A stretch of DNA of 64,000 bases from an uncultured Gemmatimonadota bacterium. GTDB taxonomy: Bacteria; JAAXHH01. Both the position numbers and the translations under genes were made by a program. Of this stretch, positions 1 through 64,000 are shown one piece after another (positions within the stretch are counted from its first letter, which is position 1; every line of letters begins with the position of its first letter). The DNA is taken from contig OX638340.1 of the NCBI GenBank assembly GCA_951812955.1, positions 1,984,001-2,048,000 on the forward strand. The letters run 5' to 3'. The notes below the pieces were generated by a model that saw only the letters and a list, made by a program, of their open reading frames with translations, ran no database searches and was not told the origin of the DNA.

Positions 1-155
1 CTGACCTGAACACAACGCCCGTTTCCGCCAGATTCTGCAGGGCGGGTGTCGGGATGGCGTGGCCGTAAGGTTGGATGTACCGGCCGGTGTCGTGAGAATG
101 GAGGTAAACGATATTCATTGATGGTCGTTCCGCAAAGCCTCATTTCCAGCATGCG

Positions 156-230
156 CCGGGCACTTCGATGCCTACATGCGCCTGGGCACTTCGATACCTA
201 CATCCGCCTCGGTACTTCGATTCCGAGCAG
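156..230. repeat. About 26-27 nt unit in 2.5 tandem copies (GCACTTCGATRCCTACATSCGCCTSG) spanning the argS stop codon and its downstream flank
   Basis: Direct reading: gcacttcgatgcctacatgcgcctgg / gcacttcgatacctacatccgcctcg / gtacttcgattcc. Copy 2 carries the argS stop (CTA on plus) and copy 1 repeats the last codons downstream. Confidence 0.6.
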
Positions 231-1967
231 GTCCAGCACCCGTTCCAATACGCGCAGCGTGACCTCGGAAAGGGCAAGCCACGAGTCGCGACGTTGGGCG
301 TCTTCCTCATTCAGCATGTGGTGGACATGGTAGAACCGGTTGTAGGCCGTGGCCAGTTGAAAGGCATATTCGCACAGGTGGTTCGGCGCGCGGGTCTCGA
401 AGGCCAGAGCGATCGTCCCGGGCAGCTCGGACAACTTGAGGTCCAGGTCGCGTTCCGATTCGCTTAAGGGGGCCAGGATCCTGCCCGGCTGGAGACCGCG
501 CTCGGCAGCCCGCCGCAAGACCGACTTGATCCGCACCGCCGCGTAGAGGATGTAAGGACCGGTGCGGCCCTCGAAGGACGAGAACCTTTCCAGATCGAAT
601 ACGTAGTCCTTCGTGCGGTGGTTCATCAGGTCGGCGTATTTCAGTGCGGCTACGCCCACGATGCGGGATATGTCCTCTTTTTCGTCCTCGGCGTACTCCC
701 TGACCGATTCGATGGCTTCAACCCGCGCCCTCGCGTGGTCGGTCACCAGCGCGATCAGGTCCTTCAGCTTCATGATCCCGCCCTCGCGGGTCTTGAAGGG
801 CTTGCCGTCCTTTCCGTTCATCGTCCCGAAGCCGTCGTGCTCCAGGCGCGTCGATTCCGGCGCTACGCCCGTCTTGTAGGAAGCCTTGAAGACCTGCTTG
901 AAATGCTGTTGCTGCCGGTTGTCGACCACGTATAGAATGAGGTCCGGCGTGAACTGTTCCACGCGCTGTTCGATGGTCGCCAGGTCGGTCGTGCCGTAGA
1001 GGACCGCGCCATCGGTCTTTTCCAACATCAGCGGCGGGATCTCCTCCCGGTCGCCCGGCTCGCCGACTTCCACGATCAGGGCCCCCCGGCTTTCCAGGGC
1101 GTACCCTTCCTGCTTGAGGCGCGCGATCAGGCCGCGAACGCGGTCCTGGGTATCGCTCTCACCGAGCCACAGGTCGAACCGGATATTCAACTGCTCGTAG
1201 CTCTGCCGGAGATCATCGACGGACACATCCCGGAATTGCTGCCACAGTGCGCGGTAACCCGGTCGGCCGGCCTGGAGGTCCACGGTGGCCTGACGTGCCG
1301 ATTCGGCGAACTCCAGATCCGTTTTCTGCCGTTCGGCGGCTTTCGGATAGATCTCTTCCAGGTCGGCGATGTTCACCGGGGGATCATCGGGATAGTGCCC
1401 GGCAAAGTCGTGGTCGAAATACGGAAGGTCCGGCCGACTTTCTTCCAGCGCGGCGATGATGAGGCCCATCTGCAGCCCCCAGTCTCCCAGGTGCACGTCC
1501 CCGATCACCTCGTGGCCCACGAAACGGCAGATCCGAACGATGCTCTCGCCGATGATCGCGGCGCGGAGGTGACCCACGTGCAGTGGTTTGGCCACATTGG
1601 GGCCCCCGTAATCGACCATGATCCGCAGGGGACGCGCTACCGCTTCGCATCCGAGCCGATCGTCATCATGCACCTCCTGGACGTGGCGCGCGATGTATTC
1701 GTCGGTCAGTACGACATTGATGAACCCCGGTCCGGCCAGACTCAGATCCCGGACAACCTCGGGCGCCCTGATCGTATCGACCACGTTCTGTGCGATCTCG
1801 CGCGGGCTGGTCCGGTACCGTTTGGCCGCCGCGAGCGCCCCGTTGCACTGGTACTGGCACAGGTCCGGCCGGTCGGAAACCCGCACTTCGCCGTAGCTCC
1901 GATCATAGCCTGCCGATTCGAAGGCGTCCGCGAAGACGACCGTAAGTTTGTCCGCCAGTGATCCCAC
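198..1967 (-). CDS. argS: Arginine--tRNA ligase (class I aaRS), 589 aa, GTG start
   Basis: Translated ORF has the HVGH motif (GPNVAKPLHVGHLR) and a typical ArgRS N-terminal add-1 domain and C-terminal DALR-like region. The start codon at 1965-1967 is GTG on the minus strand. Confidence 0.9.
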   Translation of the reverse strand: MGSLADKLTVVFADAFESAGYDRSYGEVRVSDRPDLCQYQCNGALAAAKRYRTSPREIAQNVVDTIRAPEVVRDLSLAGPGFINVVLTDEYIARHVQEVHDDDRLGCEAVARPLRIMVDYGGPNVAKPLHVGHLRAAIIGESIVRICRFVGHEVIGDVHLGDWGLQMGLIIAALEESRPDLPYFDHDFAGHYPDDPPVNIADLEEIYPKAAERQKTDLEFAESARQATVDLQAGRPGYRALWQQFRDVSVDDLRQSYEQLNIRFDLWLGESDTQDRVRGLIARLKQEGYALESRGALIVEVGEPGDREEIPPLMLEKTDGAVLYGTTDLATIEQRVEQFTPDLILYVVDNRQQQHFKQVFKASYKTGVAPESTRLEHDGFGTMNGKDGKPFKTREGGIMKLKDLIALVTDHARARVEAIESVREYAEDEKEDISRIVGVAALKYADLMNHRTKDYVFDLERFSSFEGRTGPYILYAAVRIKSVLRRAAERGLQPGRILAPLSESERDLDLKLSELPGTIALAFETRAPNHLCEYAFQLATAYNRFYHVHHMLNEEDAQRRDSWLALSEVTLRVLERVLDLLGIEVPRRM

Positions 1968-1977
1968 GGTTTTCCCT

Positions 1978-2406
1978 TCAGGATGGATTGCCGTAAATGG
2001 TGACCACCAATTGCCGGGCGCCGCCGTGGTCGCGGTGTTCGCAGAGATAAATGCCCTGCCAGATGCCCAGGTTCAGCCGGCCGCCGGTGATCGGAATGGA
2101 CACGCTGCTTCCCATCATCGAAGCCTTGATGTGCGCGGGCATGTCGTCCGGCCCCTCCTCGTCATGGCGGTAATACGGCTGGTCCTCCGGAACGAGGACG
2201 TTCATGTGGCGCTCGAAATCACCCCTGACGTCCGGCGCCGCATTCTCGTTGATGGTCAGCGAAGCGGAGGTGTGGCAGATGAAGACATGGGCGATGCCGA
2301 CCTCGATACCTGCCAGTTCGCGAACCTGCCCGGTGATTTCATCCGTGACCAGGTGGAAACCCCGTGGCCTGGCAGAAAGCATAATCTGTTTCTGAATCCA
2401 CTGCAT
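1978..2406 (-). CDS. YjbQ/UPF0047 family protein (secondary thiamine-phosphate synthase-like), 142 aa
   Basis: Length and conserved blocks (HTSASLTINENA...RHDEEGPDDMPAHIKAS) match the YjbQ family. Its ATG overlaps the upstream peptidase stop by 1 nt (TGATG). Confidence 0.75.
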   Translation of the reverse strand: MQWIQKQIMLSARPRGFHLVTDEITGQVRELAGIEVGIAHVFICHTSASLTINENAAPDVRGDFERHMNVLVPEDQPYYRHDEEGPDDMPAHIKASMMGSSVSIPITGGRLNLGIWQGIYLCEHRDHGGARQLVVTIYGNPS

Positions 2407-4268
2407 CAGAGTACGTAACGCTTCAGGAAGCGCTCCACATCATCGTAGAAGGCGACGATCGTCTCCACCTTGCGCCAGCCATGCCCCTCCCCTTCGTACA
2501 ACCGGTAGATGTGGGGCACCCTGTTCTTTTGGAGGACTTCGACGATCGATTCGGCCTGGTCCGGCGGAACCACCTTGTCCTCGCTGCCCTGGAATATGGC
2601 GACCGGGTCTCGGATCCCGTCCGCGTGGAAGAGCGGTGACCAGGCCTGGTACCGGTCGCTGTGCTCTGGGAGTGTCCCCACCATCAGGTCCAGGTATTTT
2701 GCCTCGAATTTGTGGGTGTCCGTGGCCAGGCCGAAGAGATTGGTAACTCCGTACAGGCACAGGCCGGCCCGGAAAACACCGGGATGATGGGCGAGCACGT
2801 TCAGCACGGTAAATCCGCCCGCGCTGCCGCCCTTGATGACCATGCGCTCCGGATCGGCGAGTTCCCTTTCCACGAGGGCGTGCGCACCGCTGACGGCATC
2901 CTCCGTATCGTAATCCCCCCAGTGTTCGCGCAGCGCGGTCATGTATGAACGGCCATATCCCGTGCTGCCTCGGTAGTTTACGTAGAGGCAGGCGTAACCG
3001 CGGTTGGTGAAGAAGGGGATCTCGGCAGCGTAGTCGGCCCTGGACTGGCCGGTCGGCCCCCCGTGAATGCTGACGACGACCGGAGGTTTGCCCGAACCGG
3101 TGAACCGGCTGCTGGCGGGTGGATAGTAGAGTCCGTGCACCTCGCCGCCCCCCGGATTCGTCCAGGTGATTGATTCGGGAATGGACAGGTCCGCTTCGGG
3201 GATCATCTCCGACTGGCTGCGGCGATGCACGGTATGGTCGTTTTCATCCAGGGTCACCACGCGCTCGGGGACGGCGGACGACGAGGCGATATACGCCAGG
3301 GCATTCCGCGCAGGCGATACGGAGAGCTGCATCATCCAGGTGTATCCGGGAGACTCAAGCTGCGTTTTTCGGCCAGAGGCCAGGGAGACCTTCCACAACG
3401 ATGCGAATCCCCGTTCATGGCTGCGGAAGTACAGCGTATCGCTGTCCGGTCCCCAGCCGTAGACGCGTACGCCCTGAACCCAGGCGGGATCGGCCAGGGT
3501 GGTTCCCTCCACAGGCGCGCTCCGTTCCCCCGTTTCGAGGTCCAGCACGACCAGGCTGTCCCATTCTCCTTCCGTTATGACGTAGGACAAATACCGACCA
3601 TCCGGGGAATAGGCGGGTTGAAAGACCGGCGTATCCGTGTCTCCCGCGATCAGGCACTCGTCTGTCAGGTTTCTACGATCGGTATCGAGCCGGGCGGTCT
3701 TAAGTCTCGTCCCGTCCCAGGGCATCTGCGGCTGATCCCATTCGATCCACGCGATCCGTTCGCAGTCCGGGTGCCAGACAGGCTGCATGTAGAAATCTGC
3801 TCCGCGGACCAGGTTGACCGGCCAGCCGCTACCCCTGCTGTCGACCAGGGCGACGACGTCGACGGATTCGCAGGTATGGACGTAGATTACCCACTTTCCA
3901 TCCCGCGACACGGCCGGAGAAGCGGCCGCGCCGAAAGCGGGCGTAATCGAAGCGGCCGATCCCGGTGAGAGGGGCTGGCGGTACAGCCTGCCGTCCTTTT
4001 CGGCGAAAACGACGAAATCGTCCGCCACGGTGAAATCACCGCCCCCATATCCGACGCCGCCCCGGACAAGATGCCCGTCCGTCAGGTCGTAAGGCGCCTC
4101 GCTGCCCTTCCGGCAAACGAGCACGCCGGTATCCGATCGCTGTTCCATCCAGACCAGGCCGGAGCCGTCGCCGATCCACTGCACATCGTAGAGCGGCGTT
4201 CGGGCCCCCATGGTCTTTGCCGTGATGGCGCTCTTCCAGTATCCGTATGCGACGGGAATTCGATTCAT
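2406..4268 (-). CDS. S9 family serine peptidase (beta-propeller plus alpha/beta-hydrolase; acylaminoacyl-peptidase/dipeptidyl-aminopeptidase-like), 620 aa
   Basis: C-terminal alpha/beta hydrolase with the GGSAGGF nucleophile elbow. N-terminal WD/TolB-like propeller repeats. This is typical S9 prolyl-oligopeptidase family architecture. Confidence 0.8.
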   Translation of the reverse strand: MNRIPVAYGYWKSAITAKTMGARTPLYDVQWIGDGSGLVWMEQRSDTGVLVCRKGSEAPYDLTDGHLVRGGVGYGGGDFTVADDFVVFAEKDGRLYRQPLSPGSAASITPAFGAAASPAVSRDGKWVIYVHTCESVDVVALVDSRGSGWPVNLVRGADFYMQPVWHPDCERIAWIEWDQPQMPWDGTRLKTARLDTDRRNLTDECLIAGDTDTPVFQPAYSPDGRYLSYVITEGEWDSLVVLDLETGERSAPVEGTTLADPAWVQGVRVYGWGPDSDTLYFRSHERGFASLWKVSLASGRKTQLESPGYTWMMQLSVSPARNALAYIASSSAVPERVVTLDENDHTVHRRSQSEMIPEADLSIPESITWTNPGGGEVHGLYYPPASSRFTGSGKPPVVVSIHGGPTGQSRADYAAEIPFFTNRGYACLYVNYRGSTGYGRSYMTALREHWGDYDTEDAVSGAHALVERELADPERMVIKGGSAGGFTVLNVLAHHPGVFRAGLCLYGVTNLFGLATDTHKFEAKYLDLMVGTLPEHSDRYQAWSPLFHADGIRDPVAIFQGSEDKVVPPDQAESIVEVLQKNRVPHIYRLYEGEGHGWRKVETIVAFYDDVERFLKRYVL

Positions 4269-4327
4269 TGCGAATCCGGATTCAACCTGTTTGTATGATT
4301 CGGCCGGGACCGTGTTTAGCGCTTGTC

Positions 4328-4357
4328 TTGACAGACTTCAAATTCTTTCTTGAATAT
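4328..4357 (+). promoter_or_regulatory. Putative sigma70-type promoter for proS (TTGACA, 17-nt spacer, TGAATAT)
   Basis: cTTGACAgacttcaaattctttctTGAATATacc lies about 100 nt upstream of the proS start in the divergent intergenic region. Confidence 0.3.
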
Positions 4358-4454
4358 ACCGGCGAGCGGTACGAAAGCAACCGTTTATGCGCCGTCCATT
4401 CGTCCCGGTTTACTATCGAATTACGCCGTTCCGTTCCCAGCCCGCGGTCCACCC

Positions 4455-6194
4455 ATGCGCCTGTCCGAGTACCTTTTTCAAACATACCGCGAACCCCCGG
4501 GCGAAGCGGAACTGGTCAGTCATCAACTCCTGCTGCGCGCCGGACTCGTCCGGCAGGTGGCATCCGGCATCTTTGCCTACCTCCCCCTCGGCCAGCGGGT
4601 CAAACACCGTATCGAACGCATCGTCCGTGAAGAGATGGACGCCATTGGCGGGCAGGAGGTTACGCTCCCCGTAGTGCAACCCGCGGAACTGTGGCGCGAA
4701 AGCGGACGCTGGGACCGGATTGGCAGCGAAATGGCGCGGCTGAAGGACCGGAACGGCCGCGACCTCTGCCTCGCCATGACGCACGAGGAACTGGTTACGT
4801 CGCTGGTCCGCGACGTGATCCGAAGCTACCGGCAGTTGCCGTGCCTGCTGTACCAGGTTCAGACGAAGTTCAGGGACGAACCCCGACCACGGGGCGGACT
4901 GATTCGCGTGCGGGAGTTCACGATGAAGGACGGGTACTCGTTTCACGTGGACACCGCAGATCTGGACTTATGGTACGAGAAGGTATACCAGGCTTACACC
5001 AACATTTTTCAGCGTTGCGGCCTCGACGCGGTGGCCGTGCGAAGCGACCCGGGCATGATGAGCGGATCGGACGCCCACGAGTTTATTGAAATGTCGCCGT
5101 CGGGCGAAGACACGATCCTTTCCTGCGCATCCTGCGGTTACCGGGCCAACAGGCAGGTGGCCCTGTTCGGGAAAGACGAACCTGCTCCTGAAGAGCCGTT
5201 GCCTGTTGAGGAAATCCACACGCCGGACACCGCCACGATCGACGATCTCGCCCGTTACCTGGATGTCCCGAAGACGAAGACCGCCAAGGCGTTGTTCATG
5301 GTCGCAACAGTTACAGACGAAAAGGAAGCGGCGGTGGATCGGTTCTTGTTCGCCGTGCTCAGGGGCGATATGGAACTCAGCGAGACCAAGCTGGCCAATG
5401 CCGTCGGCGCGCTTCAACTCCGGCCGGCCACGCCGGAGGAGATCCGCGCCGCCGGGGCCGAACCCGGTTTCGGTTCTCCCCTCGGAATCGATCGATCCCG
5501 AACGCTCTTGATCGTCGACGACCTGATCCCGTCCTCATTCAACCTGGTCGCGGGCGCCAACCGGATAGACTATCACATGGCCAATGTGAATTACGGCAGG
5601 GACTACGAGGCCGATCTGGTCACGGATATCGCCGCGGCCGGTGACGGAAGCCCCTGTCCGGCCTGCGGCGGCGCCCTCCGGGCCGATCAGGGTATCGAAG
5701 TCGGAAACATCTTCAAGCTGGGAGACAAGTACAGCAAGGCCATGGACGCGGGCTACCTGGACCGGGAGAATGCCTCCCGGCCGATCGTCATGGGCTGTTA
5801 CGGCATCGGCATCGACCGACTCATGGCTTCGATCGTGGAGCGTCACCACGACGAAAACGGCATTTGCTGGCCCGCGAGCGTAGCGCCATTCCAGGTCTTC
5901 CTCGTCGATCTGTCCGGCGGCGACCCGCACATTTCGGAAGTTGCGGCGGCCGTTTACGACGATCTCGTCGCGGCGGGACTGGAAGTACTCTACGACGATC
6001 GGGACGACCGCGCAGGGGTGAAGTTCAACGACGCGGACCTGATGGGGATCCCGGTCAGGCTGACCGTGGGAGGGCGCGGCGTGAAAAAGGGCGTGGTGGA
6101 GCTCAAGGTACGGCGGACGGGGCAGATGAAGGACGTGCCGCTGGGGGGCGGACTGGCGGAAGAAGTAACAGAAACGCTGGCGTCCTGCACGTAA
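4455..6194 (+). CDS. proS: Proline--tRNA ligase (bacterial type with editing insertion), about 579 aa
   Basis: MRLSEYLFQTYREPPGEAELVSHQLLLRAGLVRQVASGIFAYLPLG is the canonical ProRS N-terminus. Class II motifs and a C-terminal anticodon-binding domain are present. The ORF-track start at 4350 is an upstream extension; the ATG at 4455 is preferred. Confidence 0.9.
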   Translation: MRLSEYLFQTYREPPGEAELVSHQLLLRAGLVRQVASGIFAYLPLGQRVKHRIERIVREEMDAIGGQEVTLPVVQPAELWRESGRWDRIGSEMARLKDRNGRDLCLAMTHEELVTSLVRDVIRSYRQLPCLLYQVQTKFRDEPRPRGGLIRVREFTMKDGYSFHVDTADLDLWYEKVYQAYTNIFQRCGLDAVAVRSDPGMMSGSDAHEFIEMSPSGEDTILSCASCGYRANRQVALFGKDEPAPEEPLPVEEIHTPDTATIDDLARYLDVPKTKTAKALFMVATVTDEKEAAVDRFLFAVLRGDMELSETKLANAVGALQLRPATPEEIRAAGAEPGFGSPLGIDRSRTLLIVDDLIPSSFNLVAGANRIDYHMANVNYGRDYEADLVTDIAAAGDGSPCPACGGALRADQGIEVGNIFKLGDKYSKAMDAGYLDRENASRPIVMGCYGIGIDRLMASIVERHHDENGICWPASVAPFQVFLVDLSGGDPHISEVAAAVYDDLVAAGLEVLYDDRDDRAGVKFNDADLMGIPVRLTVGGRGVKKGVVELKVRRTGQMKDVPLGGGLAEEVTETLASCT

Positions 6195-6221
6195 CCCGCC
6201 GGGTCATGTACCCTGTTTACG

Positions 6222-7085
6222 TCAAATAATGCGTACGCCAGCCTCTGCCGCGATACGCCGGACGTTGGCAACCGCCGTCGGGATCTTGTCCTCGGGCAGA
6301 TGTTCGACTAGCATGTAGCCGTCAGGATGGAGCGCTTCCCAGCGCCGCACGGCCGTGACGAGGTCGAGTTCGCCGGCGCCGGGGACTTCTTCGTTCATGT
6401 GAATGACGAAGCCGGGTTCCACGCTGATGTCCTTGATATGGGCGACGGTCGAGATCGGTCCCATGACGTCGAATATGCGGTTCAAGCGTTCTGCGCTGTT
6501 GTACACCTGTGCCAGGGACTGGAAGTGGTTCACGAAGTCCATGACCACGCGCAGCCGGTCGGACCCGACGGCGTCTACCACCTGCCGGTTGATTTCCGGG
6601 GACCCCATTATCGTGAGCGCGTGGGTCTCGACCACGACGTTCATCCCCTCCGCCTCCGCCTTGTCCGCGACACGGGACAGGGTGTCGATCAGCACCTCCA
6701 GGCGCCCGGGTTCGTGGTTCTCGGGCGCGGGGTCGTAGGAACCTCCGGGGTTCAGGCTGCCGGTCCGGATGAGCACGTTGTGCGCCCGGAGCGCGCTGCC
6801 CACTTCCAGGCCGCGGTGAATGATCCGTACGACCCGTTCCCGGACCGAAGCCTCCGGATCGAACAGGCATTCGCGGTACCCTACACCGAACTGGGCCAGT
6901 TCCAGACCCAGGTTACCGTAGAGATCGTTCACCCGGTAGCAATCCGATGTCGTCAACTCGTCCAGGATCTCGCCGGGACCGTGATAGCAGGCGGAAGTAA
7001 CCTCCAGATCCAGCGCTTTTCTCAATACCTCTTCCGTTACGGCCCGGGGATCTCCCGGTACGTAGCCCACGACACCCAGACGCAT
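6222..7085 (-). CDS. Sugar phosphate isomerase/epimerase (xylose-isomerase-like TIM barrel), 287 aa
   Basis: Sequence profile of the AP-endonuclease-2/xylose-isomerase-like TIM-barrel family (VVETHALTIMGSPE, VAHIKDIS). It is the last gene of the acyl-CoA carboxylase operon. Confidence 0.7.
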   Translation of the reverse strand: MRLGVVGYVPGDPRAVTEEVLRKALDLEVTSACYHGPGEILDELTTSDCYRVNDLYGNLGLELAQFGVGYRECLFDPEASVRERVVRIIHRGLEVGSALRAHNVLIRTGSLNPGGSYDPAPENHEPGRLEVLIDTLSRVADKAEAEGMNVVVETHALTIMGSPEINRQVVDAVGSDRLRVVMDFVNHFQSLAQVYNSAERLNRIFDVMGPISTVAHIKDISVEPGFVIHMNEEVPGAGELDLVTAVRRWEALHPDGYMLVEHLPEDKIPTAVANVRRIAAEAGVRII

Positions 7086-7118
7086 GCGATATTCCTTTCT
7101 ATATCCGTTTGAAGTCGT

Positions 7119-7625
7119 TCAGTCCCCGATGACCACCAGCACGGCGTTTTTATCTACCGTATCCCCTTCGCCGATCCGGATCTCTTTGACGGTTCCACTC
7201 GCGTGGGCGCGCAATTCGTTCTCCATCTTCATGGCTTCGATGACGACCACGCCCTGGCCGCTCTCCACCGTATCGCCCTCGGCCGCGGCTATCGACACGA
7301 TGCGGCCTGGCATGGGCGCCTTGATCTGTTCCCCTCCTGCACGGCGCCGGGACTTGACCTGACCGCGCAACCTGGCCAGTTCTTCGTCTTCCACGGCGAC
7401 CGCGGACGACACGCCATTGACCGTGACCTCCCGTTGCTCGCCCTGGGTCGCCGCGACTGCCGTATATGACCTTCCATCGATAAGCAGGGAATACAACTGG
7501 TCCCCTTGAATCGAGGCCATGTCGATTTCCAGCTGCCTGCCGTCAATACGCAGCGCGACCCGTCCGTCCGCGTCGTCCAGGCTGACCGAATAGGTGGTTC
7601 CATGAATCGTGACGAGATAGCTCAA
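7119..7625 (-). CDS. Biotin carboxyl carrier protein (biotinyl/lipoyl attachment domain), 168 aa
   Basis: C-terminal biotinyl domain with the EAMKMENE motif (biotinylated Lys in AMKM). Confidence 0.8.
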   Translation of the reverse strand: MSYLVTIHGTTYSVSLDDADGRVALRIDGRQLEIDMASIQGDQLYSLLIDGRSYTAVAATQGEQREVTVNGVSSAVAVEDEELARLRGQVKSRRRAGGEQIKAPMPGRIVSIAAAEGDTVESGQGVVVIEAMKMENELRAHASGTVKEIRIGEGDTVDKNAVLVVIGD

Positions 7626-7711
7626 TGCTACTCCTTACACCCGCGGCCAGCCAGCGCTGTGGACAGCGCGCTTCCATTCTTTGAATCTGGCAACCGGACA
7701 CGGAAAGACCG

Positions 7712-9226
7712 TCATCGTTCCCGTCTCATGGCGTCCCGACGTCCGGTCAGTTTCCACGGACTCTCCCCTGACCTGTCGGTTCCGTCCCCGCCGGCTCCGA
7801 TCGGCATCGCCCTTTTCGCCTCCCGGTGTTTCATGATCGCGGCGAAAGCCGCTGCGATATGACGCTCATCGGCCCCGGCATCCTCGTCCGGCCCCATGGT
7901 CTCGACGAAGGAAGTCGTATAATCGCCGGAAGTGAATCGGGGGTCCGCCAGGGCCCGGAGGTGAAACGGAATGGTGGTTTTGATACCGCCGATATCGTAC
8001 TCACCCAGGGCTCTTTTCATGCGGGCGATGGCCTCTTCCCGCTTCTCGGCCCACACGATCAGTTTGGCGATCATGGGATCGTAGTAGATCGGCACCTCGT
8101 AACCCGCGCAGAAACCGCTGTCCAGCCGGACCCCGGGCCCCCCGGGCTCGCCCAGGCGCGTAACCACGCCGACCGAGGGCATGAACTGCGCGTTGGGGTC
8201 CTCGGCGGAGATGCGGCATTCCAGGGCCGCACCGAGGAACTGCACGTCTTCCTGCTTGAAGGGCAGGGGCATGCCGGCGGCTATTTCTATCTGCCGCCTG
8301 ACCAGGTCCTGTCCGGTCCGCAGTTCCGTGACCGGGTGCTCGACCTGGAGACGGGTGTTCATCTCTAGAAAGTAGAACTGTCGGTCCCGGTCCACGATGA
8401 ACTCCACGGTACCGGCGTTGGTATACCCTACGGCCTCGGCGGCCCTGACCGCCGCCTCGCCCATGGCGTTTCTCATCGCATCGTCGAGTACGCAGGATGG
8501 GGACTCCTCTATGAGTTTCTGATGGCGGCGCTGTATCGAACATTCCCGTTCGCCGAGATGCACCACGTGACCGTGTTGGTCGGCGAGCACCTGGAACTCC
8601 ACGTGACGGGGCTCCACCACAAATTTCTCAAGGTAGACCGTGGCATCGCCGAAGGCGGACTGGGCCTCGGAGCGCGCGGTACGCAGGGCGGCTGCCAGAT
8701 CGTCCGGAGCATCCACGACGCGCATGCCCTTGCCGCCACCGCCCATGGCCGCCTTGACGAGGACCGGGTAGCCGATGGATTCGGCCACGCCGATGGCGTC
8801 CCCGTCGTTTTCGATCCCTTCTTCGGTTCCCGGTACGACCGGCACGCCGGCCCGGCTCATGGTCTTCCGTGCCGCGGTCTTGCTTCCCATGGTCCGCATG
8901 GCCTCGCCGGAAGGACCGATGAACGCTATGCCCGCCTCGGCACAGCGATCGGCGAATTCCCCGTTTTCGGAAAGAAACCCGTATCCCGGGTGTATCGCGT
9001 CGGCTCCGGCCTTTTCGGCCGTTTCGATGATCCGGTCCATGCGGAGGTAACTGTCCGAGGAAGGTGCGTCTCCAATGCAATATGCCTCGTCGGCAAACTG
9101 GACATGGAGGGCCGTACGGTCCGCTTCCGAGAACACGGCCGTCGCTTCAATACCCATCTCCCGGCAGGTGCGGATCACCCGTACGGCGATCTCACCGCGA
9201 TTGGCGATCAGGATTTTCCGAAACAT
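7712..9226 (-). CDS. accC: Biotin carboxylase subunit of acyl-CoA/acetyl-CoA carboxylase, 504 aa
   Basis: MFRKILIANRGEIAVRVIRTCREMGI... is the canonical biotin carboxylase N-terminus. ATP-grasp and BC C-terminal domains are present. About 50 aa C-terminal extension. Confidence 0.85.
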   Translation of the reverse strand: MFRKILIANRGEIAVRVIRTCREMGIEATAVFSEADRTALHVQFADEAYCIGDAPSSDSYLRMDRIIETAEKAGADAIHPGYGFLSENGEFADRCAEAGIAFIGPSGEAMRTMGSKTAARKTMSRAGVPVVPGTEEGIENDGDAIGVAESIGYPVLVKAAMGGGGKGMRVVDAPDDLAAALRTARSEAQSAFGDATVYLEKFVVEPRHVEFQVLADQHGHVVHLGERECSIQRRHQKLIEESPSCVLDDAMRNAMGEAAVRAAEAVGYTNAGTVEFIVDRDRQFYFLEMNTRLQVEHPVTELRTGQDLVRRQIEIAAGMPLPFKQEDVQFLGAALECRISAEDPNAQFMPSVGVVTRLGEPGGPGVRLDSGFCAGYEVPIYYDPMIAKLIVWAEKREEAIARMKRALGEYDIGGIKTTIPFHLRALADPRFTSGDYTTSFVETMGPDEDAGADERHIAAAFAAIMKHREAKRAMPIGAGGDGTDRSGESPWKLTGRRDAMRRER

Positions 9227-9234
9227 GTATCCTC

Positions 9235-10785
9235 TTACAGTGGAATGTTCCCGTGTTTCTTGGGTGGATTCGTATCTCGCTTGTTTTTCAGCATCTCCAG
9301 CGCGGAAATGATGCGGGGACGGGTCTCCTGGGGCTGAATCACTTCGTCGATGTATCCTATTTTCGCCGCGATGTAGGGATTGTCGAACTTCTCCCTGAAT
9401 TCGTCGGTCAGCGATTCCCGCAGGGCGTCGGGATCATCCGCCTCGGCAAGCTCCCTTCGGTATAGGACGTTCACCGAGGCTTCCGGACCCATGACGGCAA
9501 ACTGTCCGGATGGCCATGCGTAGTTGATGTCGGCGCGTATATGCTTGCTGTTCATCACGCAGTAGGCCCCGCCGTACGCCTTGCGCGTGACGACGGTGAT
9601 TCGTGGCACCGTGCTCTCGCAGAACGCGTAGAGCAGTTTTGCGCCTTCCTTGATGATGCCGCCGTGTTCCTGGCCGACGCCGGGGAGAAACCCGGGAACG
9701 TCTTCGAAAACGACCAGCGGAATATTAAAGGCGTCGCAAAAGCGCACGAACCGCGCGCCTTTGATCGACGCGTCGATGTCCAGCACCCCTGCGAGGGAAG
9801 CGGGCTGATTTGCGACGATGCCGGCGGTCCGGCCATTGAACCTGGCAAACCCCACGACGATATTGTCGGCGAATGCTCCATGCACTTCGAAGAAATCGCC
9901 GTGGTCCACCACTCGGTGGATCACGTCCTTGATGTCGTAGGGTTTGTTGGCGTCATCGGGTACGATGCCGGCGAGTTCCTCGTCCATGCGGTCCGGGTCG
10001 TCCGCAGGGCTCAGGCGAAGCGAGTCCTCCATGTTGTTTGAGGGCAGGTACGCCATGAGCTCCTTCACCATGGTCAGGCACGCGGGCTCGTCGGACGCGG
10101 AAAAGTGGGCGACGCCCGTCACGGAATTGTGAACGTGCGCACCGCCCAACTCGTCGAACGTCACCTCTTCGTGGGTCACCGCGCGGATGACGTCCGGACC
10201 GGTGATGAACATGTAACTGGTATCTTCCACCATGAAGACGAAGTCGGTCATCGCCGGCGAATAGACCGCGCCGCCCGCACAGGGTCCCATGATCACCGAA
10301 ATCTGCGGGATCACGCCGGAAGCCAGCACGTTGCGCAGGAAGATATCGGCATAGCCCGCGAGGCTGACCACCCCTTCCTGGATACGCGCGCCGCCGGAAT
10401 CCTTCAGACTGATCACCGGCGCCCCGTTCTTCATCGCCAGATCCATGAGCTTGCAGATCTTCTCCCCGTAGGCCTGGCCCAGCGAACCGCCGAACACCGT
10501 GAAGTCTTCCGACACGACGTAGACGGTCCGTCCGTCGATCGTCCCGTAGCCCGTGATCACGCCGTCGCCCAGGATTTCCTTGCCCTCCATGCCGAAATCA
10601 CGGCAGTCGTGCGTCACGAGGGCGCCGATCTCCTCGAAGCTGCCTTCGTCCAGGAGAAAGGCCACCCGTTCCCTGGCGGTCCATTTCCCCGCCTCGTGCT
10701 GCCGGGCGATGCGCTTCTGGCCGCCGCCTTCGGCCGCCTTTTTCCGTAGCGCGTCCAGGTGTTTCATTTTTTCGGACATGGACAT
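9235..10785 (-). CDS. Acyl-CoA carboxylase carboxyltransferase beta subunit (PccB/methylmalonyl-CoA carboxyltransferase family), about 517 aa
   Basis: KRIARQHEAGKWTARERV...GGSLG...GGARIQEG carboxyltransferase signature blocks. Start chosen at MSMSEKMKHL (10785); in-frame alternatives at 10779 and 10767. The ORF-track start at 11007 would overlap the upstream gene. Confidence 0.8.
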   Translation of the reverse strand: MSMSEKMKHLDALRKKAAEGGGQKRIARQHEAGKWTARERVAFLLDEGSFEEIGALVTHDCRDFGMEGKEILGDGVITGYGTIDGRTVYVVSEDFTVFGGSLGQAYGEKICKLMDLAMKNGAPVISLKDSGGARIQEGVVSLAGYADIFLRNVLASGVIPQISVIMGPCAGGAVYSPAMTDFVFMVEDTSYMFITGPDVIRAVTHEEVTFDELGGAHVHNSVTGVAHFSASDEPACLTMVKELMAYLPSNNMEDSLRLSPADDPDRMDEELAGIVPDDANKPYDIKDVIHRVVDHGDFFEVHGAFADNIVVGFARFNGRTAGIVANQPASLAGVLDIDASIKGARFVRFCDAFNIPLVVFEDVPGFLPGVGQEHGGIIKEGAKLLYAFCESTVPRITVVTRKAYGGAYCVMNSKHIRADINYAWPSGQFAVMGPEASVNVLYRRELAEADDPDALRESLTDEFREKFDNPYIAAKIGYIDEVIQPQETRPRIISALEMLKNKRDTNPPKKHGNIPL

Positions 10786-10895
10786 GGAATGCGATGCTCC
10801 TGCCGGGCGTGCGATTCTCCTACCGGGCACGTGCATTCGAATCACGGGGAACGCCAGCGCCTGGCCCGACTTATGCTTTTCTACGTCGTATACCA

Positions 10896-11789
10896 CTATA
10901 CTACGTCGAAATCCAGTGCCTCCAGGCCGGCTCGAAGCCGGTCTTCCCCTTCCCCGGTCAGCCGGGCAGTTGGCGGGCGCGGCGGCCCGACAGGTATTCC
11001 GCGCCATTCGAGCATCTTCTTGATTCCGGCCAGGACACCCACCGAGATCAGCAGCGCGATGACCCGGTTGGCCTGGACCTGCAATGCCATGGCCTCCTGG
11101 ATGCGTCCGTTTCGAAAAGCGTCATGCATACTCAGGAACATCCGGGGCATGATGTTGTACGTGGAACCGATGGCCCCGTCGCTGCCCATCACGAATCCCG
11201 CCACGCACATCTCGTCCGGCCCCGTGATGGCGTTCAGTCCACCGCCAGACAGGTCGACGAGTTGCTGGAAGACGAAGAAATTCGGGTCCGTGAACTTGAT
11301 GCCGGCGAAGTTGGGCACCGCGTCCATGGCCTCCAGGAACTGCGCGGGCGTTACCTGCCCGTCGACGTCGCGCGCGAGCCAGTAGACGTAGAATGGGACC
11401 GTGGACGCCGCACCGATGGCGGCGTAGTGCCGCACGGCCGCCGACAGGTCGTTAGGCTGATCCGCGGGTGCGACCGATGCGACCGCGTCCGCGCCCAGCG
11501 AGTCCGCTTCCGAGGCAAGGGTGACGGCGTCCTCCGTGGTCGTGCCCCCCACGTGAAATACCACCGGGACCTGGCCCGCGACGTCGCGGGCCACGATCTC
11601 GCACATGGTGCGCCGTTCCGGGACCGACATCTGTCGGCCCTCGCCCGTTCCGCCGGTGATGAAGAAACCATCGCTTCCGGCGTCCACCAGGTGGCGTACG
11701 AGGGGCGCCACCCGATCGGTCGAAAGGGCGAGCCCGTCATCGAAAGGGGTGCAGAGGGCCGGCCAGATGCCTTGGACCAGTTTGGACAT
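10896..11789 (-). CDS. DapA/N-acetylneuraminate-lyase family class I aldolase (dihydrodipicolinate synthase family), about 297 aa
   Basis: ALCTPF...GSDGFFITGGTGEG...Schiff-base lysine region (GIKFTDPNF). Start taken at MSKLVQ; the upstream 16 codons are a likely extension. Confidence 0.75.
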   Translation of the reverse strand: MSKLVQGIWPALCTPFDDGLALSTDRVAPLVRHLVDAGSDGFFITGGTGEGRQMSVPERRTMCEIVARDVAGQVPVVFHVGGTTTEDAVTLASEADSLGADAVASVAPADQPNDLSAAVRHYAAIGAASTVPFYVYWLARDVDGQVTPAQFLEAMDAVPNFAGIKFTDPNFFVFQQLVDLSGGGLNAITGPDEMCVAGFVMGSDGAIGSTYNIMPRMFLSMHDAFRNGRIQEAMALQVQANRVIALLISVGVLAGIKKMLEWRGIPVGPPRPPTARLTGEGEDRLRAGLEALDFDVV

Positions 11790-12115
11790 AGCTGCATTCC
11801 GAGTGAAATAACGGGCGAAATGGAAAATACGAAGCATGCGGGTTCGAAGCTGGTTACTTCCTTGCTTCCACCCGTGTGTTCACGGAATTACGAATCTTCA
11901 GAATGCCGGAAAATAAAGTGATTCGGTATCAACGTCAAGGGTTCTCGAATGTGAACAACATCCGGGGATTCGACGGAGACACATCGATCTCGAACCTGTC
12001 CGGACTACGGTATTATTGGTCGTTAAGGAGAATCAGCGAAACCGCCTATGTGGGGCTGCAGGCGGGTAACGGATGGAGGCTGTTATTGGTCAAGCCGGTC
12101 CGGCAGCGGCGACGA

Positions 12116-13288
12116 TTACCACTCGCCGGACCGTTCATCGTGTGCGTGGTCTGGCAACAGGTACGTCAAGCCGGCTTCGTCGTACGCCGACGCTACGAGA
12201 AGCGTCGCAAAATCCGAAAGGGCCGCGGAGTCATTCCTTCGTAACTGCGATCTCAATTTCTGTATACGCTTGTCTATCCGGTACAGCAACAGCGGGAAGG
12301 GGAATCTGTTCGTGGGAAACCTGAGTTGGTCGGCGAGTTCGTTCCCTATGAGGCCGCGGGAAACAGGATATATGATTTTGTTTACCAGCTTTTTCCTTTC
12401 TTCCTTGTCCTCAATGCCAGCGACCAGCGGGGCTGAGTTGATCAGCGCATTTGCCATGATGATCGCCTCTGGCGTGGGAGGAGGCTCACTCAGAGAACCG
12501 ATCCGGTACATATGCAGGGCGTGGACTTCGTCGGTATAGAGGATGGTTTCGGGGATACCCATGAGGTAACCGGAGTAGCGCCATACGTCGTGGAAACCGG
12601 CTCGCTCCTCCTTGCTGTAACGAGCCCCCAGCGCCTGCGAGTGTTTGACGGTGCGCGCAGAGAAACAGGCGACGGCATAGCCCAGATGCGCGGCGCTTAG
12701 CGGCACCCCCCATGCGTCATGCTGCCATTCTTCAGTCTTTCCCAGCAGCAACCGAACCTGAGCGTGTATAATCCGGATACGGACAGATAGCTTCCACCCG
12801 TCGCCCTTGCGGTCCAGTCCACCAGGCCAGAATATCTCCATCTGATGACGGTTGTTTTGCTTCAGCCGCCGGACGCCATTGTCGAATATACGCCCGGTTT
12901 GCACGAAGGACTTGCTGATCAGCGTCGAAAAACCGTCTACCAGTACACCAGTGACGAAAGCCGAAAGGATGGCGACCGAGTTCTTTTGGAATGCGCGGAC
13001 GCCCGGTCCGAACGCGTCGCGATCGAGCCAGTCCGGATCGGGTTGCGGCGCGTCGGCAAAAAAATCGCGCAACGATTTCGGCGCGTCCCTCAACCCGTTT
13101 CGGTCTTCCTCCATTCCAGCGTGAATGAACTGGTGCACCTTCTGCTGAGGCAGCGACTCCAGATCTGCCACTATCGTGTCCATGACGGGGTCGCCGACCC
13201 AGGTGTGGGCAATGTAGTTGTCCGCAGCCGCCTGGTCGACCAATCGAGCCTTTTCGTAACCAGGTTTGTAATCAGATGGTATCTTCAT
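12116..13288 (-). CDS. MpaB/DUF2236-family putative oxygenase, 390 aa
   Basis: Overall resemblance to ER-bound oxygenase MpaB/DUF2236 proteins (HxxxE-containing helical domain). No closer assignment possible. Confidence 0.45.
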   Translation of the reverse strand: MKIPSDYKPGYEKARLVDQAAADNYIAHTWVGDPVMDTIVADLESLPQQKVHQFIHAGMEEDRNGLRDAPKSLRDFFADAPQPDPDWLDRDAFGPGVRAFQKNSVAILSAFVTGVLVDGFSTLISKSFVQTGRIFDNGVRRLKQNNRHQMEIFWPGGLDRKGDGWKLSVRIRIIHAQVRLLLGKTEEWQHDAWGVPLSAAHLGYAVACFSARTVKHSQALGARYSKEERAGFHDVWRYSGYLMGIPETILYTDEVHALHMYRIGSLSEPPPTPEAIIMANALINSAPLVAGIEDKEERKKLVNKIIYPVSRGLIGNELADQLRFPTNRFPFPLLLYRIDKRIQKLRSQLRRNDSAALSDFATLLVASAYDEAGLTYLLPDHAHDERSGEW

Positions 13289-13357
13289 AAGAAGGCAATC
13301 AATCAGGACAGGATGTTTCGTGCAGGTTATTGTTCCGAGATGGATTCCGGTCCACGC

Positions 13358-14644
13358 CTAGAAGTGGTAATCCAGGCTGAATTGAACGAAGCCGTCCCGG
13401 CGTAAGTCATAGTAGAGATCCGACGCATCGATATTTGTTATCGCGACCGACTCCAGGTTCACGGACCACGTGTCCGTCAGGCGGCGCGCCAATTCCAGTC
13501 CGTAAATGCGCTGACTTCGATCCAAATCATGCAGCACACTTGCCGTCACCTCCGTGCCCTGGACGTCGTTCAACATGAACCGCAGGGCGGCGAAGAGGTC
13601 GTTTTCGTAGAAATTGGTCGCTCGGCGGCCGCGCCCGTCACGGTCCCATTCGACGAATAAGGTAAGGTCGGAGTCCGAACCCAACAAGGAAAACAACGAG
13701 TATTCGCCGCCTACTACAAAGGCGTTGTAGTCCTCTTCCGTGCTCAGCAGGTTGCGTGCGCCGGTCCGTCGAATCGCCTCGAGCTTAAGGAGAAGGGAAC
13801 CGGTAGTCCACTGCGCGTCCACACCGAACTGGCGGATCCGTTCATACGTCGGATACAACGCAGGCGGACCAGGCGGACTCGACTGACCAGGCTGACCACC
13901 GCAATCCAGACAAAGACCCAGGGTCGGATCGCGGGCCGTGCCGTCGAAGACACTGACGCCGAAGTCCATCAGGCCAAGGGTATGACTGTATCGCGCGGCA
14001 AAATCCGGGTGCCATTTGCCGGACGATCCTTCGTATTCCACCCGCTCATCGTCGACGATGAGCGATGCGCGCAACCGTCCCTTGCTCCCCGGGAATGTGC
14101 GAGCCCGATGATAGGTCATTCCCAGCAATTCAAGCACGCCCCAGTTCGAAGACCAGGTTACGTAGGCCATCGGTTGCCCCATCCGGGTTTTTTCATCGGG
14201 ATGTTCGACCAGGTCGATCTGGTTGACGATATCCACCAGGTGGCGGGATTCCACGACACCCCAGAAAACGCGGTCTATTCCCAGCCGCAGTTCCCATTCC
14301 CCATTTCCGAGTGCACCGGTTAACAGGATGTAGGCCTCCCGCAGATCGAAATGGGTACGACGGGCATCGGCGCTGTCGTACCTGAAGAAGGGCGTAATGG
14401 AAAGTACCCGGCCCGCTTCGTCCTCGAGATAAAGGTTGGGAATCGCAACGAAACCGCTCGCGTTGGAACCCTGGTCCGGGAAGAGGGCTGGCTGGGGAAA
14501 CCACCTGCTCTCCGCGCTCAGCCGGCCCGTAAAATCGATTTCGGCGATTGCGGCCTGGGCACGAGAGGAAACCGTGTATACCGAAACTCCGATCAAACAG
14601 ACACCGAAACACAGCAGGCGAACCGTGATCCGTGACGGCATCAC
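13358..14644 (-). CDS. Outer-membrane beta-barrel protein of unknown function (DUF1302-like partner of RND exporters), 428 aa
   Basis: N-terminal signal peptide (LCFGVCLIGVSVYTVSSRAQA). Alternating beta-strand pattern and C-terminal aromatic residue (…LDYHF). ATGA overlap with the upstream LolA-like gene. Confidence 0.55.
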   Translation of the reverse strand: MMPSRITVRLLCFGVCLIGVSVYTVSSRAQAAIAEIDFTGRLSAESRWFPQPALFPDQGSNASGFVAIPNLYLEDEAGRVLSITPFFRYDSADARRTHFDLREAYILLTGALGNGEWELRLGIDRVFWGVVESRHLVDIVNQIDLVEHPDEKTRMGQPMAYVTWSSNWGVLELLGMTYHRARTFPGSKGRLRASLIVDDERVEYEGSSGKWHPDFAARYSHTLGLMDFGVSVFDGTARDPTLGLCLDCGGQPGQSSPPGPPALYPTYERIRQFGVDAQWTTGSLLLKLEAIRRTGARNLLSTEEDYNAFVVGGEYSLFSLLGSDSDLTLFVEWDRDGRGRRATNFYENDLFAALRFMLNDVQGTEVTASVLHDLDRSQRIYGLELARRLTDTWSVNLESVAITNIDASDLYYDLRRDGFVQFSLDYHF

Positions 14645-15477
14645 CGCACCCGCCTCAGGCCGGTCCGGGTAAAGTCTCGTTCATCGATGTCGGTCCGGAA
14701 CTGGTAATCCGTCCATACCAGGTCGGTACTCTTCCCCGTCAGGTGGTTTACCATGACCATCTTTCCGGCTCGCCAGTAGCTTTCCAGGTATTGTTGGTAT
14801 TCGCCCAATGTAAGCGTCTTGAGATGGGCGTCTTTGCGGTCGAAGTACTCCACCTTCCAAACCCGAAGCTCAGCCTTGTCGCGCCAGACCACCTGGCGGC
14901 GGTAGACCGATCCTTTTTCCACCGGCACGCGTTCGGTTACCACGCAGTCCAGACCGTCGCCGCAGGGTTCGTCACGCAGATACCTGTAGGTGAACTTTTC
15001 CACTTCCTGGACAGTCATGTCCTCGTAGGTAAACTCGCTTCCCATGAAGGATCCCGATCGGTTGGACGAACTGATGCGCTTGACGCGCTTCAAGGCCGGC
15101 AGGTAGAGCCATTGATCGTCCGACCGGTCCTTGTGGCCGTGTATGAGTAGCGCGGTGCCCCTGGCGTCACGCGGCTGGTCGAAGACGAAGAGACTCATGT
15201 TGCCGTCGTTTTCCGCCTCGAGCACTTTTACGCGCACTTCGCGGAGGCTTTCCTGGCCTTTCTTGTTGCGCAGAACCATGCTCATGCCGGCCGCGAAATT
15301 CCCGAAACCTTCGTCCTGCTTCCGGGCGTCGCGGGCAATCTGCAGCCCCTTTTCTTCCTCCTGGTCGGCGGCCGATGCCTCCAGTAGCGGCATGCCTGGT
15401 AATACGAACATCGCCAGGAGGGTGAATCGGGCGGCGCGCAGTCCGCGCACCGGCCGCAATAGTCTATCAAATATCAT
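14641..15477 (-). CDS. LolA-fold outer-membrane lipoprotein-sorting-like periplasmic protein (DUF1329-like), about 278 aa
   Basis: Signal peptide (LLAMFVLPGMPLLEASA) and a LolA-like beta-rich profile. Start taken at MIFDRLL (15477), which gives an ATGA overlap with the RND gene stop. The ORF-track start at 15645 would overlap the RND gene by 170 nt. Confidence 0.55.
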   Translation of the reverse strand: MIFDRLLRPVRGLRAARFTLLAMFVLPGMPLLEASAADQEEEKGLQIARDARKQDEGFGNFAAGMSMVLRNKKGQESLREVRVKVLEAENDGNMSLFVFDQPRDARGTALLIHGHKDRSDDQWLYLPALKRVKRISSSNRSGSFMGSEFTYEDMTVQEVEKFTYRYLRDEPCGDGLDCVVTERVPVEKGSVYRRQVVWRDKAELRVWKVEYFDRKDAHLKTLTLGEYQQYLESYWRAGKMVMVNHLTGKSTDLVWTDYQFRTDIDERDFTRTGLRRVR

Positions 15478-17759
15478 GGTTTTCTCCTGTCGAGCGCCAT
15501 AAGCAGCGGAGGAAGAAGCAGAAAATCGGCTATGATCGCAAATGCGATGGTAATGGTCACCAGCAGTCCGAGGGCCCATGACACCTGGAATCCCGACCCC
15601 GCGAAGGCCAGGAAGCCCGCGGAAAGGACCAGTGTCGTGGTCCACAGCGCCTTCCCCACGGATCGGAAGGTAACACGCACCGCTTCTTCCGCCGACAGAC
15701 CTTCCTCTTTGCGCGCCTTGAGGTACCTGCTGAGAAAGTGGATCGTATCGTCCACGACGATGCCGAATGCGACGACGATGACCACCGATGAGGCGATGCC
15801 CACTTCGCCGACCAGGTGTCCCCAGAGCCCAAAGCTCATGGCTGCCGGTACGAAATTGGGCAGCAGACTGATGAGACCGAACCGGATACTCTTGAAGACC
15901 ACGACCAGGATGATCGATATGAACGCCATGGCGACCACCGTTCCGCGCAGCATCGATTCGATATTGCGCTGGGAGATATGGGCGAACACCACATTGAGTC
16001 CGGTGGCTTCGGTGGCAAGGGCCGGGGCGTTTTCGCGGAGCCAGGCCTCCCCCCGACTGGCCAGGTCCTGCAGATCCTGACTCGACCGGCCGCGAATCAC
16101 GACCGTCATGCGCGTTGCGGACCTGGAAACATCGATCCGGTCGTTCAGGTCGCTGCCGAAGGGCAGAGACAATTCGTAGAGCAGCAGGTACTGCGAGGCA
16201 AGATCCTGTGCTTCGGGAATACGGAAGAAGGCCGGATCGTCTCCGTGCATGTTCTTGTTCAACCGTTTCATGATGTCCGAGAAGGCCTGCACGTGGCCCA
16301 CTTCAGGCTGACCCCGGTTCCATTCCGCGAAAGCCTCCACCTGACGGAGGTAATCAGGATCGGTGATCCCGCCTTCTTCCTCCGCGGCCAACGTATACTC
16401 GAAGGACAGCAATCCGGTCAGGTTTTCCATGACGAAATCCGTATCCCGCCGGAACTCGTAGCGTTCATCGAAGTAGTCCGGCCAACTGTCGGTCAGGTGG
16501 TTCCTGGGCACGCCGGTGATCAGGACGACTGTCAACAGCCCTACGGACCAAAGCAGCGGTTTTCGCCGAGAAACGACGAAATCACCCAGGCGATCGAAGA
16601 AGACAGGTTGCCGGGAACCAGCGGCACGGGCCCGCAGCGGAAGGACCGAAAGCAGCGCAGGAAGGAGCGTCATGGCGTAGACGTAGGTGATCATCACCCC
16701 GAAGGCCACGAAATTGCCGAGAATGTGAAACGGTGGCGAATCAGAGAAGTTCAGGCTGAGAAAACCGATCGCGGTGGTGATCGAGGCCAGGAACACCGGG
16801 TAGGCATTTGTTCTAATGGATTTCGCGACCGCCTCGTTCCGTTCCGCTCCGTCTCTAATCCCCGTCAGTGTATGCGTGATGATGTGTACCGCCTGGGCGA
16901 CGGAAATCGCCATGACAATAATGGGCACCCCTGAATTTACCGGACTGAAAACCGTATGGAACCAACCGGCGAACCCCATGGTCGTCGAGATCACGAAGCC
17001 TATCATGACGATGATGATGCCTGTTCCCAGAAAGGATCTCAGGAGTAAGGTCGAGGTGATCAGGATGAGGACGAAAACGATGGGCAGCAGGGTTTCAAGG
17101 TCGTCTTGGGTGGCATCGGCGAAGGCCCGGTTCATGACCACGTCGCCCGTCAGGTAGAAATCAACGTCGGGAGCGTCCACCCGTGCATCCTCCAGCATGA
17201 TGTCCAGGTAATCGGTGAGCTCCTTGACCGCCAGGTCCGGATCATCGCCCATTACGAAGTTGATCGCCAGTCCGGCCACCCGTCCGTCAGGAGAAACGAG
17301 TCGCCCCACCACTTCCTGGGAACCCAGCGCGATCGACTCGATTCGAACCAGGTCGGTATCGCTCAGCGACGCGGCGTCTTCAACAAGCGGTCCGACGATG
17401 AGATCATCTTCCATCGCCTCGCTGTGGAAGTAATTCGTGAGGGAATTTACCCGGGTGGAATATGGAGCGAGCCAGGCGGCTTCGGTAAGCGCTTCGACGA
17501 CACCCAGCGCATCGCGGGTGAAGACGGAACCGGTCCGGGGCGCGATGGCGACCAGGGCGGTATTGGAGGCAGCGTAGGTGTCCTCCAGCGCGTCGAAGGC
17601 GGCGAGTTGCGGATTGTCCTCGCCGAACATGACGCGATGTTCGTTGGAGACGGTTATGAAACGGCTACCGGCCGCCATGGCGAGCATGAATGCCAGCGAG
17701 AATACAATCACCAACCATCGGTGACGGAGTACCACGACGGTGTAACGGTCGAGATTCAA
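15474..17759 (-). CDS. RND superfamily exporter, MMPL/HpnN-like with sterol-sensing-domain-like 12-TM core, 761 aa
   Basis: Two 6-TM bundles each followed by large periplasmic loops. Length and conserved blocks are typical of MMPL/HpnN-type RND transporters. Confidence 0.8.
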   Translation of the reverse strand: MNLDRYTVVVLRHRWLVIVFSLAFMLAMAAGSRFITVSNEHRVMFGEDNPQLAAFDALEDTYAASNTALVAIAPRTGSVFTRDALGVVEALTEAAWLAPYSTRVNSLTNYFHSEAMEDDLIVGPLVEDAASLSDTDLVRIESIALGSQEVVGRLVSPDGRVAGLAINFVMGDDPDLAVKELTDYLDIMLEDARVDAPDVDFYLTGDVVMNRAFADATQDDLETLLPIVFVLILITSTLLLRSFLGTGIIIVMIGFVISTTMGFAGWFHTVFSPVNSGVPIIVMAISVAQAVHIITHTLTGIRDGAERNEAVAKSIRTNAYPVFLASITTAIGFLSLNFSDSPPFHILGNFVAFGVMITYVYAMTLLPALLSVLPLRARAAGSRQPVFFDRLGDFVVSRRKPLLWSVGLLTVVLITGVPRNHLTDSWPDYFDERYEFRRDTDFVMENLTGLLSFEYTLAAEEEGGITDPDYLRQVEAFAEWNRGQPEVGHVQAFSDIMKRLNKNMHGDDPAFFRIPEAQDLASQYLLLYELSLPFGSDLNDRIDVSRSATRMTVVIRGRSSQDLQDLASRGEAWLRENAPALATEATGLNVVFAHISQRNIESMLRGTVVAMAFISIILVVVFKSIRFGLISLLPNFVPAAMSFGLWGHLVGEVGIASSVVIVVAFGIVVDDTIHFLSRYLKARKEEGLSAEEAVRVTFRSVGKALWTTTLVLSAGFLAFAGSGFQVSWALGLLVTITIAFAIIADFLLLPPLLMALDRRKP

Positions 17760-18472
17760 AAATGCGGCCCCTCTGTTTTATTCGTCCTTCGCAATGGTAA
17801 TTTAGTTCATACTAACGTAATATACACCACTGTATTGTCAAGATTTCAGATTTAAATCGAGTTTATTCCTAAATTCCCGACTAATACATTATGGCGTTTG
17901 TATCGCCTTTATTTTCGCCAATCACTGCACACGTGTACATTCAGAATTTAACTGGAAGCGCATCTCGGGTCAATATTAACCAGCTATACGGCTGATCTGA
18001 ATGTACGACTGATCGGTGCGAACGGTGTGGTGGGCTTTCACCATGCACAATACTGGTCCAGGTTGCACCGTAATTAAACTAGTAACCGGTCTGCCCCGAC
18101 GAGGCGCCACGGGGCCGTTACCGGTTTGCACTGCGAAGATAAAGCAGCACCGGAGTTCCGGTCTGCTCTTCGATGCATTTAGGCGTGTACCATCTACCGC
18201 CTCAAAAAGTACAGATTGAACGCTGTTGTGTCCGCGTCGGCCGTGAATGGAACAGGGTTCGATCCCAATATCCCGTCAAGTCGAGTCAACCATCGGCCAT
18301 TGTATCCTTGAGCTGGCGGAGCGGCAACCAGGTTGTCCATTCGCAGGCTCAGGATAGCGGAGTTCTCTTCCCCGGAGATCCCGGGAATACATCCGTGATG
18401 GATACATCAGACGCGCCTGATCGGCCCTGTGCGTTCAGGCGCCTTCAGTGGAAAGGCAGCTACTTTGAAACC

Positions 18473-19180
18473 ATGAACACGCAATCAAAAAGCCCAGGAG
18501 ACGTCAATCTGATACACGCCTGCCTTGAGGGTCGATCAGATGCGCAGAGTCAACTCTACAATCTTTACTTCACACAGGACAAGCCTGTTCACTTCTGGGT
18601 ATACCAGAAAGCATACTGGATTCCAGCAGGTGAAAAGGAGGATATCCTGAATGATATCTACATCGCGGTCATTCAAAGCCTGCCCCAGTTCGAATTTCGC
18701 AGTGCATTGGGCACCTATATTACCCGCATTGCAAAGATCAAGTGCCTGGACGCAATGCCTTCTCGGCTAGGCGTCGCCCGGGGGAAGGGGATCAAGTTCG
18801 TCGATATCGACTGGTTCGCATCGAACAACGAGTCAGGGTTTCAGATCGAAGACACGGATCCCAACAACAGACCGGACCGGTATTTGAGACAAAGGGAAGA
18901 AGAAGAACTGGTTTTCCTGTTGCATACGGCCCTGAAGTACTTTACGGGACAGCGATGCAGGAATGTCCTCTACATGTACGTCAAAGAACTCAGAGGCGAA
19001 ATGAGCAGGGAGGACATTGCGGAATCGCTCGGAGTACCGGTTAAACGCATGGGACAGATGATCTACGACTGCATGTATCGGCTTCGCCGTAAGGTACAAA
19101 GTAGATTTCGAGATTACGAACATTTTGCCAATTGCGTATGTGAAGGTATTCAACGTCCCAAACCCAATAACAAGGAGTAG
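18473..19180 (+). CDS. ECF-type (sigma70 family) RNA polymerase sigma factor, about 235 aa, in a low-GC islet
   Basis: Region 2 (ILNDIYIAVIQSLPQFEFRSALGTYITRIAKIKCLDAMP) and region 4 HTH (MSREDIAESLGVPVKRMGQMIYDCMYRLRRK). Alternative upstream starts at 18407 or 18173. GC about 48% versus about 65% in the flanks. Confidence 0.7.
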   Translation: MNTQSKSPGDVNLIHACLEGRSDAQSQLYNLYFTQDKPVHFWVYQKAYWIPAGEKEDILNDIYIAVIQSLPQFEFRSALGTYITRIAKIKCLDAMPSRLGVARGKGIKFVDIDWFASNNESGFQIEDTDPNNRPDRYLRQREEEELVFLLHTALKYFTGQRCRNVLYMYVKELRGEMSREDIAESLGVPVKRMGQMIYDCMYRLRRKVQSRFRDYEHFANCVCEGIQRPKPNNKE

Positions 19181-19182
19181 CC

Positions 19183-19869
19183 ATGCATCAGCGAGTTGCG
19201 GGGCGCGGCAACTTCGACAGTTTGCCGGATCGTACTCAGATCGCTGACCTCCTGCGAAAATACTGTGAGCTGCTGGTTTCTTCATGTCCTACCTCGGAAA
19301 CACTGTTGGTATTTCATGAAGATCCGAATCAGCTTCCCACATGCGAGAGAAAGACCCTGGGAGGGCACCTTGGAATCTGTCTCGACTGCAGGGACAAACT
19401 TCGATGGCTGGAGGAATCTGAAGCTTCGTCCTATACCGATTCCATCGCACGTGTAATCTGGTATATGCTCAATGTACACCATCCATCCGAGGTGGCAGCC
19501 TCAAAGTACTTCTCATCCGCCAGGAGTGCAGGCAATCCCGACTCGCTTTCCACACAGAATTTGCAACCGGATGCTGCAAAAACGGCCACAACCCGCAAGA
19601 CTTCGGCGCCTTTTTTCGCCAGCGGGGATGGAGCGTTGTGTGGGGAAATCCATCAGGACAGGAATCAACGGGTGTATTTAAGGATTTTTCGGCTGCCCAG
19701 GTCGTTTCAGTGGCATGCCCTGCATATTCGAGCAATAACGTTTGACCGTCGCGTACTGGTGAGCAGGTCCAGGACCATATCGGGACCGAAATTCCCGATC
19801 GATCATCCTCCTCGCATTACGCCCGGTGACATGGACAAGGTCGAACTCGGTCTGATCCCGCTGCGTTGA
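19183..19869 (+). CDS. Putative zinc-binding (ZAS-type HxxxCxxC) anti-sigma factor, 228 aa
   Basis: Its ATG is 3 nt after the sigma stop, so the two are translationally coupled. The N-terminal domain contains C-x7-H-x3-C-x2-C (CERKTLGGHLGICLDC), the ZAS motif. No TM segment. Confidence 0.5.
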   Translation: MHQRVAGRGNFDSLPDRTQIADLLRKYCELLVSSCPTSETLLVFHEDPNQLPTCERKTLGGHLGICLDCRDKLRWLEESEASSYTDSIARVIWYMLNVHHPSEVAASKYFSSARSAGNPDSLSTQNLQPDAAKTATTRKTSAPFFASGDGALCGEIHQDRNQRVYLRIFRLPRSFQWHALHIRAITFDRRVLVSRSRTISGPKFPIDHPPRITPGDMDKVELGLIPLR

Positions 19870-19879
19870 GCGGGATCAG
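19852..19879 (+). terminator. Hairpin overlapping the anti-sigma stop codon (10-bp stem, 8-nt loop); possible terminator
   Basis: ctgatcccgc-tgcgttga-gcgggatcag. The downstream tract is only weakly T-rich. Confidence 0.25.
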
Positions 19880-20099
19880 CGCCGTTCCGGTGTATTCGAC
19901 CGGATTCCACTGGTTGTTTGCGGTACGTAACCCAGGCAATAAGATGTTGACAATCGACTGGGGGCGAGTACGTTACGAAGTATCTGAATGATGCGCGAAG
20001 CAGGCTTCGCGCATATACGGAATTGGAGGAATACCGGTACCTTCAAACCGGCCGGGTCGATGATCCCGCCATGGTACCGTCCATGAAGGAACCAACTGC

Positions 20100-21272
20100 A
20101 TGGAGATGGTTTATCCGAGGAGGAAAACGCGGGAAGTCCGCGTAGGAAACATCACGATCGGCGGCCAGCATCCCATTGTCGTGCAGTCGATGATCACGGA
20201 GAACACGCGGGACGTCGCAGCGTGTGTGGAAGCGATCATCCGATTGCATGAACTGGGATGTGAAATCGTACGAGTGACCACACCTACGCTCGCGGACGCC
20301 CACAGCCTGCGGGAAATCAAGCATACCCTCGTTCTGAATGGTGTGGACGTGCCCCTGGTAGCGGATGTTCATCACCAGGGAACCCGAATAGCCGAGGAAG
20401 TCGCCAGGTCTGTAGACAAGGTACGTATCAACCCCGGCCTGTTCGTATTCCAGCGTCTGGCAGATTCCATCGAATACTCACCCGAGGAATTCGAGGCCGC
20501 GAGACAAAAGGTGGCCGATGATCTGGCCCCCGTAATCAAGGTCTGCCGGGAGCGGGACATCGCCATGCGCATCGGTGTGAACCACGGATCCCTTTCGGAC
20601 CGCATGACCGTGACATACGGAGACACGCCAGAGGGCATGGTGGAATCCGCGCTGGAATTCATTCGAATTTGCGAGTCGCACGACTACAGAAACCTGATCG
20701 TATCGCTTAAAGCGTCCCGCGTGCCCGTCATGATTCAGGCCAACCGCCTCATGGCCGGCCGTATGGACGAAGAGGGGATGGACTATCCGCTGCACCTGGG
20801 TGTCACGGAGGCCGGTGACGGCGAGTATGCCCGGGTCAAGTCGACCTCCGGAATAGGCACCCTGCTGGCAGAAGGTCTCGGCGACACCATCCGGGTATCG
20901 CTCGCCGAGGATCCCGCCAAAGAAATCCCGGTCTGTTACGATATTCTCCAGTCTCTGGGCCTGCGACGTACCAAGGTGGAGTTTATCGCATGTCCTTCCT
21001 GCGGACGAACCAAATTCAACCTGGAAAACGTGCTTGCGGAGGTCAAGGCGGCCACCGACCATCTCGCGGGTCTCGACATCGCCGTAATGGGATGCATCGT
21101 CAACGGCCCCGGAGAGATGGCCGATGCCGATTACGGGTATGTCGGACGCGCCAACGGGATTATCTCCCTCTACCGCGGGCGTGACTGCGTCAAGATGAGT
21201 GTTCCGCAGGAACGGGGTGTCGAGGAACTGGTCGACCTGATCAAGTCGGATGACCGTTGGGTAGATCCTTGA
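20100..21272 (+). CDS. ispG: 4-hydroxy-3-methylbut-2-en-1-yl diphosphate synthase (flavodoxin), 390 aa
   Basis: [25 protein letters not shown] and C-terminal CPSCGR Fe-S cluster cysteines. Canonical IspG/GcpE. Confidence 0.9.
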
Positions 21273-22092
21273 TCGATGGCAGGTCTCTATTCAGCATTTC
21301 CATGACATCCTTCAGCTCAAAAACGAAACCGAACGCCAGAGAGACGCGCCACAGCGCAAGTTCCTTGGCCGCTTCCGTTTCCGCCGTTTCCCGGTTTTCC
21401 ACGGCGGTCACCGCCTGGCGAATCGTGGAACAGATTATCCCGTAACGCCGCATGTCCAGCATGCCACCCGGCGACATGAGCAGGCACCAGTTGATAGCAA
21501 ATCCCATGTAGATGAGGTGGTTGATGCCGGCGGCGCGGCAGAGGGCGGCCAACTGGCGGCCGTTCTCAGCGACACCCTCGCCCGATTCCGGCCGTGCCTG
21601 GGGAGCGAAATCGATACGGTCGAATCCGCGCTTGATGTCGGCGGTGTTCCGGGCCCCTGGAAAAACCCGTTCGACCCGGAACCTGTTCAGTTCCTCGTAA
21701 ACGGGATCGCGGTCGACGGACTCCACCGGATCCGGTTCCGGGCCCGCCAGTTCGACGGCAGCCCTGTATCCCGGGTGATTCTCGTGATACCGGCCGCCGC
21801 CCACGACGTGGAACAACTTCATGCCATTCGCCCGGATAGCCTGGAGCAGCGGGGGAAACACCTCGCGGCTTATCTCCTCCGCCCTGGGAAAGTACTCGAC
21901 GGCGCGGTACCATCCCGCGTACTCCTCCAGGCTTCCCGTATCCCACGCGTGCATGACGACAAACGCCGTGTGGTCGGTGTCGATCTTTATTTCCGACCGC
22001 TGCCAGCCCCCGTAACCCTGACCCGGCGTTTCAAGTGCATAATCCGCATCGAATTGCTGGTAATACCCGGCGGGTATATTGATTATTGCCAT
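21241..22092 (-). CDS. Isochorismatase-family cysteine hydrolase, 283 aa
   Basis: [16 protein letters not shown] catalytic-Cys block typical of the isochorismatase/CSHase family. Paralogous to the gene at 24488-25297. Its 3' end overlaps ispG convergently by 32 nt. Confidence 0.65.
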
Positions 22093-22315
22093 GGTTCAAC
22101 TCCGCTGCCGCGTCTAGGTTTTTGCGACGGTCATGGGATGCGATGACTCCGGCGGCATGGCTGTGCCCGCCGTAGTAGAGGATAGATCGACTGGAGTGTG
22201 TATCGAGACTGATTTGGGTTGACCAAAATGCCGCGGCGACTTAACTTGTTGGTTTCACGGCGCGCCAGTCCCCGTGTCGTTCCCTTCCCAAGCCAGTTTC
22301 AGGAGGTTGTACTGC

Positions 22316-23629
22316 ATGCCCGACACGTTGACCGTCATAGACAATCGGACCGGCAAGGAATACGAGATTCCCATCATGTACGGGACCTATCCCAGGTACG
22401 GCGCGGCGATCCCCACCACGGACTTTCGACAGATCAAGGTGTCCGAAGACGACTTCGGCCTGCTGGGGTACGATCCGGCATTCAACAACACCGCCTCCTG
22501 CCGAAGCAGCATAACCCACATCGATGGGGAAAAGGGCATACTGCGCTACCGGGGCTATCCCATCGAGGACCTGGCCGTTAAAAGTTCCTTTCTCGAAGTC
22601 GCCTTCCTGATCGTTCACGGCATGCTGCCGACCCGGGCCGAGCTCGAAGAATGGTCACACGACATCACCCATCACGCGATTGTCCATGAGAACATCAAGA
22701 AATTCATGGACGGATTCCGGTACGACGCCCATCCCATGGGAATCCTGATCAGTACGGTTGCCGCGCTGTCCACCTTCTATCCGGAGGCCAAGCAGATTCG
22801 CGACGTGGCCATACGAAACGAACAGATCCACCGGCTTATCGCCAAGATTCCGACCATCGCGGCCTTTGCTTACCGGCACAGTCAGGGCTTTCCCTACACC
22901 TATCCGGACAATGGCCTGGGTTATTGCGGCAACTTTCTGTCCATGATGTATAAGATGACGGAACAATACTCGCCCGATCCCGTGCTGGAAAAAGCGCTGG
23001 ACGTGGTTTTCATCCTGCACGTGGATCACGAACAGAACTGCAGTGCCAACGCGATGCGCAGCGTGGGCAGTTCGCTGCCCGATCCCTACGTTTCCGTGGC
23101 CGCCGCCGCCGCCGGGCTGTACGGCCCCCTGCACGGTGGCGCCAATGAGCAGGTGCTGCATATGCTTCAGGAAATCGGTCATATCAGCCGGGTACCCTCA
23201 TACATAAAAAAGGTCAAGCAGGGGGATATCCGGCTCATGGGCTTCGGCCACAGGGTGTACAAGAACTACGACCCGCGCGCAAGGATTCTCAAGGAAATGA
23301 CCCACCGGGTACTGGGTGTCACCGGCAAGAACACGCTGCTGGACGTTGCCGTGGAACTGGAGCGGATCGCCCTTGAAGACGATTATTTCGTCAATCGCAA
23401 ACTCTATCCCAATGTGGACTTTTATTCAGGTCTCATCTACCAGGCCATGGGATTCCCGCTCGAAATGTTCCCAGTGCTTTTCGCCATTCCCCGCACCGTG
23501 GGCTGGCTGGCGCAATGGGCGGAGATGCTGGACGATCCCGACCAGAAAATCGCGCGACCCCGCCAGATCTACACCGGTGACGATGTCTGCGAATACGTAC
23601 CGATAGAGGACCGGTTGCAGGTCGGTTGA
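22316..23629 (+). CDS. gltA: Citrate synthase (type II, hexameric-type sequence), about 437 aa
   Basis: MPDTLTVIDNRTGKEYEIPI... plus catalytic His/Asp blocks (GFGHRVYKNYDPRA). The ORF-track start at 22274 is an extension. Confidence 0.9.
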   Translation: MPDTLTVIDNRTGKEYEIPIMYGTYPRYGAAIPTTDFRQIKVSEDDFGLLGYDPAFNNTASCRSSITHIDGEKGILRYRGYPIEDLAVKSSFLEVAFLIVHGMLPTRAELEEWSHDITHHAIVHENIKKFMDGFRYDAHPMGILISTVAALSTFYPEAKQIRDVAIRNEQIHRLIAKIPTIAAFAYRHSQGFPYTYPDNGLGYCGNFLSMMYKMTEQYSPDPVLEKALDVVFILHVDHEQNCSANAMRSVGSSLPDPYVSVAAAAAGLYGPLHGGANEQVLHMLQEIGHISRVPSYIKKVKQGDIRLMGFGHRVYKNYDPRARILKEMTHRVLGVTGKNTLLDVAVELERIALEDDYFVNRKLYPNVDFYSGLIYQAMGFPLEMFPVLFAIPRTVGWLAQWAEMLDDPDQKIARPRQIYTGDDVCEYVPIEDRLQVG

Positions 23630-23670
23630 ACGAACGTCACCCGCGGATGAACGAACGTCACCCGCGCGGA
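23627..23670. repeat. 21-nt unit duplicated in tandem (TGAACGAACGTCACCCGCGGA ×2), starting exactly at the gltA stop codon and containing the convergent amidohydrolase stop
   Basis: tgaacgaacgtcacccgcgga tgaacgaacgtcacccgcgcgga. The period is a multiple of 3, so both convergent genes get a second in-frame TGA 21 nt after the first. Confidence 0.8.
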
Positions 23671-24521
23671 ACCCACCTGTAGGCTTCCCTGCTGTTGCCC
23701 CCCATGATTTTGTCCAGGACATCCGACCCCTTCGATTCGAAGCAGGCTATGGCCAGAGACTGTACCTGCCGGTAGGTAGCGTATCTCCAGGATACCGGCC
23801 AGTTGCTGGCATACAGCAGCCTGTCCTCTCCAAATGCGTGCCAGAGCACATCAAGGACCGGTCTGTAATAGGCCGGATCCTCCGGCGGCGGCGTATCCTG
23901 CGCCAGTTCCACCATACCCGATATCTTGCAGAAAACGTTGGGATGGGCTGCGACAGACTTAATGCCGGATGCCCATTCGTCATCCGGCCGACCGCCGGTC
24001 ACCGGCACGTGGGCGAGATGGTTCAGCACAATTCTGAGTCCCGGAAACCGCGCGGCGCAGGCAGCCACGCCAGGCAGCCACTCCTTGCCCACGAGCAGGT
24101 CCAGCGTGAGGTCGTGGGCGGCGAGTTGCTCCAACGCCCTGAAGTACACTGGGTCGTCCACCGGCGCCTTGCCCAGTCGGATGCCGTAGAACAGATCATG
24201 GCCCGCAAACCGGTTCAGGTCCGATTCGAAACCGGGATCCGGAGGTTCAAGGTGTCCCACCAGGCCCAGCAGGAACGGATCGGCCTCGGCAAGGTCCAGG
24301 ACCCACTGGTTGTCTTCCACCCAGGCGCTGGCTTCCACCACGACCGTTCCCGTGACGCCTTCAGACAACACTTCCCTTTTGAAATCATCGGGCATGATAC
24401 GCCGGTAGAGAAACTGGTCGCCGCGGTCCGGCCACGGCACGCCCTGCGGCCGGGTGGGGTCGTAGAAATGGGTATGGGTGTCGACGATCAAGTTATGTTC
24501 CTCTCTGAAACCTTCTGGCAA
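23658..24521 (-). CDS. Amidohydrolase-2 family metal-dependent hydrolase (TIM barrel), 287 aa
   Basis: N-terminal HTHFYD metal-binding motif and overall amidohydrolase_2 profile. Start overlaps the downstream isochorismatase-like gene by 34 nt. Confidence 0.7.
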   Translation of the reverse strand: MPEGFREEHNLIVDTHTHFYDPTRPQGVPWPDRGDQFLYRRIMPDDFKREVLSEGVTGTVVVEASAWVEDNQWVLDLAEADPFLLGLVGHLEPPDPGFESDLNRFAGHDLFYGIRLGKAPVDDPVYFRALEQLAAHDLTLDLLVGKEWLPGVAACAARFPGLRIVLNHLAHVPVTGGRPDDEWASGIKSVAAHPNVFCKISGMVELAQDTPPPEDPAYYRPVLDVLWHAFGEDRLLYASNWPVSWRYATYRQVQSLAIACFESKGSDVLDKIMGGNSREAYRWVPRG

Positions 24522-25297
24522 CTCTCGAAGAAATCCTCATTTGACGCAGAAAAGCCAAACTGCTGCTCGATCTCCCGGACCGCGATTTCCGTCACGAAGA
24601 GCTCGCCCAGCGTGTCGGGAAACTCGACGCCCGCCGTGCAGTCGCGCAGGAATACGATGTTGTATCCGTATCGGGCCATGGACCGGATGCCGTAGTCCCT
24701 GCCCAGGACGCACCAGTTGGTGGCAAAACCCGCATAGACCAGGTGAAGCACGTTCCGGTCGGCCAGCACCTCGTGTAGCTCGGCGCCGCTGGCGATCACC
24801 ACGTCTTCGTCGCGGACCTCCACGGCCGGCGAAATGGTCAGGTCGTCGCTGATGGGGTCCCAGTGAATGCCGATGCTCGGCGGCTGGCTTCTGGGTCCGC
24901 GGTAGGCATGGTACTCGCCTTCCCTGCCACGGAACGCCGGGGGTGGCCAGTCCGCGCCGCCACCCGGCGGATCGGGCGCCGCCGGATTGCGGGATGACTG
25001 GGAAAACTGCCGCGCCACTTCGGGCGAGGGGGCGTGAATCACGGTCAGCCCGGCATCCCGGCTCGATTCGATGGCCGGCACGATCGCCTCCCGGGTTACC
25101 CGCGCAGCCCGTTCGATCCAGCTGTCGATGAAATGGGTGTTCCACAGGTCCACCAGGACAAGCGCCGTCCGGTCGACGGGCAGTTCCATCCGGATTTCCC
25201 TGCGGATGAAGTTTTCTTCCCTGCAGGGCACACCGGCTGGCGTGCTGTCCTGGAAGTATCTCACTTTCAGATCGAGTATTGCCGGACTATCTGCCAT
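24488..25297 (-). CDS. Isochorismatase-family cysteine hydrolase (second paralog), 269 aa
   Basis: [22 protein letters not shown] block. Paralog of the gene at 21241-22092. Confidence 0.65.
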
Positions 25298-27353
25298 TTT
25301 TTCCTGCCTTCGTCTTGGGCTGTGACTGCTCAGGGGGCGCCGCCGTCTTCTGCGACGACGCTTGCGTCACATTCTGCTCACCGTTTCTCATGCGACGAAC
25401 GATTTCGTCCACGTCATAGACACATCCGCCCCACGCGCCTCCACCAGCCTGCTGCAGGATGGCCCAGAGACGAGTGTCGTCGGGCAGCTTCGGATCGACG
25501 GCGAGATCGGGCCGCGGCGGGCGATCGGCGAGCAGGCGGGTACCTTCCTCGACGCCGAAAGTGCGGTCATCGCTTCCGACCAGGTTGATGGAGCCGGTCA
25601 GGTTGTTCCGGTCTATGACGATTTCGACAAGATCGCCATCGATTACTTTGCCGATGGGACCGCCCGCCAGGGCCTCGGGACCGACGTGGCCGATACAGGC
25701 GCCCGTCGAGATTCCGGAGAATCGGGCGTCGGTTACCACGGAGACGTGCTTGCCGAAGGACAAATGCCGCAACGCGGCGGTGATCTGGTAGGTTTCTTCC
25801 ATCCCGGCGCCCATGGGTCCGCGGCAGATGAGGATCAACACGTCGCCGGGCTTGATCCCGTCCTCGCCCCGGCTTTTGATGGCTGCAATAGCGTCCCGTT
25901 CACGCGTGAATACCCGCGCCGGTCCCGTTTTCCGGTACACGCCATCCGGATCGACGACGTCCGGATCGATCGCCGTACTTTTGATGACCGACCCATCCGG
26001 CGCCAGGTTGCCCCGGGGGAACGTGACCGTGCTGGTCAATTGCCGGTTCCTCGCCCGTTCGGGAGACATGATGACGTCATCCGGATCGATCCCGTCCACC
26101 TTCTTCAGCCGCTCGCGGACCAGCTGCCGTCTTTCTGACGTTCGCCACCAGTCCAGGACCTGCCCCAGGGTCGCACCCGTCGCGGTGAGGGCTTCTTCGT
26201 TCAACAGGTCCGCCTCCCGCAGGTGCAGCATCACCTCCGGCACGCCGCCGGCGAGGAAGGCGATCACCGTGGGATATCCCGTGGGACCATTCGGCAGTAC
26301 GTCCACAAGCCGGGGTGTCCGGCGGTTGATCCTGGTCCAGTCTTCCACTGAGGGGCGCCGCAGGCCGGCGGCGTGGGCAACCGCCGGGATGTGCAGCAGC
26401 AGGTTGGTCGAACCCCCGAAGGCGGCATGGACCGTCATGGCATTCTCAAGCGCTTCTTCGGTCAAAATCCGCTTCACGTTCTGCCCCTCGGCGTCGAGCC
26501 GCATCAGCGCTCGTGCGGATCGCCGCGCCATGTCGGTCCAGATCGGCTGGCCCGAAGGCGCCAGCGCGCTGTGGGGCAACGAGAGTCCGAAGGCCTCCCC
26601 GACCACCTGCGAGGTCGCCGCCGTGCCCAGGAACTGGCAACCGCCACCCGGCGACGCACAGGTGCGGCAACCCATGTCCGCCGCATATTCCAGGGAGATC
26701 TCACCGTGGGCGTACCTCGCGCCGATCGACTGGATCTTGCCGGCGTCCTCGCCCTCTTCCGCCGGCAGCGTAACGCCGCCCGGTACCAGCACGCACGGCA
26801 GGTCATGGGACGCCGCCAGTGCGATCATCATGGCGGGCAATCCCTTGTCGCACGTCGCCACGCCGATCACGCCGCGGCGCGTCGGCAACGACCGGATCAA
26901 CCGCCGGAATATGATCGCCGCGTCGTTGCGGTAGGGGAGACTGTCCATCATACCAGGCGTGCCCTGCGTGCGGCCGTCGCAGGGATCGGTGCAGTAGCCG
27001 CCGAAGGGGATGCCGCCCAGCGCGGTCAACTCCTCGGCAGCCGCCTGCATGAGCAGGCCCACCTCCCAGTGGCCGGTGTGGTAACCCAGCGCCACCGGGC
27101 TTCCATCGGAGGCCCGCATTCCCCCCTGGGTGCTGAGGATCAGGTATTGCCTGCGGTTCAACTCGCGGGGATTCCACCCCATCCCCACGTTCTGGGACAG
27201 CGCGAACAGGTCGCCGCTGGGGCTTTCCCGCAACATGTCGTCGGTGAGCGGCAAGCTGCCCTCCGGACCGGGCGCACTGGATTGGATGTCGTAGATGCCC
27301 GGATCGGAATGACCGACGACGGCCTCGAAGGACAGCAGGGATGGAGGTTTCAT
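25287..27353 (-). CDS. IlvD/EDD-family dehydratase (sugar-acid dehydratase-like, e.g. xylonate/arabinonate/gluconate dehydratase class), 688 aa
   Basis: Fe-S cluster cysteines in CDKGLPAMM and a C-terminal [16 protein letters not shown] block typical of IlvD/EDD. 4-nt overlap with the UxuA-like gene. Confidence 0.8.
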
Positions 27354-28360
27354 GAATGGGTTTTTCCGTTTCCGATGCGTCCGACGTTGTCCAGCAGCGC
27401 CTTCATATAGCCCAGTGCGTACGCCCGGGAAGTCTGATGAAGGCCATCCGGATCAAGAACCAAACGCGGCACGTGATCGTCGATCATCGGACAGTCCACA
27501 CCGGCCTCCTCGTAGGCCATGAGGGACTCCATGGGGTCGACGTGGCCCTGGTCGATGAACGTTTCGGAGAACGCGGGGACGGGATTCGAGACGAATCGGA
27601 AATGGACGTAGTTGATCTTACCGCGCTTCCCGAAGTACCGTATGGCGTCGAGCGCGTCACCCGGCATTTCCGAAACTGTACCCTGGCAGAAACCCAGGCC
27701 GTTGTATTCACTGGGTACGATGTCGACAAGCCGTTTCAACGCTTCGTGACTGCGGAAGACGCGGGCGATTCCGCCGATCGGAGAAACAGGCGGGTCATCG
27801 GGATGCAGGCTCATGCGCACCCCGGCTTTTTCGGCCACCGGTATGACCGCCTTAAGAAAGTAGGTAATGTTGTTCCACATGTCCTCGTCGGATAGCTCCA
27901 GGTCATGAGGTATGGGCGGGTACCAGTAATCCTGCCTCGCACCTTTAACCTGCTCATAGTCGAAACTGGTGACGATCGCACCGCCTCTGCTTCGGGTCGA
28001 TTTGGAAGTGCGAAGTCCATAATTGCCGCCTACGTTGCGCAGGCTGAAGAAGTAACCGAGAACGGGAATCCCCACCGCGCCCATGTTTTCCACCGTCCTG
28101 CACCAGTTCTCGATCTGCTCGTCACGGCCGGGCAGTCCAAGCTTGATGTTGTCGCACCACTCGGGGGGCACGCCTTCGAGCACCGACCAGGTCAACCCTG
28201 CGTCTTCAATGCGCGATTTCTGAAGCGTCAAATCATGGAAATCGTAGTATCCCTTTGCGAGGTCGCAGTCCGGCACCCCGTTCACCACGTCCGTCACGCC
28301 CAGTTGCCGGGCGAAATCGAGGTGTTCGAGGTCCATCCTGCCGTTGACCGCAAGCTTCAT
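27350..28360 (-). CDS. uxuA: Mannonate dehydratase (UxuA family), 336 aa
   Basis: UxuA-family profile including INYVHFRFV (compare INYVHFRNV) and a xylose-isomerase-like TIM barrel. Confidence 0.75.
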
Positions 28361-28424
28361 GGCTGGATCTCCACGATCGGCTGCATTCGTACCCTTTATC
28401 GGACGGTACGATCCCGTGTTTACC

Positions 28425-28453
28425 TTGACAGGACCGGCGGCGAACCGTATTAT
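28425..28453 (+). promoter_or_regulatory. Canonical sigma70 promoter for tRNA-Pro (TTGACA-17 nt-TATTAT)
   Basis: ttgaca ggaccggcggcgaaccg tattat, ending about 14 nt upstream of the tRNA 5' end. Confidence 0.5.
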
Positions 28454-28466
28454 TACCGGGTCTTTA

Positions 28467-28541
28467 CGGGGTGTAGCGCAGTCCGGTCAGCGCACCTGCT
28501 TTGGGAGCAGGGGGTCGGGGGTTCAAATCCCCCCACCCCGA
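28467..28541 (+). tRNA. tRNA-Pro (anticodon TGG)
   Basis: Cloverleaf folded by hand: acceptor CGGGGTG/CACCCCG, D-arm GCGC/GCGC, anticodon stem CCTGC/GCAGG with loop TTTGGGA (34-36 = TGG), T-arm GGGGG-TTCAAAT-CCCCC, discriminator A. CCA not encoded. Confidence 0.85.
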
Positions 28542-28614
28542 TTACCACTACCCGCGCGCCACGCTCATTTCCTGCCTTATCCAACGGTTCCCCCACGCAC
28601 AGTACACTCATTTC

Positions 28615-29358
28615 CTACGGTTCGCGGCTTCGGATTTCCACGTATCTTTCCATTCTGGCTACCTCGCCGTCGTCCACGTACTTCCCGATTTCACGACGGA
28701 ACTGCTCCATGTCGGTATAGGGACGGTACTCCTTGAACTCGTGGAGCATCCGGTCGCCCACACCCGGTACCGCCAGTATCTCCTCGTCGGTGGCCGTATT
28801 GAGATCGATGGGAACGAATACGTACTGTTCCATGCGGGCGACCTCGGCGTCGTCCACGTACTTGCCCATTTCCCGCCGCCACTGTTCGATGACGAGATAG
28901 GGCCGGTATTCCTTGAACTCGTGAAGCATCCGGTCACCCACGCCGGGCACCAGGAGTATCTCCTCGTCAGCGGCCGTGTTCAGGTCAATAGGGATAAACA
29001 TCTGCGCATAGAGCGCGGCGGTCTCATCGCTGCTTACGTGCTGCGTGACCAGCGCATCCAGTTCGCTCATGTCCGAAAAGGGGCGGGCTTCCACCACCAT
29101 GTCCGCAAGCTCCGCGGTCATTCCCGGCAACATGGCCAGTTCGTCGCTTCCGGCGAGGTTGGGATTCAGGACCGTCAGTACTGATTCGGCCGTAGATTCG
29201 ACGTCGGCGGGATCCGCCTGTTCCGCCGTAGATTCGACGTCGGCGGGATCCGCCTGTTCCGCCGTTTCGGAACCGCCGCATCCGCCGATCCCTACCGCGA
29301 AAAGGCAGGCAAGAAAAGTAGTCAGCAGGACGGTCTGGGATTGCTTGAATGTGATCAT
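28615..29358 (-). CDS. Lipoprotein with three helix-hairpin-helix (ComEA-like) DNA-binding modules, about 248 aa
   Basis: Lipobox (FAVGIGGCGG). Three modules, two nearly identical (IPIDLNTA[AT]DEEIL[LA]VPGVGDRMLHEFKEYRPY), match the ComEA HhH signature (DLNTATxEELxxLPGIG). Start at MITFKQS (29358); the ORF-track start at 29496 is an extension. Confidence 0.6.
   Translation of the reverse strand: MITFKQSQTVLLTTFLACLFAVGIGGCGGSETAEQADPADVESTAEQADPADVESTAESVLTVLNPNLAGSDELAMLPGMTAELADMVVEARPFSDMSELDALVTQHVSSDETAALYAQMFIPIDLNTAADEEILLVPGVGDRMLHEFKEYRPYLVIEQWRREMGKYVDDAEVARMEQYVFVPIDLNTATDEEILAVPGVGDRMLHEFKEYRPYTDMEQFRREIGKYVDDGEVARMERYVEIRSREP
28668..29027. repeat. 180-bp (60-codon) tandem duplication inside the ComEA-like gene, encoding HhH modules B and C
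   Basis: Both copies begin cgtcgtccacgtactt (28668 and 28848). About 80% nucleotide identity over 180 bp. Confidence 0.6.
29192..29263. repeat. Perfect 36-bp tandem duplication (two copies) encoding TAEQADPADVES twice in the ComEA-like lipoprotein linker
   Basis: gtagattcgacgtcggcgggatccgcctgttccgcc occurs twice back to back. Confidence 0.85.
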
Positions 29359-29837
29359 GATTTCTCCATGATTTTGGTAGGAACACGATTTGAATTCAGA
29401 ACCGGGTGCCGAAGGCAGGCCACCAGGCCCAGCAGGCCGATCAACGTCATGGTGCCAGGCGCAAGAGACGGATAGGCACCTCCAAGCGCTTCCCACACCA
29501 GTTCAAGTCCTTCCCGCGATGGATACATTTCCAGTTCGAATTCCATATTGCCCTGGTAGTGCAGCCACTGGCCCGTGAAACCGGAAAGGATGAATAGTAC
29601 CATCATGACCTGGTACGCCCGTACGGCCGCGAAACCGGGCGAGCGTATGAGCCAGATCGAAACCGGCAAAGCGGCCGCGAGGAGCACAATCGGGGCCCAT
29701 TGCCAGTTGTCCTCCATGTGATCCAGGAGTATGAGTTCGAGACCAACGCCCACGATGCCCACAGTCAGAACGATGAGAACGAGGCGTCGAAGCGTCGAGT
29801 CATGGTCTCGCGGTAATCCGTGAGACGGTTTTTCCAT
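29355..29837 (-). CDS. Small integral membrane protein (about 4 TM helices), unknown function, 160 aa
   Basis: Four hydrophobic segments. Stop overlaps the ComEA-like start (ATGA). Lies 27 nt downstream of the SRAP gene. Confidence 0.5.
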   Translation of the reverse strand: MEKPSHGLPRDHDSTLRRLVLIVLTVGIVGVGLELILLDHMEDNWQWAPIVLLAAALPVSIWLIRSPGFAAVRAYQVMMVLFILSGFTGQWLHYQGNMEFELEMYPSREGLELVWEALGGAYPSLAPGTMTLIGLLGLVACLRHPVLNSNRVPTKIMEKS

Positions 29838-29864
29838 GGCTTGGGCCTCGCGTACGTCGGGAAA

Positions 29865-30551
29865 TCAGAAGAGTGTATTCCTCACCAGGGGTGTCAGGAT
29901 ATCCGGGGTGTCGTTGGCCACGCGGTTTACCATGTCGCTGACAGGGCGGATTTCGTACGGACCTTCGTAAGGCGGCCCGATGATTTCCTTCAGGGTTTCC
30001 TGGGGCGTACCGGGATCGAGCCAATCGGTGAAGTCGTCCGGATCGACCACTGCGGGCTGGCGATCGTGGATATCCGTAAGTCCGGGCGAAGCTTCGGTCG
30101 TGATAATGGTGAACGATTCGATATGCTGGCCGTCCCGGCCCCACTGCTCCCACAGCGCGGCGAAGGAAACCGGCGCACTGCTTTCCAGCGCCAGGAAGTA
30201 AGGCTGCTTGCCGCCTCCGGTCCGCTTCCATTCGAACCATCCATTCGACGGGATGAGGCATCGCCGAGCCCGGAATGCCGATCGGAAGGCCGGCTTCTCA
30301 TGGACGGTCTCGGCCCGGGCATTGATGAGGCGCGCGCCGATCTTGACGTCTTTGGCCCAGAACGGCACCAGTCCCCAGCGAAGCACGGCCATGGACCTTG
30401 TCCCGTTTTCGTCCAGGCGGCAGAGCGCAAATTCCTGGGTCGGCGCACCGTTGTACCGTGGTTGCGGATCCAGCCGCGGCGTCGAATCGGGCAAGGTATA
30501 CAGCGTGTAGATTTGCTGCCAGGTCAGGTTCTGGGAAAGGCGGCCGCACAT
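29865..30551 (-). CDS. SOS-response-associated peptidase (SRAP/YedK/HMCES family; abasic-site processing protein), 228 aa
   Basis: Begins MCGRL (catalytic Cys2 after Met removal). Conserved blocks NARAET, PSNGWFEW, FTIIT. Confidence 0.8.
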   Translation of the reverse strand: MCGRLSQNLTWQQIYTLYTLPDSTPRLDPQPRYNGAPTQEFALCRLDENGTRSMAVLRWGLVPFWAKDVKIGARLINARAETVHEKPAFRSAFRARRCLIPSNGWFEWKRTGGGKQPYFLALESSAPVSFAALWEQWGRDGQHIESFTIITTEASPGLTDIHDRQPAVVDPDDFTDWLDPGTPQETLKEIIGPPYEGPYEIRPVSDMVNRVANDTPDILTPLVRNTLF

Positions 30552-30651
30552 GGGTTCAGTCGTCCTCCCGGCATGATTCCAGCCCGGTTCGGCCGGTAAG
30601 GCGTTTCAGTCGACCAGAATGCTTGACCATATTACTCCGATATGCTTCATT

Positions 30652-30710
30652 ACGCTACCAATGCAAACGCCACAACAGTGCAATACGCTACCAACACAAA
30701 ACGCTACCAA
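30652..30710. repeat. Three direct copies of ACGCTACCAA (two extended to ACGCTACCAATGCAA) in the divergent SRAP/sulP intergenic region
   Basis: ttACGCTACCAATGCAAacgcc ... caatACGCTACCAAcacaaaACGCTACCAATGCAAgcc. Confidence 0.6.
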
Positions 30711-30907
30711 TGCAAGCCAGATTCTGGGAACGGAGAAGGTGCCTGCAATCATCGTGGTTTGGGAATCGTTGATTCGAGTGGCATTCAACCGGCAATCGAT
30801 CCCGATTGTAATCGTTCGATGACGAGCGTCCGTTTCCTGCCTATTAGGCGAAGATAGGGATATTCGCGCGCGAGGCAAGGCCAAACGCACTGAGAATAGA
30901 GGGTCTT

Positions 30908-32524
30908 TTGAACTACAATCTGGACACTTTCCGCGGTGACCTGTTCGGTGGGATAACCGCGGCTGTAGTGGGCCTGCCGGTTGCCCTCGCGTTCGGTGTC
31001 GCTTCGGGCATGGGCGCGGCGGCCGGCCTGTACGGTGCGATCGGCGTAGGTTTGTTCGCCGCGCTGTTCGGGGGTACCCGATCCCAGATTTCCGGCCCCA
31101 CGGCACCCATGGCCGTGGCCATGGCGGTCATCATAACGGAACACGCCAGTACAATGAGCGAAGCCCTGATCGTGGTCATGATGGGTGGGTTTCTGCAGAT
31201 CCTGCTTGGCGTGTTGAGGATCGGCCGTTACGTCGCCTACACCCCCCACGTGGTGATCTCGGGATTCATGTCAGGTATCGGCCTGATCGTCATGCTGATC
31301 CAGGCCCTGCCCTTCATCGGGGCGCCCGCCGCGCCGGGCGGTGTCGTCGGCACCGTTGGAGTGCTTTCAGAAGCCATAGGGGACATCAATTACAGCGCTT
31401 TCGTTATCGCCTTCATCACCTTGGCCGTCGGTGTGCTCTGGCCGAGAAGTCTGTCGAAAGTCGTACCCGGCACCCTGGTGGCTCTCATCGCCGGTACGCT
31501 ACTGAGCGTGCTCTGGTTCACCGAAGTACCCGTAATCGGGATCATACCCGCCGGCCTCCCTGAGATTATCCTCGTGCCGCCCACGGCCGACTTCCTGCTG
31601 CATGCCATTGAACCCGCGCTCATCCTCGCCCTGCTTGGTTCCGTGGACAGCCTGCTTACTTCCCTGATCGCCGACTCGCTCACGGGCACGCGCCACCGCG
31701 CCGACCAGGAACTGGTGGGGCAGGGCATCGGCAACATGGTGGCGGGATTGATCGGCGGACTCCCCGGAGCTGGTGCTACCATGGGCACAGTAACGAACAT
31801 CAGGGCCGGCGGCACGACCCGTTTGTCCGGCGCTATCCGCGCGGTCATACTGCTGGTGCTCCTCATGGGGCTGGGCTGGATTGTCGAGCCGATCCCCCAC
31901 GCCGTCCTGGCGGGCATATTGATGATGGTTGGCTGGGACATCGTCGACTGGCGGATGCTTACGCGAATCCACCGTCTCCGCCGGGAACATCTCATCATCC
32001 TGTTGATCACCCTGAGCTTGACCGTATTCGTCGACCTGGTCACCGCGGTGGCGATCGGACTGATCGTCGCGGGCATGGCCCACGCCAGGAAGCTGGAAAA
32101 CCTGGAACTGGACAGCGTGGTCTCCGTACCGCTGCTTGACCGCCAGTTTTTCACACTGGAAGAAGACACCTCCAGAATAGACGAATTCTCGGCACGCGTA
32201 GGACTGGTTGCGCTCAGGGGGAGTTTCACCGTTGCTTCGTCCAAGAAACTCGTGGGCGTGATCAGTGAGGACATCAAGGAACATGACGTTGTCATCTTCG
32301 ATTTCTCCGGAGCCACCTACATCGACGACAGTGCGGCCATGGTCGTCGAACAACTGATGGACGTCGCCACGAGCGAAGACACCGAGTTTGTCGTCATGTC
32401 GCTATCGGGATCCGTCGAGGATACCTTATCCGCCCTCGGTATCATCCAGCGCGTACCTGAAGCACACATTGTGGAAACGCTGGATGAAGCGCGCGTGGTA
32501 GCGAGGGAGATGCTCGGGATGTGA
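30908..32524 (+). CDS. SulP family anion transporter with C-terminal STAS domain, 538 aa
   Basis: N-terminal sulfate transporter motif (FRGDLFGGITAAVVGLPVALAFGVASG), multiple TMs and a C-terminal STAS fold. Confidence 0.85.
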   Translation: MNYNLDTFRGDLFGGITAAVVGLPVALAFGVASGMGAAAGLYGAIGVGLFAALFGGTRSQISGPTAPMAVAMAVIITEHASTMSEALIVVMMGGFLQILLGVLRIGRYVAYTPHVVISGFMSGIGLIVMLIQALPFIGAPAAPGGVVGTVGVLSEAIGDINYSAFVIAFITLAVGVLWPRSLSKVVPGTLVALIAGTLLSVLWFTEVPVIGIIPAGLPEIILVPPTADFLLHAIEPALILALLGSVDSLLTSLIADSLTGTRHRADQELVGQGIGNMVAGLIGGLPGAGATMGTVTNIRAGGTTRLSGAIRAVILLVLLMGLGWIVEPIPHAVLAGILMMVGWDIVDWRMLTRIHRLRREHLIILLITLSLTVFVDLVTAVAIGLIVAGMAHARKLENLELDSVVSVPLLDRQFFTLEEDTSRIDEFSARVGLVALRGSFTVASSKKLVGVISEDIKEHDVVIFDFSGATYIDDSAAMVVEQLMDVATSEDTEFVVMSLSGSVEDTLSALGIIQRVPEAHIVETLDEARVVAREMLGM

Positions 32525-32554
32525 GCTCCGTTCTTGGGATGTGAGCCCCTTGAA
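32515..32554. repeat. 20-nt tandem duplication (GGGATGTGAGCYCC...) including the sulP stop codon
   Basis: gggatgtgagctccgttctt gggatgtgagccccttgaat. The first copy holds G-M-stop of SulP. Confidence 0.6.
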
Positions 32555-32576
32555 TGCAGGGGAAAGGCGAAGGCAC

Positions 32577-34328
32577 ATGATCGCACGAAGGAGACCATGC
32601 CTCCCGTTCTGCCTGATCGGGCTCTTCGCCCTGTTGTTGAATTCGGCCTGCGGCGACGACCCCTCCGATCTTCCCGGCCATCCGTATGTTGAGACCATTC
32701 CCGGCGAAGAAGCGGTGGCCAGGCCGCTTCCGGCGGACGCGGCGCCCCCCGAACGCCAGGTATACCGCTACTTTTCCAATGAACCCTCCAGCCTGGACGT
32801 GAGCGTCGCCCTGTACGAATCCCTGGGCAGCGCCTTTCTCTTCGAACGGCTTTGCATGATCGACGAGAACGAAGAACTCACCCCGGGCGCGGCGGACCGG
32901 TGGGAGCGTTCATCGGATGGAAGGACCTGGACGTTCCACCTGCATCCCGGCGCACGCTGGAGTGACGGCACGCCCGTCACCGCCCACGACTTCGAGTACA
33001 CGTTCAAGCGCCTGCTCCACCCTGACAGCGGAAACGTATACGCCTTCTTCTACTACGACATCAAGGGCGCAAGGGCGTACAACCAACGAATGAGCGACGA
33101 CCCGGACCTGCTCGGCGTGCGCGCGATCGACGACCTGACCTTCGAAATCGAAACGGAAGAACCCTGCGCCTACATGCCTTACGTTACCTCGTACACAGCC
33201 TCTTCCCCGGTACCCCGATGGCAGGTGGAGAAATACGGCGCAAGGTGGACCGAAGCCGATCGGTGCGTGAGTAATTCCGCGTACCGTCTTGATGAATGGG
33301 TCCAGGGCAAGTACATGACCTTCCGCCTCAACCCCCACTACCGAGGCAACCATCCCGGCCATTTCAGAAAGATCGTACGCTTATTCTCGGGAATGGCGGG
33401 GACCGGCAGCGCGTCCGGCGGCGTGGGACTGCTGCCGTACGAGAACGACGAGGTCGAGCTGGTCGGCGTGGGAAGTCCGGCCGATCTCGACCGCATCAGA
33501 AACGATCCTGAACTGGGCGGACAGCTATGGAAGTTCAACGGCGTGTCCACGGTGTACCTGTTTTTCCGGACCCGGGAACCACCCCTGAACGATGTCCGCG
33601 TGCGTCAGGCCATCGCGATGGCCATCGACAAACAGACCATCGCCGACGTACTGTTCAAGGGAGCCGTCCGACCGGCCTACGGTATGCGTCCTCCCAATTT
33701 TCCCGGGTACGTTGGAGAAAAGTTTCGGCATCTGCAGCGGTTCGACCCGGAAACCGCGCAACGCCTGCTGGCCGAAGCCGGGTTCCCCGGTGGAAAGGGG
33801 TTTCCCGCCATCGAAATCTGGTTGAGGGACGCGCCGCCTTCGTCACAGAGCGGCCAGGCCGCGCAGATGATCCAGGAACAACTGCACGAAATCCTGGGAA
33901 TCCGGCTCGAGATCCTCAACATGCAGGCGAACGCGTTCAACCAACTGATGTACGAATGGAAAATTCCGATCGGCATGGTGGGCTACGGCGCTGATTTTTC
34001 GGATCCGCAAAGCCTGCTCGGTGTGCCCTGGCGCTCCCAGCCCCGGGGATTCACCCGGCACGACTGGGACAACGCAAGATACAATAACCTGATCGACCGG
34101 GCCCGCGTGGAAGTCGATCGCGACAGAAGAATGCAGCTTTATGAAGAAGCGGAACGGATTCTGACCTCCGATGTCGGCGGGGCCTTTTTATGGCACGACC
34201 TCAGGTTTCAACTCCGCAAACCGTGGCTCAAGGGACTGAAACGGGACCGCGCGGGTTTCTATCCATTCTGGGAGAACAACACTGTGTACACCGAAATGTA
34301 CATCGGCAACGAGAGAATGGACGGATGA
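32577..34328 (+). CDS. ABC transporter substrate-binding protein, family 5 (peptide/nickel/oligosaccharide type), lipoprotein, about 583 aa
   Basis: Lipobox (LLNSACGDD). SBP_bac_5 profile throughout. Orphan: no permease or ATPase adjacent. Confidence 0.75.
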   Translation: MIARRRPCLPFCLIGLFALLLNSACGDDPSDLPGHPYVETIPGEEAVARPLPADAAPPERQVYRYFSNEPSSLDVSVALYESLGSAFLFERLCMIDENEELTPGAADRWERSSDGRTWTFHLHPGARWSDGTPVTAHDFEYTFKRLLHPDSGNVYAFFYYDIKGARAYNQRMSDDPDLLGVRAIDDLTFEIETEEPCAYMPYVTSYTASSPVPRWQVEKYGARWTEADRCVSNSAYRLDEWVQGKYMTFRLNPHYRGNHPGHFRKIVRLFSGMAGTGSASGGVGLLPYENDEVELVGVGSPADLDRIRNDPELGGQLWKFNGVSTVYLFFRTREPPLNDVRVRQAIAMAIDKQTIADVLFKGAVRPAYGMRPPNFPGYVGEKFRHLQRFDPETAQRLLAEAGFPGGKGFPAIEIWLRDAPPSSQSGQAAQMIQEQLHEILGIRLEILNMQANAFNQLMYEWKIPIGMVGYGADFSDPQSLLGVPWRSQPRGFTRHDWDNARYNNLIDRARVEVDRDRRMQLYEEAERILTSDVGGAFLWHDLRFQLRKPWLKGLKRDRAGFYPFWENNTVYTEMYIGNERMDG

Positions 34329-34350
34329 AAGGGCACAGAGGGCACAGGAC

Positions 34351-35175
34351 ATGAATGACCCATATCGTATTGACGGGGCAATCGCGGTCGTGACCGGCGC
34401 GGCGCAGGGTCTCGGACTGGGTATCGCGGAACGGCTGGCACGCGGCGGCGCGACCGTGGTGATGGCGGACTTGCAGCTCGAAAAGGTCGAGGCGGAAGCA
34501 GGGAAACTCCGAGAACAGGGGCTGGCGGCAATTCCCAGGCCTCTGGACGTTTCGGATAGCGCATCGGTAAGTGCATGCTTCGATGCGGTAGCCGAAGCGC
34601 ACAGGCGGCTCGACATCCTGGTCAACAACGCCGGGGTCGGCCAGAAGGTAGCGCCCGTCGTCGAACTGAATGATTCAGAATGGGACCGGGTCATGCGGGT
34701 CACGTTGACCGGGACCTTCTACTGCTGCCGGGCCGCGGGCGGGATCATGGAACGGCAGGAGTCGGGATGCATCGTGAACATCTCTTCCATCAACGGACAG
34801 AATCCGGCGGCCCTGGTAGCGGCCTACAACGCGGCCAAGGAAGGCGTCATCAGTCTCACGCGGACCCTGGCCCTGGAGCTTGCGGCTTACGGAGTCCGGG
34901 TGAACGCCGTGTGTCCGGGCCCGGTATACACCGAGTTCAACCGGTCGAACATGGCCCAGCGCAGCAAGACCCTGGGATTGACCGAAGAGGAGATGATCGA
35001 ACGGATTCGTGGCGCCATCCCGCTAGGCAGGTGGGGCGAACCGGAAGACATCGCGAATGGAGTCGCGTTCCTCTGCAGCCCCGCGGCGGGCTGGATCACC
35101 GGGGAAGTCCTGCGGGTGAGCGGCGGCATGGAGGGAGTTGCGGCCGCTCCGCCGAGGCGGGATTCCAGGGGATGA
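34351..35175 (+). CDS. SDR family NAD(P)-dependent oxidoreductase (FabG-like), 274 aa
   Basis: TGAAQGLG Rossmann motif, NNAG, catalytic YxxxK (YNAAK). Confidence 0.8.
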   Translation: MNDPYRIDGAIAVVTGAAQGLGLGIAERLARGGATVVMADLQLEKVEAEAGKLREQGLAAIPRPLDVSDSASVSACFDAVAEAHRRLDILVNNAGVGQKVAPVVELNDSEWDRVMRVTLTGTFYCCRAAGGIMERQESGCIVNISSINGQNPAALVAAYNAAKEGVISLTRTLALELAAYGVRVNAVCPGPVYTEFNRSNMAQRSKTLGLTEEEMIERIRGAIPLGRWGEPEDIANGVAFLCSPAAGWITGEVLRVSGGMEGVAAAPPRRDSRG

Positions 35176-35195
35176 GATGGCCGTTTCAGCCCCGC

Positions 35196-35229
35196 CTTCC
35201 TACACCCCGGCCTTTCTACACCCCCGCCA
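35196..35229. repeat. 16-17-nt tandem duplication (GCCTTYCTACACCCCG) including the stop codon of the sugar ABC ATPase gene
   Basis: gccttcctacaccccg gcctttctacacccccg. The second copy carries the CTA (TAG) stop of the minus-strand ATPase gene. Confidence 0.55.
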
Positions 35230-36715
35230 TCATTCGCATGACTGTGCCCTGGTCCGCATCCTCGCGGGAAAGTTCACCCGCCACGCGACCTGCACGCAGC
35301 ACCATGATCCGCGTCGAAAGGTTGAGCACTTCCGGCAATTCGCTCGACACGAGCACGATGGCCGTGCCCTCATGGGCCAACTGGTCGATCAGGGCGTGTA
35401 TTTCCGACTTGGCGCCCACGTCCACGCCCCGGGTGGGTTCGTCGATCAGGAGCACCGGGCATCGCGCGGCCAGCCACTTGGCGAGGACAACCTTCTGCTG
35501 ATTGCCTCCGGACAGGCCCGCCGTGTTATACCGGACATCGTCCGGCCGCACCGATAGCCGCTTTACGTACTCGTCAGCCAAATCTTCCTCCCCTTTGCCT
35601 CGTATCCATCCGAAATTGGAACGGTGCGCCAGCGTGGGCAGACCGATGTTCTGGTCCACGCGAAGGGTAAGGACGAGGCCGAATCGTTTCCGGTCTTCGG
35701 GCACAAGCCCGATTCCGTTTCGCATCGCGTCGATCGGATGCCGGATGCTCACCGGCCGGCCGGCGACACGTAAGTGCCCTGTAACGTTGGGATCCAGCCC
35801 GAAAACGGCCTGCAGCACTTCGGTCCGCCCGGCGCCGACCAGGCCGGCCAGGGCGAGTACTTCCCCGGACCGCACCGAGAATGAGACGTTCTCAAACTTT
35901 CCGGGACTTGTAAGGCTGTCCACGGCCAGCATCTCGCCGCCGGATTCGGTGTCGACGTGGGATGGGAAGTAGGCCTCGTAGGTGCGGCCTATCATGAGAT
36001 TGATCAGCGTGGCCCGGTCGAGCTCGGCGACCGGGCGGGTAGTCACGTGCCGCCCATCGCGTAGCACGGTCACGACGTCGCACAGGCGGAAGATTTCGTC
36101 CAGGTCGTGGGAGATGTAGATCGACGTCACACCCTTCGACTTGAGATGACGGATGTTCTCCCGCAGCCGTTTCGCTTCCACGTGCGACAGACTGCTGGTC
36201 GGCTCGTCGAAGACGATCACGCGGGCGCCGCTGCCCAGGGCCGCCGCGATCTGCACCAGTTGCTGCTGGGCGACGGGCAGGTCGCCGATGGACGTTCCCA
36301 CGTCCATGTCGGCGTCAACTGCCTCCAGCATGCGACGGGCCCGTTCTTCCATCGACCGGTCGGAGACGAACCCGCCCCTGGCCGGCAGTGTACCCAGGCA
36401 GAGGTTCTCGGCGACAGACAGGTTCTCGCAGAAAACGAGTTCCTGGTGGACCATCCCGATGCCCATGTCAAGGGCATCCCGCGGTTCGATCAGCTGTACG
36501 GGACGACCGTCGATTCGGATCTGTCCGCCGTCGTGATCGTAGATGCCGGTCAGGATCCGACCCAGCGTACTCTTGCCGGCGCCGTTTTCGCCGACCACGG
36601 CGTGGCAGGTACCCGCTTCGATGCCGAAGGTAACGTCGTCGAGCGCCGTCACGCCCGGAAACCGCTTGGTGATCCGATCGAACTCGATATAGGGTTGCGC
36701 TGGATTGCGGTCCAT
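35216..36715 (-). CDS. Sugar ABC transporter ATP-binding protein with duplicated ABC domains (RbsA/MglA/XylG type), 499 aa
   Basis: Two Walker A sites (GENGAGKST, GLVGAGRTE) and two signature motifs (LSGGNQQKV). Confidence 0.85.
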   Translation of the reverse strand: MDRNPAQPYIEFDRITKRFPGVTALDDVTFGIEAGTCHAVVGENGAGKSTLGRILTGIYDHDGGQIRIDGRPVQLIEPRDALDMGIGMVHQELVFCENLSVAENLCLGTLPARGGFVSDRSMEERARRMLEAVDADMDVGTSIGDLPVAQQQLVQIAAALGSGARVIVFDEPTSSLSHVEAKRLRENIRHLKSKGVTSIYISHDLDEIFRLCDVVTVLRDGRHVTTRPVAELDRATLINLMIGRTYEAYFPSHVDTESGGEMLAVDSLTSPGKFENVSFSVRSGEVLALAGLVGAGRTEVLQAVFGLDPNVTGHLRVAGRPVSIRHPIDAMRNGIGLVPEDRKRFGLVLTLRVDQNIGLPTLAHRSNFGWIRGKGEEDLADEYVKRLSVRPDDVRYNTAGLSGGNQQKVVLAKWLAARCPVLLIDEPTRGVDVGAKSEIHALIDQLAHEGTAIVLVSSELPEVLNLSTRIMVLRAGRVAGELSREDADQGTVMRMMAGV

Positions 36716-36782
36716 GGTGTTACCGGGAGGTTACCGGGCGATCAGTCGTTCGAAACCTGCGAACCTCGTTCGGCCGACCTGT

Positions 36783-37823
36783 TCATTCGTCCGAAGAGGC
36801 TGGCGGATCCTCATCCTTAAGGTATCGCTCGGGAACGTCCGTGAATCCCCATCCCTGGAGCATCCCGGCCCATTCGCCGAGGTTCTCCTGCGATACGTGG
36901 ACCAGTTCGAGGGGATTGATGACGGGCACGTCCCGCTTAAGGTGGATCTTCTCGACGATCAGGCGGACGGATTCGTATCCCCACAGGTAGGTGGGCTGTC
37001 CCCAGAGCACAGGGACGATGCCCTGTTCGATGTAAGTTAGCTGGGGCGGCAGCGCGTCGACGGAGATGATCTTCATGCGGTCGGGATCCAGGTCGGTCAG
37101 CAGGGACTGGGTGAAAAGCGCCCACCCGCCGACCATGGCCCACCCCTCGATATCCGGGTAGGCGTTGTTGACCCGCACCACTTCGGCGGCGGCATCCTGG
37201 GGGGTCTCTATGTGGTAGAAAGTTCCCACGATCGAGATCTCCGGATACTCTGCGGCCTTCTGCAGGACCCCTTCGACGCGCTTACGCAGATTCGGGGCGT
37301 TCTGGTTGCCTGCAAGGATGGCCACGCGTCCCTTCCCGTCCATCGCCTTGGCCAGTTCTCCCATGATCAAGCCGCCGGTCTTGATGTCGTCCACACCGAA
37401 GAAGGCGAACCGCCTGGATTCAGGCGCGTCGCTGTCGAAAGTCATCACCGGCACGCCCCGCTCCACTGCGTCGTTAATGGCGCCCGTGACCTTGGCGGCG
37501 TCCGAACAGGAGATCAGGACCACGTCCGCGCCTTCGTTCACGGCCTGCGCGATCCGCTGCGCCTGGACCTGGCCGTCCTCCGTCGGCGGCGTGCGCCAGT
37601 CGATCACGATTTCGATACCGTGCTCGGCCGACAGCTCCCTGGCCGCGGCGTCCGCCCCGGTTCTGGAGGAGAGAAACACGGGATTGGTCGTGCTTTTGGC
37701 GATCATGGAGATCACGAGCCGGTTTTCGTCGACAGGCGCGTTCCCACCACAGCCCGTTCCGAAAACAAGCATGCTCACGGCCGGCAGGAGCAGGATCCGC
37801 AAACGCGTCATCAGGATTTCCAT
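36783..37823 (-). CDS. Sugar ABC transporter periplasmic substrate-binding protein (RbsB/LacI-type PBP fold), 346 aa
   Basis: Lipoprotein-like signal (FGTGCGG). Periplasmic binding protein type I profile. Confidence 0.75.
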   Translation of the reverse strand: MEILMTRLRILLLPAVSMLVFGTGCGGNAPVDENRLVISMIAKSTTNPVFLSSRTGADAAARELSAEHGIEIVIDWRTPPTEDGQVQAQRIAQAVNEGADVVLISCSDAAKVTGAINDAVERGVPVMTFDSDAPESRRFAFFGVDDIKTGGLIMGELAKAMDGKGRVAILAGNQNAPNLRKRVEGVLQKAAEYPEISIVGTFYHIETPQDAAAEVVRVNNAYPDIEGWAMVGGWALFTQSLLTDLDPDRMKIISVDALPPQLTYIEQGIVPVLWGQPTYLWGYESVRLIVEKIHLKRDVPVINPLELVHVSQENLGEWAGMLQGWGFTDVPERYLKDEDPPASSDE

Positions 37824-37864
37824 CAGGCTAAGTCCTTTCTTTACAGGTCTGACTCGAAGTGGGC

Positions 37865-38884
37865 CTAACCCGCCTCCACCAGCCTGCGCGCGGTGAGACG
37901 ACGGTTCACCTGGTCAAGTACGACGGCGACGATGATCGCGCATCCGATCACGACCCACTCGTAGTTCTGGTCCAGGTGCAGGGTGCGGATGGACTGACGG
38001 ATCAGGACGATCAGCATGGCGCCGAGCATGGCGTTGACCGCGCTGCCCCGGCCGCCGCGTAGACTCGCGCCTCCGACGACTGCCGATGCGATGACGTATA
38101 GTTCATATCCGGTTGCGTCGGCACAGGAGGCCGAACCGTAGTAACTACTGCCCACCAGTGCGGCGATGCTCGCTGTAAGGCCCGATACCACGTACACGCC
38201 CACCAGGATTCGGTCGATCCTGAGGCCGGCATACCGGCTGGCCTCCAGGTTGCCGCCCACGGCGAATATGTGGCGCCCCATGACCGTACGGGACAGGTAC
38301 ACGGCGCCCGCGGCGGTGATGACAAGCATGATGATCATGGGCATTGGGTAAAGCGCATCGGAACCGAAGGATAGCTTGATCACATCCGTCAGCGCCTGCG
38401 GCACGAGGATGCTCTCCGCCTCGCTGATTACGAAGGCTATGCCACGGAATACCCACATCGTGCCAAGTGTTACGATAAAGGGATGTACGCGGAGTCCGAC
38501 CACCATGACCCCGTTCAACAGGCCGCACAGGAGGCCGAGACACAGACAGACCAGGACGGCCAGCATGACCACGGATAAGGGACTATCCGGCGCCATGGAC
38601 CGCAATACCATGGCGGTCAATACACCGGACAGCGCGTAGATCGAGCCGACCGATAGATCGATCCCTCCTGAGATAATCACCATGGTCGCCCCGACCGCCA
38701 TGATCACGAAGAAACTGGCGTCGGTCGCCGTCTGCATCAGAGTGCGGGAATTCAGGAAGTTGTTGACGAGTTCACCCGTCGAACGGTCCACGTGGTATCC
38801 TGCGAAAACGGAGAGTACCGCACCGAGCAGCAGGATGACGAGGAGCAAGCCTGTTTGCTGTGAACCGAGCAGGATACGAAGCAT
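37865..38884 (-). CDS. Sugar ABC transporter permease (RbsC/AraH-type, about 10 TM), 339 aa
   Basis: BPD_transp_2 profile. Operon order is permease-SBP-ATPase. Confidence 0.8.
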   Translation of the reverse strand: MLRILLGSQQTGLLLVILLLGAVLSVFAGYHVDRSTGELVNNFLNSRTLMQTATDASFFVIMAVGATMVIISGGIDLSVGSIYALSGVLTAMVLRSMAPDSPLSVVMLAVLVCLCLGLLCGLLNGVMVVGLRVHPFIVTLGTMWVFRGIAFVISEAESILVPQALTDVIKLSFGSDALYPMPMIIMLVITAAGAVYLSRTVMGRHIFAVGGNLEASRYAGLRIDRILVGVYVVSGLTASIAALVGSSYYGSASCADATGYELYVIASAVVGGASLRGGRGSAVNAMLGAMLIVLIRQSIRTLHLDQNYEWVVIGCAIIVAVVLDQVNRRLTARRLVEAG

Positions 38885-39056
38885 GAATGGGTCGGTGTTC
38901 CAGGCGTTCGCCAGGTTTCTGGATGTGATTCGGATGTCCTGGAATGGTACGGAAGCCCCGGATTAAATCAAGGAAAACGTGCAGTTGGTCAAGCACGCCG
39001 GGCGGGTCGTCAGACATGCCGAAAACCGTTCGATCGGTCGCAGGAAACTTCGCCAA

Positions 39057-39093
39057 AGAAAAACCCCGACATGCGTCTGCGGACATGCCGGGG
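39057..39093 (-). terminator. Rho-independent terminator downstream of the 39131-39469 gene
   Basis: On the minus strand: CCCCGGCATGTCCGCAGACGCATGTCGGGG followed by TTTTT. Confidence 0.6.
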
Positions 39094-39130
39094 TCGTGTT
39101 TGTAAGATCAGATTGCGCGGTGCCGCCGAG

Positions 39131-39469
39131 TCAGGACGCCTTCTTGTCCTCCCGTTCCTCATCCTCGTGCCGCAGTTCTTCTTCCCGGTCCGCTATGCTC
39201 TCCTGCGACGCCTTGACCCGTTCCAGAATGCCATTCACCTCCGTATCTCCCGACACGTCGGTGATTCCTTCCTCGACCACCATCTGGTGTACACGGCCGC
39301 CAAGTTCGGTCAACTGGTTGCGGATATCGGCGCGGGCCGACTGAATTTCAAGCTTAATCCGTCCTTTCCGCGTGAGGTCTTCCGCCATGTCCAGCGCGCC
39401 GGACAGGCTTTTGCGCACGGTTTCGAACGGGCCGTCCAATTCCGACTTGATCGTTTGCCAGAGGTTCAT
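39131..39469 (-). CDS. Small acidic coiled-coil protein, unknown function, 112 aa
   Basis: GGAG RBS 7 nt upstream of the ATG and its own terminator. Predicted helical, Glu/Arg-rich. No family recognised. Confidence 0.5.
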   Translation of the reverse strand: MNLWQTIKSELDGPFETVRKSLSGALDMAEDLTRKGRIKLEIQSARADIRNQLTELGGRVHQMVVEEGITDVSGDTEVNGILERVKASQESIADREEELRHEDEEREDKKAS

Positions 39470-39595
39470 GATGCAACTCCTTTTCCTGGTGCCTTCGTGG
39501 GTCTTTGAATCGCGGTTCGGCGGACGAAAGGTCTTTACAGGTTAGACGTTCGTTTTGCCGTCCGGGTTTCAGTATACCGCAAGCGAGAAACCGCG

Positions 39596-40285
39596 TCAAC
39601 GATAGAGCGCGTAGGCGACTATGTTGATCCCCATTCGAAAGGCGGTCTCCCGTTTCGCCGGCGGATCGTTGTGGGTCTTTTCGTCGGCCCAGCCGTCACT
39701 GACATTGCTTTCGTACGTGTAATACACTACCAGCCGTCCGTCGTGGAAGAGGCCGAATCCCCGCGGCGGTTTGCCATCGTGTTCGTGATGTTTGGGCGGG
39801 CCGGACGGGAAGTCGTAGATGATGTGATAGATCGGATGGTCGAAAGGCAACTCGACAAAATCCTGGTCGGGAAAGACGCGCTTCATTTCCCGACGAAATG
39901 CCCGGTCCATGCCGTAATCGTCATCGGCATAGAGAAACCCGCCGCGCGTCAAGTACTTACGCAGGTTGCGGATTTCCGGCTCGGTCCACTTCACTTCTCC
40001 GTGGCCGGTCATGAACAGGAAGGGTGAAGAGAACAACAGATCATCGGTCAGGGTTACGACACGCTGATCCAGATTCGTCTCTATGCCGGCGCGCAGTTGC
40101 AGTTCACGGGCCAGGTTGGGAATCGCCTCGGGGTCGTTGTACCAATCGCCCCCGCCGTCGTACTTCATCCGCGCAATGGACAGCCTGCCGTTTTCGTTCT
40201 CGGCTGCGCGCCCGTAAGAAGCCGTCCACCCGGAGGCGAGGCCGCACAGCAGGAGCGCGGTCACGCTTCTGAGGAAGGAGTTCAT
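39596..40285 (-). CDS. Secreted DUF4159-family protein, about 229 aa
   Basis: Signal peptide (LLLCGLASGWTASYG). Start at MNSFLRS; the ORF-track N-terminal extension is Pro/Ala-rich and unlikely to be real. Conserved LFMTGHGEVKWTEPEIRNLRKYLTRGGFLYADDDYG block. The DUF4159 assignment is from memory. Confidence 0.5.
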   Translation of the reverse strand: MNSFLRSVTALLLCGLASGWTASYGRAAENENGRLSIARMKYDGGGDWYNDPEAIPNLARELQLRAGIETNLDQRVVTLTDDLLFSSPFLFMTGHGEVKWTEPEIRNLRKYLTRGGFLYADDDYGMDRAFRREMKRVFPDQDFVELPFDHPIYHIIYDFPSGPPKHHEHDGKPPRGFGLFHDGRLVVYYTYESNVSDGWADEKTHNDPPAKRETAFRMGINIVAYALYR

Positions 40286-40301
40286 CGCGGGAGGCTCCGG
40301 A

Positions 40302-40469
40302 TCATCTGCGACCGCCGGGCCTGGCGGGCCGGGCTCTGCCGCCCGTGCGAGGTCCGGAGGCACGCACGCGCTGTCCGCCGCCGGCAAGTGCCATCAGATA
40401 GACCAGGCCAATCGCGACTAAACCCAGAATAACCGTACCGATCACGCTGAAACCAATCGTCGCCAGCAT
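40302..40469 (-). CDS. Predicted 55-aa single-TM micro-protein (MLATIGFSVIGTVILGLVAIGLVYLMALAGGGQRVRASGPRTGGRARPARPGGRR); not in the ORF track
   Basis: ATG preceded by AAGGAGA at -11 to -5. Hydrophobic helix followed by a basic tail. Ends 16 nt before the DUF4159 start. Confidence 0.35.
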   Translation of the reverse strand: MLATIGFSVIGTVILGLVAIGLVYLMALAGGGQRVRASGPRTGGRARPARPGGRR

Positions 40470-40537
40470 ACCGTCTCCTTACAGTTGATGATGCGTCCAA
40501 GGGATACAGCCCTCAATCAAGATCCCCGAGGTTTGCT

Positions 40538-41542
40538 TCACCCGTCGACTCCCGCGGGCCGCCCGCTGTCTTTCAGGCTCCAGTCCAGCAGACGCTTCAT
40601 GTCCGTGAACCGTGTTCGGCTGGTCGGTCCGCCAAGTATGACGGCGTAAATGTCATCTCCCGAGTCTCCACGCGCACGCATGACGAGACAGTATCCGGCC
40701 CGGCGGATGTAACCTGTCTTGCTGCCCATGCTCTCCCACTGACTTTGAAACACCCTGTCGCGCACCAGCCGATTGGTGGTCCGTATAGTATGCGTCCGCC
40801 TGTTCGTACCAAACCTGTGCTCCCTTGCAAACAGGACTTCCGCCAGTAATTCATCCTGCAGCGCGGTCCACAGAAGGGCTACGCAGTCCACCGCCGAGGA
40901 AACATTACCGGCGTCCAGCCCGGTAGGTTCGGTAAATCGGGAGTTTGCCAGACCAAGTGATGCCGCAGTTGCGTTCATGCGGTTCGCGAATGCATCGATG
41001 GTAAGGCCCGATGCGCGTGCCAGTGCGCGCGCCGCTGCGTTATCCGAAGCGACCAGGGTTGCGTAAAGCAGGTCCTTCGCCGAGACCTGTTCCCCGAACC
41101 TGAGTCGTGTCCAGTTAGCCCGGTATACGTCCTGTCGTGAAATGCTGACCCGCTTATCCAGATCCGGATCCATCCGCATATAGGTCACCGCGGTCATCAG
41201 TTTCGTGATACTCGCGATCGGGAACGGCGACGTGGCATTCTTCTGATAGATCACCTCGCCCTTCTGCATATCTATGACAAGCGCGGCCCGGGAGCGTACG
41301 CGGATTCCGCGGTCGCGCGCCGTTGACCCGGCGGTCTGCGGTTCAGCCCTTCCGGGAGCCGCTTCCGGGGCAGACGGTACGGGGGGATATACGTCATCGT
41401 TGCGGACTTCAGCCCCGTTCGATACGGCCTCCGGTTCTGATCCGAAGACCGGTACCGGGTTCACGGAAACTGAAACGGCGAGAAGCACCAGAGCGCACGT
41501 AGCCCAAGCCGTCCTGTAACGGGTCGAAACGGCATTGTCCAT
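40538..41542 (-). CDS. D-alanyl-D-alanine carboxypeptidase (S11 peptidase, PBP5/DacA-like), 334 aa
   Basis: Signal peptide, SITK (SxxK) active site, SDN and KTG-like motifs. Confidence 0.8.
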   Translation of the reverse strand: MDNAVSTRYRTAWATCALVLLAVSVSVNPVPVFGSEPEAVSNGAEVRNDDVYPPVPSAPEAAPGRAEPQTAGSTARDRGIRVRSRAALVIDMQKGEVIYQKNATSPFPIASITKLMTAVTYMRMDPDLDKRVSISRQDVYRANWTRLRFGEQVSAKDLLYATLVASDNAAARALARASGLTIDAFANRMNATAASLGLANSRFTEPTGLDAGNVSSAVDCVALLWTALQDELLAEVLFAREHRFGTNRRTHTIRTTNRLVRDRVFQSQWESMGSKTGYIRRAGYCLVMRARGDSGDDIYAVILGGPTSRTRFTDMKRLLDWSLKDSGRPAGVDG

Positions 41543-41576
41543 AGGCTGGGATTATAGGAAGGGGGATGTACCTAAG

Positions 41577-43127
41577 TCAAGGTGATTCAAGCCGGAAATC
41601 CAGACTGGCCTGCAGGGAAGGTACATCCCTGTCCAGGCCATCTTCATCCTTCGAGACCGACTGGCCATCTCCGACGGGCTGAAGATCGATATGGACCCTG
41701 ACCTGGCGGTCCTCGATACTGAACGAGGAATAGGACAGGTCCTGAGGGAGGATTTTCAATCGGCAGTCGAAGATCCGGTTTTCGGTAATTTCGGAGAGTT
41801 CAATCGTGGGCGAAGTCACTACCCGCACGATCTGGTCAATTTCCATTTCCCGGCCGGTTATGGGTACCGAGGGCGGATCAACGGTGACCCGCACGATTTC
41901 CAGGCCCTCCGGCAATTTGCCCGCCAGTTCGTGATCGATCATGATCCGTCTGTTCACGATTCGATCGGACCTGATGGTGAGGCTTCTCGGATCGATCGAG
42001 GTGGCGTCGACCCCGAAAGGCAATTCTACATTTGCTTCCGTGAGCGGCATGGTGTGGGTCCCGGGTTCAATATCGTCCAGATCGACCATGACGCGTACTT
42101 GGTCCGACGTCAGGGTTGAAATACTGCCCTGTGGGCCCCGAACCCTTACGTTCACCTCGCTGGTCGAATTGCTGATCAACTCGATATTGGTCGGAATGTT
42201 CTGAAATTCCAACGCGGCTGTTATGGCTATTTCGGAGGTGTGCTGGCCGATCAGGGTGAACCACAACAGGCAGGAAACCCCGATCGAGGCCAATTTGGCG
42301 GTGAGGCTGCTGCGATTGAGCCGGAATCCCGACCGGAGCGCGAAGATCTTCGCCATGGCCTCCCTCAGCGACGGCCTGCTTCGTGGTATCTCGATCGGCA
42401 GCAACGATTTCTCCAGCGTCTGCCAGAGTTTTTCGCGGTCGGCCACGGCGGTGATATCACCGTTGGACGCCACGGAAACCTCGCCGCTCTCTTCGGACAC
42501 CACCACGCAAAATGTATCGCCGAGTTCTGAAACCCCCAGTGCCGCCCGGTGCCGCGTGCCGTACCGGGGCGGGAGATGGTCCCTGGACGAAAGCGGCAGG
42601 TAGGTGCCGGCTTCGACCACACGGTCCTTCTTCACGATAATCGCGCCATCGTGTATTGGCGAGGCGGGATGAAAGATGCTGACGATCAGTTCCTGGCTTA
42701 CGAGACTGTCGAGTTTGATGCCGTGCTGCACGGCGCCGGTAATCCCGGTCGCCCTGGGGAAGACCAGCAGGCCGCCGATGCGCTTCTCGGACAGTTCGAA
42801 ACAGGCCTCGGTGATCTCCTTCAGAATGCGACGGGAGACCGGGTTGTTCTTGAACCTGAAGATTACCAGGGGACTCACTCTCTCCAGCAGTTGCCTGATC
42901 TCAGGCTGGAAGACCACGATGATCAGTAGGAGAATAACACCGAGGAGGTACTGCAGAATCTGGGTGGTAAGGAGGAGTCCGCTCCAGTTCGCGATACTGT
43001 AGAGGATACCCAGACCGCCGAGACCGATCAGGATATGATAGGCCCGCGTGCCCTCCAGCCACATGTAAAGGCTGTAGATCAACGCCGCTATGATGAAAAT
43101 ATCCAGCAGGTTGACTAGATCAAACAT
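41577..43127 (-). CDS. cdaA: Diadenylate cyclase CdaA fused to a CdaR-like TM helix plus YbbR-like domains, 516 aa
   Basis: Three N-terminal TMs, DAC domain (DGAIIV, TRHRAALG), a fourth TM (LASIGVSCLLWFTLIG), then two YbbR-like beta-rich repeats (VNVRVRG...VDLDDIEPG...; VRVTVDPPSVPITG...). Single uninterrupted ORF. Confidence 0.75.
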   Translation of the reverse strand: MFDLVNLLDIFIIAALIYSLYMWLEGTRAYHILIGLGGLGILYSIANWSGLLLTTQILQYLLGVILLLIIVVFQPEIRQLLERVSPLVIFRFKNNPVSRRILKEITEACFELSEKRIGGLLVFPRATGITGAVQHGIKLDSLVSQELIVSIFHPASPIHDGAIIVKKDRVVEAGTYLPLSSRDHLPPRYGTRHRAALGVSELGDTFCVVVSEESGEVSVASNGDITAVADREKLWQTLEKSLLPIEIPRSRPSLREAMAKIFALRSGFRLNRSSLTAKLASIGVSCLLWFTLIGQHTSEIAITAALEFQNIPTNIELISNSTSEVNVRVRGPQGSISTLTSDQVRVMVDLDDIEPGTHTMPLTEANVELPFGVDATSIDPRSLTIRSDRIVNRRIMIDHELAGKLPEGLEIVRVTVDPPSVPITGREMEIDQIVRVVTSPTIELSEITENRIFDCRLKILPQDLSYSSFSIEDRQVRVHIDLQPVGDGQSVSKDEDGLDRDVPSLQASLDFRLESP

Positions 43128-43252
43128 CGGTGTGGATTCCCCGGGCGTGGATTATGTTTTGCCATACTGAGGTTGACAGGATTTCACGCATATGAAAGAT
43201 AAGTCAAAATGGGACGCTTGCCAATAACAACGATTCCCGGACCGGATCGCCG

Positions 43253-44038
43253 TCAAACAGCCTGCCCGCTCCGGGATGGGGGCACTGTACGTTCGCTCCG
43301 GGATGGGGATGCCGCCCGATCGTCGCGGGATGCAGTTGCCGCACGGTCGCTCCGGGATGGGGGCGCCGCACGGTCGCCGGTCCGCAGCGGAGGCAGGGTC
43401 AGGACGTTGCTGAAGGCCGTTCCGCCCGAAACGACGAATTCCAGGGCTTCCTCCACGGGCAGGTCCACGGGTATCACGTCCCGCCGAGGCACGATCACGA
43501 CGCGGCCGGCCGCGGGATTGGGTGTGTTGGGAACGAAGACGCTGACCATATTCTCGCGATCGTCCTCACTGGGGATCTCCCCGGCTATGAAAGCGATCAT
43601 CCACGCCCCGCGGCGCGGGTACTCCACCAACACCGTCTTCCATGTGCGGGTCTCACCCACCTTCGCGAAGGAGTCCAGCAGTTTCTTTACCGGGTGGTAG
43701 ACTCTTCGTGCGACGGGCAGCCGCATCATCTGGTCCTCGAACCAGGAAATCAACCTGCTGCCCAGAACGTTCGACGCTACGAAGCCGGCCAGGTAGATCA
43801 CGACCAGCATGAGCAGAATTCCCAGTCCCGGTATGCGGGTATCCAGGTCCAGCAGTCCCCGGATGACCGGTTCGGCGAACGAGTCCAGCCAGGTCAGTAG
43901 CCAACTCAGTATGGCGACCGTGGCGGCGAGCGGGATCAGCACGAGCAATCCCGACACCATCGTTCGCTTCACGTTCTGACGGATACGCGCTATCGCCGAA
44001 GGGCGCTTCAAATTGGAATCGAGATGGAAGGTGGACAT
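43253..44038 (-). CDS. DUF502-family membrane protein with a C-terminal 9-aa tandem-repeat tail, about 261 aa
   Basis: Two N-terminal TMs and the DUF502 core. C-terminus PPSRSDRAA/TASRDDRAA/SPSRSERTV/PPSRSGQAV. Start at MSTFHLD (44038). Confidence 0.6.
   Translation of the reverse strand: MSTFHLDSNLKRPSAIARIRQNVKRTMVSGLLVLIPLAATVAILSWLLTWLDSFAEPVIRGLLDLDTRIPGLGILLMLVVIYLAGFVASNVLGSRLISWFEDQMMRLPVARRVYHPVKKLLDSFAKVGETRTWKTVLVEYPRRGAWMIAFIAGEIPSEDDRENMVSVFVPNTPNPAAGRVVIVPRRDVIPVDLPVEEALEFVVSGGTAFSNVLTLPPLRTGDRAAPPSRSDRAATASRDDRAASPSRSERTVPPSRSGQAV
43267..43374. repeat. Four tandem copies of a 27-bp unit (CGCTCCGGGATGGGGGCNCCGCACGGT) encoding the DUF502 C-terminal repeats
   Basis: Direct reading of copies at 43267, 43294, 43321 and 43348. 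Confidence 0.8.
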
Positions 44039-44194
44039 AGGCACATTGCTCGAAAAATCGACAACCCGGGAATACGGTACCGGCCACACGGCCGCATGGA
44101 ATTCCTTGGCGTTCCATCGATCCGGCCAGCCGCATCAGGCTATTGACCGGCTACCCTGGCTACCCTATTTGACGCTGAATCTGCTACGATGGTT

Positions 44195-45895
44195 CTATAC
44201 CTTGAACAGCTGGCCCATCCTCTTGCCAAGTACTTTACCTGTAAATAGCAAACTGCATGCCAACAGGACCATACCCAGCATGCCCATGGCACTCGCCATG
44301 TAGGGACCGTCGGTAATGCGGCCCATCAGGCTGTATATAGCCTTGGTGATGGGATAATACGGTTCCTTGATGGCCAGGATCAGGCTGTCGCTCACTTCGA
44401 GCATGGCGAAGGAAAAAGAGAGAATGGCGCCTGCCGCGATATTGGCCAGTACGAGCGGCATGGTGATCTTCCATAGCGTTCTCAAGGGGCCGGCGCCCAT
44501 GTTCATGGAGGCCTCTTCCAGGGTGACGCTCATCTGCTGGAATCCGGCGTAGGCCGCCCGGACCATGTACGGAAGGCGGCGCACGGCGTAGGCGATGATC
44601 AACAGGGGAACGGGGGAAATGCGGACGTCCAGTACGGTTCCCGAAAAACCGGAGATGTAGCCGAATGCGAGTACCAGGCCCGGCAGCGCAAGGGGCAACA
44701 TGGCCACGGCGTCCAGCGTGTCCCGGAACGGAAAACGGCGCCGGGTAAGCAGGTAGGCGATGGCGACGCCGAGGACGATATCGATGGCGGTGCTCATCAC
44801 ACTCAGCCACAGGCTGTTCCTGATGGAGAGCAGCGTCAGGTCGTGCTCGAAGATCTGACCGTAATAGGCCGTGGTATAATCGGAGGGAAGCACAGTCATG
44901 AACCAGCGCTCGGTCACGGAAGTGAGCACCACACTGAGGTGGGGGATCAGCGCGATACCCGTGATGGAGAGCAGCATGCCCCAGATCAGTACGGTCTCGA
45001 AAGAGGTCGCGCGTTTCGAGGCCGACGTCACGTGGCCGCGGGCGACCATTTCGTAGTGACGGCCGCCGAAGAACTTCTTGGACAGGTAGAACAGGGCGAG
45101 GGTGACCAGGACGACGAAGACGACCAGGGCGTATCCCAGCGGATTCCCATGGACATCGGTGGACATGTTGAAGATCTGGACCGCCACCACCTCGCGAAAC
45201 TCGAAGATCAGGGGCGTGCCCAGGTCCGTAAAAGCCCAGATGAACACGATGATCGCGCCGGCGAAGTATCCGGGCAGCATGAGGGGAAACGTGATGGTGC
45301 GAAACAGCCGGAAGCCGCCGGCGCCCACGTTGCGGGCCGACTCCTCCAGGCTCGGGTCCACGTTGGCCAGCCCGGCGGCGATGTTCAGGTACATGATGGG
45401 GTAGAGGTGCAGCGCTTCGAGGATCACCACGCCCCAGAATCCGCCGCCTCCGAACCAGTCGATGGGTGCGTCGATCAAGCCCGATTCGAGCAGGAACAGG
45501 TTGATCGAGCCGAAACGGGCGAACATCTGTTTCATCCCGATGGCGCCCACGAAAGGGGGCATGATCATGGGCACCAGCGCGAGTCCGCCCAGCAACCCCC
45601 TCCCAATGAAATCGTACCTGACCAGCGCGACGGCCATGGGCAGGCTGATGATCGTCGTCAGCGCGGTGGTCACGATACCCAGCTCAAAACTGTTTAGCAG
45701 GGCGCGTTGCTGGACCGGGCTCTGCAACATCAGCCCGAAGAACTCCATGGAGAACTGCTCGTCCGTGTAGAAAGCGTTCATCAGGACGTGCAGGATCGGA
45801 TAGAACAGGAAGAGGCCGAAGAAAAGGACGAGGACGCCCAGAATGGCGATGACGCCGGGAGTGAGGTCCGAGAGATCGAATCGGGTACGGTTCAT
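44195..45895 (-). CDS. ABC transporter permease with two fused permease domains (FbpB/ThiP/iron(III)-type), 566 aa
   Basis: Two BPD_transp_1 domains with EAA-like loops. About 12 TM segments. Confidence 0.75.
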   Translation of the reverse strand: MNRTRFDLSDLTPGVIAILGVLVLFFGLFLFYPILHVLMNAFYTDEQFSMEFFGLMLQSPVQQRALLNSFELGIVTTALTTIISLPMAVALVRYDFIGRGLLGGLALVPMIMPPFVGAIGMKQMFARFGSINLFLLESGLIDAPIDWFGGGGFWGVVILEALHLYPIMYLNIAAGLANVDPSLEESARNVGAGGFRLFRTITFPLMLPGYFAGAIIVFIWAFTDLGTPLIFEFREVVAVQIFNMSTDVHGNPLGYALVVFVVLVTLALFYLSKKFFGGRHYEMVARGHVTSASKRATSFETVLIWGMLLSITGIALIPHLSVVLTSVTERWFMTVLPSDYTTAYYGQIFEHDLTLLSIRNSLWLSVMSTAIDIVLGVAIAYLLTRRRFPFRDTLDAVAMLPLALPGLVLAFGYISGFSGTVLDVRISPVPLLIIAYAVRRLPYMVRAAYAGFQQMSVTLEEASMNMGAGPLRTLWKITMPLVLANIAAGAILSFSFAMLEVSDSLILAIKEPYYPITKAIYSLMGRITDGPYMASAMGMLGMVLLACSLLFTGKVLGKRMGQLFKV

Positions 45896-45916
45896 GAGCG
45901 TATGCTTCGCGGCACC

Positions 45917-47002
45917 TTATCCCGGTTTCCCGATCACGACGACCCGGGATGGATCGCATGACAATCGGATCGGCGCACCGGGACCGGCAAGTCGCTGGCC
46001 GGGACGATGGTCAACCAGCTTCACCAGCGTGCCGTCGTCCAACTGGACCGAATACTGCTCGTGGTCTCCAAGATAGACGGTCTGCCGGACGACGCCGGAT
46101 AGCACGTTTTCTTCCTCGCCGCCGGTGGGGTCCGGTCTCGAAACACGGATGGCCTCGGGCCGGATGGAGCAGACCACCTCGTCTCCCGGCGACAGGTCCT
46201 CAGCGGGTTCGATCGTCGAATGGAGTATGCCGACCGGGGTCTCAACGGCCAGTGGCATGTCCAACCGCGTCAACCTTCCGGCCACGAAATTCGTCTCCCC
46301 GATGAAATCCGCCACGAATGCGTTCGCGGGCCGGTCGTAGATCGAACGCGGTTCACCGGTCTGGGCGACGGCCCCCGTATCCATCACGGCCACACGGTCC
46401 GCCATGGAGAGGGCCTCCTTCTGATCGTGGGTCACGTAGATCATCGTCGTGGCGGTCTCATCGTGAATACGCCGGATCTCATCGCGCATTTCCAGGCGAA
46501 GCCGGGCGTCCAGGTTGGACAGCGGCTCGTCCAGCAGCACCACGTCGGGGCGGATCACGAGGGCGCGGGCAAGCGCCACACGCTGCTGCTGGCCGCCGGA
46601 CAGCTGGTTCGGCGACCGCTCCCCGTAGCGTTCCATCCGCACCATCCTCAGCGCTTCGGCGACGCGGTCGTTCTGTTCGGAAGGCGGCACTTTGCGCAGG
46701 ACGAGTCCGTAGGCCACGTTCTCCCGGACGGTCATATGCGGCCAGAGCGCATAATTCTGAAACACCATGCCCGTGTTTCTCCGGTGGGGCGGTCTGCGCG
46801 TCACCTCCTGACCGTCGAACAGGATGCTGCCCGCATCTGGTGCATAGAACCCGGCGATCAGTCTCAGGAGGGTCGTCTTGCCGCAGCCGGATGGGCCCAG
46901 AAGAAAGAACAGTTCACCTCGCGCGATCTCCAGAGATACATCGTCAACCGCCGTCACGTCACCGAATTTCCGGGTGATTCCCTGCAGTGTAAGACTGACC
47001 AT
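45917..47002 (-). CDS. ABC transporter ATP-binding protein (PotA/FbpC type with C-terminal TOBE-like domain), about 361 aa
   Basis: Walker A (GPSGCGKTT), signature (LSGGQQQRVALARAL), Walker B (LLDEPLSNLD). Start at MVSLTLQG; the ORF-track start at 47050 is a possible alternative. Confidence 0.8.
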   Translation of the reverse strand: MVSLTLQGITRKFGDVTAVDDVSLEIARGELFFLLGPSGCGKTTLLRLIAGFYAPDAGSILFDGQEVTRRPPHRRNTGMVFQNYALWPHMTVRENVAYGLVLRKVPPSEQNDRVAEALRMVRMERYGERSPNQLSGGQQQRVALARALVIRPDVVLLDEPLSNLDARLRLEMRDEIRRIHDETATTMIYVTHDQKEALSMADRVAVMDTGAVAQTGEPRSIYDRPANAFVADFIGETNFVAGRLTRLDMPLAVETPVGILHSTIEPAEDLSPGDEVVCSIRPEAIRVSRPDPTGGEEENVLSGVVRQTVYLGDHEQYSVQLDDGTLVKLVDHRPGQRLAGPGAPIRLSCDPSRVVVIGKPG

Positions 47003-47111
47003 AATTGGTTTCTCAAGATATGAAATTACGTTCAGGGTATGAAAAAACACGCACCCGTCCGCGCTGATGCGACGCGCCGTACGGGACCGTACGAAGGCGG
47101 GGCCATGATCC

Positions 47112-48557
47112 TCAACGGCTTCTCCGCTTCAACCTCCACAGGTATAGTACCATTCCCGCAAGCACCAGCCCGCTGCCTGCAAAAAGCATGTACCTGGCGC
47201 CGACAGATCCAGACCCGCCCGAGGCGTACTTCTCGGCCGCCAGCCGGCTCCACGAGAGCAGGGTCCGGTTTCTGAATCCCTGGTCCCGCCAGCGTTCGCC
47301 CAGGACAAGGGATTCCTCCTCCGTAATGGGCACGGCCCCTAAAGAAGGCAGCAGACGCGCCACGTCTCCCGTCTCAATGGCGCGACGCCACCTTCGTTGC
47401 AGGGCAGCGTGCGCGTCGATGACGAATACGCCGATCATGTCGTCGACAATATGACGCCTCGCGGCGCCTTTCTCGGCATCGTACACGAAGGAAGATTTCC
47501 AGGTAAAAGGATTGAACGTGACCGAGGTATGTGCCGGATCGATGCGCTGGTACAGGTGGGGCAGAACCGTGAACCGGTTCAACTGGAACCTCTCCGGCCC
47601 GCCCGGCGTGCCGGGTTTCTGCATCCACAGGCGCTGGCCTGGCTCGGACAGGACGTAGCGAAGGAACGACTGTGCCACGGTCAGGTTGGGCGCGCCTTTC
47701 AGGATGGAAATACCGTCCGGATTCAGGATCGTTAGATTGTCCGGCATGGTGTAGCCGATCATTTCAGGGCCCACGGCGTTAATCTGTGCCCAGGCGTAGA
47801 AATCAATGGCCATCCCGTAGGCCACTTCGCCGGAAGTCACGTCCTTGGGCACCTGGCTTCCCGAATTCGCGAATCCCCTGGCGTTTGCGCCCAGCGCGGT
47901 GATGATCTGCCAACCCCTTTCCCAGCCGTATACCTGCAAGATGATCTCGAAGGGCACGTGCGCGCTGCCGCTTTTCCTGGGATCTGCCCCGCCGACCCAC
48001 GAGAAGAGCCGGGGATCGGCCAGGTCTTCCCAGGTCTCCGGCAGGGGCAACTCCACGAGTTCCGCCACCCGCTTGTTATACACGATTCCGAATCCGGCCA
48101 TCGTCGCGCCGTACCACCGGTACCCCGCGTCGTATATCGGGTAACCACCCACCTCGGCCGGTATCATCGAGAGCAGGGCATCGGGCATCCTGTACGAAGC
48201 AAGCAGGTCGAGGCGGGCCAGTTCCACGAACGGATCGCTGCCCCCGCCGAACATCATGTCGATACCGATGCCACCCGGTTTTCCGGTAAATTCCGACTTG
48301 ATGAATCGGATGATCTCGGAAGTCCCCCCGACGTCCATCCACTCGATCTCGACCCCGCGGCCGGTGTCCTCCCGGTAATAAGCGTCGAACCCCCGGGTGA
48401 ATTCGTAGCGAATGCCTTCCCAGTGCGGGGAGACGATGACCAGGCGGTCCTGTGCGGAGATATCGGCCGGGCCGCTTGCATGGCAGAAGACGCATGCGAA
48501 GAGGAAATACCGTATGACGTGATGAACGAATGGCCGACGGTTCAACGGATACCTCAA
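47112..48557 (-). CDS. ABC transporter substrate-binding protein (family 1; iron(III)/thiamine/polyamine type) with an unusual C-terminal TM helix plus basic tail, 481 aa
   Basis: N-terminal signal peptide. SBP_bac_1-like body. The C-terminus ...ASGGSGSVGARYMLFAGSGLVLAGMVLYLWRLKRRSR resembles a sorting signal (Gly-rich motif, hydrophobic helix, Arg/Lys cluster). Confidence 0.65.
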   Translation of the reverse strand: MRYPLNRRPFVHHVIRYFLFACVFCHASGPADISAQDRLVIVSPHWEGIRYEFTRGFDAYYREDTGRGVEIEWMDVGGTSEIIRFIKSEFTGKPGGIGIDMMFGGGSDPFVELARLDLLASYRMPDALLSMIPAEVGGYPIYDAGYRWYGATMAGFGIVYNKRVAELVELPLPETWEDLADPRLFSWVGGADPRKSGSAHVPFEIILQVYGWERGWQIITALGANARGFANSGSQVPKDVTSGEVAYGMAIDFYAWAQINAVGPEMIGYTMPDNLTILNPDGISILKGAPNLTVAQSFLRYVLSEPGQRLWMQKPGTPGGPERFQLNRFTVLPHLYQRIDPAHTSVTFNPFTWKSSFVYDAEKGAARRHIVDDMIGVFVIDAHAALQRRWRRAIETGDVARLLPSLGAVPITEEESLVLGERWRDQGFRNRTLLSWSRLAAEKYASGGSGSVGARYMLFAGSGLVLAGMVLYLWRLKRRSR

Positions 48558-48570
48558 GAATTGGAAAACC

Positions 48571-49503
48571 TTACCGCTTTCTCGCCGTCAGGACCAGCAC
48601 TACGGCGACCAGCAACGAAACCGCCAGACCGACGCCCACAACCACCGGTTTGACCGCGTTATTCACCAGGGGTTCGTCGATCCCCAGCAGGACGGAAAGA
48701 ACGAGCACGGGGAGCAGCATGGCGACCAGGAAGGTCAGCCGCCTCGCGGACGCGTCGATTCTCCTGAGTGCTTTCGTCTGGACGGCCGTGGCCCCGTCGT
48801 TCAGCATCTCCCATGAACGTGTGAGCGCGTCGGCCATGTTCCTGAAACGGTAGTACGCGTCCTGGAGCTGGACGATCGTATCCGGCTGCAGGGAGAGTTT
48901 CTCGCCGGCGTAAAGCGAATGAACGATTTCGCACTGCGGTTTGACGAGATGGATCATGTCGATGAGGCGGCGCTGCGTGTCGTATATCCATCGGGCTTCC
49001 ACGTCCTGGTCTGGCGTGATCGTTTCCGCGGTGAGTTCGGATATCAGCGGGTCCTGGCGATCCGCTATCGTCTGCATGATCAGGGCGACCGCGAGATCCG
49101 TAGACCGCATCAACTGGGCATCCTGATGGATCCGGTCCTTGACTTCCTTCAAAAGGGCCAATGGAGTGGAGTGAATGGTAATCAGGTAGTCGGGCGCCAG
49201 AAAGAAACCCAGCTTGACCGGTGGCGCGTCCAGACTCTCCTGCACGTGCAGGACGATGAACAGGTGTCCCGGAAACACCGCCGAATAAGGCCGGGTCGAA
49301 GCCTCCCGGCAAGCCTTCACCGAAAGGGGATGGGCGCCGAACTCCTTGAAGTCGCTCAGGAACGCCGCGTCTTCGTCCGTGATTTGCTCGAGGTCCAGCC
49401 AGAACAAGCCCTTGGACTCTTCCAGGGTTTCCTGGAGGTGGGAGAGAGATACATCATCATAGCGGATGACGTTATTCTGTTCTACGATAAGCAAATCCCG
49501 CAT
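48571..49503 (-). CDS. CorA-family divalent cation transporter homolog with GMN replaced by GID, about 311 aa
   Basis: CorA-like cytoplasmic domain (HPLSVKACREASTRPYSAVFPGHLFIVLH). Two C-terminal TMs. The signature position reads LLGIDEPL instead of YGMNFxxMPEL. Start at MRDLLIVEQ. The ORF-track N-terminal 158 aa is a frame-shifted overlap with the upstream permease. Confidence 0.55.
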   Translation of the reverse strand: MRDLLIVEQNNVIRYDDVSLSHLQETLEESKGLFWLDLEQITDEDAAFLSDFKEFGAHPLSVKACREASTRPYSAVFPGHLFIVLHVQESLDAPPVKLGFFLAPDYLITIHSTPLALLKEVKDRIHQDAQLMRSTDLAVALIMQTIADRQDPLISELTAETITPDQDVEARWIYDTQRRLIDMIHLVKPQCEIVHSLYAGEKLSLQPDTIVQLQDAYYRFRNMADALTRSWEMLNDGATAVQTKALRRIDASARRLTFLVAMLLPVLVLSVLLGIDEPLVNNAVKPVVVGVGLAVSLLVAVVLVLTARKR

Positions 49504-49511
49504 GAGTTCCC

Positions 49512-50936
49512 TCAATTTCCTTTGTTTTTCTTTTCCCAGTAGAAGTAAAAGGGAAAGCCGGCGGCGACGATGGCCAGGCCGATAAGCGTATTGTAGATGA
49601 ACTCCACGTTGGTAAGCAGTGACACCAGGTAGCCGGTGATCACGGCAAGAAACAGCAGGGGAGTAACCGGGTATCCCCAGGCCCTGTAGGGCCGTTCCGC
49701 ATCGGGGCGGGTGAACCGCAACACGATGACCGAGCCGATGGCGATTATCGAAAAGGCGTAGTTCGTGAAGGCCCCGTAGGCAATGATCTGTTCGTAGCTT
49801 GGCGTCAGGGCGAACAGGGCGGCCAGAATGCCCTGGGTAAGGATGGAGACGGCCGGGGTGCGGAACCTGGGATGCACCCGGCTCAGCCGCTCGAAGAACA
49901 GGCCGTCTTTGCTCATGGCGTAGAAAAGGCGCGGCGCTACGAGAATCTGCACATTGACTCCGCCGAAGGTGGAACACATGACGCCTACCGAGATAAACAG
50001 GGCGCCCCAGTCGCCCAGCAGTACCTTCATCACGTCGGCCGCGATCCAGGGCGATGTCTGGACCTGCTCGAAGGGCAGGACGAGCATGTAGACGAAGTTG
50101 GCCGCCATGTAGATCAGGATCACGAACACGATTCCGGCGATGATCGACAGCGGGATATTGCGGCTCGGTTTGCGCATTTCACCCGCGACGTAGCTCGAAA
50201 ACGTCCACCCCTCGTAGGCGAATAGACCGGTGACCATGGCCGCACCGAAAGCGCCCAGCGCGAATCCACCCACGGCTTCCCCTCCGCCTCCGAACAACGG
50301 CGAGAAATGGTCCATGGAACCCTTTTCGGCCATGACCAGGCCCAGCAGGATCAGCCCCCCGAGCGCACCGACCTTGATGAAGGTGAACAGGTTGGTGACT
50401 CGGCCGCCCCAGCGTACGCCGATCACGTTGATGGCCGTCAGCACCAAGACGCACGCGCACGCGATGAGCGCGCGGGCGCCGGTGCTCAATACGATCCCCG
50501 GGACGGCCCCGTCCGCCGTGACTACGTTGACCACGCTGGCGAGGTAGGCTGCAAACACGTTGGCGACGGCGGCGATGGACACCGGCCAGACGATCCAGAA
50601 AGAGGACCAGCCGAAGATGAAGGTGAGCCATCGCCTGCGGTAGGCTTCGCGGATGTAGACGTACTGTCCCCCGGTCCGGGGGAGCATGGCGCCCATTTCA
50701 GCGATACAGAGTCCGCCGCAGAGCGCGAGGATGCCACAGACCAGCCAGACGAGGAGGCTCATGCCCGGCGAGCCCACGTTGGAGGCGATGACGCTCGGCG
50801 CCTGGAAGATGCCGGAACCGATCACTCCGCCCACGATGATGGTCGTGGCTTCGAGCGGTCCCAGCCCGCGAACCAGTCCTTCGTCCCCGGCATCGGATAT
50901 GGGAGAAGCGGCAGATTTTGCTTCCGGTTCAGCCAA
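49512..50936 (-). CDS. APC-family amino acid permease (12 TM), 474 aa
   Basis: AA_permease_2 profile (GSGIFQAPSVIA...). 12 hydrophobic segments. Confidence 0.8.
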   Translation of the reverse strand: MAEPEAKSAASPISDAGDEGLVRGLGPLEATTIIVGGVIGSGIFQAPSVIASNVGSPGMSLLVWLVCGILALCGGLCIAEMGAMLPRTGGQYVYIREAYRRRWLTFIFGWSSFWIVWPVSIAAVANVFAAYLASVVNVVTADGAVPGIVLSTGARALIACACVLVLTAINVIGVRWGGRVTNLFTFIKVGALGGLILLGLVMAEKGSMDHFSPLFGGGGEAVGGFALGAFGAAMVTGLFAYEGWTFSSYVAGEMRKPSRNIPLSIIAGIVFVILIYMAANFVYMLVLPFEQVQTSPWIAADVMKVLLGDWGALFISVGVMCSTFGGVNVQILVAPRLFYAMSKDGLFFERLSRVHPRFRTPAVSILTQGILAALFALTPSYEQIIAYGAFTNYAFSIIAIGSVIVLRFTRPDAERPYRAWGYPVTPLLFLAVITGYLVSLLTNVEFIYNTLIGLAIVAAGFPFYFYWEKKNKGN

Positions 50937-51049
50937 GCCTCACCTCGACGGAAATGCTTGTAAATTCAAGCAGAAACATGAATAATATAACGGCATACAC
51001 AGGTCAACAACAATCACATTTGAACCGACTGGGAATCCGCGTTAAGGCC

Positions 51050-51078
51050 TTGACAGGATACCGTCCTGGTTCTATATT
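51050..51078 (+). promoter_or_regulatory. Canonical sigma70 promoter for the tRNA(CAT) gene (TTGACA-17 nt-TATATT)
   Basis: ttgaca ggataccgtcctggttc tatatt, about 16 nt upstream of the tRNA 5' end. Confidence 0.5.
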
Positions 51079-51094
51079 GGGTTGTTCGATTCGA

Positions 51095-51168
51095 GGCGGC
51101 GTAGCTCAGTTGGTCAGAGCATCGGAATCATAATCCGAGTGTCCGGGGTTCGAATCCCTGCGCCGCTA
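51095..51168 (+). tRNA. tRNA with anticodon CAT: elongator tRNA-Met or, more likely given context, tRNA-Ile2 (lysidine-modified)
   Basis: Hand-folded cloverleaf: acceptor GGCGGCG/CGCCGCT (G1-U72), D-arm GCTC/GAGC, anticodon stem TCGGA/TCCGA with loop ATCATAA (CAT), T-arm CGGGG-TTCGAAT-CCCTG. The anticodon stem lacks the 3 G-C pairs of initiators. Lies immediately upstream of tilS. Confidence 0.8.
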
Positions 51169-51175
51169 TTTTTCA

Positions 51176-51208
51176 TGGCCTTTCTACATTCGGAAGGCCA
51201 TTTTCGTT
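51176..51208 (+). terminator. Rho-independent terminator after the tRNA(CAT) gene
   Basis: TGGCCTTtctacattcgGAAGGCCA followed by TTTTCGTT. Confidence 0.55.
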
Positions 51209-51229
51209 ATGATTCCAGTTTGATTCCCC

Positions 51230-52624
51230 ATGCCTGCATCCATCGCACATAAAGTCGAGGCGACGATCCGTCGCCACGGGATGATCAAGACGGGTGACCG
51301 CGTGATCGCCGCGGTTTCCGGCGGCGCGGACTCGGTGGTCCTTCTTCACGCCCTGCACGGCCTGAGCGGCAAATTGGGCATGAAACTGGAGGTGGCTCAC
51401 CTCGACCATGGTCTCCGTGGTGAGGAAGGGCGGGAAGACGCCGTTTTCGTCGCGGAATACGCGGCGGCCCTGGGCCTTCCCTGCGTCGCGGAACGGGCGG
51501 ACGTCGCCGCCTACTGCCGAAAGACGGGTTGTTCCATCGAGCAGGGGGCGCGCAAGGCAAGGTACGGATTCCTGCGAAGGGTGCTCCTTGAAAAGGACGC
51601 GGATTCCGTGGCGACCGGACATACGGCGGACGACCAGGCCGAGACGGTGCTGATGCGCCTCCTTCGCGGCAGCGGCAGTTCGGGTCTTTCCGCCATCAGG
51701 CCGGTCAGAGACGGCTGGATCATCCGGCCGATGCTGGACGTCACCTCCGACGAGATCGCCGACTATGCACGGAACCACGGGTTGTCCTTCCGCGTCGACC
51801 ACACCAACGCCGACCAGGATATCCTCCGCAATCGTATCCGGCACCACCTGGTGCCCATGCTGCGACGGGAATACAATCCCAGGATCGTGCAGGGCCTCGG
51901 ACGGCTTGCCGACACGATTCGTTGTGAGGCGGAATATCTCGACGCAAGGGCGTCGGCCTTCCTCGCCGATCATGCGCACGCCACGGACGGGAACATCCTT
52001 TGCATGGACCTTCGTGCCTGGCCGGACGCGGCACCCGCCGTACAGCGGGTACTGATCCGGCACCTGGTCAGGTCGGTGGGCGGCAGCGAGGAGCGTCTGA
52101 ATTTCGACCGGGTGGAAAAAACCCGCACGTGGATCGGCCGGGGCGCAGTCGGCCGGATCCATGAACTGCCCGGCGGGATCCGCATGGAATGCCGAAGGTC
52201 CGAACTGGTAGCCTGCCTGGGTTCCTTTGTACCGTTCCGGCGGGACTTCGAAGTTCCCGGCCGGGTGGAAGTTCCGGCATCGAACCTGTCGATCCGCATC
52301 GAAGAAGGATCGGCAACGGACGCGCCGGCCGCGACCCCGAAGCGGGCGGTGTTCGACGCCGAGGCCGTGCCGAGACAGTGGACTGTGCGTTCGCGCGAAC
52401 CGGGAGACCGCATGTCGCCCTACGGCCTGGCGGGTCACAAGTCGCTGAAGAAACTTTTCAACGAATGGGATGTGCCCAGGCTGCTTCGCAACCGCATCCC
52501 GGTGGTTACTGGAGGCGACCGCGTGTTGTGGGTAGCCGGTCACCGGCAGAGCAATGAGGGTATGGTTACCGGGAATACCCGCCGCGTAATGGTCGCCGAA
52601 CTGATGGCGAATAACCCGGACTGA
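51230..52624 (+). CDS. tilS: tRNA(Ile)-lysidine synthetase, 464 aa
   Basis: PP-loop SGGADS (VIAAVSGGADSVVLLH). TilS substrate-binding and C-terminal domains. Confidence 0.85.
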   Translation: MPASIAHKVEATIRRHGMIKTGDRVIAAVSGGADSVVLLHALHGLSGKLGMKLEVAHLDHGLRGEEGREDAVFVAEYAAALGLPCVAERADVAAYCRKTGCSIEQGARKARYGFLRRVLLEKDADSVATGHTADDQAETVLMRLLRGSGSSGLSAIRPVRDGWIIRPMLDVTSDEIADYARNHGLSFRVDHTNADQDILRNRIRHHLVPMLRREYNPRIVQGLGRLADTIRCEAEYLDARASAFLADHAHATDGNILCMDLRAWPDAAPAVQRVLIRHLVRSVGGSEERLNFDRVEKTRTWIGRGAVGRIHELPGGIRMECRRSELVACLGSFVPFRRDFEVPGRVEVPASNLSIRIEEGSATDAPAATPKRAVFDAEAVPRQWTVRSREPGDRMSPYGLAGHKSLKKLFNEWDVPRLLRNRIPVVTGGDRVLWVAGHRQSNEGMVTGNTRRVMVAELMANNPD

Positions 52625-52724
52625 AGGCGGAAGACTCAGGCCGGCGCCCATGGTGTCGATGACGGACGCGTTGAACTGAAGGCGAAGTGACCGCACCGGC
52701 CGGCGGACCAGGTTGGAATCCAAT

Positions 52725-53240
52725 ATGAAGATCCTGCTCACCGAAGAACAGATCGCGGAGAAGGTAAGAAGCCTCGGGGCGCAACTGTCGGGCGACTACA
52801 GGGGGAAAAACCCTGTGCTCATAGGCTGTCTCAAGGGTTGCGTGGTCTTCCTGGCCGACCTGATGCGGCAAATCACGATACCTCACTCCATCGACTTCGT
52901 ACGCACTTCATCCTACGGAAAGGGGCGGGTTTCCACGGGTACCGTACGGTCCGAAATGTTCGATTTGAATGTCCGCGGAAGACACGCTGTGATCGTCGAG
53001 GACATCGTTGACACGGGGCTGACGCTGGGCTATCTTACAGATGCGTTGACCAGGCAGGAACCCTTGTCCCTGAAGGTTTGCGCCTTGCTGGTCAAACCGG
53101 AGGCTTACCTGGCGCCCGTGACGATTGATTACAAGGGGTTCGACATACCGGGCGATTTCGTCGTAGGGTACGGTCTCGACTGGGGGGAAAGATACCGGGA
53201 CCTGCCGCACGTCGCCGTGGTCGATGAACAGGATGCCTGA
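52725..53240 (+). CDS. hpt: Hypoxanthine phosphoribosyltransferase, about 171 aa
   Basis: PRPP-binding motif [12 protein letters not shown]. Conserved tilS-hpt-ftsH order. Start at MKILLTEEQ. Confidence 0.85.
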
Positions 53241-53384
53241 GCGTGGGGGCATGCGGGGTGTGAAACGCCTTGCATATTCTCACGCTTATTTCTTGGTTTC
53301 CGAAATGGAGACGGCGTACCGGCACCCGGGCCTGGCGGACGGAACCGTACGATACGGTCAAGCGCACAGGACGGACAGGATCGA

Positions 53385-55430
53385 ATGACGAAGACCAGAC
53401 AGCGAAACGAGAAGCAGCGGGACCGGCGGTCCGCCGTACCCCGCCAGGGCCGCGGCAACCGGCAGCACGCGCCGCGCCGGACCCGGACGATCGTCATGTG
53501 GGTGCTCCTGGCCCTGCTGTCGGTGGTGCTGGTCCAGTTCTTCAGCCGGAATCGTTCCGACGGGCTGGAAATCGGATACTCCACGTTCCGGAACCACCTG
53601 GCCAATGGGAACGTCCTGAACGTGACGATGCTCGAAAAGACCATCGTCGGCGAATTCAGAAACGGAGTCAGTACCCCGGTCGCCGGCAACCGGGAATCCC
53701 TCGAGACACGGTTCAAAGTCGAGATTCCCTTCGAAGACCCCGACCTGGTCGACGAACTGGTGCGACAGAACGTAACGATTACCGCCCGTCCGAAGTCGGC
53801 CCCGTGGTACACCCACCTGTTGACCTGGCTGCCGCTGTTCCTCATTATCGGCCTGTGGATCCTCATCTTCCGCCGGATGCAGGGCGGGCAGAAGGGGCTC
53901 TTTTCCATGGGCAAGAGCCAGGCCAGGCTCACCAGCGAGCGGGAGGGCGTAAAGTTCGGCGAAGTGGCCGGCGTCGAAGAGGCGAAGCGCGACCTCCGGG
54001 AAGTCGTGGAGTTCCTCAAGCATCCCGACAAGTTCAGGCGGTTCGGCGCACGCCTGCCGAAAGGCGTACTCCTGCTGGGACCGCCGGGTACGGGCAAGAC
54101 CCTCCTGGCACGCGCGGTCGCCGGTGAAGCGGGCGTACCGTTCTTCACCATGAGCGGCGCTGATTTCATGGAGATGTTCGTCGGAGTCGGCGCCTCCCGG
54201 GTGCGGGATCTGTTCAAGCAGGCCAAGGAAAACGCCCCGTGCATCATCTTCATCGACGAACTTGACGCCGTGGGCCGTCACCGCGGCGCGGGCCTGGGCG
54301 GGGGCCACGACGAACGGGAGCAGACCCTGAACCAGATGCTCGTGGAAATGGACGGTTTCGAACCCAACAGCGGGGTGGTCCTGATCGCCGCCACGAACCG
54401 GCCCGATGTGTTGGACCCGGCGCTGCTCCGTCCCGGACGGTTCGACCGGCACGTCACCGTGGACCGCCCGGACGTCAATGGGCGCGAGCAGATCCTGGAC
54501 ATCAAGGCCAGGGACAAGCCCCTGGCGGATTGTGTTGATTTGAAGACCATGGCCAGGCTTACGCCGGGCATGTCGGGCGCGGACCTGGAAAACATCGTAA
54601 ACGAGGCGGCCCTGCTTGCCGCGAGGGAAGATCACAAGCAAATCACCATGAAGGATCTCGAACGTTCCAGGGATCGCTTCGTCATGGGTTCGGAACACCA
54701 GTTGATCATGTCGGAGGAAGAACGCAGAACCGTCGCGTACCACGAAAGCGGCCACGCCGTGACCGCCGCACTGATCCCGGAGGTCGACTCCCCGCACTGC
54801 GTCACCATCATTCCTCGTGGACAAGCGCTGGGGACTACCTACTCCATTCCCGAGGAAGACCAGTATCTGTATTCGGAAGCCTGGTGCCGGGGGCAGATCG
54901 CCTGCCTGCTGGCCGGACAGGTCGCCGAACGCATCGGGGTCGGCGACACGTTCAACGGGGCCGGAGACGACATAAAGCGCGCCACGGTACTGGCGCGCCA
55001 CATGGTCTGCGGCTGGGGGATGGGCGAACTGGGGCCCCTTGCCCTTGGCAACCCTGAAGGGGAGGTCTTCCTGGGCCGGGAGCTCACCCGGAAACGGGAT
55101 TACAGCAACAGGACGGCCGTGAAGGTCGATGAGGAAATAAGGAAAATCATGGATGCCTGCCGGCAGCGTGCGGAAGCCATCCTTTCGAAACGGGAGGACG
55201 CCCTGCACCGGATGGCCGAGGCCCTCCTCGAGCATGAAACGCTGGACCGGAACCAGATGGAGAGGGTGATCGAAGGGAAACCGCTGGATTCGACCGTGAA
55301 GCGTGAAGTCATACCACGGCAGGACGCCGGGGATGAAACCGTAATTAAAGAGGAGGCACAGACCGACGATGCCGAAACGCCAGCTCACGCGCCGTTCAAA
55401 GAACCTCCTCTGGCCGCCCCGGGAGTCTGA
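53385..55430 (+). CDS. ftsH: ATP-dependent zinc metalloprotease FtsH, 681 aa
   Basis: Two N-terminal TMs. AAA Walker A (GPPGTGKT), SRH region. HEXXH (HESGHAV) zinc site. Confidence 0.9.
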
Positions 55431-55432
55431 CC

Positions 55433-56287
55433 GTGCCTGACGAACTGGTCGTCGAAGGCGACGGGTTCCAGTGGGATTGCTCGAAACGCACGCGGATCAT
55501 GGGGGTCCTGAACGTGACGCCGGATTCCTTCTATGACGGCGGTCGCTACTGGGACCCGTATACTGCGGTGCGACACGGCCAGCGATTGGCCGAGGAAGGC
55601 GCGGACATCATTGACGTCGGCGGCGAATCCACGCGGCCGGGCGCGGAGCCGGTCGAGCTGGAGGAGGAACTGCGCAGGGTCGTCCCCGTCATCGAACGGC
55701 TGAAGGACCGGACCGGGCAGCCGGTGTCCATCGATACCCGGAAAGCCGAAGTAGCCCGCAGGGCCATCTGCGCCGGGGCCCGGATGGTAAACGACGTCAG
55801 CGGGATGACGGCCGATCCTGAAATGGTCGGGACGATTGCCTCCGCCGGAGTACCCGTAGTGATTATGCACACGGCGGGCAACCCTTCGGACATGCAACGG
55901 AATCCCGGCTACCGGGATACCGTCGGCGAAGTCATCGATTGGCTGGGCGCGCGCATAGAACACGCCGTGGCGCACGGCATCCGAAGATCAAGGATCATTA
56001 TCGATCCGGGCATTGGTTTCGGCAAACGCCTCAGCGACAATCTGCTCCTGATCCAGTCTCTGGCGTCCTTTCAAAAACTGAATTGTCCCATCCTGGTCGG
56101 TCCTTCGAGGAAGTCCTTCATCGGCAGCGTACTCGACGCGGAGAAAGTCGACCGGTTGGAGGGTACGGCGGCGGCGGTCGCGCTGAGCGTAGCCAACGGC
56201 GCCAGTATCATCCGGGTCCACGACGTCATGGAAATGCGACGAGTGGTCCGCATGGCCGACGCGATCTGCAGGGCGCGACAGGAATAA
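55433..56287 (+). CDS. folP: Dihydropteroate synthase, 284 aa
   Basis: Pterin-binding TIM barrel (GVLNVTPDSFYDGG, IIDVGGESTRPG). Starts 3 nt after the ftsH stop. Confidence 0.85.
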   Translation: MPDELVVEGDGFQWDCSKRTRIMGVLNVTPDSFYDGGRYWDPYTAVRHGQRLAEEGADIIDVGGESTRPGAEPVELEEELRRVVPVIERLKDRTGQPVSIDTRKAEVARRAICAGARMVNDVSGMTADPEMVGTIASAGVPVVIMHTAGNPSDMQRNPGYRDTVGEVIDWLGARIEHAVAHGIRRSRIIIDPGIGFGKRLSDNLLLIQSLASFQKLNCPILVGPSRKSFIGSVLDAEKVDRLEGTAAAVALSVANGASIIRVHDVMEMRRVVRMADAICRARQE

Positions 56288-56321
56288 GGCGTTCCCCAAA
56301 ACAGGTATCCATCTAACCACC

Positions 56322-57239
56322 ATGATCATGAATATCGTTATCCTGGGTTCCGGAGGCGCCATTCCAACCCTGAAGCGAAACCTGCCCTCCGTCGCCGTAC
56401 AGTGCGAAGGGCGCGTTTTCCTTTTCGACTGCGGCGAGGGTACCCAGACGCAGATGGTCCGTGCAAAGCTGCCCCTGAGCAAGATCGAGCGGATCTATAT
56501 TTCCCACCTGCATGGCGACCATGTCATGGGCCTGCCCGGCCTGTTGATGACGATGGGACAGATACCTCGGGAACGGGCGCTCTACATCGATGGACCGCCG
56601 GGCATCTCTGACTTCGTGGAAGGCAACCGGCGATTCCTGGGCTACCAGTGCCCCTTTCCCGTTATCGTCACGGAGCACAGGGGCGGAACGGTATCGGAGG
56701 ACGACACCATTTTCGTCGACGCCGTGCCCGCGGATCATAGTTGCTTTACACTGGCCTTCGCCTTGCAGGAAAAGGAGCGCCCCGGCCAGTTTCAGGTTGA
56801 AGAAGCGAGACGACTGGGCGTACCCCCCGGACCGTTCTATGGACGGCTGCAGGCGGGCGAAACCGTTAAACTGGGGGATGGACGTCTAATCGAGCCCGGA
56901 CAGGTACTGGGTCCCACCCGGCGGGGACGGAAGATCGTGTATGCCACAGATACCCGGCCGTGCGACCAGGTAGTCTCGCTGGCCCTCGAGGCGGACGTGC
57001 TGATCCACGACGGCATGTTCAGCGACGACCTGCGGGCGCAGGCCCGCCAGAAGCACCACTCGACGGTCGTGCAGGCGGCCCGTATCGCCCGGCGAGCAAA
57101 AGTCGGCACCCTGGTGCTGACCCATATCAGTTCCCGCTACATGCAGGACGGACCGCTGGCCGCCGAGGCGCGCAAGATCTTCCCCGCCGCGCGGGTCGCG
57201 CGGGATCTCATGGAATTCAACGTGCCCATGTACAAGTGA
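56322..57239 (+). CDS. rnz: Ribonuclease Z (tRNA 3' endonuclease, metallo-beta-lactamase fold), 305 aa
   Basis: HxHxDH motif (HLHGDHVMG) and short-form RNase Z profile. Confidence 0.8.
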   Translation: MIMNIVILGSGGAIPTLKRNLPSVAVQCEGRVFLFDCGEGTQTQMVRAKLPLSKIERIYISHLHGDHVMGLPGLLMTMGQIPRERALYIDGPPGISDFVEGNRRFLGYQCPFPVIVTEHRGGTVSEDDTIFVDAVPADHSCFTLAFALQEKERPGQFQVEEARRLGVPPGPFYGRLQAGETVKLGDGRLIEPGQVLGPTRRGRKIVYATDTRPCDQVVSLALEADVLIHDGMFSDDLRAQARQKHHSTVVQAARIARRAKVGTLVLTHISSRYMQDGPLAAEARKIFPAARVARDLMEFNVPMYK

Positions 57240-57281
57240 GGCCGGCCCGACAGGCATAGTGAGGCCGGCCCGGCAGACTAT
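57236..57281. repeat. 23-nt tandem duplication (GTGAGGCCGGCCCGRCAGRCTAT) beginning on the rnz stop codon
   Basis: gtgaggccggcccgacaggcata gtgaggccggcccggcagactat. The first copy contains the rnz TGA. Each copy contains the GGCCGGCC palindrome. Confidence 0.6.
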
Positions 57282-57361
57282 GCAATACCGCCTGAGACGC
57301 TTCCGCCCGTTACCGGGGAACCGTGCCGCCGGGACTATGCGGGATGGGTCTATTCCGCGGG

Positions 57362-58756
57362 TCAGTCCGCGGCTTTCCGCGGGACGGCTTCCCAGGCCGC
57401 CAGTCCCCCGACAAGGTCCATCACGTCCGTGAAACCGTGCCGCTTCAGTATGCTGGCCGCCATGGCGGAACGATAGCCACCGGCGCACTGGACGACCACC
57501 GTGGTGTCGGTGGGGATCTCGACCAGGCGCTCCTCGAGGTGATTCAGGGGCACGTGCAGACTGTCCGGGATGGACTTGTCCCCGCGCTCCTGCCCGGAGC
57601 GGATATCGATCACCACGGGCGGGCATTCCATTTCCAGCCTGTCTCTCAGCGCCGCCGCGGTGATGCGCTCGGTCCGGCTCAACAGATCGGGACGTTCCTC
57701 CAGCGCGTGCATGCCGCCCTCGAGATATCCCGCGATGTGGTCGAATCCGATGCGGCCCAGCCGCAGGGCGGATTCCTCCTCGGCACCGGTTTCCGTGACC
57801 AGGACGATCGGTTTGTCCCGCCTGAGCAGCGTACCCGCCCAACTGGCGTACTGTCCCCCGAGCCCGATGTTGATGCTGCCCCCCAGGTGCGCGCCCTCGT
57901 AATCCGCGGCGTCGCGCGTGTCGAGCACCTGCGCGCCGTCTCCCGCCTTGCGCAGCACATCGTCCAGCGAAAGGGGATTCAGGCCCCTTTTCAGCAGATG
58001 GTCCAGCGTATCGTGTTCCTGTGCGTTAAACGCGGCGTCGTAAGTGAAGTACGACGGCGCCTCCGGCTGGTCTGTCGTGATCAGGCGGGTAAAGGTATCC
58101 CGGTCCATCGGCTGCAGGGCGTAGTTGTATTTCTTCTGATCGCCCATGGTGGAAACCGTATCCGTACTCAGGTTCTTCCCGCACAGCGAACCGGCGCCGT
58201 GGGCGGGATAGACGAGCGTATCGTCGACGGTAGCCGGAAGCAGCTTCCCGTGAAGGGATTCGTAAAGCAGGTTGGCGAGATCGGAAGCCTTCCATCCGAG
58301 CGCGGCTCTCAGATCCGGACGGCCCACGTCGCCGATGAACAGGGTGTCCCCGGTCAGCGCGGCGTAGGGCGCGGTCTCCCCGTCGGGATCGAAGACCAGG
58401 ATGCAGACGGATTCGGGAGAATGTCCGGGCGTTTCCAGGAATTCGAGCCGGACCGTGCCGAGGTTCATGCTTTCGCCGTCCCTCATGGGCTCGAAGGCGT
58501 AGTCCGCCTCGGCCCGCGCGCCCAGGTGGATCTCGGCGCCCGTACGGTCCCTGAGTTCGAGGTGGCCAGCGGCGAAGTCCGCGTGGAAGTGGGTCAGGAA
58601 GACATGGCCGATTGTCATGTTCCGGGCTTCGGCCTCATCGATATACTGGCCGATGTCGCGCTGGGGATCCACGACCGCCGCGACGCCCGATGGTTCGTCC
58701 CCCAGAAAATAGGACGCGTGAGCCAGACATCCCAGATAGTATTGCTTAAGTATCAT
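57362..58756 (-). CDS. MBL-fold metallo-hydrolase fused to rhodanese domains (persulfide dioxygenase/CstB-like), 464 aa
   Basis: N-terminal metallo-beta-lactamase motif (LTHFHADFAAGH...ETPGHSPES). Two C-terminal rhodanese-like modules with a Cys loop (QCAGGYRS). Confidence 0.7.
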   Translation of the reverse strand: MILKQYYLGCLAHASYFLGDEPSGVAAVVDPQRDIGQYIDEAEARNMTIGHVFLTHFHADFAAGHLELRDRTGAEIHLGARAEADYAFEPMRDGESMNLGTVRLEFLETPGHSPESVCILVFDPDGETAPYAALTGDTLFIGDVGRPDLRAALGWKASDLANLLYESLHGKLLPATVDDTLVYPAHGAGSLCGKNLSTDTVSTMGDQKKYNYALQPMDRDTFTRLITTDQPEAPSYFTYDAAFNAQEHDTLDHLLKRGLNPLSLDDVLRKAGDGAQVLDTRDAADYEGAHLGGSINIGLGGQYASWAGTLLRRDKPIVLVTETGAEEESALRLGRIGFDHIAGYLEGGMHALEERPDLLSRTERITAAALRDRLEMECPPVVIDIRSGQERGDKSIPDSLHVPLNHLEERLVEIPTDTTVVVQCAGGYRSAMAASILKRHGFTDVMDLVGGLAAWEAVPRKAAD

Positions 58757-58826
58757 GTCCGCCTCCTGAATCCTCTCCCCGCCGCGGTTCGCCGTATGCC
58801 CTTGCTCCGTAGCCTTCGCACGCGTC

Positions 58827-60539
58827 CTACCGCCCGGGAATGGCCGATCCTGATTCGTCCCCTGCGATGTACATCGTGATGGAAGAGCTCATCACCTGGT
58901 CACCCCGCCACGTTCTGAATCCCGACGCGTTCGGCTCCAGCGCCGAGCCTTTCAGGTAGGGTTTCCATACCTGCGCACGCTGCCTGTGCCACAGAAACAC
59001 GCCGGCCACATCCTCCACCAGGAGCCGTTCCGCTTCCCTGTACAGGGCAATGCGTCGATCAGGGTCCCTGACCTCGGCGTCGGCCGCGGTCATCAGGCCA
59101 TCGAAGGCGGCGTTGTTCCAGTTGTGCCGGCCGTTGGACCGCCAGAGCCCGAGGAGGTTGCTCGGATCCACGAAATCGAACTCGTAGGGCACCAGGCCGA
59201 AGGTTAACGTATGGTTGTTCAGGCCGTCCATGAAGACCTTGTTCTCCACGTTGCGCACTTCGACCTCCATATTGAGGTTGCGATTCAGCATCGCCTGCAG
59301 TCCCTCGGCCGCGTCGCGGTGCATGGCAATCTCGTTGCGCAGCCACATGTCCAGTTCGGGGAGCCCGCGACCATCCGGATAACCGGCCTCCGCGAGCAGT
59401 TCCCGGGCGCGCGCCGGGTCGTACCCCTGGTCCTCGGCGTATATCCCGTCCGAATAGGCCGGAAAACCCGGGGGCAGCATGGCGTAGCCGGGTATGGCAA
59501 AGCCCCTGAGCGCGGAATTGCAAATCGCGGCCCGATCGATGGCGAGACTGATGGCCAGGCGTACTCTCCGGTCATTGAACGGTGGTTTCGTGACGTCGAA
59601 GAACAGGTAGTGGGTCCAGAAATTGGGCCAGGTATGCACCTGGTCGCTCAGGTTGTCGTCGGAAAGCAACCGGGCCAGCTCTGCCTGGTTCTCCACGTCG
59701 GTAATGTCGATTTCTCCGGCCTCATACGCCGGCAGCCGCGGGGGCGGCGTAGTCAGGTTAAACATCCTGTAGACCAGTTTTTCCAGGAAGGGTTTGTCGG
59801 CCCCGCGGTACATGGGATTGGCCTCGTAGATCATCCGTTCGCCCTTGGTCCATTCCGCCATGACGAACGGTCCCGAGGAAATACAGGTCTCCGGTCGGGT
59901 GGACCAGGTGTCACCGTGCTTCCTGACTGCGTGCTCGGGGGAAACCCAGGAATAGGTCAGCAGCAGGGGCATGTGGGGCGTGGGTTCCTCGGTGGCGACA
60001 TGCAGCGTGAGGTCGTCAGAAGCCCACACGCCGAGCGAGTCCACGGGCACTTTCCGGGCGACGACGGCCTGCCAATTCCGGATCGGCTGGTAGTACCACC
60101 CGAAGTCGTAGGCGTTTTCGGGATCGGCGCCACGGCGCAGGGAAAAGACGTAGTCGTGAGCAGTCAGCGGACGGCCGTCGCTCCATTGCTGTCCCGGACG
60201 CAGATGGAAGGTCCACACCAGTCCGTCATCGGACATCTCCCACCGTTCCGCGGCGCCGCCCCGCAACACGAAATTCCGGTTCGTGCGCGTCAACGGCTCG
60301 GCGATGATGTATTTTCCTTCCGCACCCTTATAAACCGTGCGGAACCACTCGTTGTAGGGCCGGGATTCGGAGAATTTGTACAGGACCTGCTGACCGGGAG
60401 GCAGGGCGTCAGCGGGCAACGGCACCCCGATGGAATTGACGTAACGCGGTCCGTTGTCGGGGAGGAGGGGATCGATCAGGCCGTAAGCCGACCAGATAAT
60501 CCCCGCGACGAGAAAGAAGCAAATCGAAGGACGTAGCAT
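58827..60539 (-). CDS. ABC transporter substrate-binding protein, family 5 (oligopeptide/dipeptide-type), about 570 aa
   Basis: SBP_bac_5 profile. Signal peptide. Paralogous to the 32577-34328 SBP. Start at MLRPSIC; the ORF-track start 60563 is possible. Confidence 0.75.
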   Translation of the reverse strand: MLRPSICFFLVAGIIWSAYGLIDPLLPDNGPRYVNSIGVPLPADALPPGQQVLYKFSESRPYNEWFRTVYKGAEGKYIIAEPLTRTNRNFVLRGGAAERWEMSDDGLVWTFHLRPGQQWSDGRPLTAHDYVFSLRRGADPENAYDFGWYYQPIRNWQAVVARKVPVDSLGVWASDDLTLHVATEEPTPHMPLLLTYSWVSPEHAVRKHGDTWSTRPETCISSGPFVMAEWTKGERMIYEANPMYRGADKPFLEKLVYRMFNLTTPPPRLPAYEAGEIDITDVENQAELARLLSDDNLSDQVHTWPNFWTHYLFFDVTKPPFNDRRVRLAISLAIDRAAICNSALRGFAIPGYAMLPPGFPAYSDGIYAEDQGYDPARARELLAEAGYPDGRGLPELDMWLRNEIAMHRDAAEGLQAMLNRNLNMEVEVRNVENKVFMDGLNNHTLTFGLVPYEFDFVDPSNLLGLWRSNGRHNWNNAAFDGLMTAADAEVRDPDRRIALYREAERLLVEDVAGVFLWHRQRAQVWKPYLKGSALEPNASGFRTWRGDQVMSSSITMYIAGDESGSAIPGR

Positions 60540-60590
60540 CGATATGCCGGTATGTTTTCGCATGATGCACCTGCCATGGATCGGAATTCC

Positions 60591-61454
60591 CTACTCGTTC
60601 ATTCTCGGGTCGAGAGCGTCGCGGAGGCCGTCGCCGATGAGTGAAAATCCAAGCATGACCAGGGCGATCATGAAAACCGGGAAGAGGGCGAGATGCCAGT
60701 AGTAGATCACATTGGGCAGGTGGCTGCTGACCATCTGTCCCCAACTCGGAGTGGGCGGATTAATGCCCAGGCCGAGGAAACTCAGTCCCGCTTCTGCGAA
60801 GATGGCCTGGGGTATGCCCATGGCCAGGCCGACGATGATGGGGCTGAGTGCGTTCGGCAGCATGTGGCGCACTATGGTGTGCACGTTGGAAGCGCCCATG
60901 GACCGGGCGGCCCTGACGAAGTCGGACGCCCTAAGCGACAGGAACTGCGCGCGGACCAGGCGGCATACGCCCACCCAGCCGGTCACGCCGATGGCGAACA
61001 GCACGTTGCTCAAGCCGCTTCCCAGCCAGGCCATGATCAGGATGGCGAACAGCAGGCTGGGAAAGACCGACATGACGTCCACCAGGCGCATGACGATGAA
61101 ATCGGCTTTGCCCCCCTTGAACCCGGCGATGGCCCCGAGCGGCACCCCGATCAGCAGGGAGATCATCTGCGCGACGAATCCCACGATGAGCGAGATCCGG
61201 GCGCCGTACACGATCCGGCTGAAGTAATCCCGGCCGATGCTGTCCGTACCCATGGGGTGGGTCCAGGACGGGAACTGCCACGCCGCGTCGAAATTGGCCT
61301 CGGAATAATGGTACGGCGAGACCCACGGCGCGAAGATGGCCATGAACGAGATGACGATGATGATGACCCCCGCCACGACGGACAGCTTGTTCTTCATGTA
61401 GCGTCGCAGGGCGTCGCGCCAAAGGCCGCCTGTGGATTGAGTGATTTCCGTCAT
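60591..61454 (-). CDS. ABC transporter permease, OppC/DppC-like, 287 aa
   Basis: BPD_transp_1 with an N-terminal OppC-type segment and EAA loop. Confidence 0.8.
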   Translation of the reverse strand: MTEITQSTGGLWRDALRRYMKNKLSVVAGVIIIVISFMAIFAPWVSPYHYSEANFDAAWQFPSWTHPMGTDSIGRDYFSRIVYGARISLIVGFVAQMISLLIGVPLGAIAGFKGGKADFIVMRLVDVMSVFPSLLFAILIMAWLGSGLSNVLFAIGVTGWVGVCRLVRAQFLSLRASDFVRAARSMGASNVHTIVRHMLPNALSPIIVGLAMGIPQAIFAEAGLSFLGLGINPPTPSWGQMVSSHLPNVIYYWHLALFPVFMIALVMLGFSLIGDGLRDALDPRMNE

Positions 61455-61473
61455 AGTGCTGGTTTTCCGATTG

Positions 61474-62430
61474 CTAGTCTTTCGTTTTCTCCGTGGAGCG
61501 CCTTGCAGCGAGACGCTCGATGAGCAGTACGATCGCGCAGCCGGTGATGCCCAGGGCTACGGCCAGCAGGACTTCTTCCGATACCGAAGCGGGAAGGACG
61601 TTCTGCTGTATGAGGGGTTTAACCGCGCCCTGGCGGTCCGTGAACGTCTCCACCGTCTCCTTCCACGGCCAGATCTTCCGCAATGAACCGGCCATGAGGC
61701 CGATGAGGGCCGCAACGGTCAAGTCATGGTAGCGGCGCAACAGCCATCTGAGCACCCGCGCGAAAAAGATCAGTCCCAGGATTCCGCCGCACCCGAATAT
61801 GATGATGGGCAGGAAATCCCGCTCGACCACGGCATGAAGCATGTACTCGTACTTCCCCATAATGACCAGGATGAACGAACCGGAGATGCCGGGCAGGATC
61901 ATCGCGCAGATCGCGATGGTCCCGCTCAGGAACACGAACCATGCGGCCGTGGGGGTCTCGACGGGGACGGCGCCCACCAGTACGAAGGCTGCGGCCGCCG
62001 CCAGCAGCACCGCGAGTGCTTCCGTCGCGGTCCACGTGGTCACCTTCCTGCGCACGGTGAAGATCGAAGCGAGCACCAGTCCGAAGAAAAACGCCCACAC
62101 GTAGACGGGATGATGCGCGAGTGCCCACGCGAAAAATCGGGCCAGGCTGAATATGGCCACCATGATACCGGTGACGAGGGCGATCACGAACCGGTATGGG
62201 AATCTGTCGAGGGCCTCCGTGAACCGAAAGGAAACAAGCGAACGAAGGAACCTTGCGTTGACCGCGTGCACGGCGTCGAGCAGCTCTTCGTACACCCCCA
62301 GGATGAAGGCCATCGTTCCCCCGGACACTCCGGGGACGACATCGGCGACGCCCATGCAGAATCCTCGGGCGGTGATGCCCAAGTAGTCCTTGAACGTCCG
62401 TCTCGAACGCGATGAACCTTTTTCCATCAC
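61474..62430 (-). CDS. DUF368-family integral membrane protein (PopT-like putative polyprenyl-phosphate transporter family), 318 aa
   Basis: Internal two-fold repeat with the signature [21 protein letters not shown] and [20 protein letters not shown]. About 8-10 TM segments. ATG overlaps the OppB-like stop (ATGA). Confidence 0.65.
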
Positions 62431-63359
62431 TTGCTCCCGCGTGTGTAGCGGACCCTGGGATCCACGAGGGCATAGAGGATGTCCGTAATCAGATAGACGA
62501 TACCGATCAGCACCGCGACGAGCAGCGTCAGCGCCATGATCATGGGATAGTCCCGTTCGAAGATGCTGGTGACGAAGAACTGTCCGAGGCCCGGTATGCG
62601 GAAAATGCCTTCGACGAACAGCGACCCGGTCATTACGCCGGGCAGCATCGGACCCATGATGGTCAGCAGCGGGATCAGGGAGTTTTTCAGCACGTGTATA
62701 AACAGGACGCTACGCTCTTTAAGGCCCTTGGCGCGCGCCGTGCGCACGTAATCCATCCGCAGGTTCTCGAGCACGCTCGAACGGGTATAACGGGCGATGA
62801 TGGCCATGGGACCCAGGGCATAGACGATTACAGGCATGATCCAGGTCTCGGGTCCGCCCCATCCGCCCGTGGGCAGGATCCTCCAGATGGTCGCGAAGAT
62901 GACGATGAACAATATGGAAATGGCGAAACTGGGCACAGTGATCCCAAGCGTCGCGAGCATAGTGGTCCCATAGTCCATCCAGGTGTTCTGTCGTATCGCG
63001 GAAAGGATGCCCAGGAGGATGCCGAAGGAGAAGGCCACGGCGAGGCCCATGCCGCCCAGTTGCATGCTGATGGGCCAGGTCCGCGCGATCAGGTCCGTCA
63101 CCGTCTCGCCCGGACTTTGAAAGGGGATGCCGAAATCGAATTGCAGCGCGTTCCACATGTACCGCCCGTACTGCTCGTACAGGGGCCGGTCCAGGCCGTA
63201 CTTGCGCAGTATATTCGCCTTGGCCTCGGCCGACAGAGGCATCTTCTCCTCGTCGAACGGGCCGCCCGGAACCGCATGCATCAGACTGAAGGTGATGATC
63301 GTGACCAGAAACAGCACGCCGATCAAGCCCGCGATGCGGTATATGATGTATCGTATCAT
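62427..63359 (-). CDS. ABC transporter permease, OppB/DppB-like, 310 aa
   Basis: BPD_transp_1 with an OppB-type N-terminal TM and EAA loop. Confidence 0.8.
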
Positions 63360-63675
63360 AGGATCAGGTTTTCTAATGCGCCGCGGCGGTGATAGCGGGG
63401 CGACTCCGCCGGTTCGTGAAACGGGCGGGGTTACCGGCGGTCCAGCTTCAATAGTGCAAGCGGACGCGACGGGGTGTCAAGGGTTATTTGCCGGGTCCGG
63501 ACCGCGCCCCGACGCCGATCCGGCCAGGGAATCCACATGCCCTGGCGAGGTGCCAAAGGGTCCGGGTTCCACCCACGATTCCGCGGTCATCTACCCTTGA
63601 CACCCTCCGGGGCGTTTCACACATTAACCGACGAAATTCCACTTTACGGAATGGCGTGTACAAGGAGGACGCGAG

Positions 63676-64000
63676 CGTGCGGATTGTAGAAGTTTCCGCG
63701 CTGGTTCTGCGGCTGCCGGTAGTGACGGAGTCCTGTGACGGAACGCAGGATACCTGCCTGGTCAAAATCGAAACGGACGCGGGCATTACGGGTTGGGGAG
63801 AAGTCGATTCGTGTCCCACCGTGGTTAAGGCCATCATCGACGCGCCGCTGTCGCACCAGATCTGCAATGGCCTGGCCAACGCGCTGGCCGGTGCGGATCC
63901 CCTGGACATCGACGCGTGCACGTCACGGATGATGGAATCGGCCAATTACTACGGCCGGGTCGGTGTGGGCCGGCACGCCATGGCGGGGGTAAACCTGGCA
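63676..64000 (+). CDS. Enolase-superfamily (mandelate racemase/muconate lactonizing enzyme; ManD/sugar-acid dehydratase-like) protein, N-terminal fragment, runs off the window
   Basis: GTG start. VRIVEVSALVLRLP...DTCLVKIETDAGITGWGE matches the MR/MLE N-terminal capping domain. RBS AAGGAGG 8 nt upstream. Confidence 0.55.

Follow-up and report, generated by a model that had tools for sequence, protein, structure and literature searches.

Tandem repeats that overlap stop codons are already known in Yersinia pestis, in which 10 of 88 variable-number tandem-repeat (VNTR) loci are of this kind and vary in copy number without effect on the open reading frame (PMC3689786). The units of these VNTRs, which are used in MLVA, are locus-specific, about 8–45 nt long and arranged head to tail, and they hold the stop codon of the adjacent reading frame; the seryl-tRNA synthetase gene is among those affected (PMC3689786). 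Mycobacterial MIRUs form a dispersed family with shared sequence and an internal ORF that, within operons, is coupled to the next gene (PMC12548453). As MIRU-VNTRs they occur between genes as tandem units, adjoining or overlapping the stop and start codons on either side, and vary in copy number. The Y. pestis survey and the MIRU description were all that was found in the literature on tandem duplications being enriched at the ends of bacterial genes. Two further classes bear a likeness to the repeat described below: tandem back-up stops, in which a second in-frame stop follows the first within a few codons, and REP/BIME clusters, in which short repeats gather directly downstream of stop codons, in many cases between convergent genes. 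REPs are palindromic, are dispersed in hundreds of copies and are mobilised by RAYT transposases.

The junction analysed here lies in a window of 64 000 nt from an uncultured Gemmatimonadota bacterium. The citrate synthase gene gltA (22316–23629, + strand; PF00285, E = 3e-135) encodes 437 residues, and public contigs encode the identical protein. It converges on an Amidohydro_2 gene (23658–24491, − strand; PF04909, E = 1e-35) with a spacer of 28 nt in the window. The exact 277-residue amidohydrolase was present in the collection searched; this is the length called in public assemblies, and the longest ORF extends to 24521. Two tandem copies of a 21-nt unit span positions 23623–23668. Repeat unit 1 (CGGTTGAACGAACGTCACCCG, 23623–23643), located by TRF, by sequence and by an anchored duplication scan with 20/21 identity, contains the gltA stop codon (TGA, 23627–23629, + strand), the 7-nt ancestral spacer and a spare in-frame stop for the amidohydrolase (TCA, 23637–23639). 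Repeat unit 2 (CGGATGAACGAACGTCACCCG), which together with a partial third unit (CGCG) occupies 23644–23668, contains a spare in-frame gltA stop (TGA, 23648–23650) and the stop on which the amidohydrolase gene terminates (TCA, 23658–23660). The unit is thus made up of the gltA stop, the original 7-nt spacer, the amidohydrolase stop and the last eight coding bases of the amidohydrolase, with CG microhomology at its edges.

TRF reported a single array at 23623–23666 (period 21, 2.1 copies, 95% matches), and an exact 19-mer (TGAACGAACGTCACCCGCG) is common to both copies (23627–23645 and 23648–23666), which bears out the claim of an earlier note on this DNA that a tandem 21-nt duplication is placed on the gltA stop. 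The same note had described 21-mer copies starting at the TGA. The tandem copies stand, but in that phase the last two bases differ (...GCGGA versus ...GCGCG), and the better phasing, CGG[T/A]TGAACGAACGTCACCCG, gives a match of 20/21. The note was right that both convergent genes have a second in-frame stop 21 nt past the first, which follows because the unit contains both stops and 21 = 7 × 3. No further match to the 19-mer was found in the window even with three mismatches allowed (chance expectation 0.04 matches), and among 109 loci it was absent outside the gltA/amidohydrolase junction; the unit is therefore locus-specific and not dispersed. In this respect, and in not being palindromic, the 21-nt unit is unlike REP/BIME elements. 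It also differs from MIRUs, since it is unique and lies between convergent genes, and every locus here carries a separate unit that was formed from the local gene end.

Copy number at the junction was compared among strains that are 96–99% identical across the 5 kb flank. One unit was found in L001, two in the window, L084 and L094, three in L095 and four in L090–L093; the register of the array was identical in all strains compared, and no insert between units occurred in any allele. In L001, gltA and the amidohydrolase gene lie 7 nt apart. This single copy at first suggested a recent duplication specific to the window, a reading that was ruled out by the two-, three- and four-copy alleles and by the local tree, in which every lineage but L001 carries at least two copies. 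The array is thus ancestral and dynamic, and from these sequences the single copy of L001 is more likely to be a contraction. The four-copy allele is identical across four independent assemblies (NCBI, JGI and Logan), so it is no assembly artefact. Alleles with one, two or three copies encode a GltA of 437 residues and an amidohydrolase of 277 residues throughout. More distant species carry independent arrays at the gltA junction, with units of 31 nt in three copies (L006), 25–26 nt in two copies (L004 and L005) and 13 nt in two copies (L073). The comparison of orthologous gene ends in relatives, which the earlier note had proposed, found stop-anchored arrays whose copy number varies between strains. 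The duplication is an ordinary copy-number-variable minisatellite (VNTR) lying across the 3' ends of both genes of the convergent pair. Like the Y. pestis VNTRs it has head-to-tail units that are locus-specific and contain the stop codon, with a copy number that varies between strains and leaves the ORF intact; unlike them, it has the stops of both convergent genes within a single unit.

Similar arrays were found at other gene ends. The earlier note had reported a wider pattern of stop-anchored duplications, which holds for argS (150–221, 26-nt unit), SulP (32511–32550, 20 nt), an ABC ATPase gene (35190–35228, 16 nt), rnz (57235–57280, 23 nt) and a ComEA-like gene (about 28552–28622, 33 nt), but not for the MBL-rhodanese gene, the end of which shows only a weak reiteration of CCGCGG. 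At least six gene ends in 64 kb therefore carry a stop-overlapping array, compared with ten loci among 88 VNTRs in the 4.6-Mb genome of Y. pestis; as there, housekeeping genes (argS and gltA) are affected. The argS, SulP, ABC ATPase, rnz and ComEA-like units have no sequence in common, and the units start 0–23 nt before the stop codon without a fixed offset. Between strains, copy numbers differ for SulP (2 versus 6), the ABC ATPase (1 versus 2.4) and argS (1 versus 2.8). The rnz end has no array, two copies of 23 nt or two to three copies of 16 nt, the end of the ComEA-like gene has units of 22, 32, 33 or 43 nt, and a Cupin_2 gene outside the window has its own stop-anchored array with 1, 3 and 4 copies.

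Four differences between the argS copies, all apparently synonymous, had suggested that the copies were diverged alleles joined by homology-facilitated illegitimate recombination. This reading was ruled out by comparison with the single-copy sequence of L102–L108, against which the changes are split evenly between the coding and the non-coding copy, two in each, so that chance and coding constraint suffice. As a separate observation, the palindromes CCGCGCGG, CCGCGG and GGCCGGCC lie inside several of the units and are absent from those of argS, the ComEA-like gene and the Cupin_2 gene; they are a possible candidate for a slippage or restriction-site cue.

In the four-copy allele (L090–L093) the first gltA TGA has become GGA and GltA terminates on the TGA of the next unit. 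The resulting protein (P0128) has 444 residues instead of 437, a gain of seven codons, and ends in ...RLQAGGTNVIRG. This use of a second in-frame stop after loss of the first is what is expected of tandem back-up stops, for which the earlier note had considered selection. Retention of the duplication as a fail-safe, with in-frame stops limiting the damage from read-through or stop loss, would accommodate both the cost of only seven residues in L090–L093 and a period of 21 that is in frame for gltA and the amidohydrolase alike. It is nevertheless very improbable. In 10 of the 13 independent gene-end arrays the period (26, 20, 16, 23, 16, 32, 22, 31, 25–26 and 13 nt) is not a multiple of three, so that the extra stops are out of frame. 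The share that is divisible by three (3/13, against an expected one third; one-sided p = 0.86) shows no in-frame preference, the point that the earlier note had proposed to check. Moreover, L001 does well on a single copy, stops have been freely lost from internal units (GCCAGCC in L094 and GCCACTC in L090) and the spare amidohydrolase stop is used by none of the amidohydrolase variants examined. With most sister arrays out of frame, nothing indicates that a back-up function has been selected; unlike selected tandem stops, the second in-frame stops here follow arithmetically from duplication of a 21-nt unit.

The junction was also considered as a functional 3'-end element (an RNA structure, a terminator or a protein-binding platform) or as the footprint of a mobile element (a target-site duplication or an att remnant). 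A weak stem between GCAGGTCGGTT and AACCCACCTGT, contributed by the two coding ends, encloses the array, and the repeat lengthens the 7-nt spacer. The fold z-scores, however, were −1.5 for the + strand and −0.5 for the − strand and were no better with one copy, no Rfam family matched the array (a search of the window with Rfam returned two tRNAs only) and no terminator-like site was present at the junction (23600–23700). Such sites were not enriched in the 20–40 kb part of the window either (12 found versus 14.6 expected). The RNA-structure or terminator reading, the former of which the earlier note had also put forward as a target of selection, was rejected on the non-significant folding and the terminator scan. 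The confinement of the unit to the gltA/amidohydrolase junction likewise ruled out a dispersed repeat or mobile-element footprint. A target-site duplication of fixed length does not fit units of 13–43 nt in up to six copies across loci, and no integrase, transposase or recombinase appeared in the nearby gene lists. Both kinds of origin are accordingly given very little credence.

The array is probably a locus-specific minisatellite that was generated by slippage and has been retained because it is silent, with the spare stops as a by-product. Changes in copy number would come about through slipped-strand mispairing or through unequal recombination of one unit with another, a step to which the head-to-tail structure, the copy-number series and the CG microhomology at the unit edges all point. 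The first unit supplies the stop of gltA and the last unit the C-terminal codons and stop of the amidohydrolase, while the units between them are untranslated spacer. This is shown by the alleles, which, apart from L090–L093 with seven additional GltA codons, encode the same protein ends; the array is thus silent for both proteins and would be tolerated for that reason. Short tandem duplications would arise genome-wide and survive mainly at gene junctions. There the short spacers (7–80 nt) would oblige nearly every silent duplication to include a stop codon, which together with purifying selection may explain the association with stops.

The frequency of such events was compared with 73 control loci from other phyla. 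Stop-spanning duplications were present at 5 of 47 gene ends in the window and at 5 of 748 in the controls (p = 1e-4), or at 4 of 46 when counted as independent events (p = 0.001), which makes such arrays about 9–14 times commoner per gene end here, in a comparison that used about 64 kb with its flanks and crude gene calls, the window itself having been flagged for this very pattern. Arrays were found at three of six convergent junctions in the window and at one of 84 in the controls. The general tandem-repeat load, in coding or other intergenic sequence, was just about 1.4 times that of the other phyla. Stop-anchored repeats at gene ends are thus unusually common in this lineage, a real effect, and slippage filtered by selection does not by itself account for the size of the excess.

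These figures would be expected if this lineage were prone to form duplications immediately after stop codons or at convergent junctions, possibly through conflicts between replication and ribosome-uncoupled RNA polymerase, through R-loops or through topoisomerase action where convergent transcription meets. The repeated striking of the same junctions with differing unit lengths and the lack of intrinsic terminators at these junctions also speak for such a process. It is considered unlikely all the same. With spacers of 7–80 nt before duplication and units of 13–43 nt, most silent placements include the stop in any case, and the unit boundaries have no fixed relation to it. Between the window and one strain, seven indels of at least 3 nt were found over 52 kb, and in most of them tandem copies have been added or removed. 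A stop codon is included in two; a third falls within a stop-anchored array already present and a fourth 30 nt past a stop. The remaining three are in a 5' UTR, in a divergent region and within a gene, the last of them in frame. In the sister species the excess loses significance when the ascertained junction is left out (2/89, p = 0.17).

For the gltA locus itself little changes, as both proteins are unaffected. The 444-residue GltA allele shows cleanly, in nature, how a stop-spanning in-frame duplication buffers a later loss of the original stop codon. The arrays are ready-made markers for strain typing: about 70 kb contains at least seven loci that differ between strains of 95% identity or more; the species cluster from which they come, of uncultured Gemmatimonadota, is apparently host- or environment-associated. 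The roughly tenfold excess at gene ends, which other tandem repeats do not match, is peculiar and can be measured; if it extends genome-wide, it would point to a lineage-specific bias in the formation or persistence of duplications at gene ends. It is doubtful that duplication in this lineage is focused on gene ends, chiefly at convergent junctions, and tied to termination, to uncoupling of ribosome and RNA polymerase or to supercoiling. Were this the case, such a process, and not uniform slippage with a filter of selection, would make the short tandem arrays, and often enough for one junction to be struck independently in sister strains and species.

The sequence at 23621–23672 reads GTCGGT TGAACGAACGTCACCCGCG GA TGAACGAACGTCACCCGCG CGGAAC and was detected by TRF as a single array at 23623–23666 (period 21, 2.1 copies, 95% matches). 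The 19-mer TGAACGAACGTCACCCGCG has two exact occurrences in the whole window, at 23627 and 23648, and no further site was found there when up to three mismatches were allowed (chance expectation 0.04). The array is situated at the convergent 3' ends of the citrate synthase gene (gltA, 22316–23629, + strand; PF00285, E = 3e-135) and an Amidohydro_2 gene (23658–24491, − strand; PF04909); public assemblies contain identical sequences of both proteins. gltA terminates at TGA 23627–29 and the next in-frame TGA is at 23648–50; the amidohydrolase gene terminates at the TGA read from TCA 23658–60, with a further in-frame TGA at 23637–39. A 21-nt duplication on the gltA stop that provides both convergent genes with a second in-frame stop, as described in the earlier note, was thus confirmed from the sequence and by TRF, but the copies are less exact than stated: 21-mers phased from the TGA differ in their last two bases, and when phased from CGG they match at 20 of 21 positions.

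The origin of the spare stops is apparent from L001, a related genome with 99% identical flanks. It carries one unit with the stops 7 nt apart (GGT TGA ACGAACG TCA CCC), which shows that the unit consists of the gltA stop, the entire spacer, the amidohydrolase stop and eight amidohydrolase coding bases. Since the unit holds both stops and its length is divisible by three, each gene automatically acquires a second in-frame stop, and no explanation beyond unit content and length is needed. At 23612–23629 gltA has four additional codons (LQVG) relative to sister species, the TAG of which is TTG here; in species with 11–15% flank divergence the gene ends four codons earlier, at a TAG following IEDR. 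In the window's species a change from TAG to TTG lengthened gltA to its current TGA and cut the spacer to 7 nt before any duplication took place. Upstream, GcpE (ispG, 20100–21272, + strand) and a convergent 283-aa gene (21241–22092, − strand) share 32 nt (21241–21272), an overlap called identically in all related strains. The stretch at ∼17800–20000 is low in GC (52% versus 60–63%) and possibly horizontally acquired; its two genes, of 261 and 228 aa in L001, match no Pfam family and were missed by the codon-usage gene caller.

The junction was compared across genomes of the same species cluster that are 96–99% identical over 5 kb of flank. One copy is present in L001, two near-identical copies in the window, two mutually diverged copies in L084 and L094, three near-identical copies in L095 (with GGA joined to TGA as in the window) and four copies in L090–L093. 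The last is one identical allele in four independent assemblies (NCBI GCA_001753035.1, JGI 3300027386, GCA_026713285.1 and Logan SRR8092756), which rules out an assembly artefact. In a local distance tree the window pairs with L001 (1.0%), followed by L095 (2.2%), L090 (3.2%) and the pair of L084 and L094 (4%). Because all lineages on this tree except L001 hold at least two copies, the array is old and the single copy of L001 is more likely to be a contraction than the ancestral state. Copy number has both risen and fallen, and the locus is a minisatellite rather than a one-off duplication. In the four-copy allele the first TGA is changed to GGA and GltA is extended by seven codons, ending at the TGA of the next unit; the corresponding public protein (P0128) has 444 aa and the C-terminus ...RLQAGGTNVIRG, compared with ...RLQVG in the window. 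This allele is a natural instance of a spare stop in use. Stops have also been lost freely in internal units (GCCAGCC in L094, GCCACTC in L090). In species whose flanks differ by 11–15%, arrays of independent origin are built from the amidohydrolase 3' end, namely 31 nt × 3 in L006, 25–26 nt × 2 in L004 and L005, and 13 nt × 2 in L073; L002 is without an array at this junction.

All other window genes named in the earlier note as part of a wider pattern were checked. The pattern held at argS, SulP, the ABC ATPase, rnz and the ComEA-like gene; at the MBL-rhodanese gene, whose end is convergent with rnz, only a weak threefold CCGCGG reiteration was found (57353–57385). The argS array (150–221, − strand; stop 198–200) comprises 2.8 copies of a 26-nt unit, made up of the last eight codons plus the stop and out of frame in its period; one copy is present in L102–L108, and two synonymous-looking differences lie in coding and two in non-coding copies. 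At SulP (32511–32550; stop 32522–24) a 20-nt unit containing the last four codons and the stop is present in two copies, as in most strains, and in six in L089 (L089 14156–14273); a small hairpin (GCCCCTTGAATGCAGGGG) follows the array. At the ABC ATPase (35190–35228, − strand; stop 35216–18) the 2.4 copies of a 16-nt unit are unique to the window, whereas L082, L088, L089 and L084 have one; direct repeats of GG[C/T]GGGG, imperfect and of a kind typically prone to slippage, flank the array. A two-gene block at ∼32577–35175 (SBP_bac_5 and SDR) is missing from L084-type strains (L084–L087), the deletion edges being the SBP start codon and the repeat unit adjoining the ABC ATPase stop. At rnz (57235–57280; stop 57237–39) two 23-nt copies are accompanied by a decayed third; L096 has none and L097–L101 have an independent 16-nt array. 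The ComEA-like gene (stop 28615–17), convergent with tRNA-Pro, has 33 nt × 1.6 in the window, 43 nt × 2.3 in L089, 32 nt × 2 in L004, 22 nt × 3 in L003 and one copy in L005 and L073; the tRNA-Pro(TGG) spacer (28467–28622) carries a 10-nt insertion in the window besides the stop-anchored repeat.

Frequencies were determined with a constant detector (stop-anchored, period 9–45, gapless score at least 13) on our own codon-usage gene calls, using as controls 73 loci from other phyla obtained with the same citrate synthase query. Stop-spanning duplications were found at 5/47 testable window gene ends versus 5/748 control ends (Fisher p = 1e-4; 4/46 and p = 0.001 when counted as independent events), a comparison of small samples and crude gene calls in a window flagged for this very pattern. 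Convergent junctions carried a tandem duplication in three of six cases in the window and in one of 84 in the controls. The recent tandem-repeat load was ∼1.4 times that of controls, within genes and in other non-coding DNA alike, and stop-spanning repeats per gene were 8.7 times as frequent. With the pre-selected junction left out, the excess in sister species was not significant (2/89, p = 0.17). Beyond the window, 45 stops (∼20 distinct gene ends after removal of strain redundancy) yielded one positive junction: Cupin_2, ∼1.2 kb past the right end and not pre-selected (L083 18894–18953; also L096 and L097), where a 15-nt unit (GTAGCGCCACAAYGG), in frame and starting from the TAG, is present in four, three or one copies and the array ends 9 nt upstream of the aldolase start codon. 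A roughly ten-fold gene-end excess over other phyla is probable, but not proven.

The earlier note had proposed back-up stops, 3'-end RNA structure or a mutational process at termination sites. Among the independent periods (26, 20, 21, 16, 23, 16, 33, 32, 22, 15, 31, 25–26 and 13), three of 13 are multiples of three, which does not exceed the one-third expectation; selection as back-up stops is thus very improbable. Structure fared no better: the 101 nt around the array gave fold z values of −1.5 (+ strand) and −0.5 (− strand), the one-copy allele being similar, Rfam matches in the window were limited to two tRNAs, and terminator-like sites numbered 12 versus 14.6 expected in 20–40 kb, with none at the gltA/amidohydrolase junction. 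It is very improbable that the array is a functional RNA, a terminator or the footprint of a mobile element. A mutational process focused on gene ends would account for the repeated arrays at the same junctions and for the excess over other phyla, which slippage plus filtering leaves unexplained, but it is unlikely. The seven indels of at least 3 nt between the window and one strain (52 kb), most of which add or remove tandem copies, are spread out: two are stop-spanning, a third falls within an existing stop-anchored array, a fourth is 30 nt past a stop, and the others are in a 5' UTR, in a divergent regulatory region and, as an in-frame 15-nt duplication, in SulP. Moreover, pre-duplication spacers of 7–80 nt compare with units of 13–43 nt, so that most protein-silent placements must contain a stop; together with purifying selection this produces the stop association.

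Most probably, units are gained and lost by slippage or unequal exchange and retained where silent. Slipped-strand mispairing or unequal exchange is suggested by the head-to-tail arrangement of the units, by the series of copy numbers, by copies that are near-identical in some strains and diverged in others, and by short microhomologies at unit edges (CG at the gltA junction, GG[C/T]GGGG at the ABC ATPase locus). Arrays persist where protein and start signal stay unaltered, as the constancy of protein ends across alleles shows. The two other window tandem repeats away from stops are in-frame coding repeats, 36 nt (12 aa) × 2.2 directly past the lipobox of the ComEA-like lipoprotein (29185–29265) and 27 nt (9 aa) × 4 at the C-terminus of DUF502 (43267–43377), with slight copy-number differences among strains. 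Gene starts also carry duplications, as seen at 10774–10828, where a 20-nt tandem duplication with the Shine–Dalgarno motif GGAG ends 4 nt upstream of the carboxyltransferase start codon, at which ATGTCC is doubled (MSMS...). In the divergent SRAP/SulP region (30640–30720) the motifs ACGCTACCAA/TTGGTAGCG occur three to four times, possibly as an operator array, and L001 has one 16-nt unit fewer than the window.

In Y. pestis the stop codon lies inside the unit at 10/88 VNTR loci, and according to the authors copy-number change leaves the ORF unchanged (PMC3689786). The gltA junction has all four features by which this class was defined here: its units are in tandem, vary in number among strains, enclose a stop and are specific to the locus. 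It belongs to the documented stop-codon-overlapping VNTRs. It differs from MIRU-like elements, since its unit is unique and its genes are convergent; REP/BIME, terminator and target-site duplication identities were considered and rejected. The sole unusual trait of the array is that two convergent genes have their stops within a single unit, and its host lineage has many stop-anchored arrays.

What the first reader, a model, noticed from the sequence alone, without database searches (positions are those of the whole stretch)
41577..43127. Single-polypeptide CdaA-CdaR fusion (c-di-AMP cyclase plus YbbR-domain regulator) adjacent to a PBP5-type D,D-carboxypeptidase
In the characterised Firmicutes system cdaA, cdaR (ybbR) and glmM are separate genes. 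Here one 516-aa ORF encodes 3 TM, then the DAC domain, then a fourth TM, then two YbbR-like beta domains. This topology puts the YbbR domains outside the membrane. The next gene downstream is dacA-like rather than glmM. A covalent fusion fixes 1:1 stoichiometry of cyclase and its extracytoplasmic regulator. Together with the PBP5 neighbour it points to direct coupling of c-di-AMP synthesis to peptidoglycan status, in an architecture not described experimentally.
Basis: partly seen in the sequence, partly recalled or inferred. Interest (0 to 1): 0.55.

Follow-up and report, generated by a model that had tools for sequence, protein, structure and literature searches.

The report
Fused CdaA–CdaR c-di-AMP cyclase gene
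This is a genuine single gene joining the enzyme that makes the bacterial signal c-di-AMP to its usual membrane partner CdaR; the fusion is real but belongs to a large, already-catalogued (though never experimentally studied) family, so it is of modest interest.

Summary
The 516-aa ORF at 41577..43127 (minus strand) is real. Its layout is 3 TM helices, a DAC domain with intact DGA/RHR motifs, a K/R-rich linker, a 4th TM helix, two YbbR domains and a disordered tail. It is not a frameshift artefact: the same continuous ORF recurs in many independent assemblies and in more than 150 clusters at 50% identity. The source is a marine Gemmatimonadota MAG lineage; a near-identical 516-aa protein is in NCBI nr as "diadenylate cyclase CdaA". 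On the shared TM+DAC region, fused proteins form one clade (195/200 bootstraps), plus one independent Firmicute-type fusion. A 2023 review already notes CdaA–CdaR fusions in streptococci, so the architecture is not new. glmM follows cdaA–cdaR in 41/64 unfused loci and 0/19 fused loci. The neighbour is an S11 enzyme closer to PBP7/PbpG DD-endopeptidases than to PBP5. That adjacency holds only in the Gemmatimonadota/Latescibacteria subclade. Other fused lineages carry a LysM domain or sit next to LysM or NlpC/P60 genes, so a cell-wall link is plausible but unproven. Verdict: new member of a known kind; interest 0.33.

The parts
41577..43127 (-). cdaA-cdaR fusion gene (516 aa plus stop)
   Evidence: ORF. 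Pfam DAC + YbbR x2. TIGR00159 above its cut-off. Aligns end to end with 49 fused homologues.
42912..43118 (-). Residues 4-72: three N-terminal TM helices (CdaA_N-type membrane module)
   Evidence: Hydropathy. AF2 helices 4-24, 28-49, 52-72. Aligns to TM region of full-length CdaA 9g69. Pfam CdaA_N 22.8 bits, just under the 23.8 cut-off.
42402..42833 (-). Residues 99-242: cytoplasmic diadenylate cyclase (DAC) domain with DGA (160-162) and RHR (192-194) motifs
   Evidence: Pfam DAC E 5.8e-37. Motifs invariant in 50 sequences. Foldseek TM-score about 0.9 to CdaA crystal structures. pLDDT about 85-92.
42315..42401 (-). Residues 243-271: K/R-rich flexible cytoplasmic linker. It corresponds to the cationic tail of CdaA joined to the cytoplasmic N-terminal stub of CdaR.
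   Evidence: 6 K/R versus 1 D/E in residues 255-285. pLDDT below 50 at 245-252 and 262-272. CdaA's 'flexible cationic C-terminal region' is described in PMC11686323.
42246..42314 (-). Residues 272-294: fourth TM helix, equivalent to the CdaR membrane anchor
   Evidence: Hydrophobic segment 275-294. AF2 helix 272-292. W289 invariant and K278 nearly invariant across the fused family.
41934..42239 (-). Residues 297-398: periplasmic YbbR domain 1
   Evidence: Pfam YbbR 31.3 bits when scanned alone. Profile hits to YbbR structures 2l3u, 5hqh, 2kpu, 3lyw and 4qdy. Beta-rich with pLDDT about 85.
41676..41903 (-). Residues 409-484: periplasmic YbbR domain 2
   Evidence: Pfam YbbR 34.3 bits when scanned alone. 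Profile hits 2kxy (positions 385-477) and 4qdy. pLDDT about 80-85.
41580..41675 (-). Residues 485-516: acidic, disordered C-terminal tail, poorly conserved
   Evidence: pLDDT below 50 for 487-516. Variable in the alignment.
41551..41580 (-). Sigma-70-like promoter match TTGACT-18-TATAAT (11 of 12). It overlaps the cdaA-cdaR stop codon, and the -10 hexamer ends 9 nt before the S11 ATG.
   Evidence: Conserved only in the 97% relative; the region is not alignable in the ~50% relatives. This is a consensus match only.
40538..41542 (-). Peptidase_S11 low-molecular-weight PBP (334 aa), single-domain and PBP7/PbpG DD-endopeptidase-like, with a signal-like N-terminus and SITK111 / SDN166 / KTG275 motifs
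   Evidence: Pfam Peptidase_S11 E 1.6e-44 with no PBP5_C hit. NCBIfam best hit PRK11669. PDB best hits 6muq and 6azi. Motifs. Adjacent to the fusion gene in all Gemmatimonadota/Latescibacteria-clade loci.
40302..40469 (-). 55-aa ORF encoding a one-TM mini-protein. A small ORF is conserved at this position (55-84 aa) between S11 and DUF4159 in related loci.
   Evidence: Called genes at the same position in L081, L084, L087, L088 and the P0043 contig. No Pfam hit.
39596..40285 (-). DUF4159 protein (probably 229 aa starting at the ATG at 40285; the longest ORF starts at TTG 40387). It is the last member of the conserved core fusion-S11-small ORF-DUF4159.
   Evidence: Pfam DUF4159 E 3.6e-65. Homologues are called at 226-241 aa.

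Best explanation
The gene encodes a genuine one-polypeptide CdaA-CdaR: a membrane-bound diadenylate cyclase that makes c-di-AMP from two ATP, covalently joined to its usual regulator. It belongs to a large and old fused clade.

Shown here:
- The N-terminal half has all the sequence hallmarks of an active CdaA: a three-TM module, a DAC fold, and the DGA and RHR motifs.
- The C-terminal half is homologous to the CdaR gene that lies immediately after cdaA in unfused genomes.
- The topology is seamless. The cytoplasmic tail of CdaA runs into the cytoplasmic stub of CdaR, crosses the membrane once (TM4), and places two YbbR domains in the periplasm.
- The fusion is inherited, not an assembly error.

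Inferred:
- The fusion arose by loss of the stop codon between adjacent cdaA and cdaR. Many unfused loci have the two genes in the same frame, 0-6 nt apart.
- TM4 packs against the CdaA TM bundle, as CdaR's TM does in Firmicutes.
- The periplasmic YbbR domains respond to an unidentified envelope cue. They alter how freely the DAC domains can meet head to head in the oligomer, and so set the rate of c-di-AMP synthesis. The sign of this regulation is unknown.
- Control by GlmM, the third member of the classical operon, has been lost or moved in trans in this clade.
- In the Gemmatimonadota/Latescibacteria subclade the gene travels with a PBP7-like DD-endopeptidase, and in one case also with a class A PBP. 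The envelope cue is therefore plausibly related to peptidoglycan, but this is association only.
For: - Domains, motifs and thresholds.
- Solved-structure matches for both halves.
- Topology. The N-out/DAC-in topology of CdaA and its cationic tail are described in PMC11686323. The TM-TM contact between CdaR and CdaA is described in PMC10243994 and PMC8316131.
- Not an artefact: a 17-member 90% cluster from many assemblies, including closed 3.8-3.9 Mb contigs; more than 45 fused homologues at 97-30% identity; nearly all of the best 150 representatives at 50% identity match in one stretch across DAC, TM4 and YbbR.
- Homology of the C-terminal half to the adjacent cdaR: it hits the ORF right after cdaA in 36 of 64 unfused loci, with gaps of -28 to +87 nt, many in the same frame.
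- Single old origin: on the TM+DAC region alone, the fused proteins form one clade with 195/200 bootstraps. P0115, with four YbbR domains, nests among Firmicutes and represents an independent fusion.
- glmM: downstream in 41/64 unfused loci and 0/19 fused loci, and none in the window (Fisher p = 2.7e-7).
- Peptidoglycan association: the fusion-S11-small ORF-DUF4159 core is kept while both flanks change, and a class A PBP is inserted in L087. LysM is fused to the ectodomain in P0056 and P0163, which are 61% identical. LysM and LysM-NlpC/P60 genes lie directly downstream in L028 and L029.
Against: - There is no experimental evidence for any fused member, so enzyme activity and regulation are inferred from homology.
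- The model's pTM is only 0.38 and the linker has low confidence. The packing of TM4 against TM1-3 is therefore not established, and I could not inspect the coordinates.
- The direction of CdaR's effect differs between species: it activates in Chlamydia (PMC12422730) and represses in P. gingivalis (PMC9259658).
- The glmM contrast is not phylogenetically independent, because the fused loci are essentially one clade. The flanks are also only 6-10 kb, so glmM may simply lie elsewhere.
- The S11 adjacency is absent from the 16 fused loci outside the subclade.
- A strong promoter-like site between the two genes argues against obligatory co-transcription.
Confidence: 0.8

Rival explanations
1. Direct functional coupling. 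The periplasmic YbbR domains sense peptidoglycan state or products generated by the adjacent S11 DD-endopeptidase, or bind that enzyme. In this view the cyclase and the PBP form one cell-wall-monitoring module that sets c-di-AMP levels.
For: - The S11 gene directly follows the fusion gene in every locus of the Gemmatimonadota/Latescibacteria subclade, even though the flanks are rearranged. In L087 a class A PBP is added.
- Independent peptidoglycan links exist in other fused lineages: LysM fused to the ectodomain (P0056, P0163), a LysM protein downstream (L028) and a LysM-NlpC/P60 hydrolase downstream (L029).
- The classical system is itself tied to wall precursor synthesis through GlmM (PMC6368335 and PMC10243994).
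Against: - This is neighbourhood evidence only.
- S11 is absent within 8 kb of cdaA in all 80 other loci, including 16 fused ones.
- Most distant fused loci have unrelated downstream genes.
- An 11/12 promoter match lies between the genes.
- The conserved block also contains genes with no known wall role (DUF4159), so inherited synteny is not excluded.
- No ligand of any YbbR domain is known (PMC10636490).
Confidence: 0.2
2. The YbbR part has no signalling role. The fusion merely stabilises or anchors the cyclase, for example as a fourth TM helix plus a periplasmic 'plug' that fixes oligomeric state. Regulation would then come from elsewhere: substrate or ion levels, GlmM in trans, or phosphodiesterases.
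For: - The function of CdaR is still described as unknown, and its effect varies in sign between species.
- Membrane embedding alone raises CdaA activity by more than 100-fold through oligomerisation (PMC11686323).
- The family tolerates one or two YbbR domains, and the sequence is poorly conserved in the ectodomain compared with DAC.
Against: - The YbbR domains are retained in more than 150 divergent clusters with recognisable conserved positions: N310, G331, L350, G356, P370 and P380.
- Some lineages add LysM to the ectodomain, which suggests the outside part does something specific.
- Deleting or knocking down CdaR or YbbR changes c-di-AMP levels in P. gingivalis and Chlamydia.
Confidence: 0.15
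3. Assembly or sequencing artefact: two separate genes, cdaA and cdaR, wrongly joined by a frameshift or a missed stop codon near residue 250-270.
For: - In unfused genomes the two genes are often in the same frame and only 0-6 nt apart, so a single base error could in principle create such an ORF.
- The reads could not be inspected.
Against: - The same continuous ORF is found in many independent assemblies from different samples and sequencing centres, including closed contigs of about 3.9 Mb.
- It is also found in homologues from 97% down to about 30% identity and in more than 150 clusters at 50% identity.
- The junction region aligns without gaps in close relatives and holds conserved residues.
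- On the TM+DAC region alone the fused proteins form their own clade with 195/200 support. Random artefacts would not do that.
Confidence: 0.01

Closest known systems
CdaA(DacA)-CdaR(YbbR)-GlmM module of Firmicutes (B. subtilis, L. monocytogenes, S. aureus, L. lactis)
   Same: - The same CdaA core: three TM helices plus a DAC domain with DGA and RHR motifs, TIGR00159 above its cut-off, and about 38-44% identity to solved DAC domains.
- The same partner type: one TM anchor plus extracytoplasmic YbbR repeats.
- The same relative topology.
   Different: - One polypeptide instead of two.
- Two YbbR domains instead of three or four.
- No glmM downstream or anywhere in the 64-kb window.
- The host is a diderm (Gemmatimonadota), so the YbbR domains face the periplasm.
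CdaA-CdaR fusion proteins noted in some streptococcal strains (UniProt A5LQF8, E1M7C3, V8IIN0; FEMS Microbiol Rev 2023, PMC10243994)
   Same: A covalent CdaA-CdaR fusion in one ORF. That review used AlphaFold models of these fusions to suggest that CdaR's TM helix contacts TM1 of CdaA.
   Different: - The streptococcal cases are strain-level occurrences within a lineage whose norm is separate genes. I did not examine those sequences.
- The protein here belongs to a deep, well-supported clade in which fusion is the norm.
- The Firmicute-type fusion I did see (P0115) has four YbbR domains and groups with unfused Firmicute CdaAs.
Two-gene dacA-ybbR systems of diderm bacteria (Chlamydia trachomatis, Borrelia, Leptospira; unlinked cdaR in Porphyromonas gingivalis)
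   Same: - A Gram-negative envelope.
- A CdaA-type cyclase paired with a YbbR protein.
- No glmM in the operon in Borrelia and Leptospira.
- No DacA-GlmM interaction detected in Chlamydia.
   Different: - The genes are separate in those organisms.
- Experimental data exist there: YbbR activates in Chlamydia and CdaR represses in P. gingivalis. None exist for the fused form.
E. coli PBP7/PbpG-type DD-endopeptidases (comparison for the neighbouring gene only)
   Same: A single-domain Peptidase_S11 with SxxK, SxN and KTG motifs. The best NCBIfam hit is PRK11669, and the best solved relatives are 6muq and 6azi, which the depositors name DD-endopeptidases.
   Different: - It scores 166 bits against a curated cut-off of 294, so it is not an equivalog.
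- It has a roughly 80-residue Pro/Ala-rich N-terminal extension after the signal-like segment.
- Its substrate specificity is untested.

Membership tests
CdaA-type diadenylate cyclase (TIGR00159 / COG1624) | DAC (DisA_N) catalytic domain with the conserved DGA and RHR motifs | tested here: met
   Pfam DAC E 5.8e-37. D160-G161-A162 and R192-H193-R194 are invariant in 50 sequences. Foldseek TM-score about 0.9 to CdaA structures.
CdaA-type diadenylate cyclase (TIGR00159 / COG1624) | Three N-terminal transmembrane helices preceding the DAC domain | tested here: met
   Hydropathy. AF2 helices 4-24, 28-49 and 52-72. Aligns to residues 28-268 of full-length CdaA 9g69. Pfam CdaA_N alone is marginally sub-threshold, 22.8 vs 23.8 bits.
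CdaA-type diadenylate cyclase (TIGR00159 / COG1624) | Score at or above the curated equivalog cut-off | tested here: met
   196.7 bits versus a cut-off of 188.8.
CdaA-type diadenylate cyclase (TIGR00159 / COG1624) | Synthesises c-di-AMP from ATP | not testable with these tools
   Needs an enzyme assay or heterologous expression with LC-MS.
CdaR / YbbR regulator | YbbR (PF07949) repeats above the gathering score | tested here: met
   Whole protein 56.2 bits. Domains scanned alone give 31.3 and 34.3 bits versus 22.3. Profile hits to YbbR structures, including Lmo2119 (5hqh).
CdaR / YbbR regulator | A single TM anchor placing the YbbR repeats outside the cytoplasmic membrane | tested here: met
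   TM4 at 272-294, with a K/R-rich segment before it and an acidic segment after it. This is predicted topology only.
CdaR / YbbR regulator | Encoded next to cdaA | tested here: met
   Here it is fused to cdaA. The C-terminal half is homologous to the ORF immediately after cdaA in 36 of 64 unfused loci.
CdaR / YbbR regulator | Three or four YbbR domains, as in Firmicute CdaR | tested here: not met
   Only two domains are present. Firmicute CdaR is stated to have three or four in PMC10243994 and PMC10636490. The fused family also has one-domain forms.
CdaR / YbbR regulator | Modulates CdaA activity | not testable with these tools
   Needs genetics or biochemistry.
Classical cdaA-cdaR-glmM operon | glmM immediately downstream of cdaR | tested here: not met
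   No GlmM-like sequence in the whole window. Present in 0/19 fused loci versus 41/64 unfused loci.
PBP5/DacA-type DD-carboxypeptidase (neighbour gene) | Peptidase_S11 catalytic domain with SxxK, SxN and KTG motifs | tested here: met
   Pfam E 1.6e-44. SITK111, SDN166 and KTG275.
PBP5/DacA-type DD-carboxypeptidase (neighbour gene) | C-terminal PBP5_C beta-sandwich domain and membrane-anchoring amphipathic helix | tested here: not met
   No PBP5_C hit. The S11 domain ends at residue 306 of 334.
PBP5/DacA-type DD-carboxypeptidase (neighbour gene) | Closest similarity to DacA, DacC or DacD | tested here: not met
   DacA model 73.5 bits versus a cut-off of 694. PBP5 structures score about 59 bits, against 131-136 bits for the endopeptidases 6azi and 6muq.
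PBP7/PbpG DD-endopeptidase (neighbour gene) | Reaches the curated PRK11669 equivalog cut-off | tested here: not met
   165.9 bits versus a cut-off of 294. It is the best-matching subfamily, but the protein is not an equivalog.

The most novel reading that the evidence does not exclude
The fused CdaA-CdaR clade is a distinct, GlmM-independent branch of c-di-AMP signalling. In it, the link to the cell wall has moved from the cytoplasm (GlmM, precursor supply) to the periplasm. The YbbR ectodomains read peptidoglycan state directly or through partner enzymes. The evidence would be the recurrent association with a PBP7-like endopeptidase, a class A PBP, a LysM-NlpC/P60 hydrolase, and LysM fused to the ectodomain. 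If so, these natural fusions would finally reveal the long-unknown signal sensed by YbbR/CdaR.
Probability: 0.2. Interest if true: 0.6.

Novelty: new member of a known kind. Interest (0 to 1): 0.33.

Why it matters
What CdaR/YbbR senses, and how it controls the essential cyclase CdaA, is still unknown even in model Firmicutes. A natural covalent fusion fixes the stoichiometry and the proximity of the two membrane parts. It is therefore a convenient object for structural work on the CdaA-CdaR interface and for reconstitution.

The clade-level patterns found here give concrete, testable hints that the ectodomain works in a peptidoglycan context. These are a single old origin, no glmM linkage, and repeated association with peptidoglycan-binding or peptidoglycan-modifying proteins. 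The window's gene by itself is an ordinary member of that family.

Tried and rejected
- **Exact look-up of the window protein:** not on record. I used the 97% relative instead.
- **Papers not held:** Galperin 2023 'All DACs in a row' (PMC10127676 and its DOI), He 2020 (PMC7102992), Commichau 2019 (PMC6287462) and Yin 2020 (PMC7850090). I therefore cannot say whether the fused family is already one of Galperin's 22 DAC families. One search call failed on phrase length.
- **Genome-contig scan:** Clade synteny came from the look-up of encoding contigs instead.
- **Rfam:** no c-di-AMP (ydaO-type) riboswitch or any other regulatory RNA in the window, only two tRNAs.
- **Foldseek with the whole model:** the 50 matches listed, of 332, were all DAC-domain structures. 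Support for the YbbR fold therefore comes from the profile-sequence search, not from fold comparison.
- **Promoter conservation:** aligning the fusion-S11 intergenic regions to test conservation of the promoter-like site was uninformative beyond the 97% relative.
- **Terminators:** no convincing terminator lies between the fusion gene and S11; the nearest candidates fall inside coding sequence.
- **Frameshift artefact:** considered and rejected (see rival explanations).
- **'PBP5-type' label for the neighbour:** considered and rejected.
- **Coordinate error:** one Pfam call failed on a coordinate out of frame and was repeated correctly.
Full report
**1. Observation**

The window holds an ATG-initiated ORF of 516 codons at 41577..43127 on the minus strand. 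Pfam finds a DAC domain at residues 107-224 (E 5.8e-37) and two YbbR stretches (E 4.3e-15). The CdaA_N membrane module is marginally sub-threshold. NCBIfam's CdaA equivalog TIGR00159 scores 196.7 bits against a cut-off of 188.8. Scanned on their own, residues 295-401 and 402-516 each pass the YbbR gathering score, at 31.3 and 34.3 bits against 22.3.

A profile of 50 fused homologues matches CdaA structures. It also matches solved YbbR proteins over both C-terminal domains: 4qdy across positions 294-453, 2l3u, 5hqh (deposited as 'Lmo2119 protein', which I recall as the Listeria CdaR locus tag, not checked here), 2kq1, 2kxy across 385-477, 2kpu and 3lyw.

Hydropathy and charge distribution and an AlphaFold2 model (mean pLDDT 75.5) agree on the anatomy:
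- TM helices at 4-24, 28-49 and 52-72, followed by an amphipathic linker.
- A DAC domain at 99-242 (pLDDT about 85-92; Foldseek TM-score about 0.9 to CdaA crystal structures).
- A K/R-rich, low-confidence linker at 243-271.
- A fourth TM helix at 272-292.
- Two beta-rich domains at 297-398 and 409-484.
- A disordered acidic tail.

The catalytic DGA (160-162) and RHR (192-194) motifs are invariant in the family.

**2. Not a frameshift artefact**

The 90% cluster of the closest relative (97% identity) has 17 members from many assemblies, including contigs of 3.8-3.9 Mb, and all are 516-517 aa. More than 45 homologues from 97% down to about 30% identity carry the same continuous DAC+YbbR architecture. 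They align end to end, with conserved residues inside the junction and TM4 (K278 and W289).

An exhaustive profile search of 1.84 billion representatives shows that nearly all of the best 150 clusters at 50% identity match in one stretch across DAC, TM4 and YbbR. They fall into two size classes, about 390 aa with one YbbR domain and about 480-520 aa with two. The list is still in fused proteins at E about 1e-102 when it is cut off.

**3. Source and annotation status**

Named relatives are marine Gemmatimonadota MAGs. One member of the same 90% cluster is in NCBI nr as MCY4544898.1, 'diadenylate cyclase CdaA [Gemmatimonadota bacterium]'. The exact sequence of the window protein is not on record.

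**4. Origin of the fusion**

In a scan of species-representative genomes, 16 of 80 related loci have a single fused ORF. These come from Desulfobacterales and other 'delta' lineages, NC10, Geobacteraceae and an Isosphaeraceae planctomycete. The other 64 loci have a cdaA of about 270 aa.

In 36 of those 64 unfused loci, the C-terminal half of the window protein hits the ORF immediately after cdaA. The gaps run from -28 to +87 nt, and the two genes are often in the same frame only 0-6 nt apart. This is a classic gene-fusion relationship, and losing a single stop codon would be enough to create it. The topology is also seamless. CdaA's cytoplasmic cationic tail (PMC11686323) continues into CdaR's cytoplasmic stub and its single TM anchor.

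A neighbour-joining tree built only on the region shared by fused and unfused proteins (TM+DAC, 237 columns, 103 sequences) places all fused proteins except one in a single clade. That split appears in 195 of 200 bootstrap replicates. The exception is P0115 (728 aa, four YbbR domains), which nests among Firmicute CdaAs and represents an independent fusion.

**5. Prior art**

[quoted passage not shown] A5LQF8, E1M7C3, and V8IIN0)'. It uses their AlphaFold models to suggest that TM1 of CdaA contacts the CdaR TM helix (PMC10243994). The concept of a CdaA-CdaR fusion is therefore published.

I found no experimental work on any fused protein and no mention of the Gram-negative fused clade. However, the most relevant survey (Galperin 2023) and three other reviews are not held in the library.

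**6. glmM**

Using a GlmM sequence taken from the Lactobacillus locus L047 as bait, a GlmM-like gene lies downstream of cdaA-cdaR in 41 of 64 unfused loci. These include Acidobacteriota, Nitrospirota, Bdellovibrionota, Rokubacteria and Zetaproteobacteria. It is present in 0 of 19 fused loci and nowhere in the 64-kb window (Fisher p = 2.7e-7).

Two caveats apply. The fused loci are essentially one clade, so this may reflect one evolutionary event rather than 19. The flanks are also limited to 6-10 kb.

**7. The neighbour gene**

The gene 34 nt downstream (40538..41542, minus strand, 334 aa) is a single-domain Peptidase_S11 protein with a signal-like N-terminus and the SITK, SDN and KTG motifs. 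It has no PBP5 C-terminal domain. Its best NCBIfam model is the DD-endopeptidase PRK11669, at 166 bits and below the 294 cut-off, while DacA scores only 73 bits. Its best solved relatives are the DD-endopeptidases 6muq and 6azi (136 and 131 bits), against about 59 bits for PBP5. 'PBP5-type' is therefore inaccurate, and 'PBP7/PbpG-like' is the better description.

**8. Is the adjacency meaningful?**

Within the Gemmatimonadota/Latescibacteria subclade (200/200 bootstraps), every locus examined keeps the core order: fusion gene, S11, a small ORF of 55-84 aa, then DUF4159. Both flanks change around it:
- Upstream is DUF502 plus an ABC transporter in the window, L081 and L085/86.
- Upstream is an M48 peptidase in L084, L087, L088 and the P0043 contig.
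- Downstream is either a sugar ABC transporter or DnaJ and MscS.

In L087 a class A PBP (transglycosylase plus transpeptidase) is inserted right after S11.

Outside this subclade no S11 gene lies within 8 kb of cdaA in any of the 80 loci. Three other observations nevertheless point the same way:
- P0056 and P0163, which are 61% identical, are DAC-YbbRx2-LysM proteins.
- The gene 44 nt after the fused gene in L028 encodes a TM-coiled-coil-LysM protein.
- The gene 108 nt after the fused gene in L029 encodes a LysMx2-NlpC/P60 hydrolase.

Against obligatory co-expression, an 11-of-12 sigma-70-like match (TTGACT-18-TATAAT) overlaps the stop codon of the fusion gene and ends 9 nt before the S11 ATG. 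Its conservation could not be assessed beyond the 97% relative. Overall, a cell-wall connection is plausible, and I put direct coupling at about 0.2. It is not shown.

**9. Mechanism**

Shown by sequence and model:
- An apparently active CdaA cyclase core.
- A CdaR-type anchor and ectodomain in the same chain.
- A periplasmic location of the YbbR domains by predicted topology.

Inferred from established knowledge:
- CdaA must oligomerise through its TM domain so that DAC dimers can meet head to head (PMC11686323).
- CdaR contacts CdaA through the TM segments (PMC10243994 and PMC8316131).

In the fusion, TM4 is therefore expected to sit on the CdaA TM bundle. The roughly 29-residue cationic tether ties the C-terminal end of the DAC domain back to the membrane. 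An envelope cue acting on the YbbR domains could then change the mobility or pairing of the DAC domains, and with it the rate of c-di-AMP synthesis.

The sign of that regulation cannot be predicted. YbbR is needed for DacA activity in Chlamydia, where no GlmM interaction was detected (PMC12422730). CdaR represses synthesis in P. gingivalis (PMC9259658).

**10. Verdict**

The finding is real and was correctly read at the level of architecture. The gene is, however, a typical member of a large fused CdaA-CdaR family that databases already hold and annotate as CdaA, and fusion of the two proteins has been noted in print. The clade-level patterns are modestly interesting leads towards the unknown signal of YbbR/CdaR: a single old origin, no glmM linkage, and recurrent peptidoglycan-related partners. 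Interest is 0.33, and I classify it as a new member of a known kind.

Noticed in passing
window 41551-41580 (-): A near-consensus sigma-70-type promoter match (TTGACT-18-TATAAT, 11 of 12) overlaps the stop codon of the fusion gene. Its -10 hexamer ends only 9 nt before the S11 start codon, which would give a leaderless or almost leaderless S11 transcript.
   Followed up: partly
window 43267-43377: A 27-nt tandem repeat (4.1 copies, 76% matches) encodes 9-residue Arg/Ser/Pro/Ala-rich repeats in the C-terminal tail of the upstream DUF502 membrane protein (43253..44089, minus strand, 278 aa). The 97%-relative's DUF502 gene is called at 261 aa, so the copy number may vary.
   Followed up: no
window 40302-40469 (-); also L081 12662-12829, L084 10681-10869, L087 6171-6359, L088 8672-8857: A small ORF (55-84 aa; in the window a one-TM peptide with an Arg/Gly-rich tail) always sits between the S11 gene and the DUF4159 gene in the Gemmatimonadota/Latescibacteria subclade. 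It has no Pfam match.
   Followed up: partly
window 39596-40387 (-): The longest DUF4159 ORF starts at a TTG (263 aa) and overlaps the small ORF. Homologues are called at 226-241 aa, so the real start is probably the ATG at 40285 (MNSFLRS..., 229 aa).
   Followed up: partly
L087 166-1029 and 3591-5975; L084 6918-7790; L088 4971-5837: In relatives an M48 peptidase gene lies directly upstream of the fusion gene. It is absent at that position in the window, where DUF502 is the upstream gene. In L087 a 794-aa class A PBP is inserted between S11 and the small ORF.
   Followed up: partly
L008, L010, L011, L013, L014, L025, L026, L027 (cdaA/cdaR junctions): In several Acidobacteriota, Nitrospiraceae and Zetaproteobacteria loci, cdaA and cdaR are in the same reading frame, separated only by the stop codon and 0-6 nt. 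They are one point mutation, or one read-through event, away from the fused form.
   Followed up: partly
P0056, P0163 (proteins); L028 9445-10053; L029 9245-10282: Some fused cyclases carry a C-terminal LysM domain after the YbbR repeats. In two other fused loci the next gene encodes a LysM protein or a LysMx2-NlpC/P60 hydrolase.
   Followed up: yes
L002 4235-5695: In one deltaproteobacterial MAG, the gene overlapping the end of the fused cyclase gene by 4 nt encodes a GAF-GGDEF-like protein (both Pfam hits just below their gathering cut-offs). This hints at a possible c-di-AMP/c-di-GMP pairing.
   Followed up: no
one search hit list (e.g. P0158, P0169, P0176 versus P0156, P0157): The fused family has two discrete size classes: about 385-410 aa with one YbbR-like domain, often missed by Pfam, and about 470-520 aa with two. 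P0279 (768 aa) shows four DAC stretches and no YbbR, an odd multi-DAC protein.
   Followed up: no
window 39131-39469 (-): A 112-aa coiled-coil-like protein with a weak DUF7118 match is conserved downstream of DUF4159 in most subclade loci. Its function is unknown.
   Followed up: no

Follow-up and report, generated by a model that had tools for sequence, protein, structure and literature searches.

An Opp-type ABC importer operon in an uncultured Gemmatimonadota bacterium carries a gene for a DUF368 membrane protein between its two permease genes and has no ATPase genes of its own. Does this position mean that the DUF368 protein works with the importer, as an earlier note on this DNA proposed, or is its gene a passenger? 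We analyzed the whole 64-kb stretch around the operon (here called the window) together with related loci, and consider it likely that DUF368 is an ordinary undecaprenyl-phosphate (C55-P) translocase whose gene was inserted once into an opp operon, has been inherited vertically since, and acts separately from the importer.

Operon layout and transcription

Four consecutive minus-strand ORFs encode, in order, an OppB-like permease, DUF368, an OppC-like permease, and a family-5 substrate-binding protein (SBP); Pfam domains uphold this order, which had been read from the open reading frames. The features of the locus are as follows.

62427-63359, minus strand: OppB-like ABC permease, first operon gene, 310 aa (PF00528, E = 1.7e-37; PF19300)
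61474-62427, minus strand: DUF368 gene, putative polyprenyl-phosphate translocase of the VCA0040/PopT type, 317 aa (PF04018)
61455-61473, minus strand: DUF368/OppC spacer, 19 nt, from reading of the sequence; a variable junction in relatives
60591-61454, minus strand: OppC-like ABC permease, 287 aa (PF00528 and OppC_N, PF12911)
58827-60563, minus strand: family-5 SBP (OppA/MppA class), 578 aa, with a hydrophobic N-terminal anchor (PF00496, E = 4e-84)
57362-58756, minus strand: MBL-fold protein with two rhodanese domains, persulfide-dioxygenase-like (PF00753 and PF00581)
63360-63487, no strand: intergenic region between the divergent OppB and enolase-superfamily genes; presumed operon promoter region
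63488-64000, plus strand: N terminus of an MR_MLE, sugar-acid-dehydratase-like enzyme, from its translation; boundary gene outside the unit
56322-57239, plus strand: RNase Z-like ORF, convergent with the operon

The OppB and DUF368 genes had been described as overlapping by ATGA. The junction in fact reads aaGTGATGg, that is, a TGATG with a 1-nt overlap, in which the TGA stop of OppB and the start ATG of the annotated 317-aa DUF368 have one base in common. The 19-nt gap between DUF368 and OppC was read correctly, as was the divergent neighbor, whose translation from 63488 onward is an enolase-superfamily N terminus; 27 nt separate OppC from the SBP gene. The MBL-rhodanese gene, previously taken to be convergent, lies on the minus strand like the operon, 70 nt 3' of the SBP gene; it is the RNase Z-like ORF that converges on the operon. 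Because the MBL-rhodanese gene has the same strand, lies close by, and keeps its position downstream of the SBP gene in relatives (L009 to L011, L089, L090, L094, L096, L098, and L099), it is probably the last gene of the opp unit.

We infer, in agreement with the earlier note, that DUF368 is likely to be co-transcribed with the permease genes; transcription from the opp promoter is the most likely arrangement, and in the window DUF368 is probably translationally coupled to oppB via the TGATG junction. A scan of positions 57000-64000 for sigma-70 promoters and terminators, which is a weak guide for a Gemmatimonadota genome, gave nothing beyond shuffled expectation, and an Rfam scan of 56000-64000 gave no match. 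A TGATG or TAATG junction between OppB and DUF368 was found in eight loci. The DUF368/OppC junction varies from 9 to 211 nt among relatives; the gaps are 120-210 nt in L094 and L096, and in L167 an unrelated Uma2-family gene sits between the two genes, so this junction tolerates unrelated insertions.

The DUF368 gene and its product

An HMM check confirmed the family assignment: residues 26-269 of the protein align to positions 1-244 of the 246 in the PF04018 profile, with 302.9 bits (E = 2.4e-90) against a gathering score of 26. Both NCBIfam models for characterized types score it under their equivalog cut-off of 400 bits, namely, NF052564 (VCA0040 type; 336 bits over profile positions 1-302 of 303) and NF052563 (PopT type; 120 bits). 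By these profile scores, the protein is a member of the family with no equivalog-level match to a characterized member. It is identical to the public protein P0001, and Pfam and NCBIfam searches show no domain beyond a canonical, full-length DUF368. Its AF2 model is helical (mean pLDDT, 75.8); fold comparison of the model with the PDB gave no match with E < 0.1, and a sequence search found no solved homologue.

The gene is intact and under purifying selection, with a dN/dS of 0.16-0.21 between the window gene and four relatives. About 90 columns are invariant in an alignment of 17 clade sequences; they include a 10-residue motif and ILPGISGS, both used as family patterns. DUF368 proteins have been described as C55-P translocases that are important in alkaline, high-Na+ conditions (PMC9876793), and our literature search on DUF368 found no substrate described besides polyprenyl phosphates.

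At the protein level, DUF368 evolves 3 to 5 times faster than the permeases. This faster evolution might mean that the clade's DUF368 carries some other amphipathic or anionic compound, tied to the peptide or sulfur metabolism of the operon; scores under the NCBIfam equivalog cut-off and a branch apart from L063, the other Gemmatimonadota DUF368 sampled, would fit a changed substrate as well. We find this reading highly improbable, given the invariant family-pattern motifs, a dN/dS of about 0.2 that is ordinary for a membrane protein, the lack of any extra domain, and a literature that names polyprenyl phosphates only.

Permeases, binding protein, and ATPase genes

The locus holds several elements of an Opp/Dpp system, among them a pair of BPD_transp_1 permeases of OppB and OppC type, and a family-5 SBP (PF00496). 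OppB matches the NCBIfam Opp3B and OppB models over their full length, at scores under the equivalog cut-offs; the best NCBIfam models for OppC are Opp4C and GsiD. Both permeases are strongly conserved across the clade (OppB, 87-99% identity and dN/dS of 0.03-0.05; OppC, 85-99% identity and dN/dS of 0.03-0.07). Reading by eye against the EAA consensus, we found in each permease, inside the aligned BPD_transp_1 domain, an EAA-type loop, the element that docks ATPases (30 residues in OppB; FVRAARSMGASNVHTIVRHMLPNALSPIIV in OppC).

A further element, two ATPase genes (ABC_tran plus oligo_HPY) in the operon, is absent. As the earlier note stated, OppD and OppF genes do not flank the operon, and none lies anywhere else within the 64-kb window, whose only ABC ATPases (45917-47050, with TOBE_2, and 35216-36715, of the duplicated sugar type) are part of other transporter operons. 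The possibility that ATPase genes lie just outside the window was addressed in six relatives (L010, L011, L092, L093, L094, and L096): tblastn with generic ABC ATPase probes, which detected the positive control L002, found none within 10 kb on either side.

Outgroups whose OppB is 52-60% identical have the order OppB-OppC-SBP-ABC-ABC. In the nearest outgroup, L102, an ATPase-less B-C-A set lies directly upstream of an A'-B'-C'-OppD-OppF set with oligo_HPY domains, a layout that offers a plausible model for ATPase sharing; in another, L103, no ATPase gene is present in the 4.5 kb past the SBP gene. When the protein database was queried with L102 OppF, the 120 matches listed were all close relatives of the query and none came from the clade; those among them with a named source were all Chloroflexota (Anaerolineae, Caldilineae, and Thermoflexia). 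Searching the literature for Opp systems that share ATPases gave nothing usable.

The earlier note connected the operon with muropeptide import and proposed comparing the SBP with muropeptide binders. The comparison favors OppA over MppA: among solved structures OppA is closest, at 216-217 bits, versus 183 bits for MppA. The SBP nevertheless reaches only 228 of the 947 bits set as the OppA cut-off. (A dN/dS value for the SBP against L098 was disregarded as an artefact of a mis-set start.) No murein-recycling gene, such as one for MpaA, is present among the neighbors of the operon. One candidate was the divergent enolase-superfamily gene, as a counterpart of the murein-peptide epimerase YcjG; it was ruled out as sugar-acid-dehydratase-like. 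Full-length MR_MLE orthologues of this gene (L010 and L005) reach 172-176 bits with galactonate dehydratase and 45-46 bits with L-Ala-D/L-Glu epimerase, and in L010 the gene is accompanied by KDPG aldolase, GHMP kinase, and cupin genes.

Distribution and origin of the arrangement

The DUF368-opp arrangement is shared by other genomes: it is present in at least 15 independent assemblies, in which DUF368 identity ranges from 98% down to 59%, and is confined to one clade of uncultured Gemmatimonadota. Our survey of species-level genomes with DUF368 found the gene embedded among opp genes in 3 of 80 (L009 to L011); in the other 77 the gene has no opp neighbors. Of the three, L009 carries the label Gemmatimonadetes. 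The sister lineage (L098 and L099) has the same operon, with OppB-OppC (12-nt gap)-SBP-MBL-rhodanese next to a divergent MR_MLE gene; it lacks both DUF368 and an ATPase gene, so loss of the ATPase genes did not depend on DUF368.

In a neighbor-joining tree of OppB, OppC, and SBP, the DUF368-bearing operons are monophyletic (82.5% bootstrap) and the DUF368-less L098 is their sister. The opp-embedded DUF368 genes are themselves monophyletic, and their branching order matches that of the operons: DUF368 has a single origin at this site and has descended together with its opp neighbors. The GC and GC3 of the DUF368 gene are like those of its neighbors, dS is alike in all five genes (0.3-0.8), and a search for insertion footprints around the gene found only short, chance-level repeats, all of which argues for an old rather than a recent insertion. 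Adjacency of DUF368 and FtsH (L007 and L008), tried as a candidate for the ancestral context, was rejected: only 4 of 87 loci show it, and the two that are labelled are Chloroflexota.

These findings bear directly on the proposal that DUF368 is a component of the ATPase-less transporter, either an accessory membrane subunit of OppB/OppC or a specific OppB partner, in both cases altering or replacing ATPase-driven transport. Its gene does lie between both permease genes at a locus without ATPase genes, and the OppB-DUF368 pair can outlast OppC and the SBP, with OppB strongly constrained. The ATPase-less operon nevertheless exists without DUF368 in L098 and L099, and L103 likewise lacks an ATPase gene in the stretch past its SBP gene; both permeases align full length to canonical Opp models and keep the ATPase-docking loop; and DUF368 is canonical throughout and, at its faster rate of protein evolution, gives no sign of constraint shared with the permeases. 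To our knowledge, no ABC importer works without nucleotide-binding domains. We therefore regard the component proposal as unsupported and its truth as very improbable.

A related possibility is a specific functional pairing of OppB with DUF368, in which DUF368 is a subunit on OppB or the two proteins must be produced together. In two sets of relatives (L005, L006, and L097; L164 and L165), OppB and DUF368 are adjacent and OppC and SBP are gone from the locus; OppB in these loci is 87-89% identical, with a dN/dS of 0.02 for L005. Such pairing would explain why the two genes were retained after OppC and SBP left, and, if true, it would connect an ABC-type permease with recycling of the lipid carrier in a previously undescribed way. 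We hold it to be very improbable. This retention is not expected of a purely accidental passenger; dependence of DUF368 on the oppB promoter could explain it.

A less demanding alternative is adaptive co-regulation, in which C55-P recycling would rise with the import of peptides, for example, cell-wall-derived ones, through shared transcription and with no contact between the proteins. The start-stop overlap in eight loci, the short gaps to OppC, the persistence of the arrangement across DUF368 identities of 59-98%, and an SBP of the OppA/MppA class are in its favor; since the overlap and short gaps have persisted while synonymous sites diverged to saturation, co-expression has been at least tolerated and was perhaps favored by selection. 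Yet the linkage arose only once and is missing from most species surveyed, the sister lineage has this operon but no DUF368 in it, and the gaps are wide in L094 and L096 and an unrelated gene is inserted in L167. Moreover, the SBP resembles OppA more than MppA, murein-recycling enzymes are not close by, and the gene conserved downstream encodes a sulfur enzyme (MBL-rhodanese) rather than a cell-wall enzyme. We consider co-regulation unlikely.

Cooperation between DUF368 and the Opp system, if true, would bring a new type of ABC-importer accessory subunit and, in addition, a new form of regulation that ties peptide uptake to recycling of the cell-wall lipid carrier. One insertion in one clade, 77 unlinked species out of 80, and a sister lineage without DUF368 leave the functional or physical coupling to (muro)peptide import proposed earlier without independent support, and the evidence favors a translocase gene of housekeeping type that ended up in the operon and remained there.

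According to this preferred reading, an oppB-oppC-oppA-(MBL-rhodanese) operon would already have lost its own ATPase genes when DUF368 was inserted once into the short oppB-oppC gap, in the common ancestor of a single Gemmatimonadota clade of apparently marine or sponge-associated bacteria, to be passed on vertically with its neighbors. By homology to the VCA0040/PopT family, DUF368 would be an ordinary, functional C55-P translocase that brings its substrate back to the cytoplasmic leaflet for use in cell-envelope synthesis. OppB/OppC and the SBP would import an oligopeptide-like substrate, powered in trans by OppD/F-type ATPases whose genes lie at other sites in the genome, and we infer that the two systems have no physical link.

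The locus would then be a clean and datable case of operon hitchhiking, with a sister lineage that lacks the insertion and one relative that has a second, unrelated insertion adjacent to it. It also documents, across a whole clade, an Opp-type permease/SBP module without ATPase genes of its own. A role of DUF368 translocases under salt or alkaline stress is compatible with a marine lineage, and the locus is compatible with the published suggestion that these translocases help in saline, alkaline habitats.

Comparison with known systems

The characterized members of the family, VCA0040 of Vibrio cholerae and PopT (SAOUHSC_00846) of Staphylococcus aureus, are C55-P translocases (PMC9876793; bioRxiv 10.1101/2022.02.03.479048). 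Like them, the window protein matches PF04018 end to end and is polytopic, helical, and about 300 aa long; its best NCBIfam model is that of the V. cholerae-type polyprenyl-phosphate transporter. S. aureus PopT has a predicted transporter-like fold with an inverted repeat and re-entrant helices. The context within an ABC importer operon, in contrast, is not reported for the characterized members.

The links found in published neighborhood analyses of DUF368 are with AglB glycosylation clusters of archaea rather than with opp genes (bioRxiv 10.1101/2022.02.03.479048). The archaeal popT genes in AglB N-glycosylation clusters resemble the window gene in lying inside a cluster for another envelope-related process. 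Their neighbors, though, use dolichol phosphate, which gives the linkage an obvious logic, and it recurs in many genomes, whereas the window operon encodes a peptide importer without a polyprenyl-phosphate step and its linkage has a single origin.

With OppABCDF and MppA of Escherichia coli and Salmonella (PepT family), the window operon shares OppB- and OppC-type permeases and an SBP of the OppA/MppA class. It differs in its order, B-(DUF368)-C-A, in having no oppD or oppF at the locus, and in the MBL-rhodanese gene after the SBP gene. The ATPase-less layout has a parallel in CUT1 sugar systems, in which operons of permeases and an SBP without an ATPase borrow a shared one such as MsiK or MsmK. 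Such sharing is well documented there, and the window operon likewise consists of permeases and an SBP without an ATPase.

Gene order and junctions

Five closely packed ORFs, identified by ORF reading and Pfam searches, occupy the minus strand from 57362 to 63359 and face an enolase-superfamily gene.

62427-63359, minus: OppB-type permease (310 aa; PF00528 and PF19300)
61474-62427, minus: DUF368 protein (317 aa; PF04018, 302.9 bits, E 2.4e-90, almost the entire profile)
60591-61454, minus: OppC-type permease (287 aa; PF00528 and OppC_N)
58827-60563, minus: family-5 substrate-binding protein, SBP (578 aa; PF00496)
57362-58756, minus: MBL-fold and rhodanese protein (464 aa; 70 nt downstream of the SBP gene)
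63488-64000, plus: enolase-superfamily N-terminus, divergent from the operon

The DUF368 gene between the two permease genes, noted earlier, is genuine and its family is confirmed by HMM, but two details need correction. The OppB/DUF368 junction, described as an ATGA overlap, reads aaGTGATGg; because the DUF368 product read from the ATG matches a public 317-aa protein (P0001) exactly, this ATG shares one base with the OppB TGA (TGATG). The MBL-rhodanese gene, described as convergent, lies on the same strand as the operon. The 19-nt DUF368-OppC spacer and the divergent upstream neighbor are as reported; OppC and SBP are 27 nt apart. Scans of the operon for internal promoters, terminators, and RNA motifs, which are weak evidence for this phylum, gave no hits.

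The closest NCBIfam model for the DUF368 protein is the Vibrio cholerae-type polyprenyl-phosphate transporter (profile positions 1-302 of 303; 336 bits, under the equivalog cutoff of 400); it is a plain, full-length family member. Both permeases align over their full length to Opp-type NCBIfam models and keep canonical EAA-type loops, and the SBP is closest to OppA.

Elsewhere in the window, a single 516-aa ORF (41577-43127, minus) combines a CdaA N-terminal transmembrane region, a DAC diadenylate cyclase domain, and YbbR (CdaR-type) repeats. The cyclase and YbbR parts are usually two separate genes; this ORF could be either a genuine fusion of cyclase and regulator or an ORF-call artifact.

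Distribution of the arrangement

Searching one genome per species with a clade alignment of DUF368 yielded 80 loci, only three of which have the order OppB-DUF368-OppC-SBP-MBL-rhodanese: L009 (98%), L010 (85%), and L011 (79%). In the other 77, DUF368 is ≤57% identical, informative labels are mostly Chloroflexota, Desulfobacterota, Latescibacterota, and Bacteroidota, and no opp gene lies beside DUF368 (one has oppBC ∼5 kb off). The window belongs to an uncultured Gemmatimonadota bacterium, and "MAG: Gemmatimonadetes bacterium" is the annotation of relatives at 98% identity. When metagenomes were scanned with OppB and contigs were looked up, the arrangement was also found in L089-L094, L096, L166, and the contig of public protein P0032; rather than being unique to this genome, it is a conserved feature of a single clade. 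It also occurs in L167, where a Uma2-family gene (PF05685; 2112-2717) separates DUF368 from OppC; therefore, this junction has taken a second, unrelated gene. Two sister-lineage loci, L098 and L099, have a divergent enolase-superfamily gene and OppB-OppC (12-nt gap)-SBP-MBL-rhodanese, with DUF368 absent.

In L007, L008, L014, and L016 (the last two labeled Chloroflexota), ftsH follows DUF368 on the same strand after ∼350 nt. With just 4 of 87 loci showing it, this adjacency is lineage specific, and we set it aside; ftsH of the window (53385-55430) lies 6 kb from DUF368 on the opposite strand.

In deeper-branching relatives (P0032 contig; L005, 7433-9019; L164, 3474-7435; L166, 1555-5520), OppB is immediately preceded on its own strand by genes encoding CheW-domain, NuoF-like, and [FeFe]-hydrogenase-like proteins; CheW and hydrogenase are fused into one ORF in L005. 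The window lacks these genes, and its OppB directly faces the enolase-superfamily gene. A close relative, L010, encodes a 538-aa leucine-rich-repeat protein (58-1674, plus) ∼7.4 kb upstream of the operon. Sponge symbionts commonly carry such eukaryote-like repeat proteins, and this one would fit a suspected sponge habitat.

ATPases

A six-frame motif scan of the 64-kb window found only two ABC ATPase genes, each in its own, different transporter operon.

45917-47050: ABC ATPase with TOBE_2 domain
35216-36715: ABC ATPase, duplicated sugar type

With generic tblastn probes, which picked up the ATPases of control locus L002, no ABC ATPase was found in L010, L011, L092, L093, L094, or L096, reaching 10 kb on each side; by Pfam scans, the 9 kb upstream in L010 holds only sugar-acid catabolism and unrelated genes. 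The reported absence of ATPase genes therefore extends from the window to the flanks of six relatives. Operons whose OppB is 52 to 60% identical are ordered OppB-OppC-SBP-ABC-ABC. In the nearest outgroup, L102 (OppB 65%), an ATPase-less OppB-OppC-SBP module, preceded by two further permease genes, lies directly upstream of SBP-OppB-OppC-OppD-OppF with oligo_HPY domains (8099-20520, one strand). Source-named close relatives of L102 OppF, among the matches listed, are labeled Chloroflexota. Outside the clade, OppB and DUF368 both have their nearest relatives in Chloroflexota; an old inter-phylum transfer is thus a possibility.

The proposal that DUF368 is a component of this transporter fits poorly with the ATPase-less L098/L099 operon, which lacks DUF368, with the canonical permease loops, and with DUF368 being an ordinary member of its family.

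Evolutionary history

In a neighbor-joining tree of concatenated OppB, OppC, and SBP (1206 columns, 200 bootstraps), the DUF368-bearing operons form one group (82.5% support) with L098 as sister, and the whole clade separates from outgroups with 100% support. A separate neighbor-joining tree of DUF368 proteins (without support values) likewise places the opp-embedded ones in a single clade and repeats this branching order; L063, the one other DUF368 in the sample with a Gemmatimonadota label, is placed elsewhere. Between the window and L010, L011, L090, and L091, dS is alike across all five genes (0.3-0.8), while dN/dS is 0.03-0.07 for OppB and OppC, 0.10-0.15 for SBP, 0.14-0.18 for MBL-rhodanese, and 0.16-0.21 for DUF368. 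The simplest reading of these ratios is that DUF368 is functional, yet 3 to 5 times less constrained than the permeases. Its GC and GC3 are those of its neighbors, and no flanking repeats were found around it.

Most simply, the operon would have lost its own ATPase genes, diverged from the L098-type lineage, received a single DUF368 insertion between oppB and oppC, and passed on all genes jointly ever since. Taken as a whole, the comparative evidence is what would be expected from one neutral or mildly useful insertion followed by vertical descent.

A specific OppB-DUF368 relationship seems very improbable to us; its sole hint is that the pair persists alone at five loci (L005, 9058-10939; L006, 6636-8517; L097, 927-2808; L164, 7510-9578; L165, 977-3045), where OppC, SBP, and MBL-rhodanese are all absent and unrelated convergent genes follow. 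OppB of these loci is 87 to 89% identical (dN/dS 0.02 for L005). Promoter dependence can account for this persistence. The 3′ neighbors differ between the two groups (L005/L006/L097 and L164/L165), one group having an amino-acid permease and the other an 814-aa unknown protein together with PCMT. L005 also has a hairpin after the stop codon of DUF368.

Function and comparison with known systems

The earlier note linked DUF368 to muropeptide import, but the SBP scores higher against OppA than MppA (217 versus 183 bits). The divergent enolase-superfamily gene was rejected as the murein-peptide epimerase YcjG (galactonate dehydratase, 172-176 bits, versus Ala-Glu epimerase, 45-46 bits); its neighbors are KDPG aldolase, GHMP kinase, and cupin genes.

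The conserved downstream partner of the SBP is instead a sulfur enzyme: the persulfide-dioxygenase-like protein, with an MBL fold and two rhodanese domains, is encoded after the SBP on the same strand clade-wide (L009-L011, L089, L090, L094, L096, and P0032 contig) and in DUF368-less L098 and L099. Because of this conservation, and because a TauE sulfite-exporter gene comes next in the P0032 contig, the importer may serve a sulfur-containing peptide, e.g., glutathione.

The likely mechanism is that an Opp-type importer, which would draw on ATPases encoded elsewhere, is cotranscribed with a predicted C55-P translocase that otherwise works independently; in the window, DUF368 is probably also translationally coupled to oppB. 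The two founding papers describe DUF368 proteins as C55-P translocases important under alkaline, Na+-rich conditions, and the neighborhood links they give are solely to archaeal AglB glycosylation clusters (PMC9876793; bioRxiv 10.1101/2022.02.03.479048).
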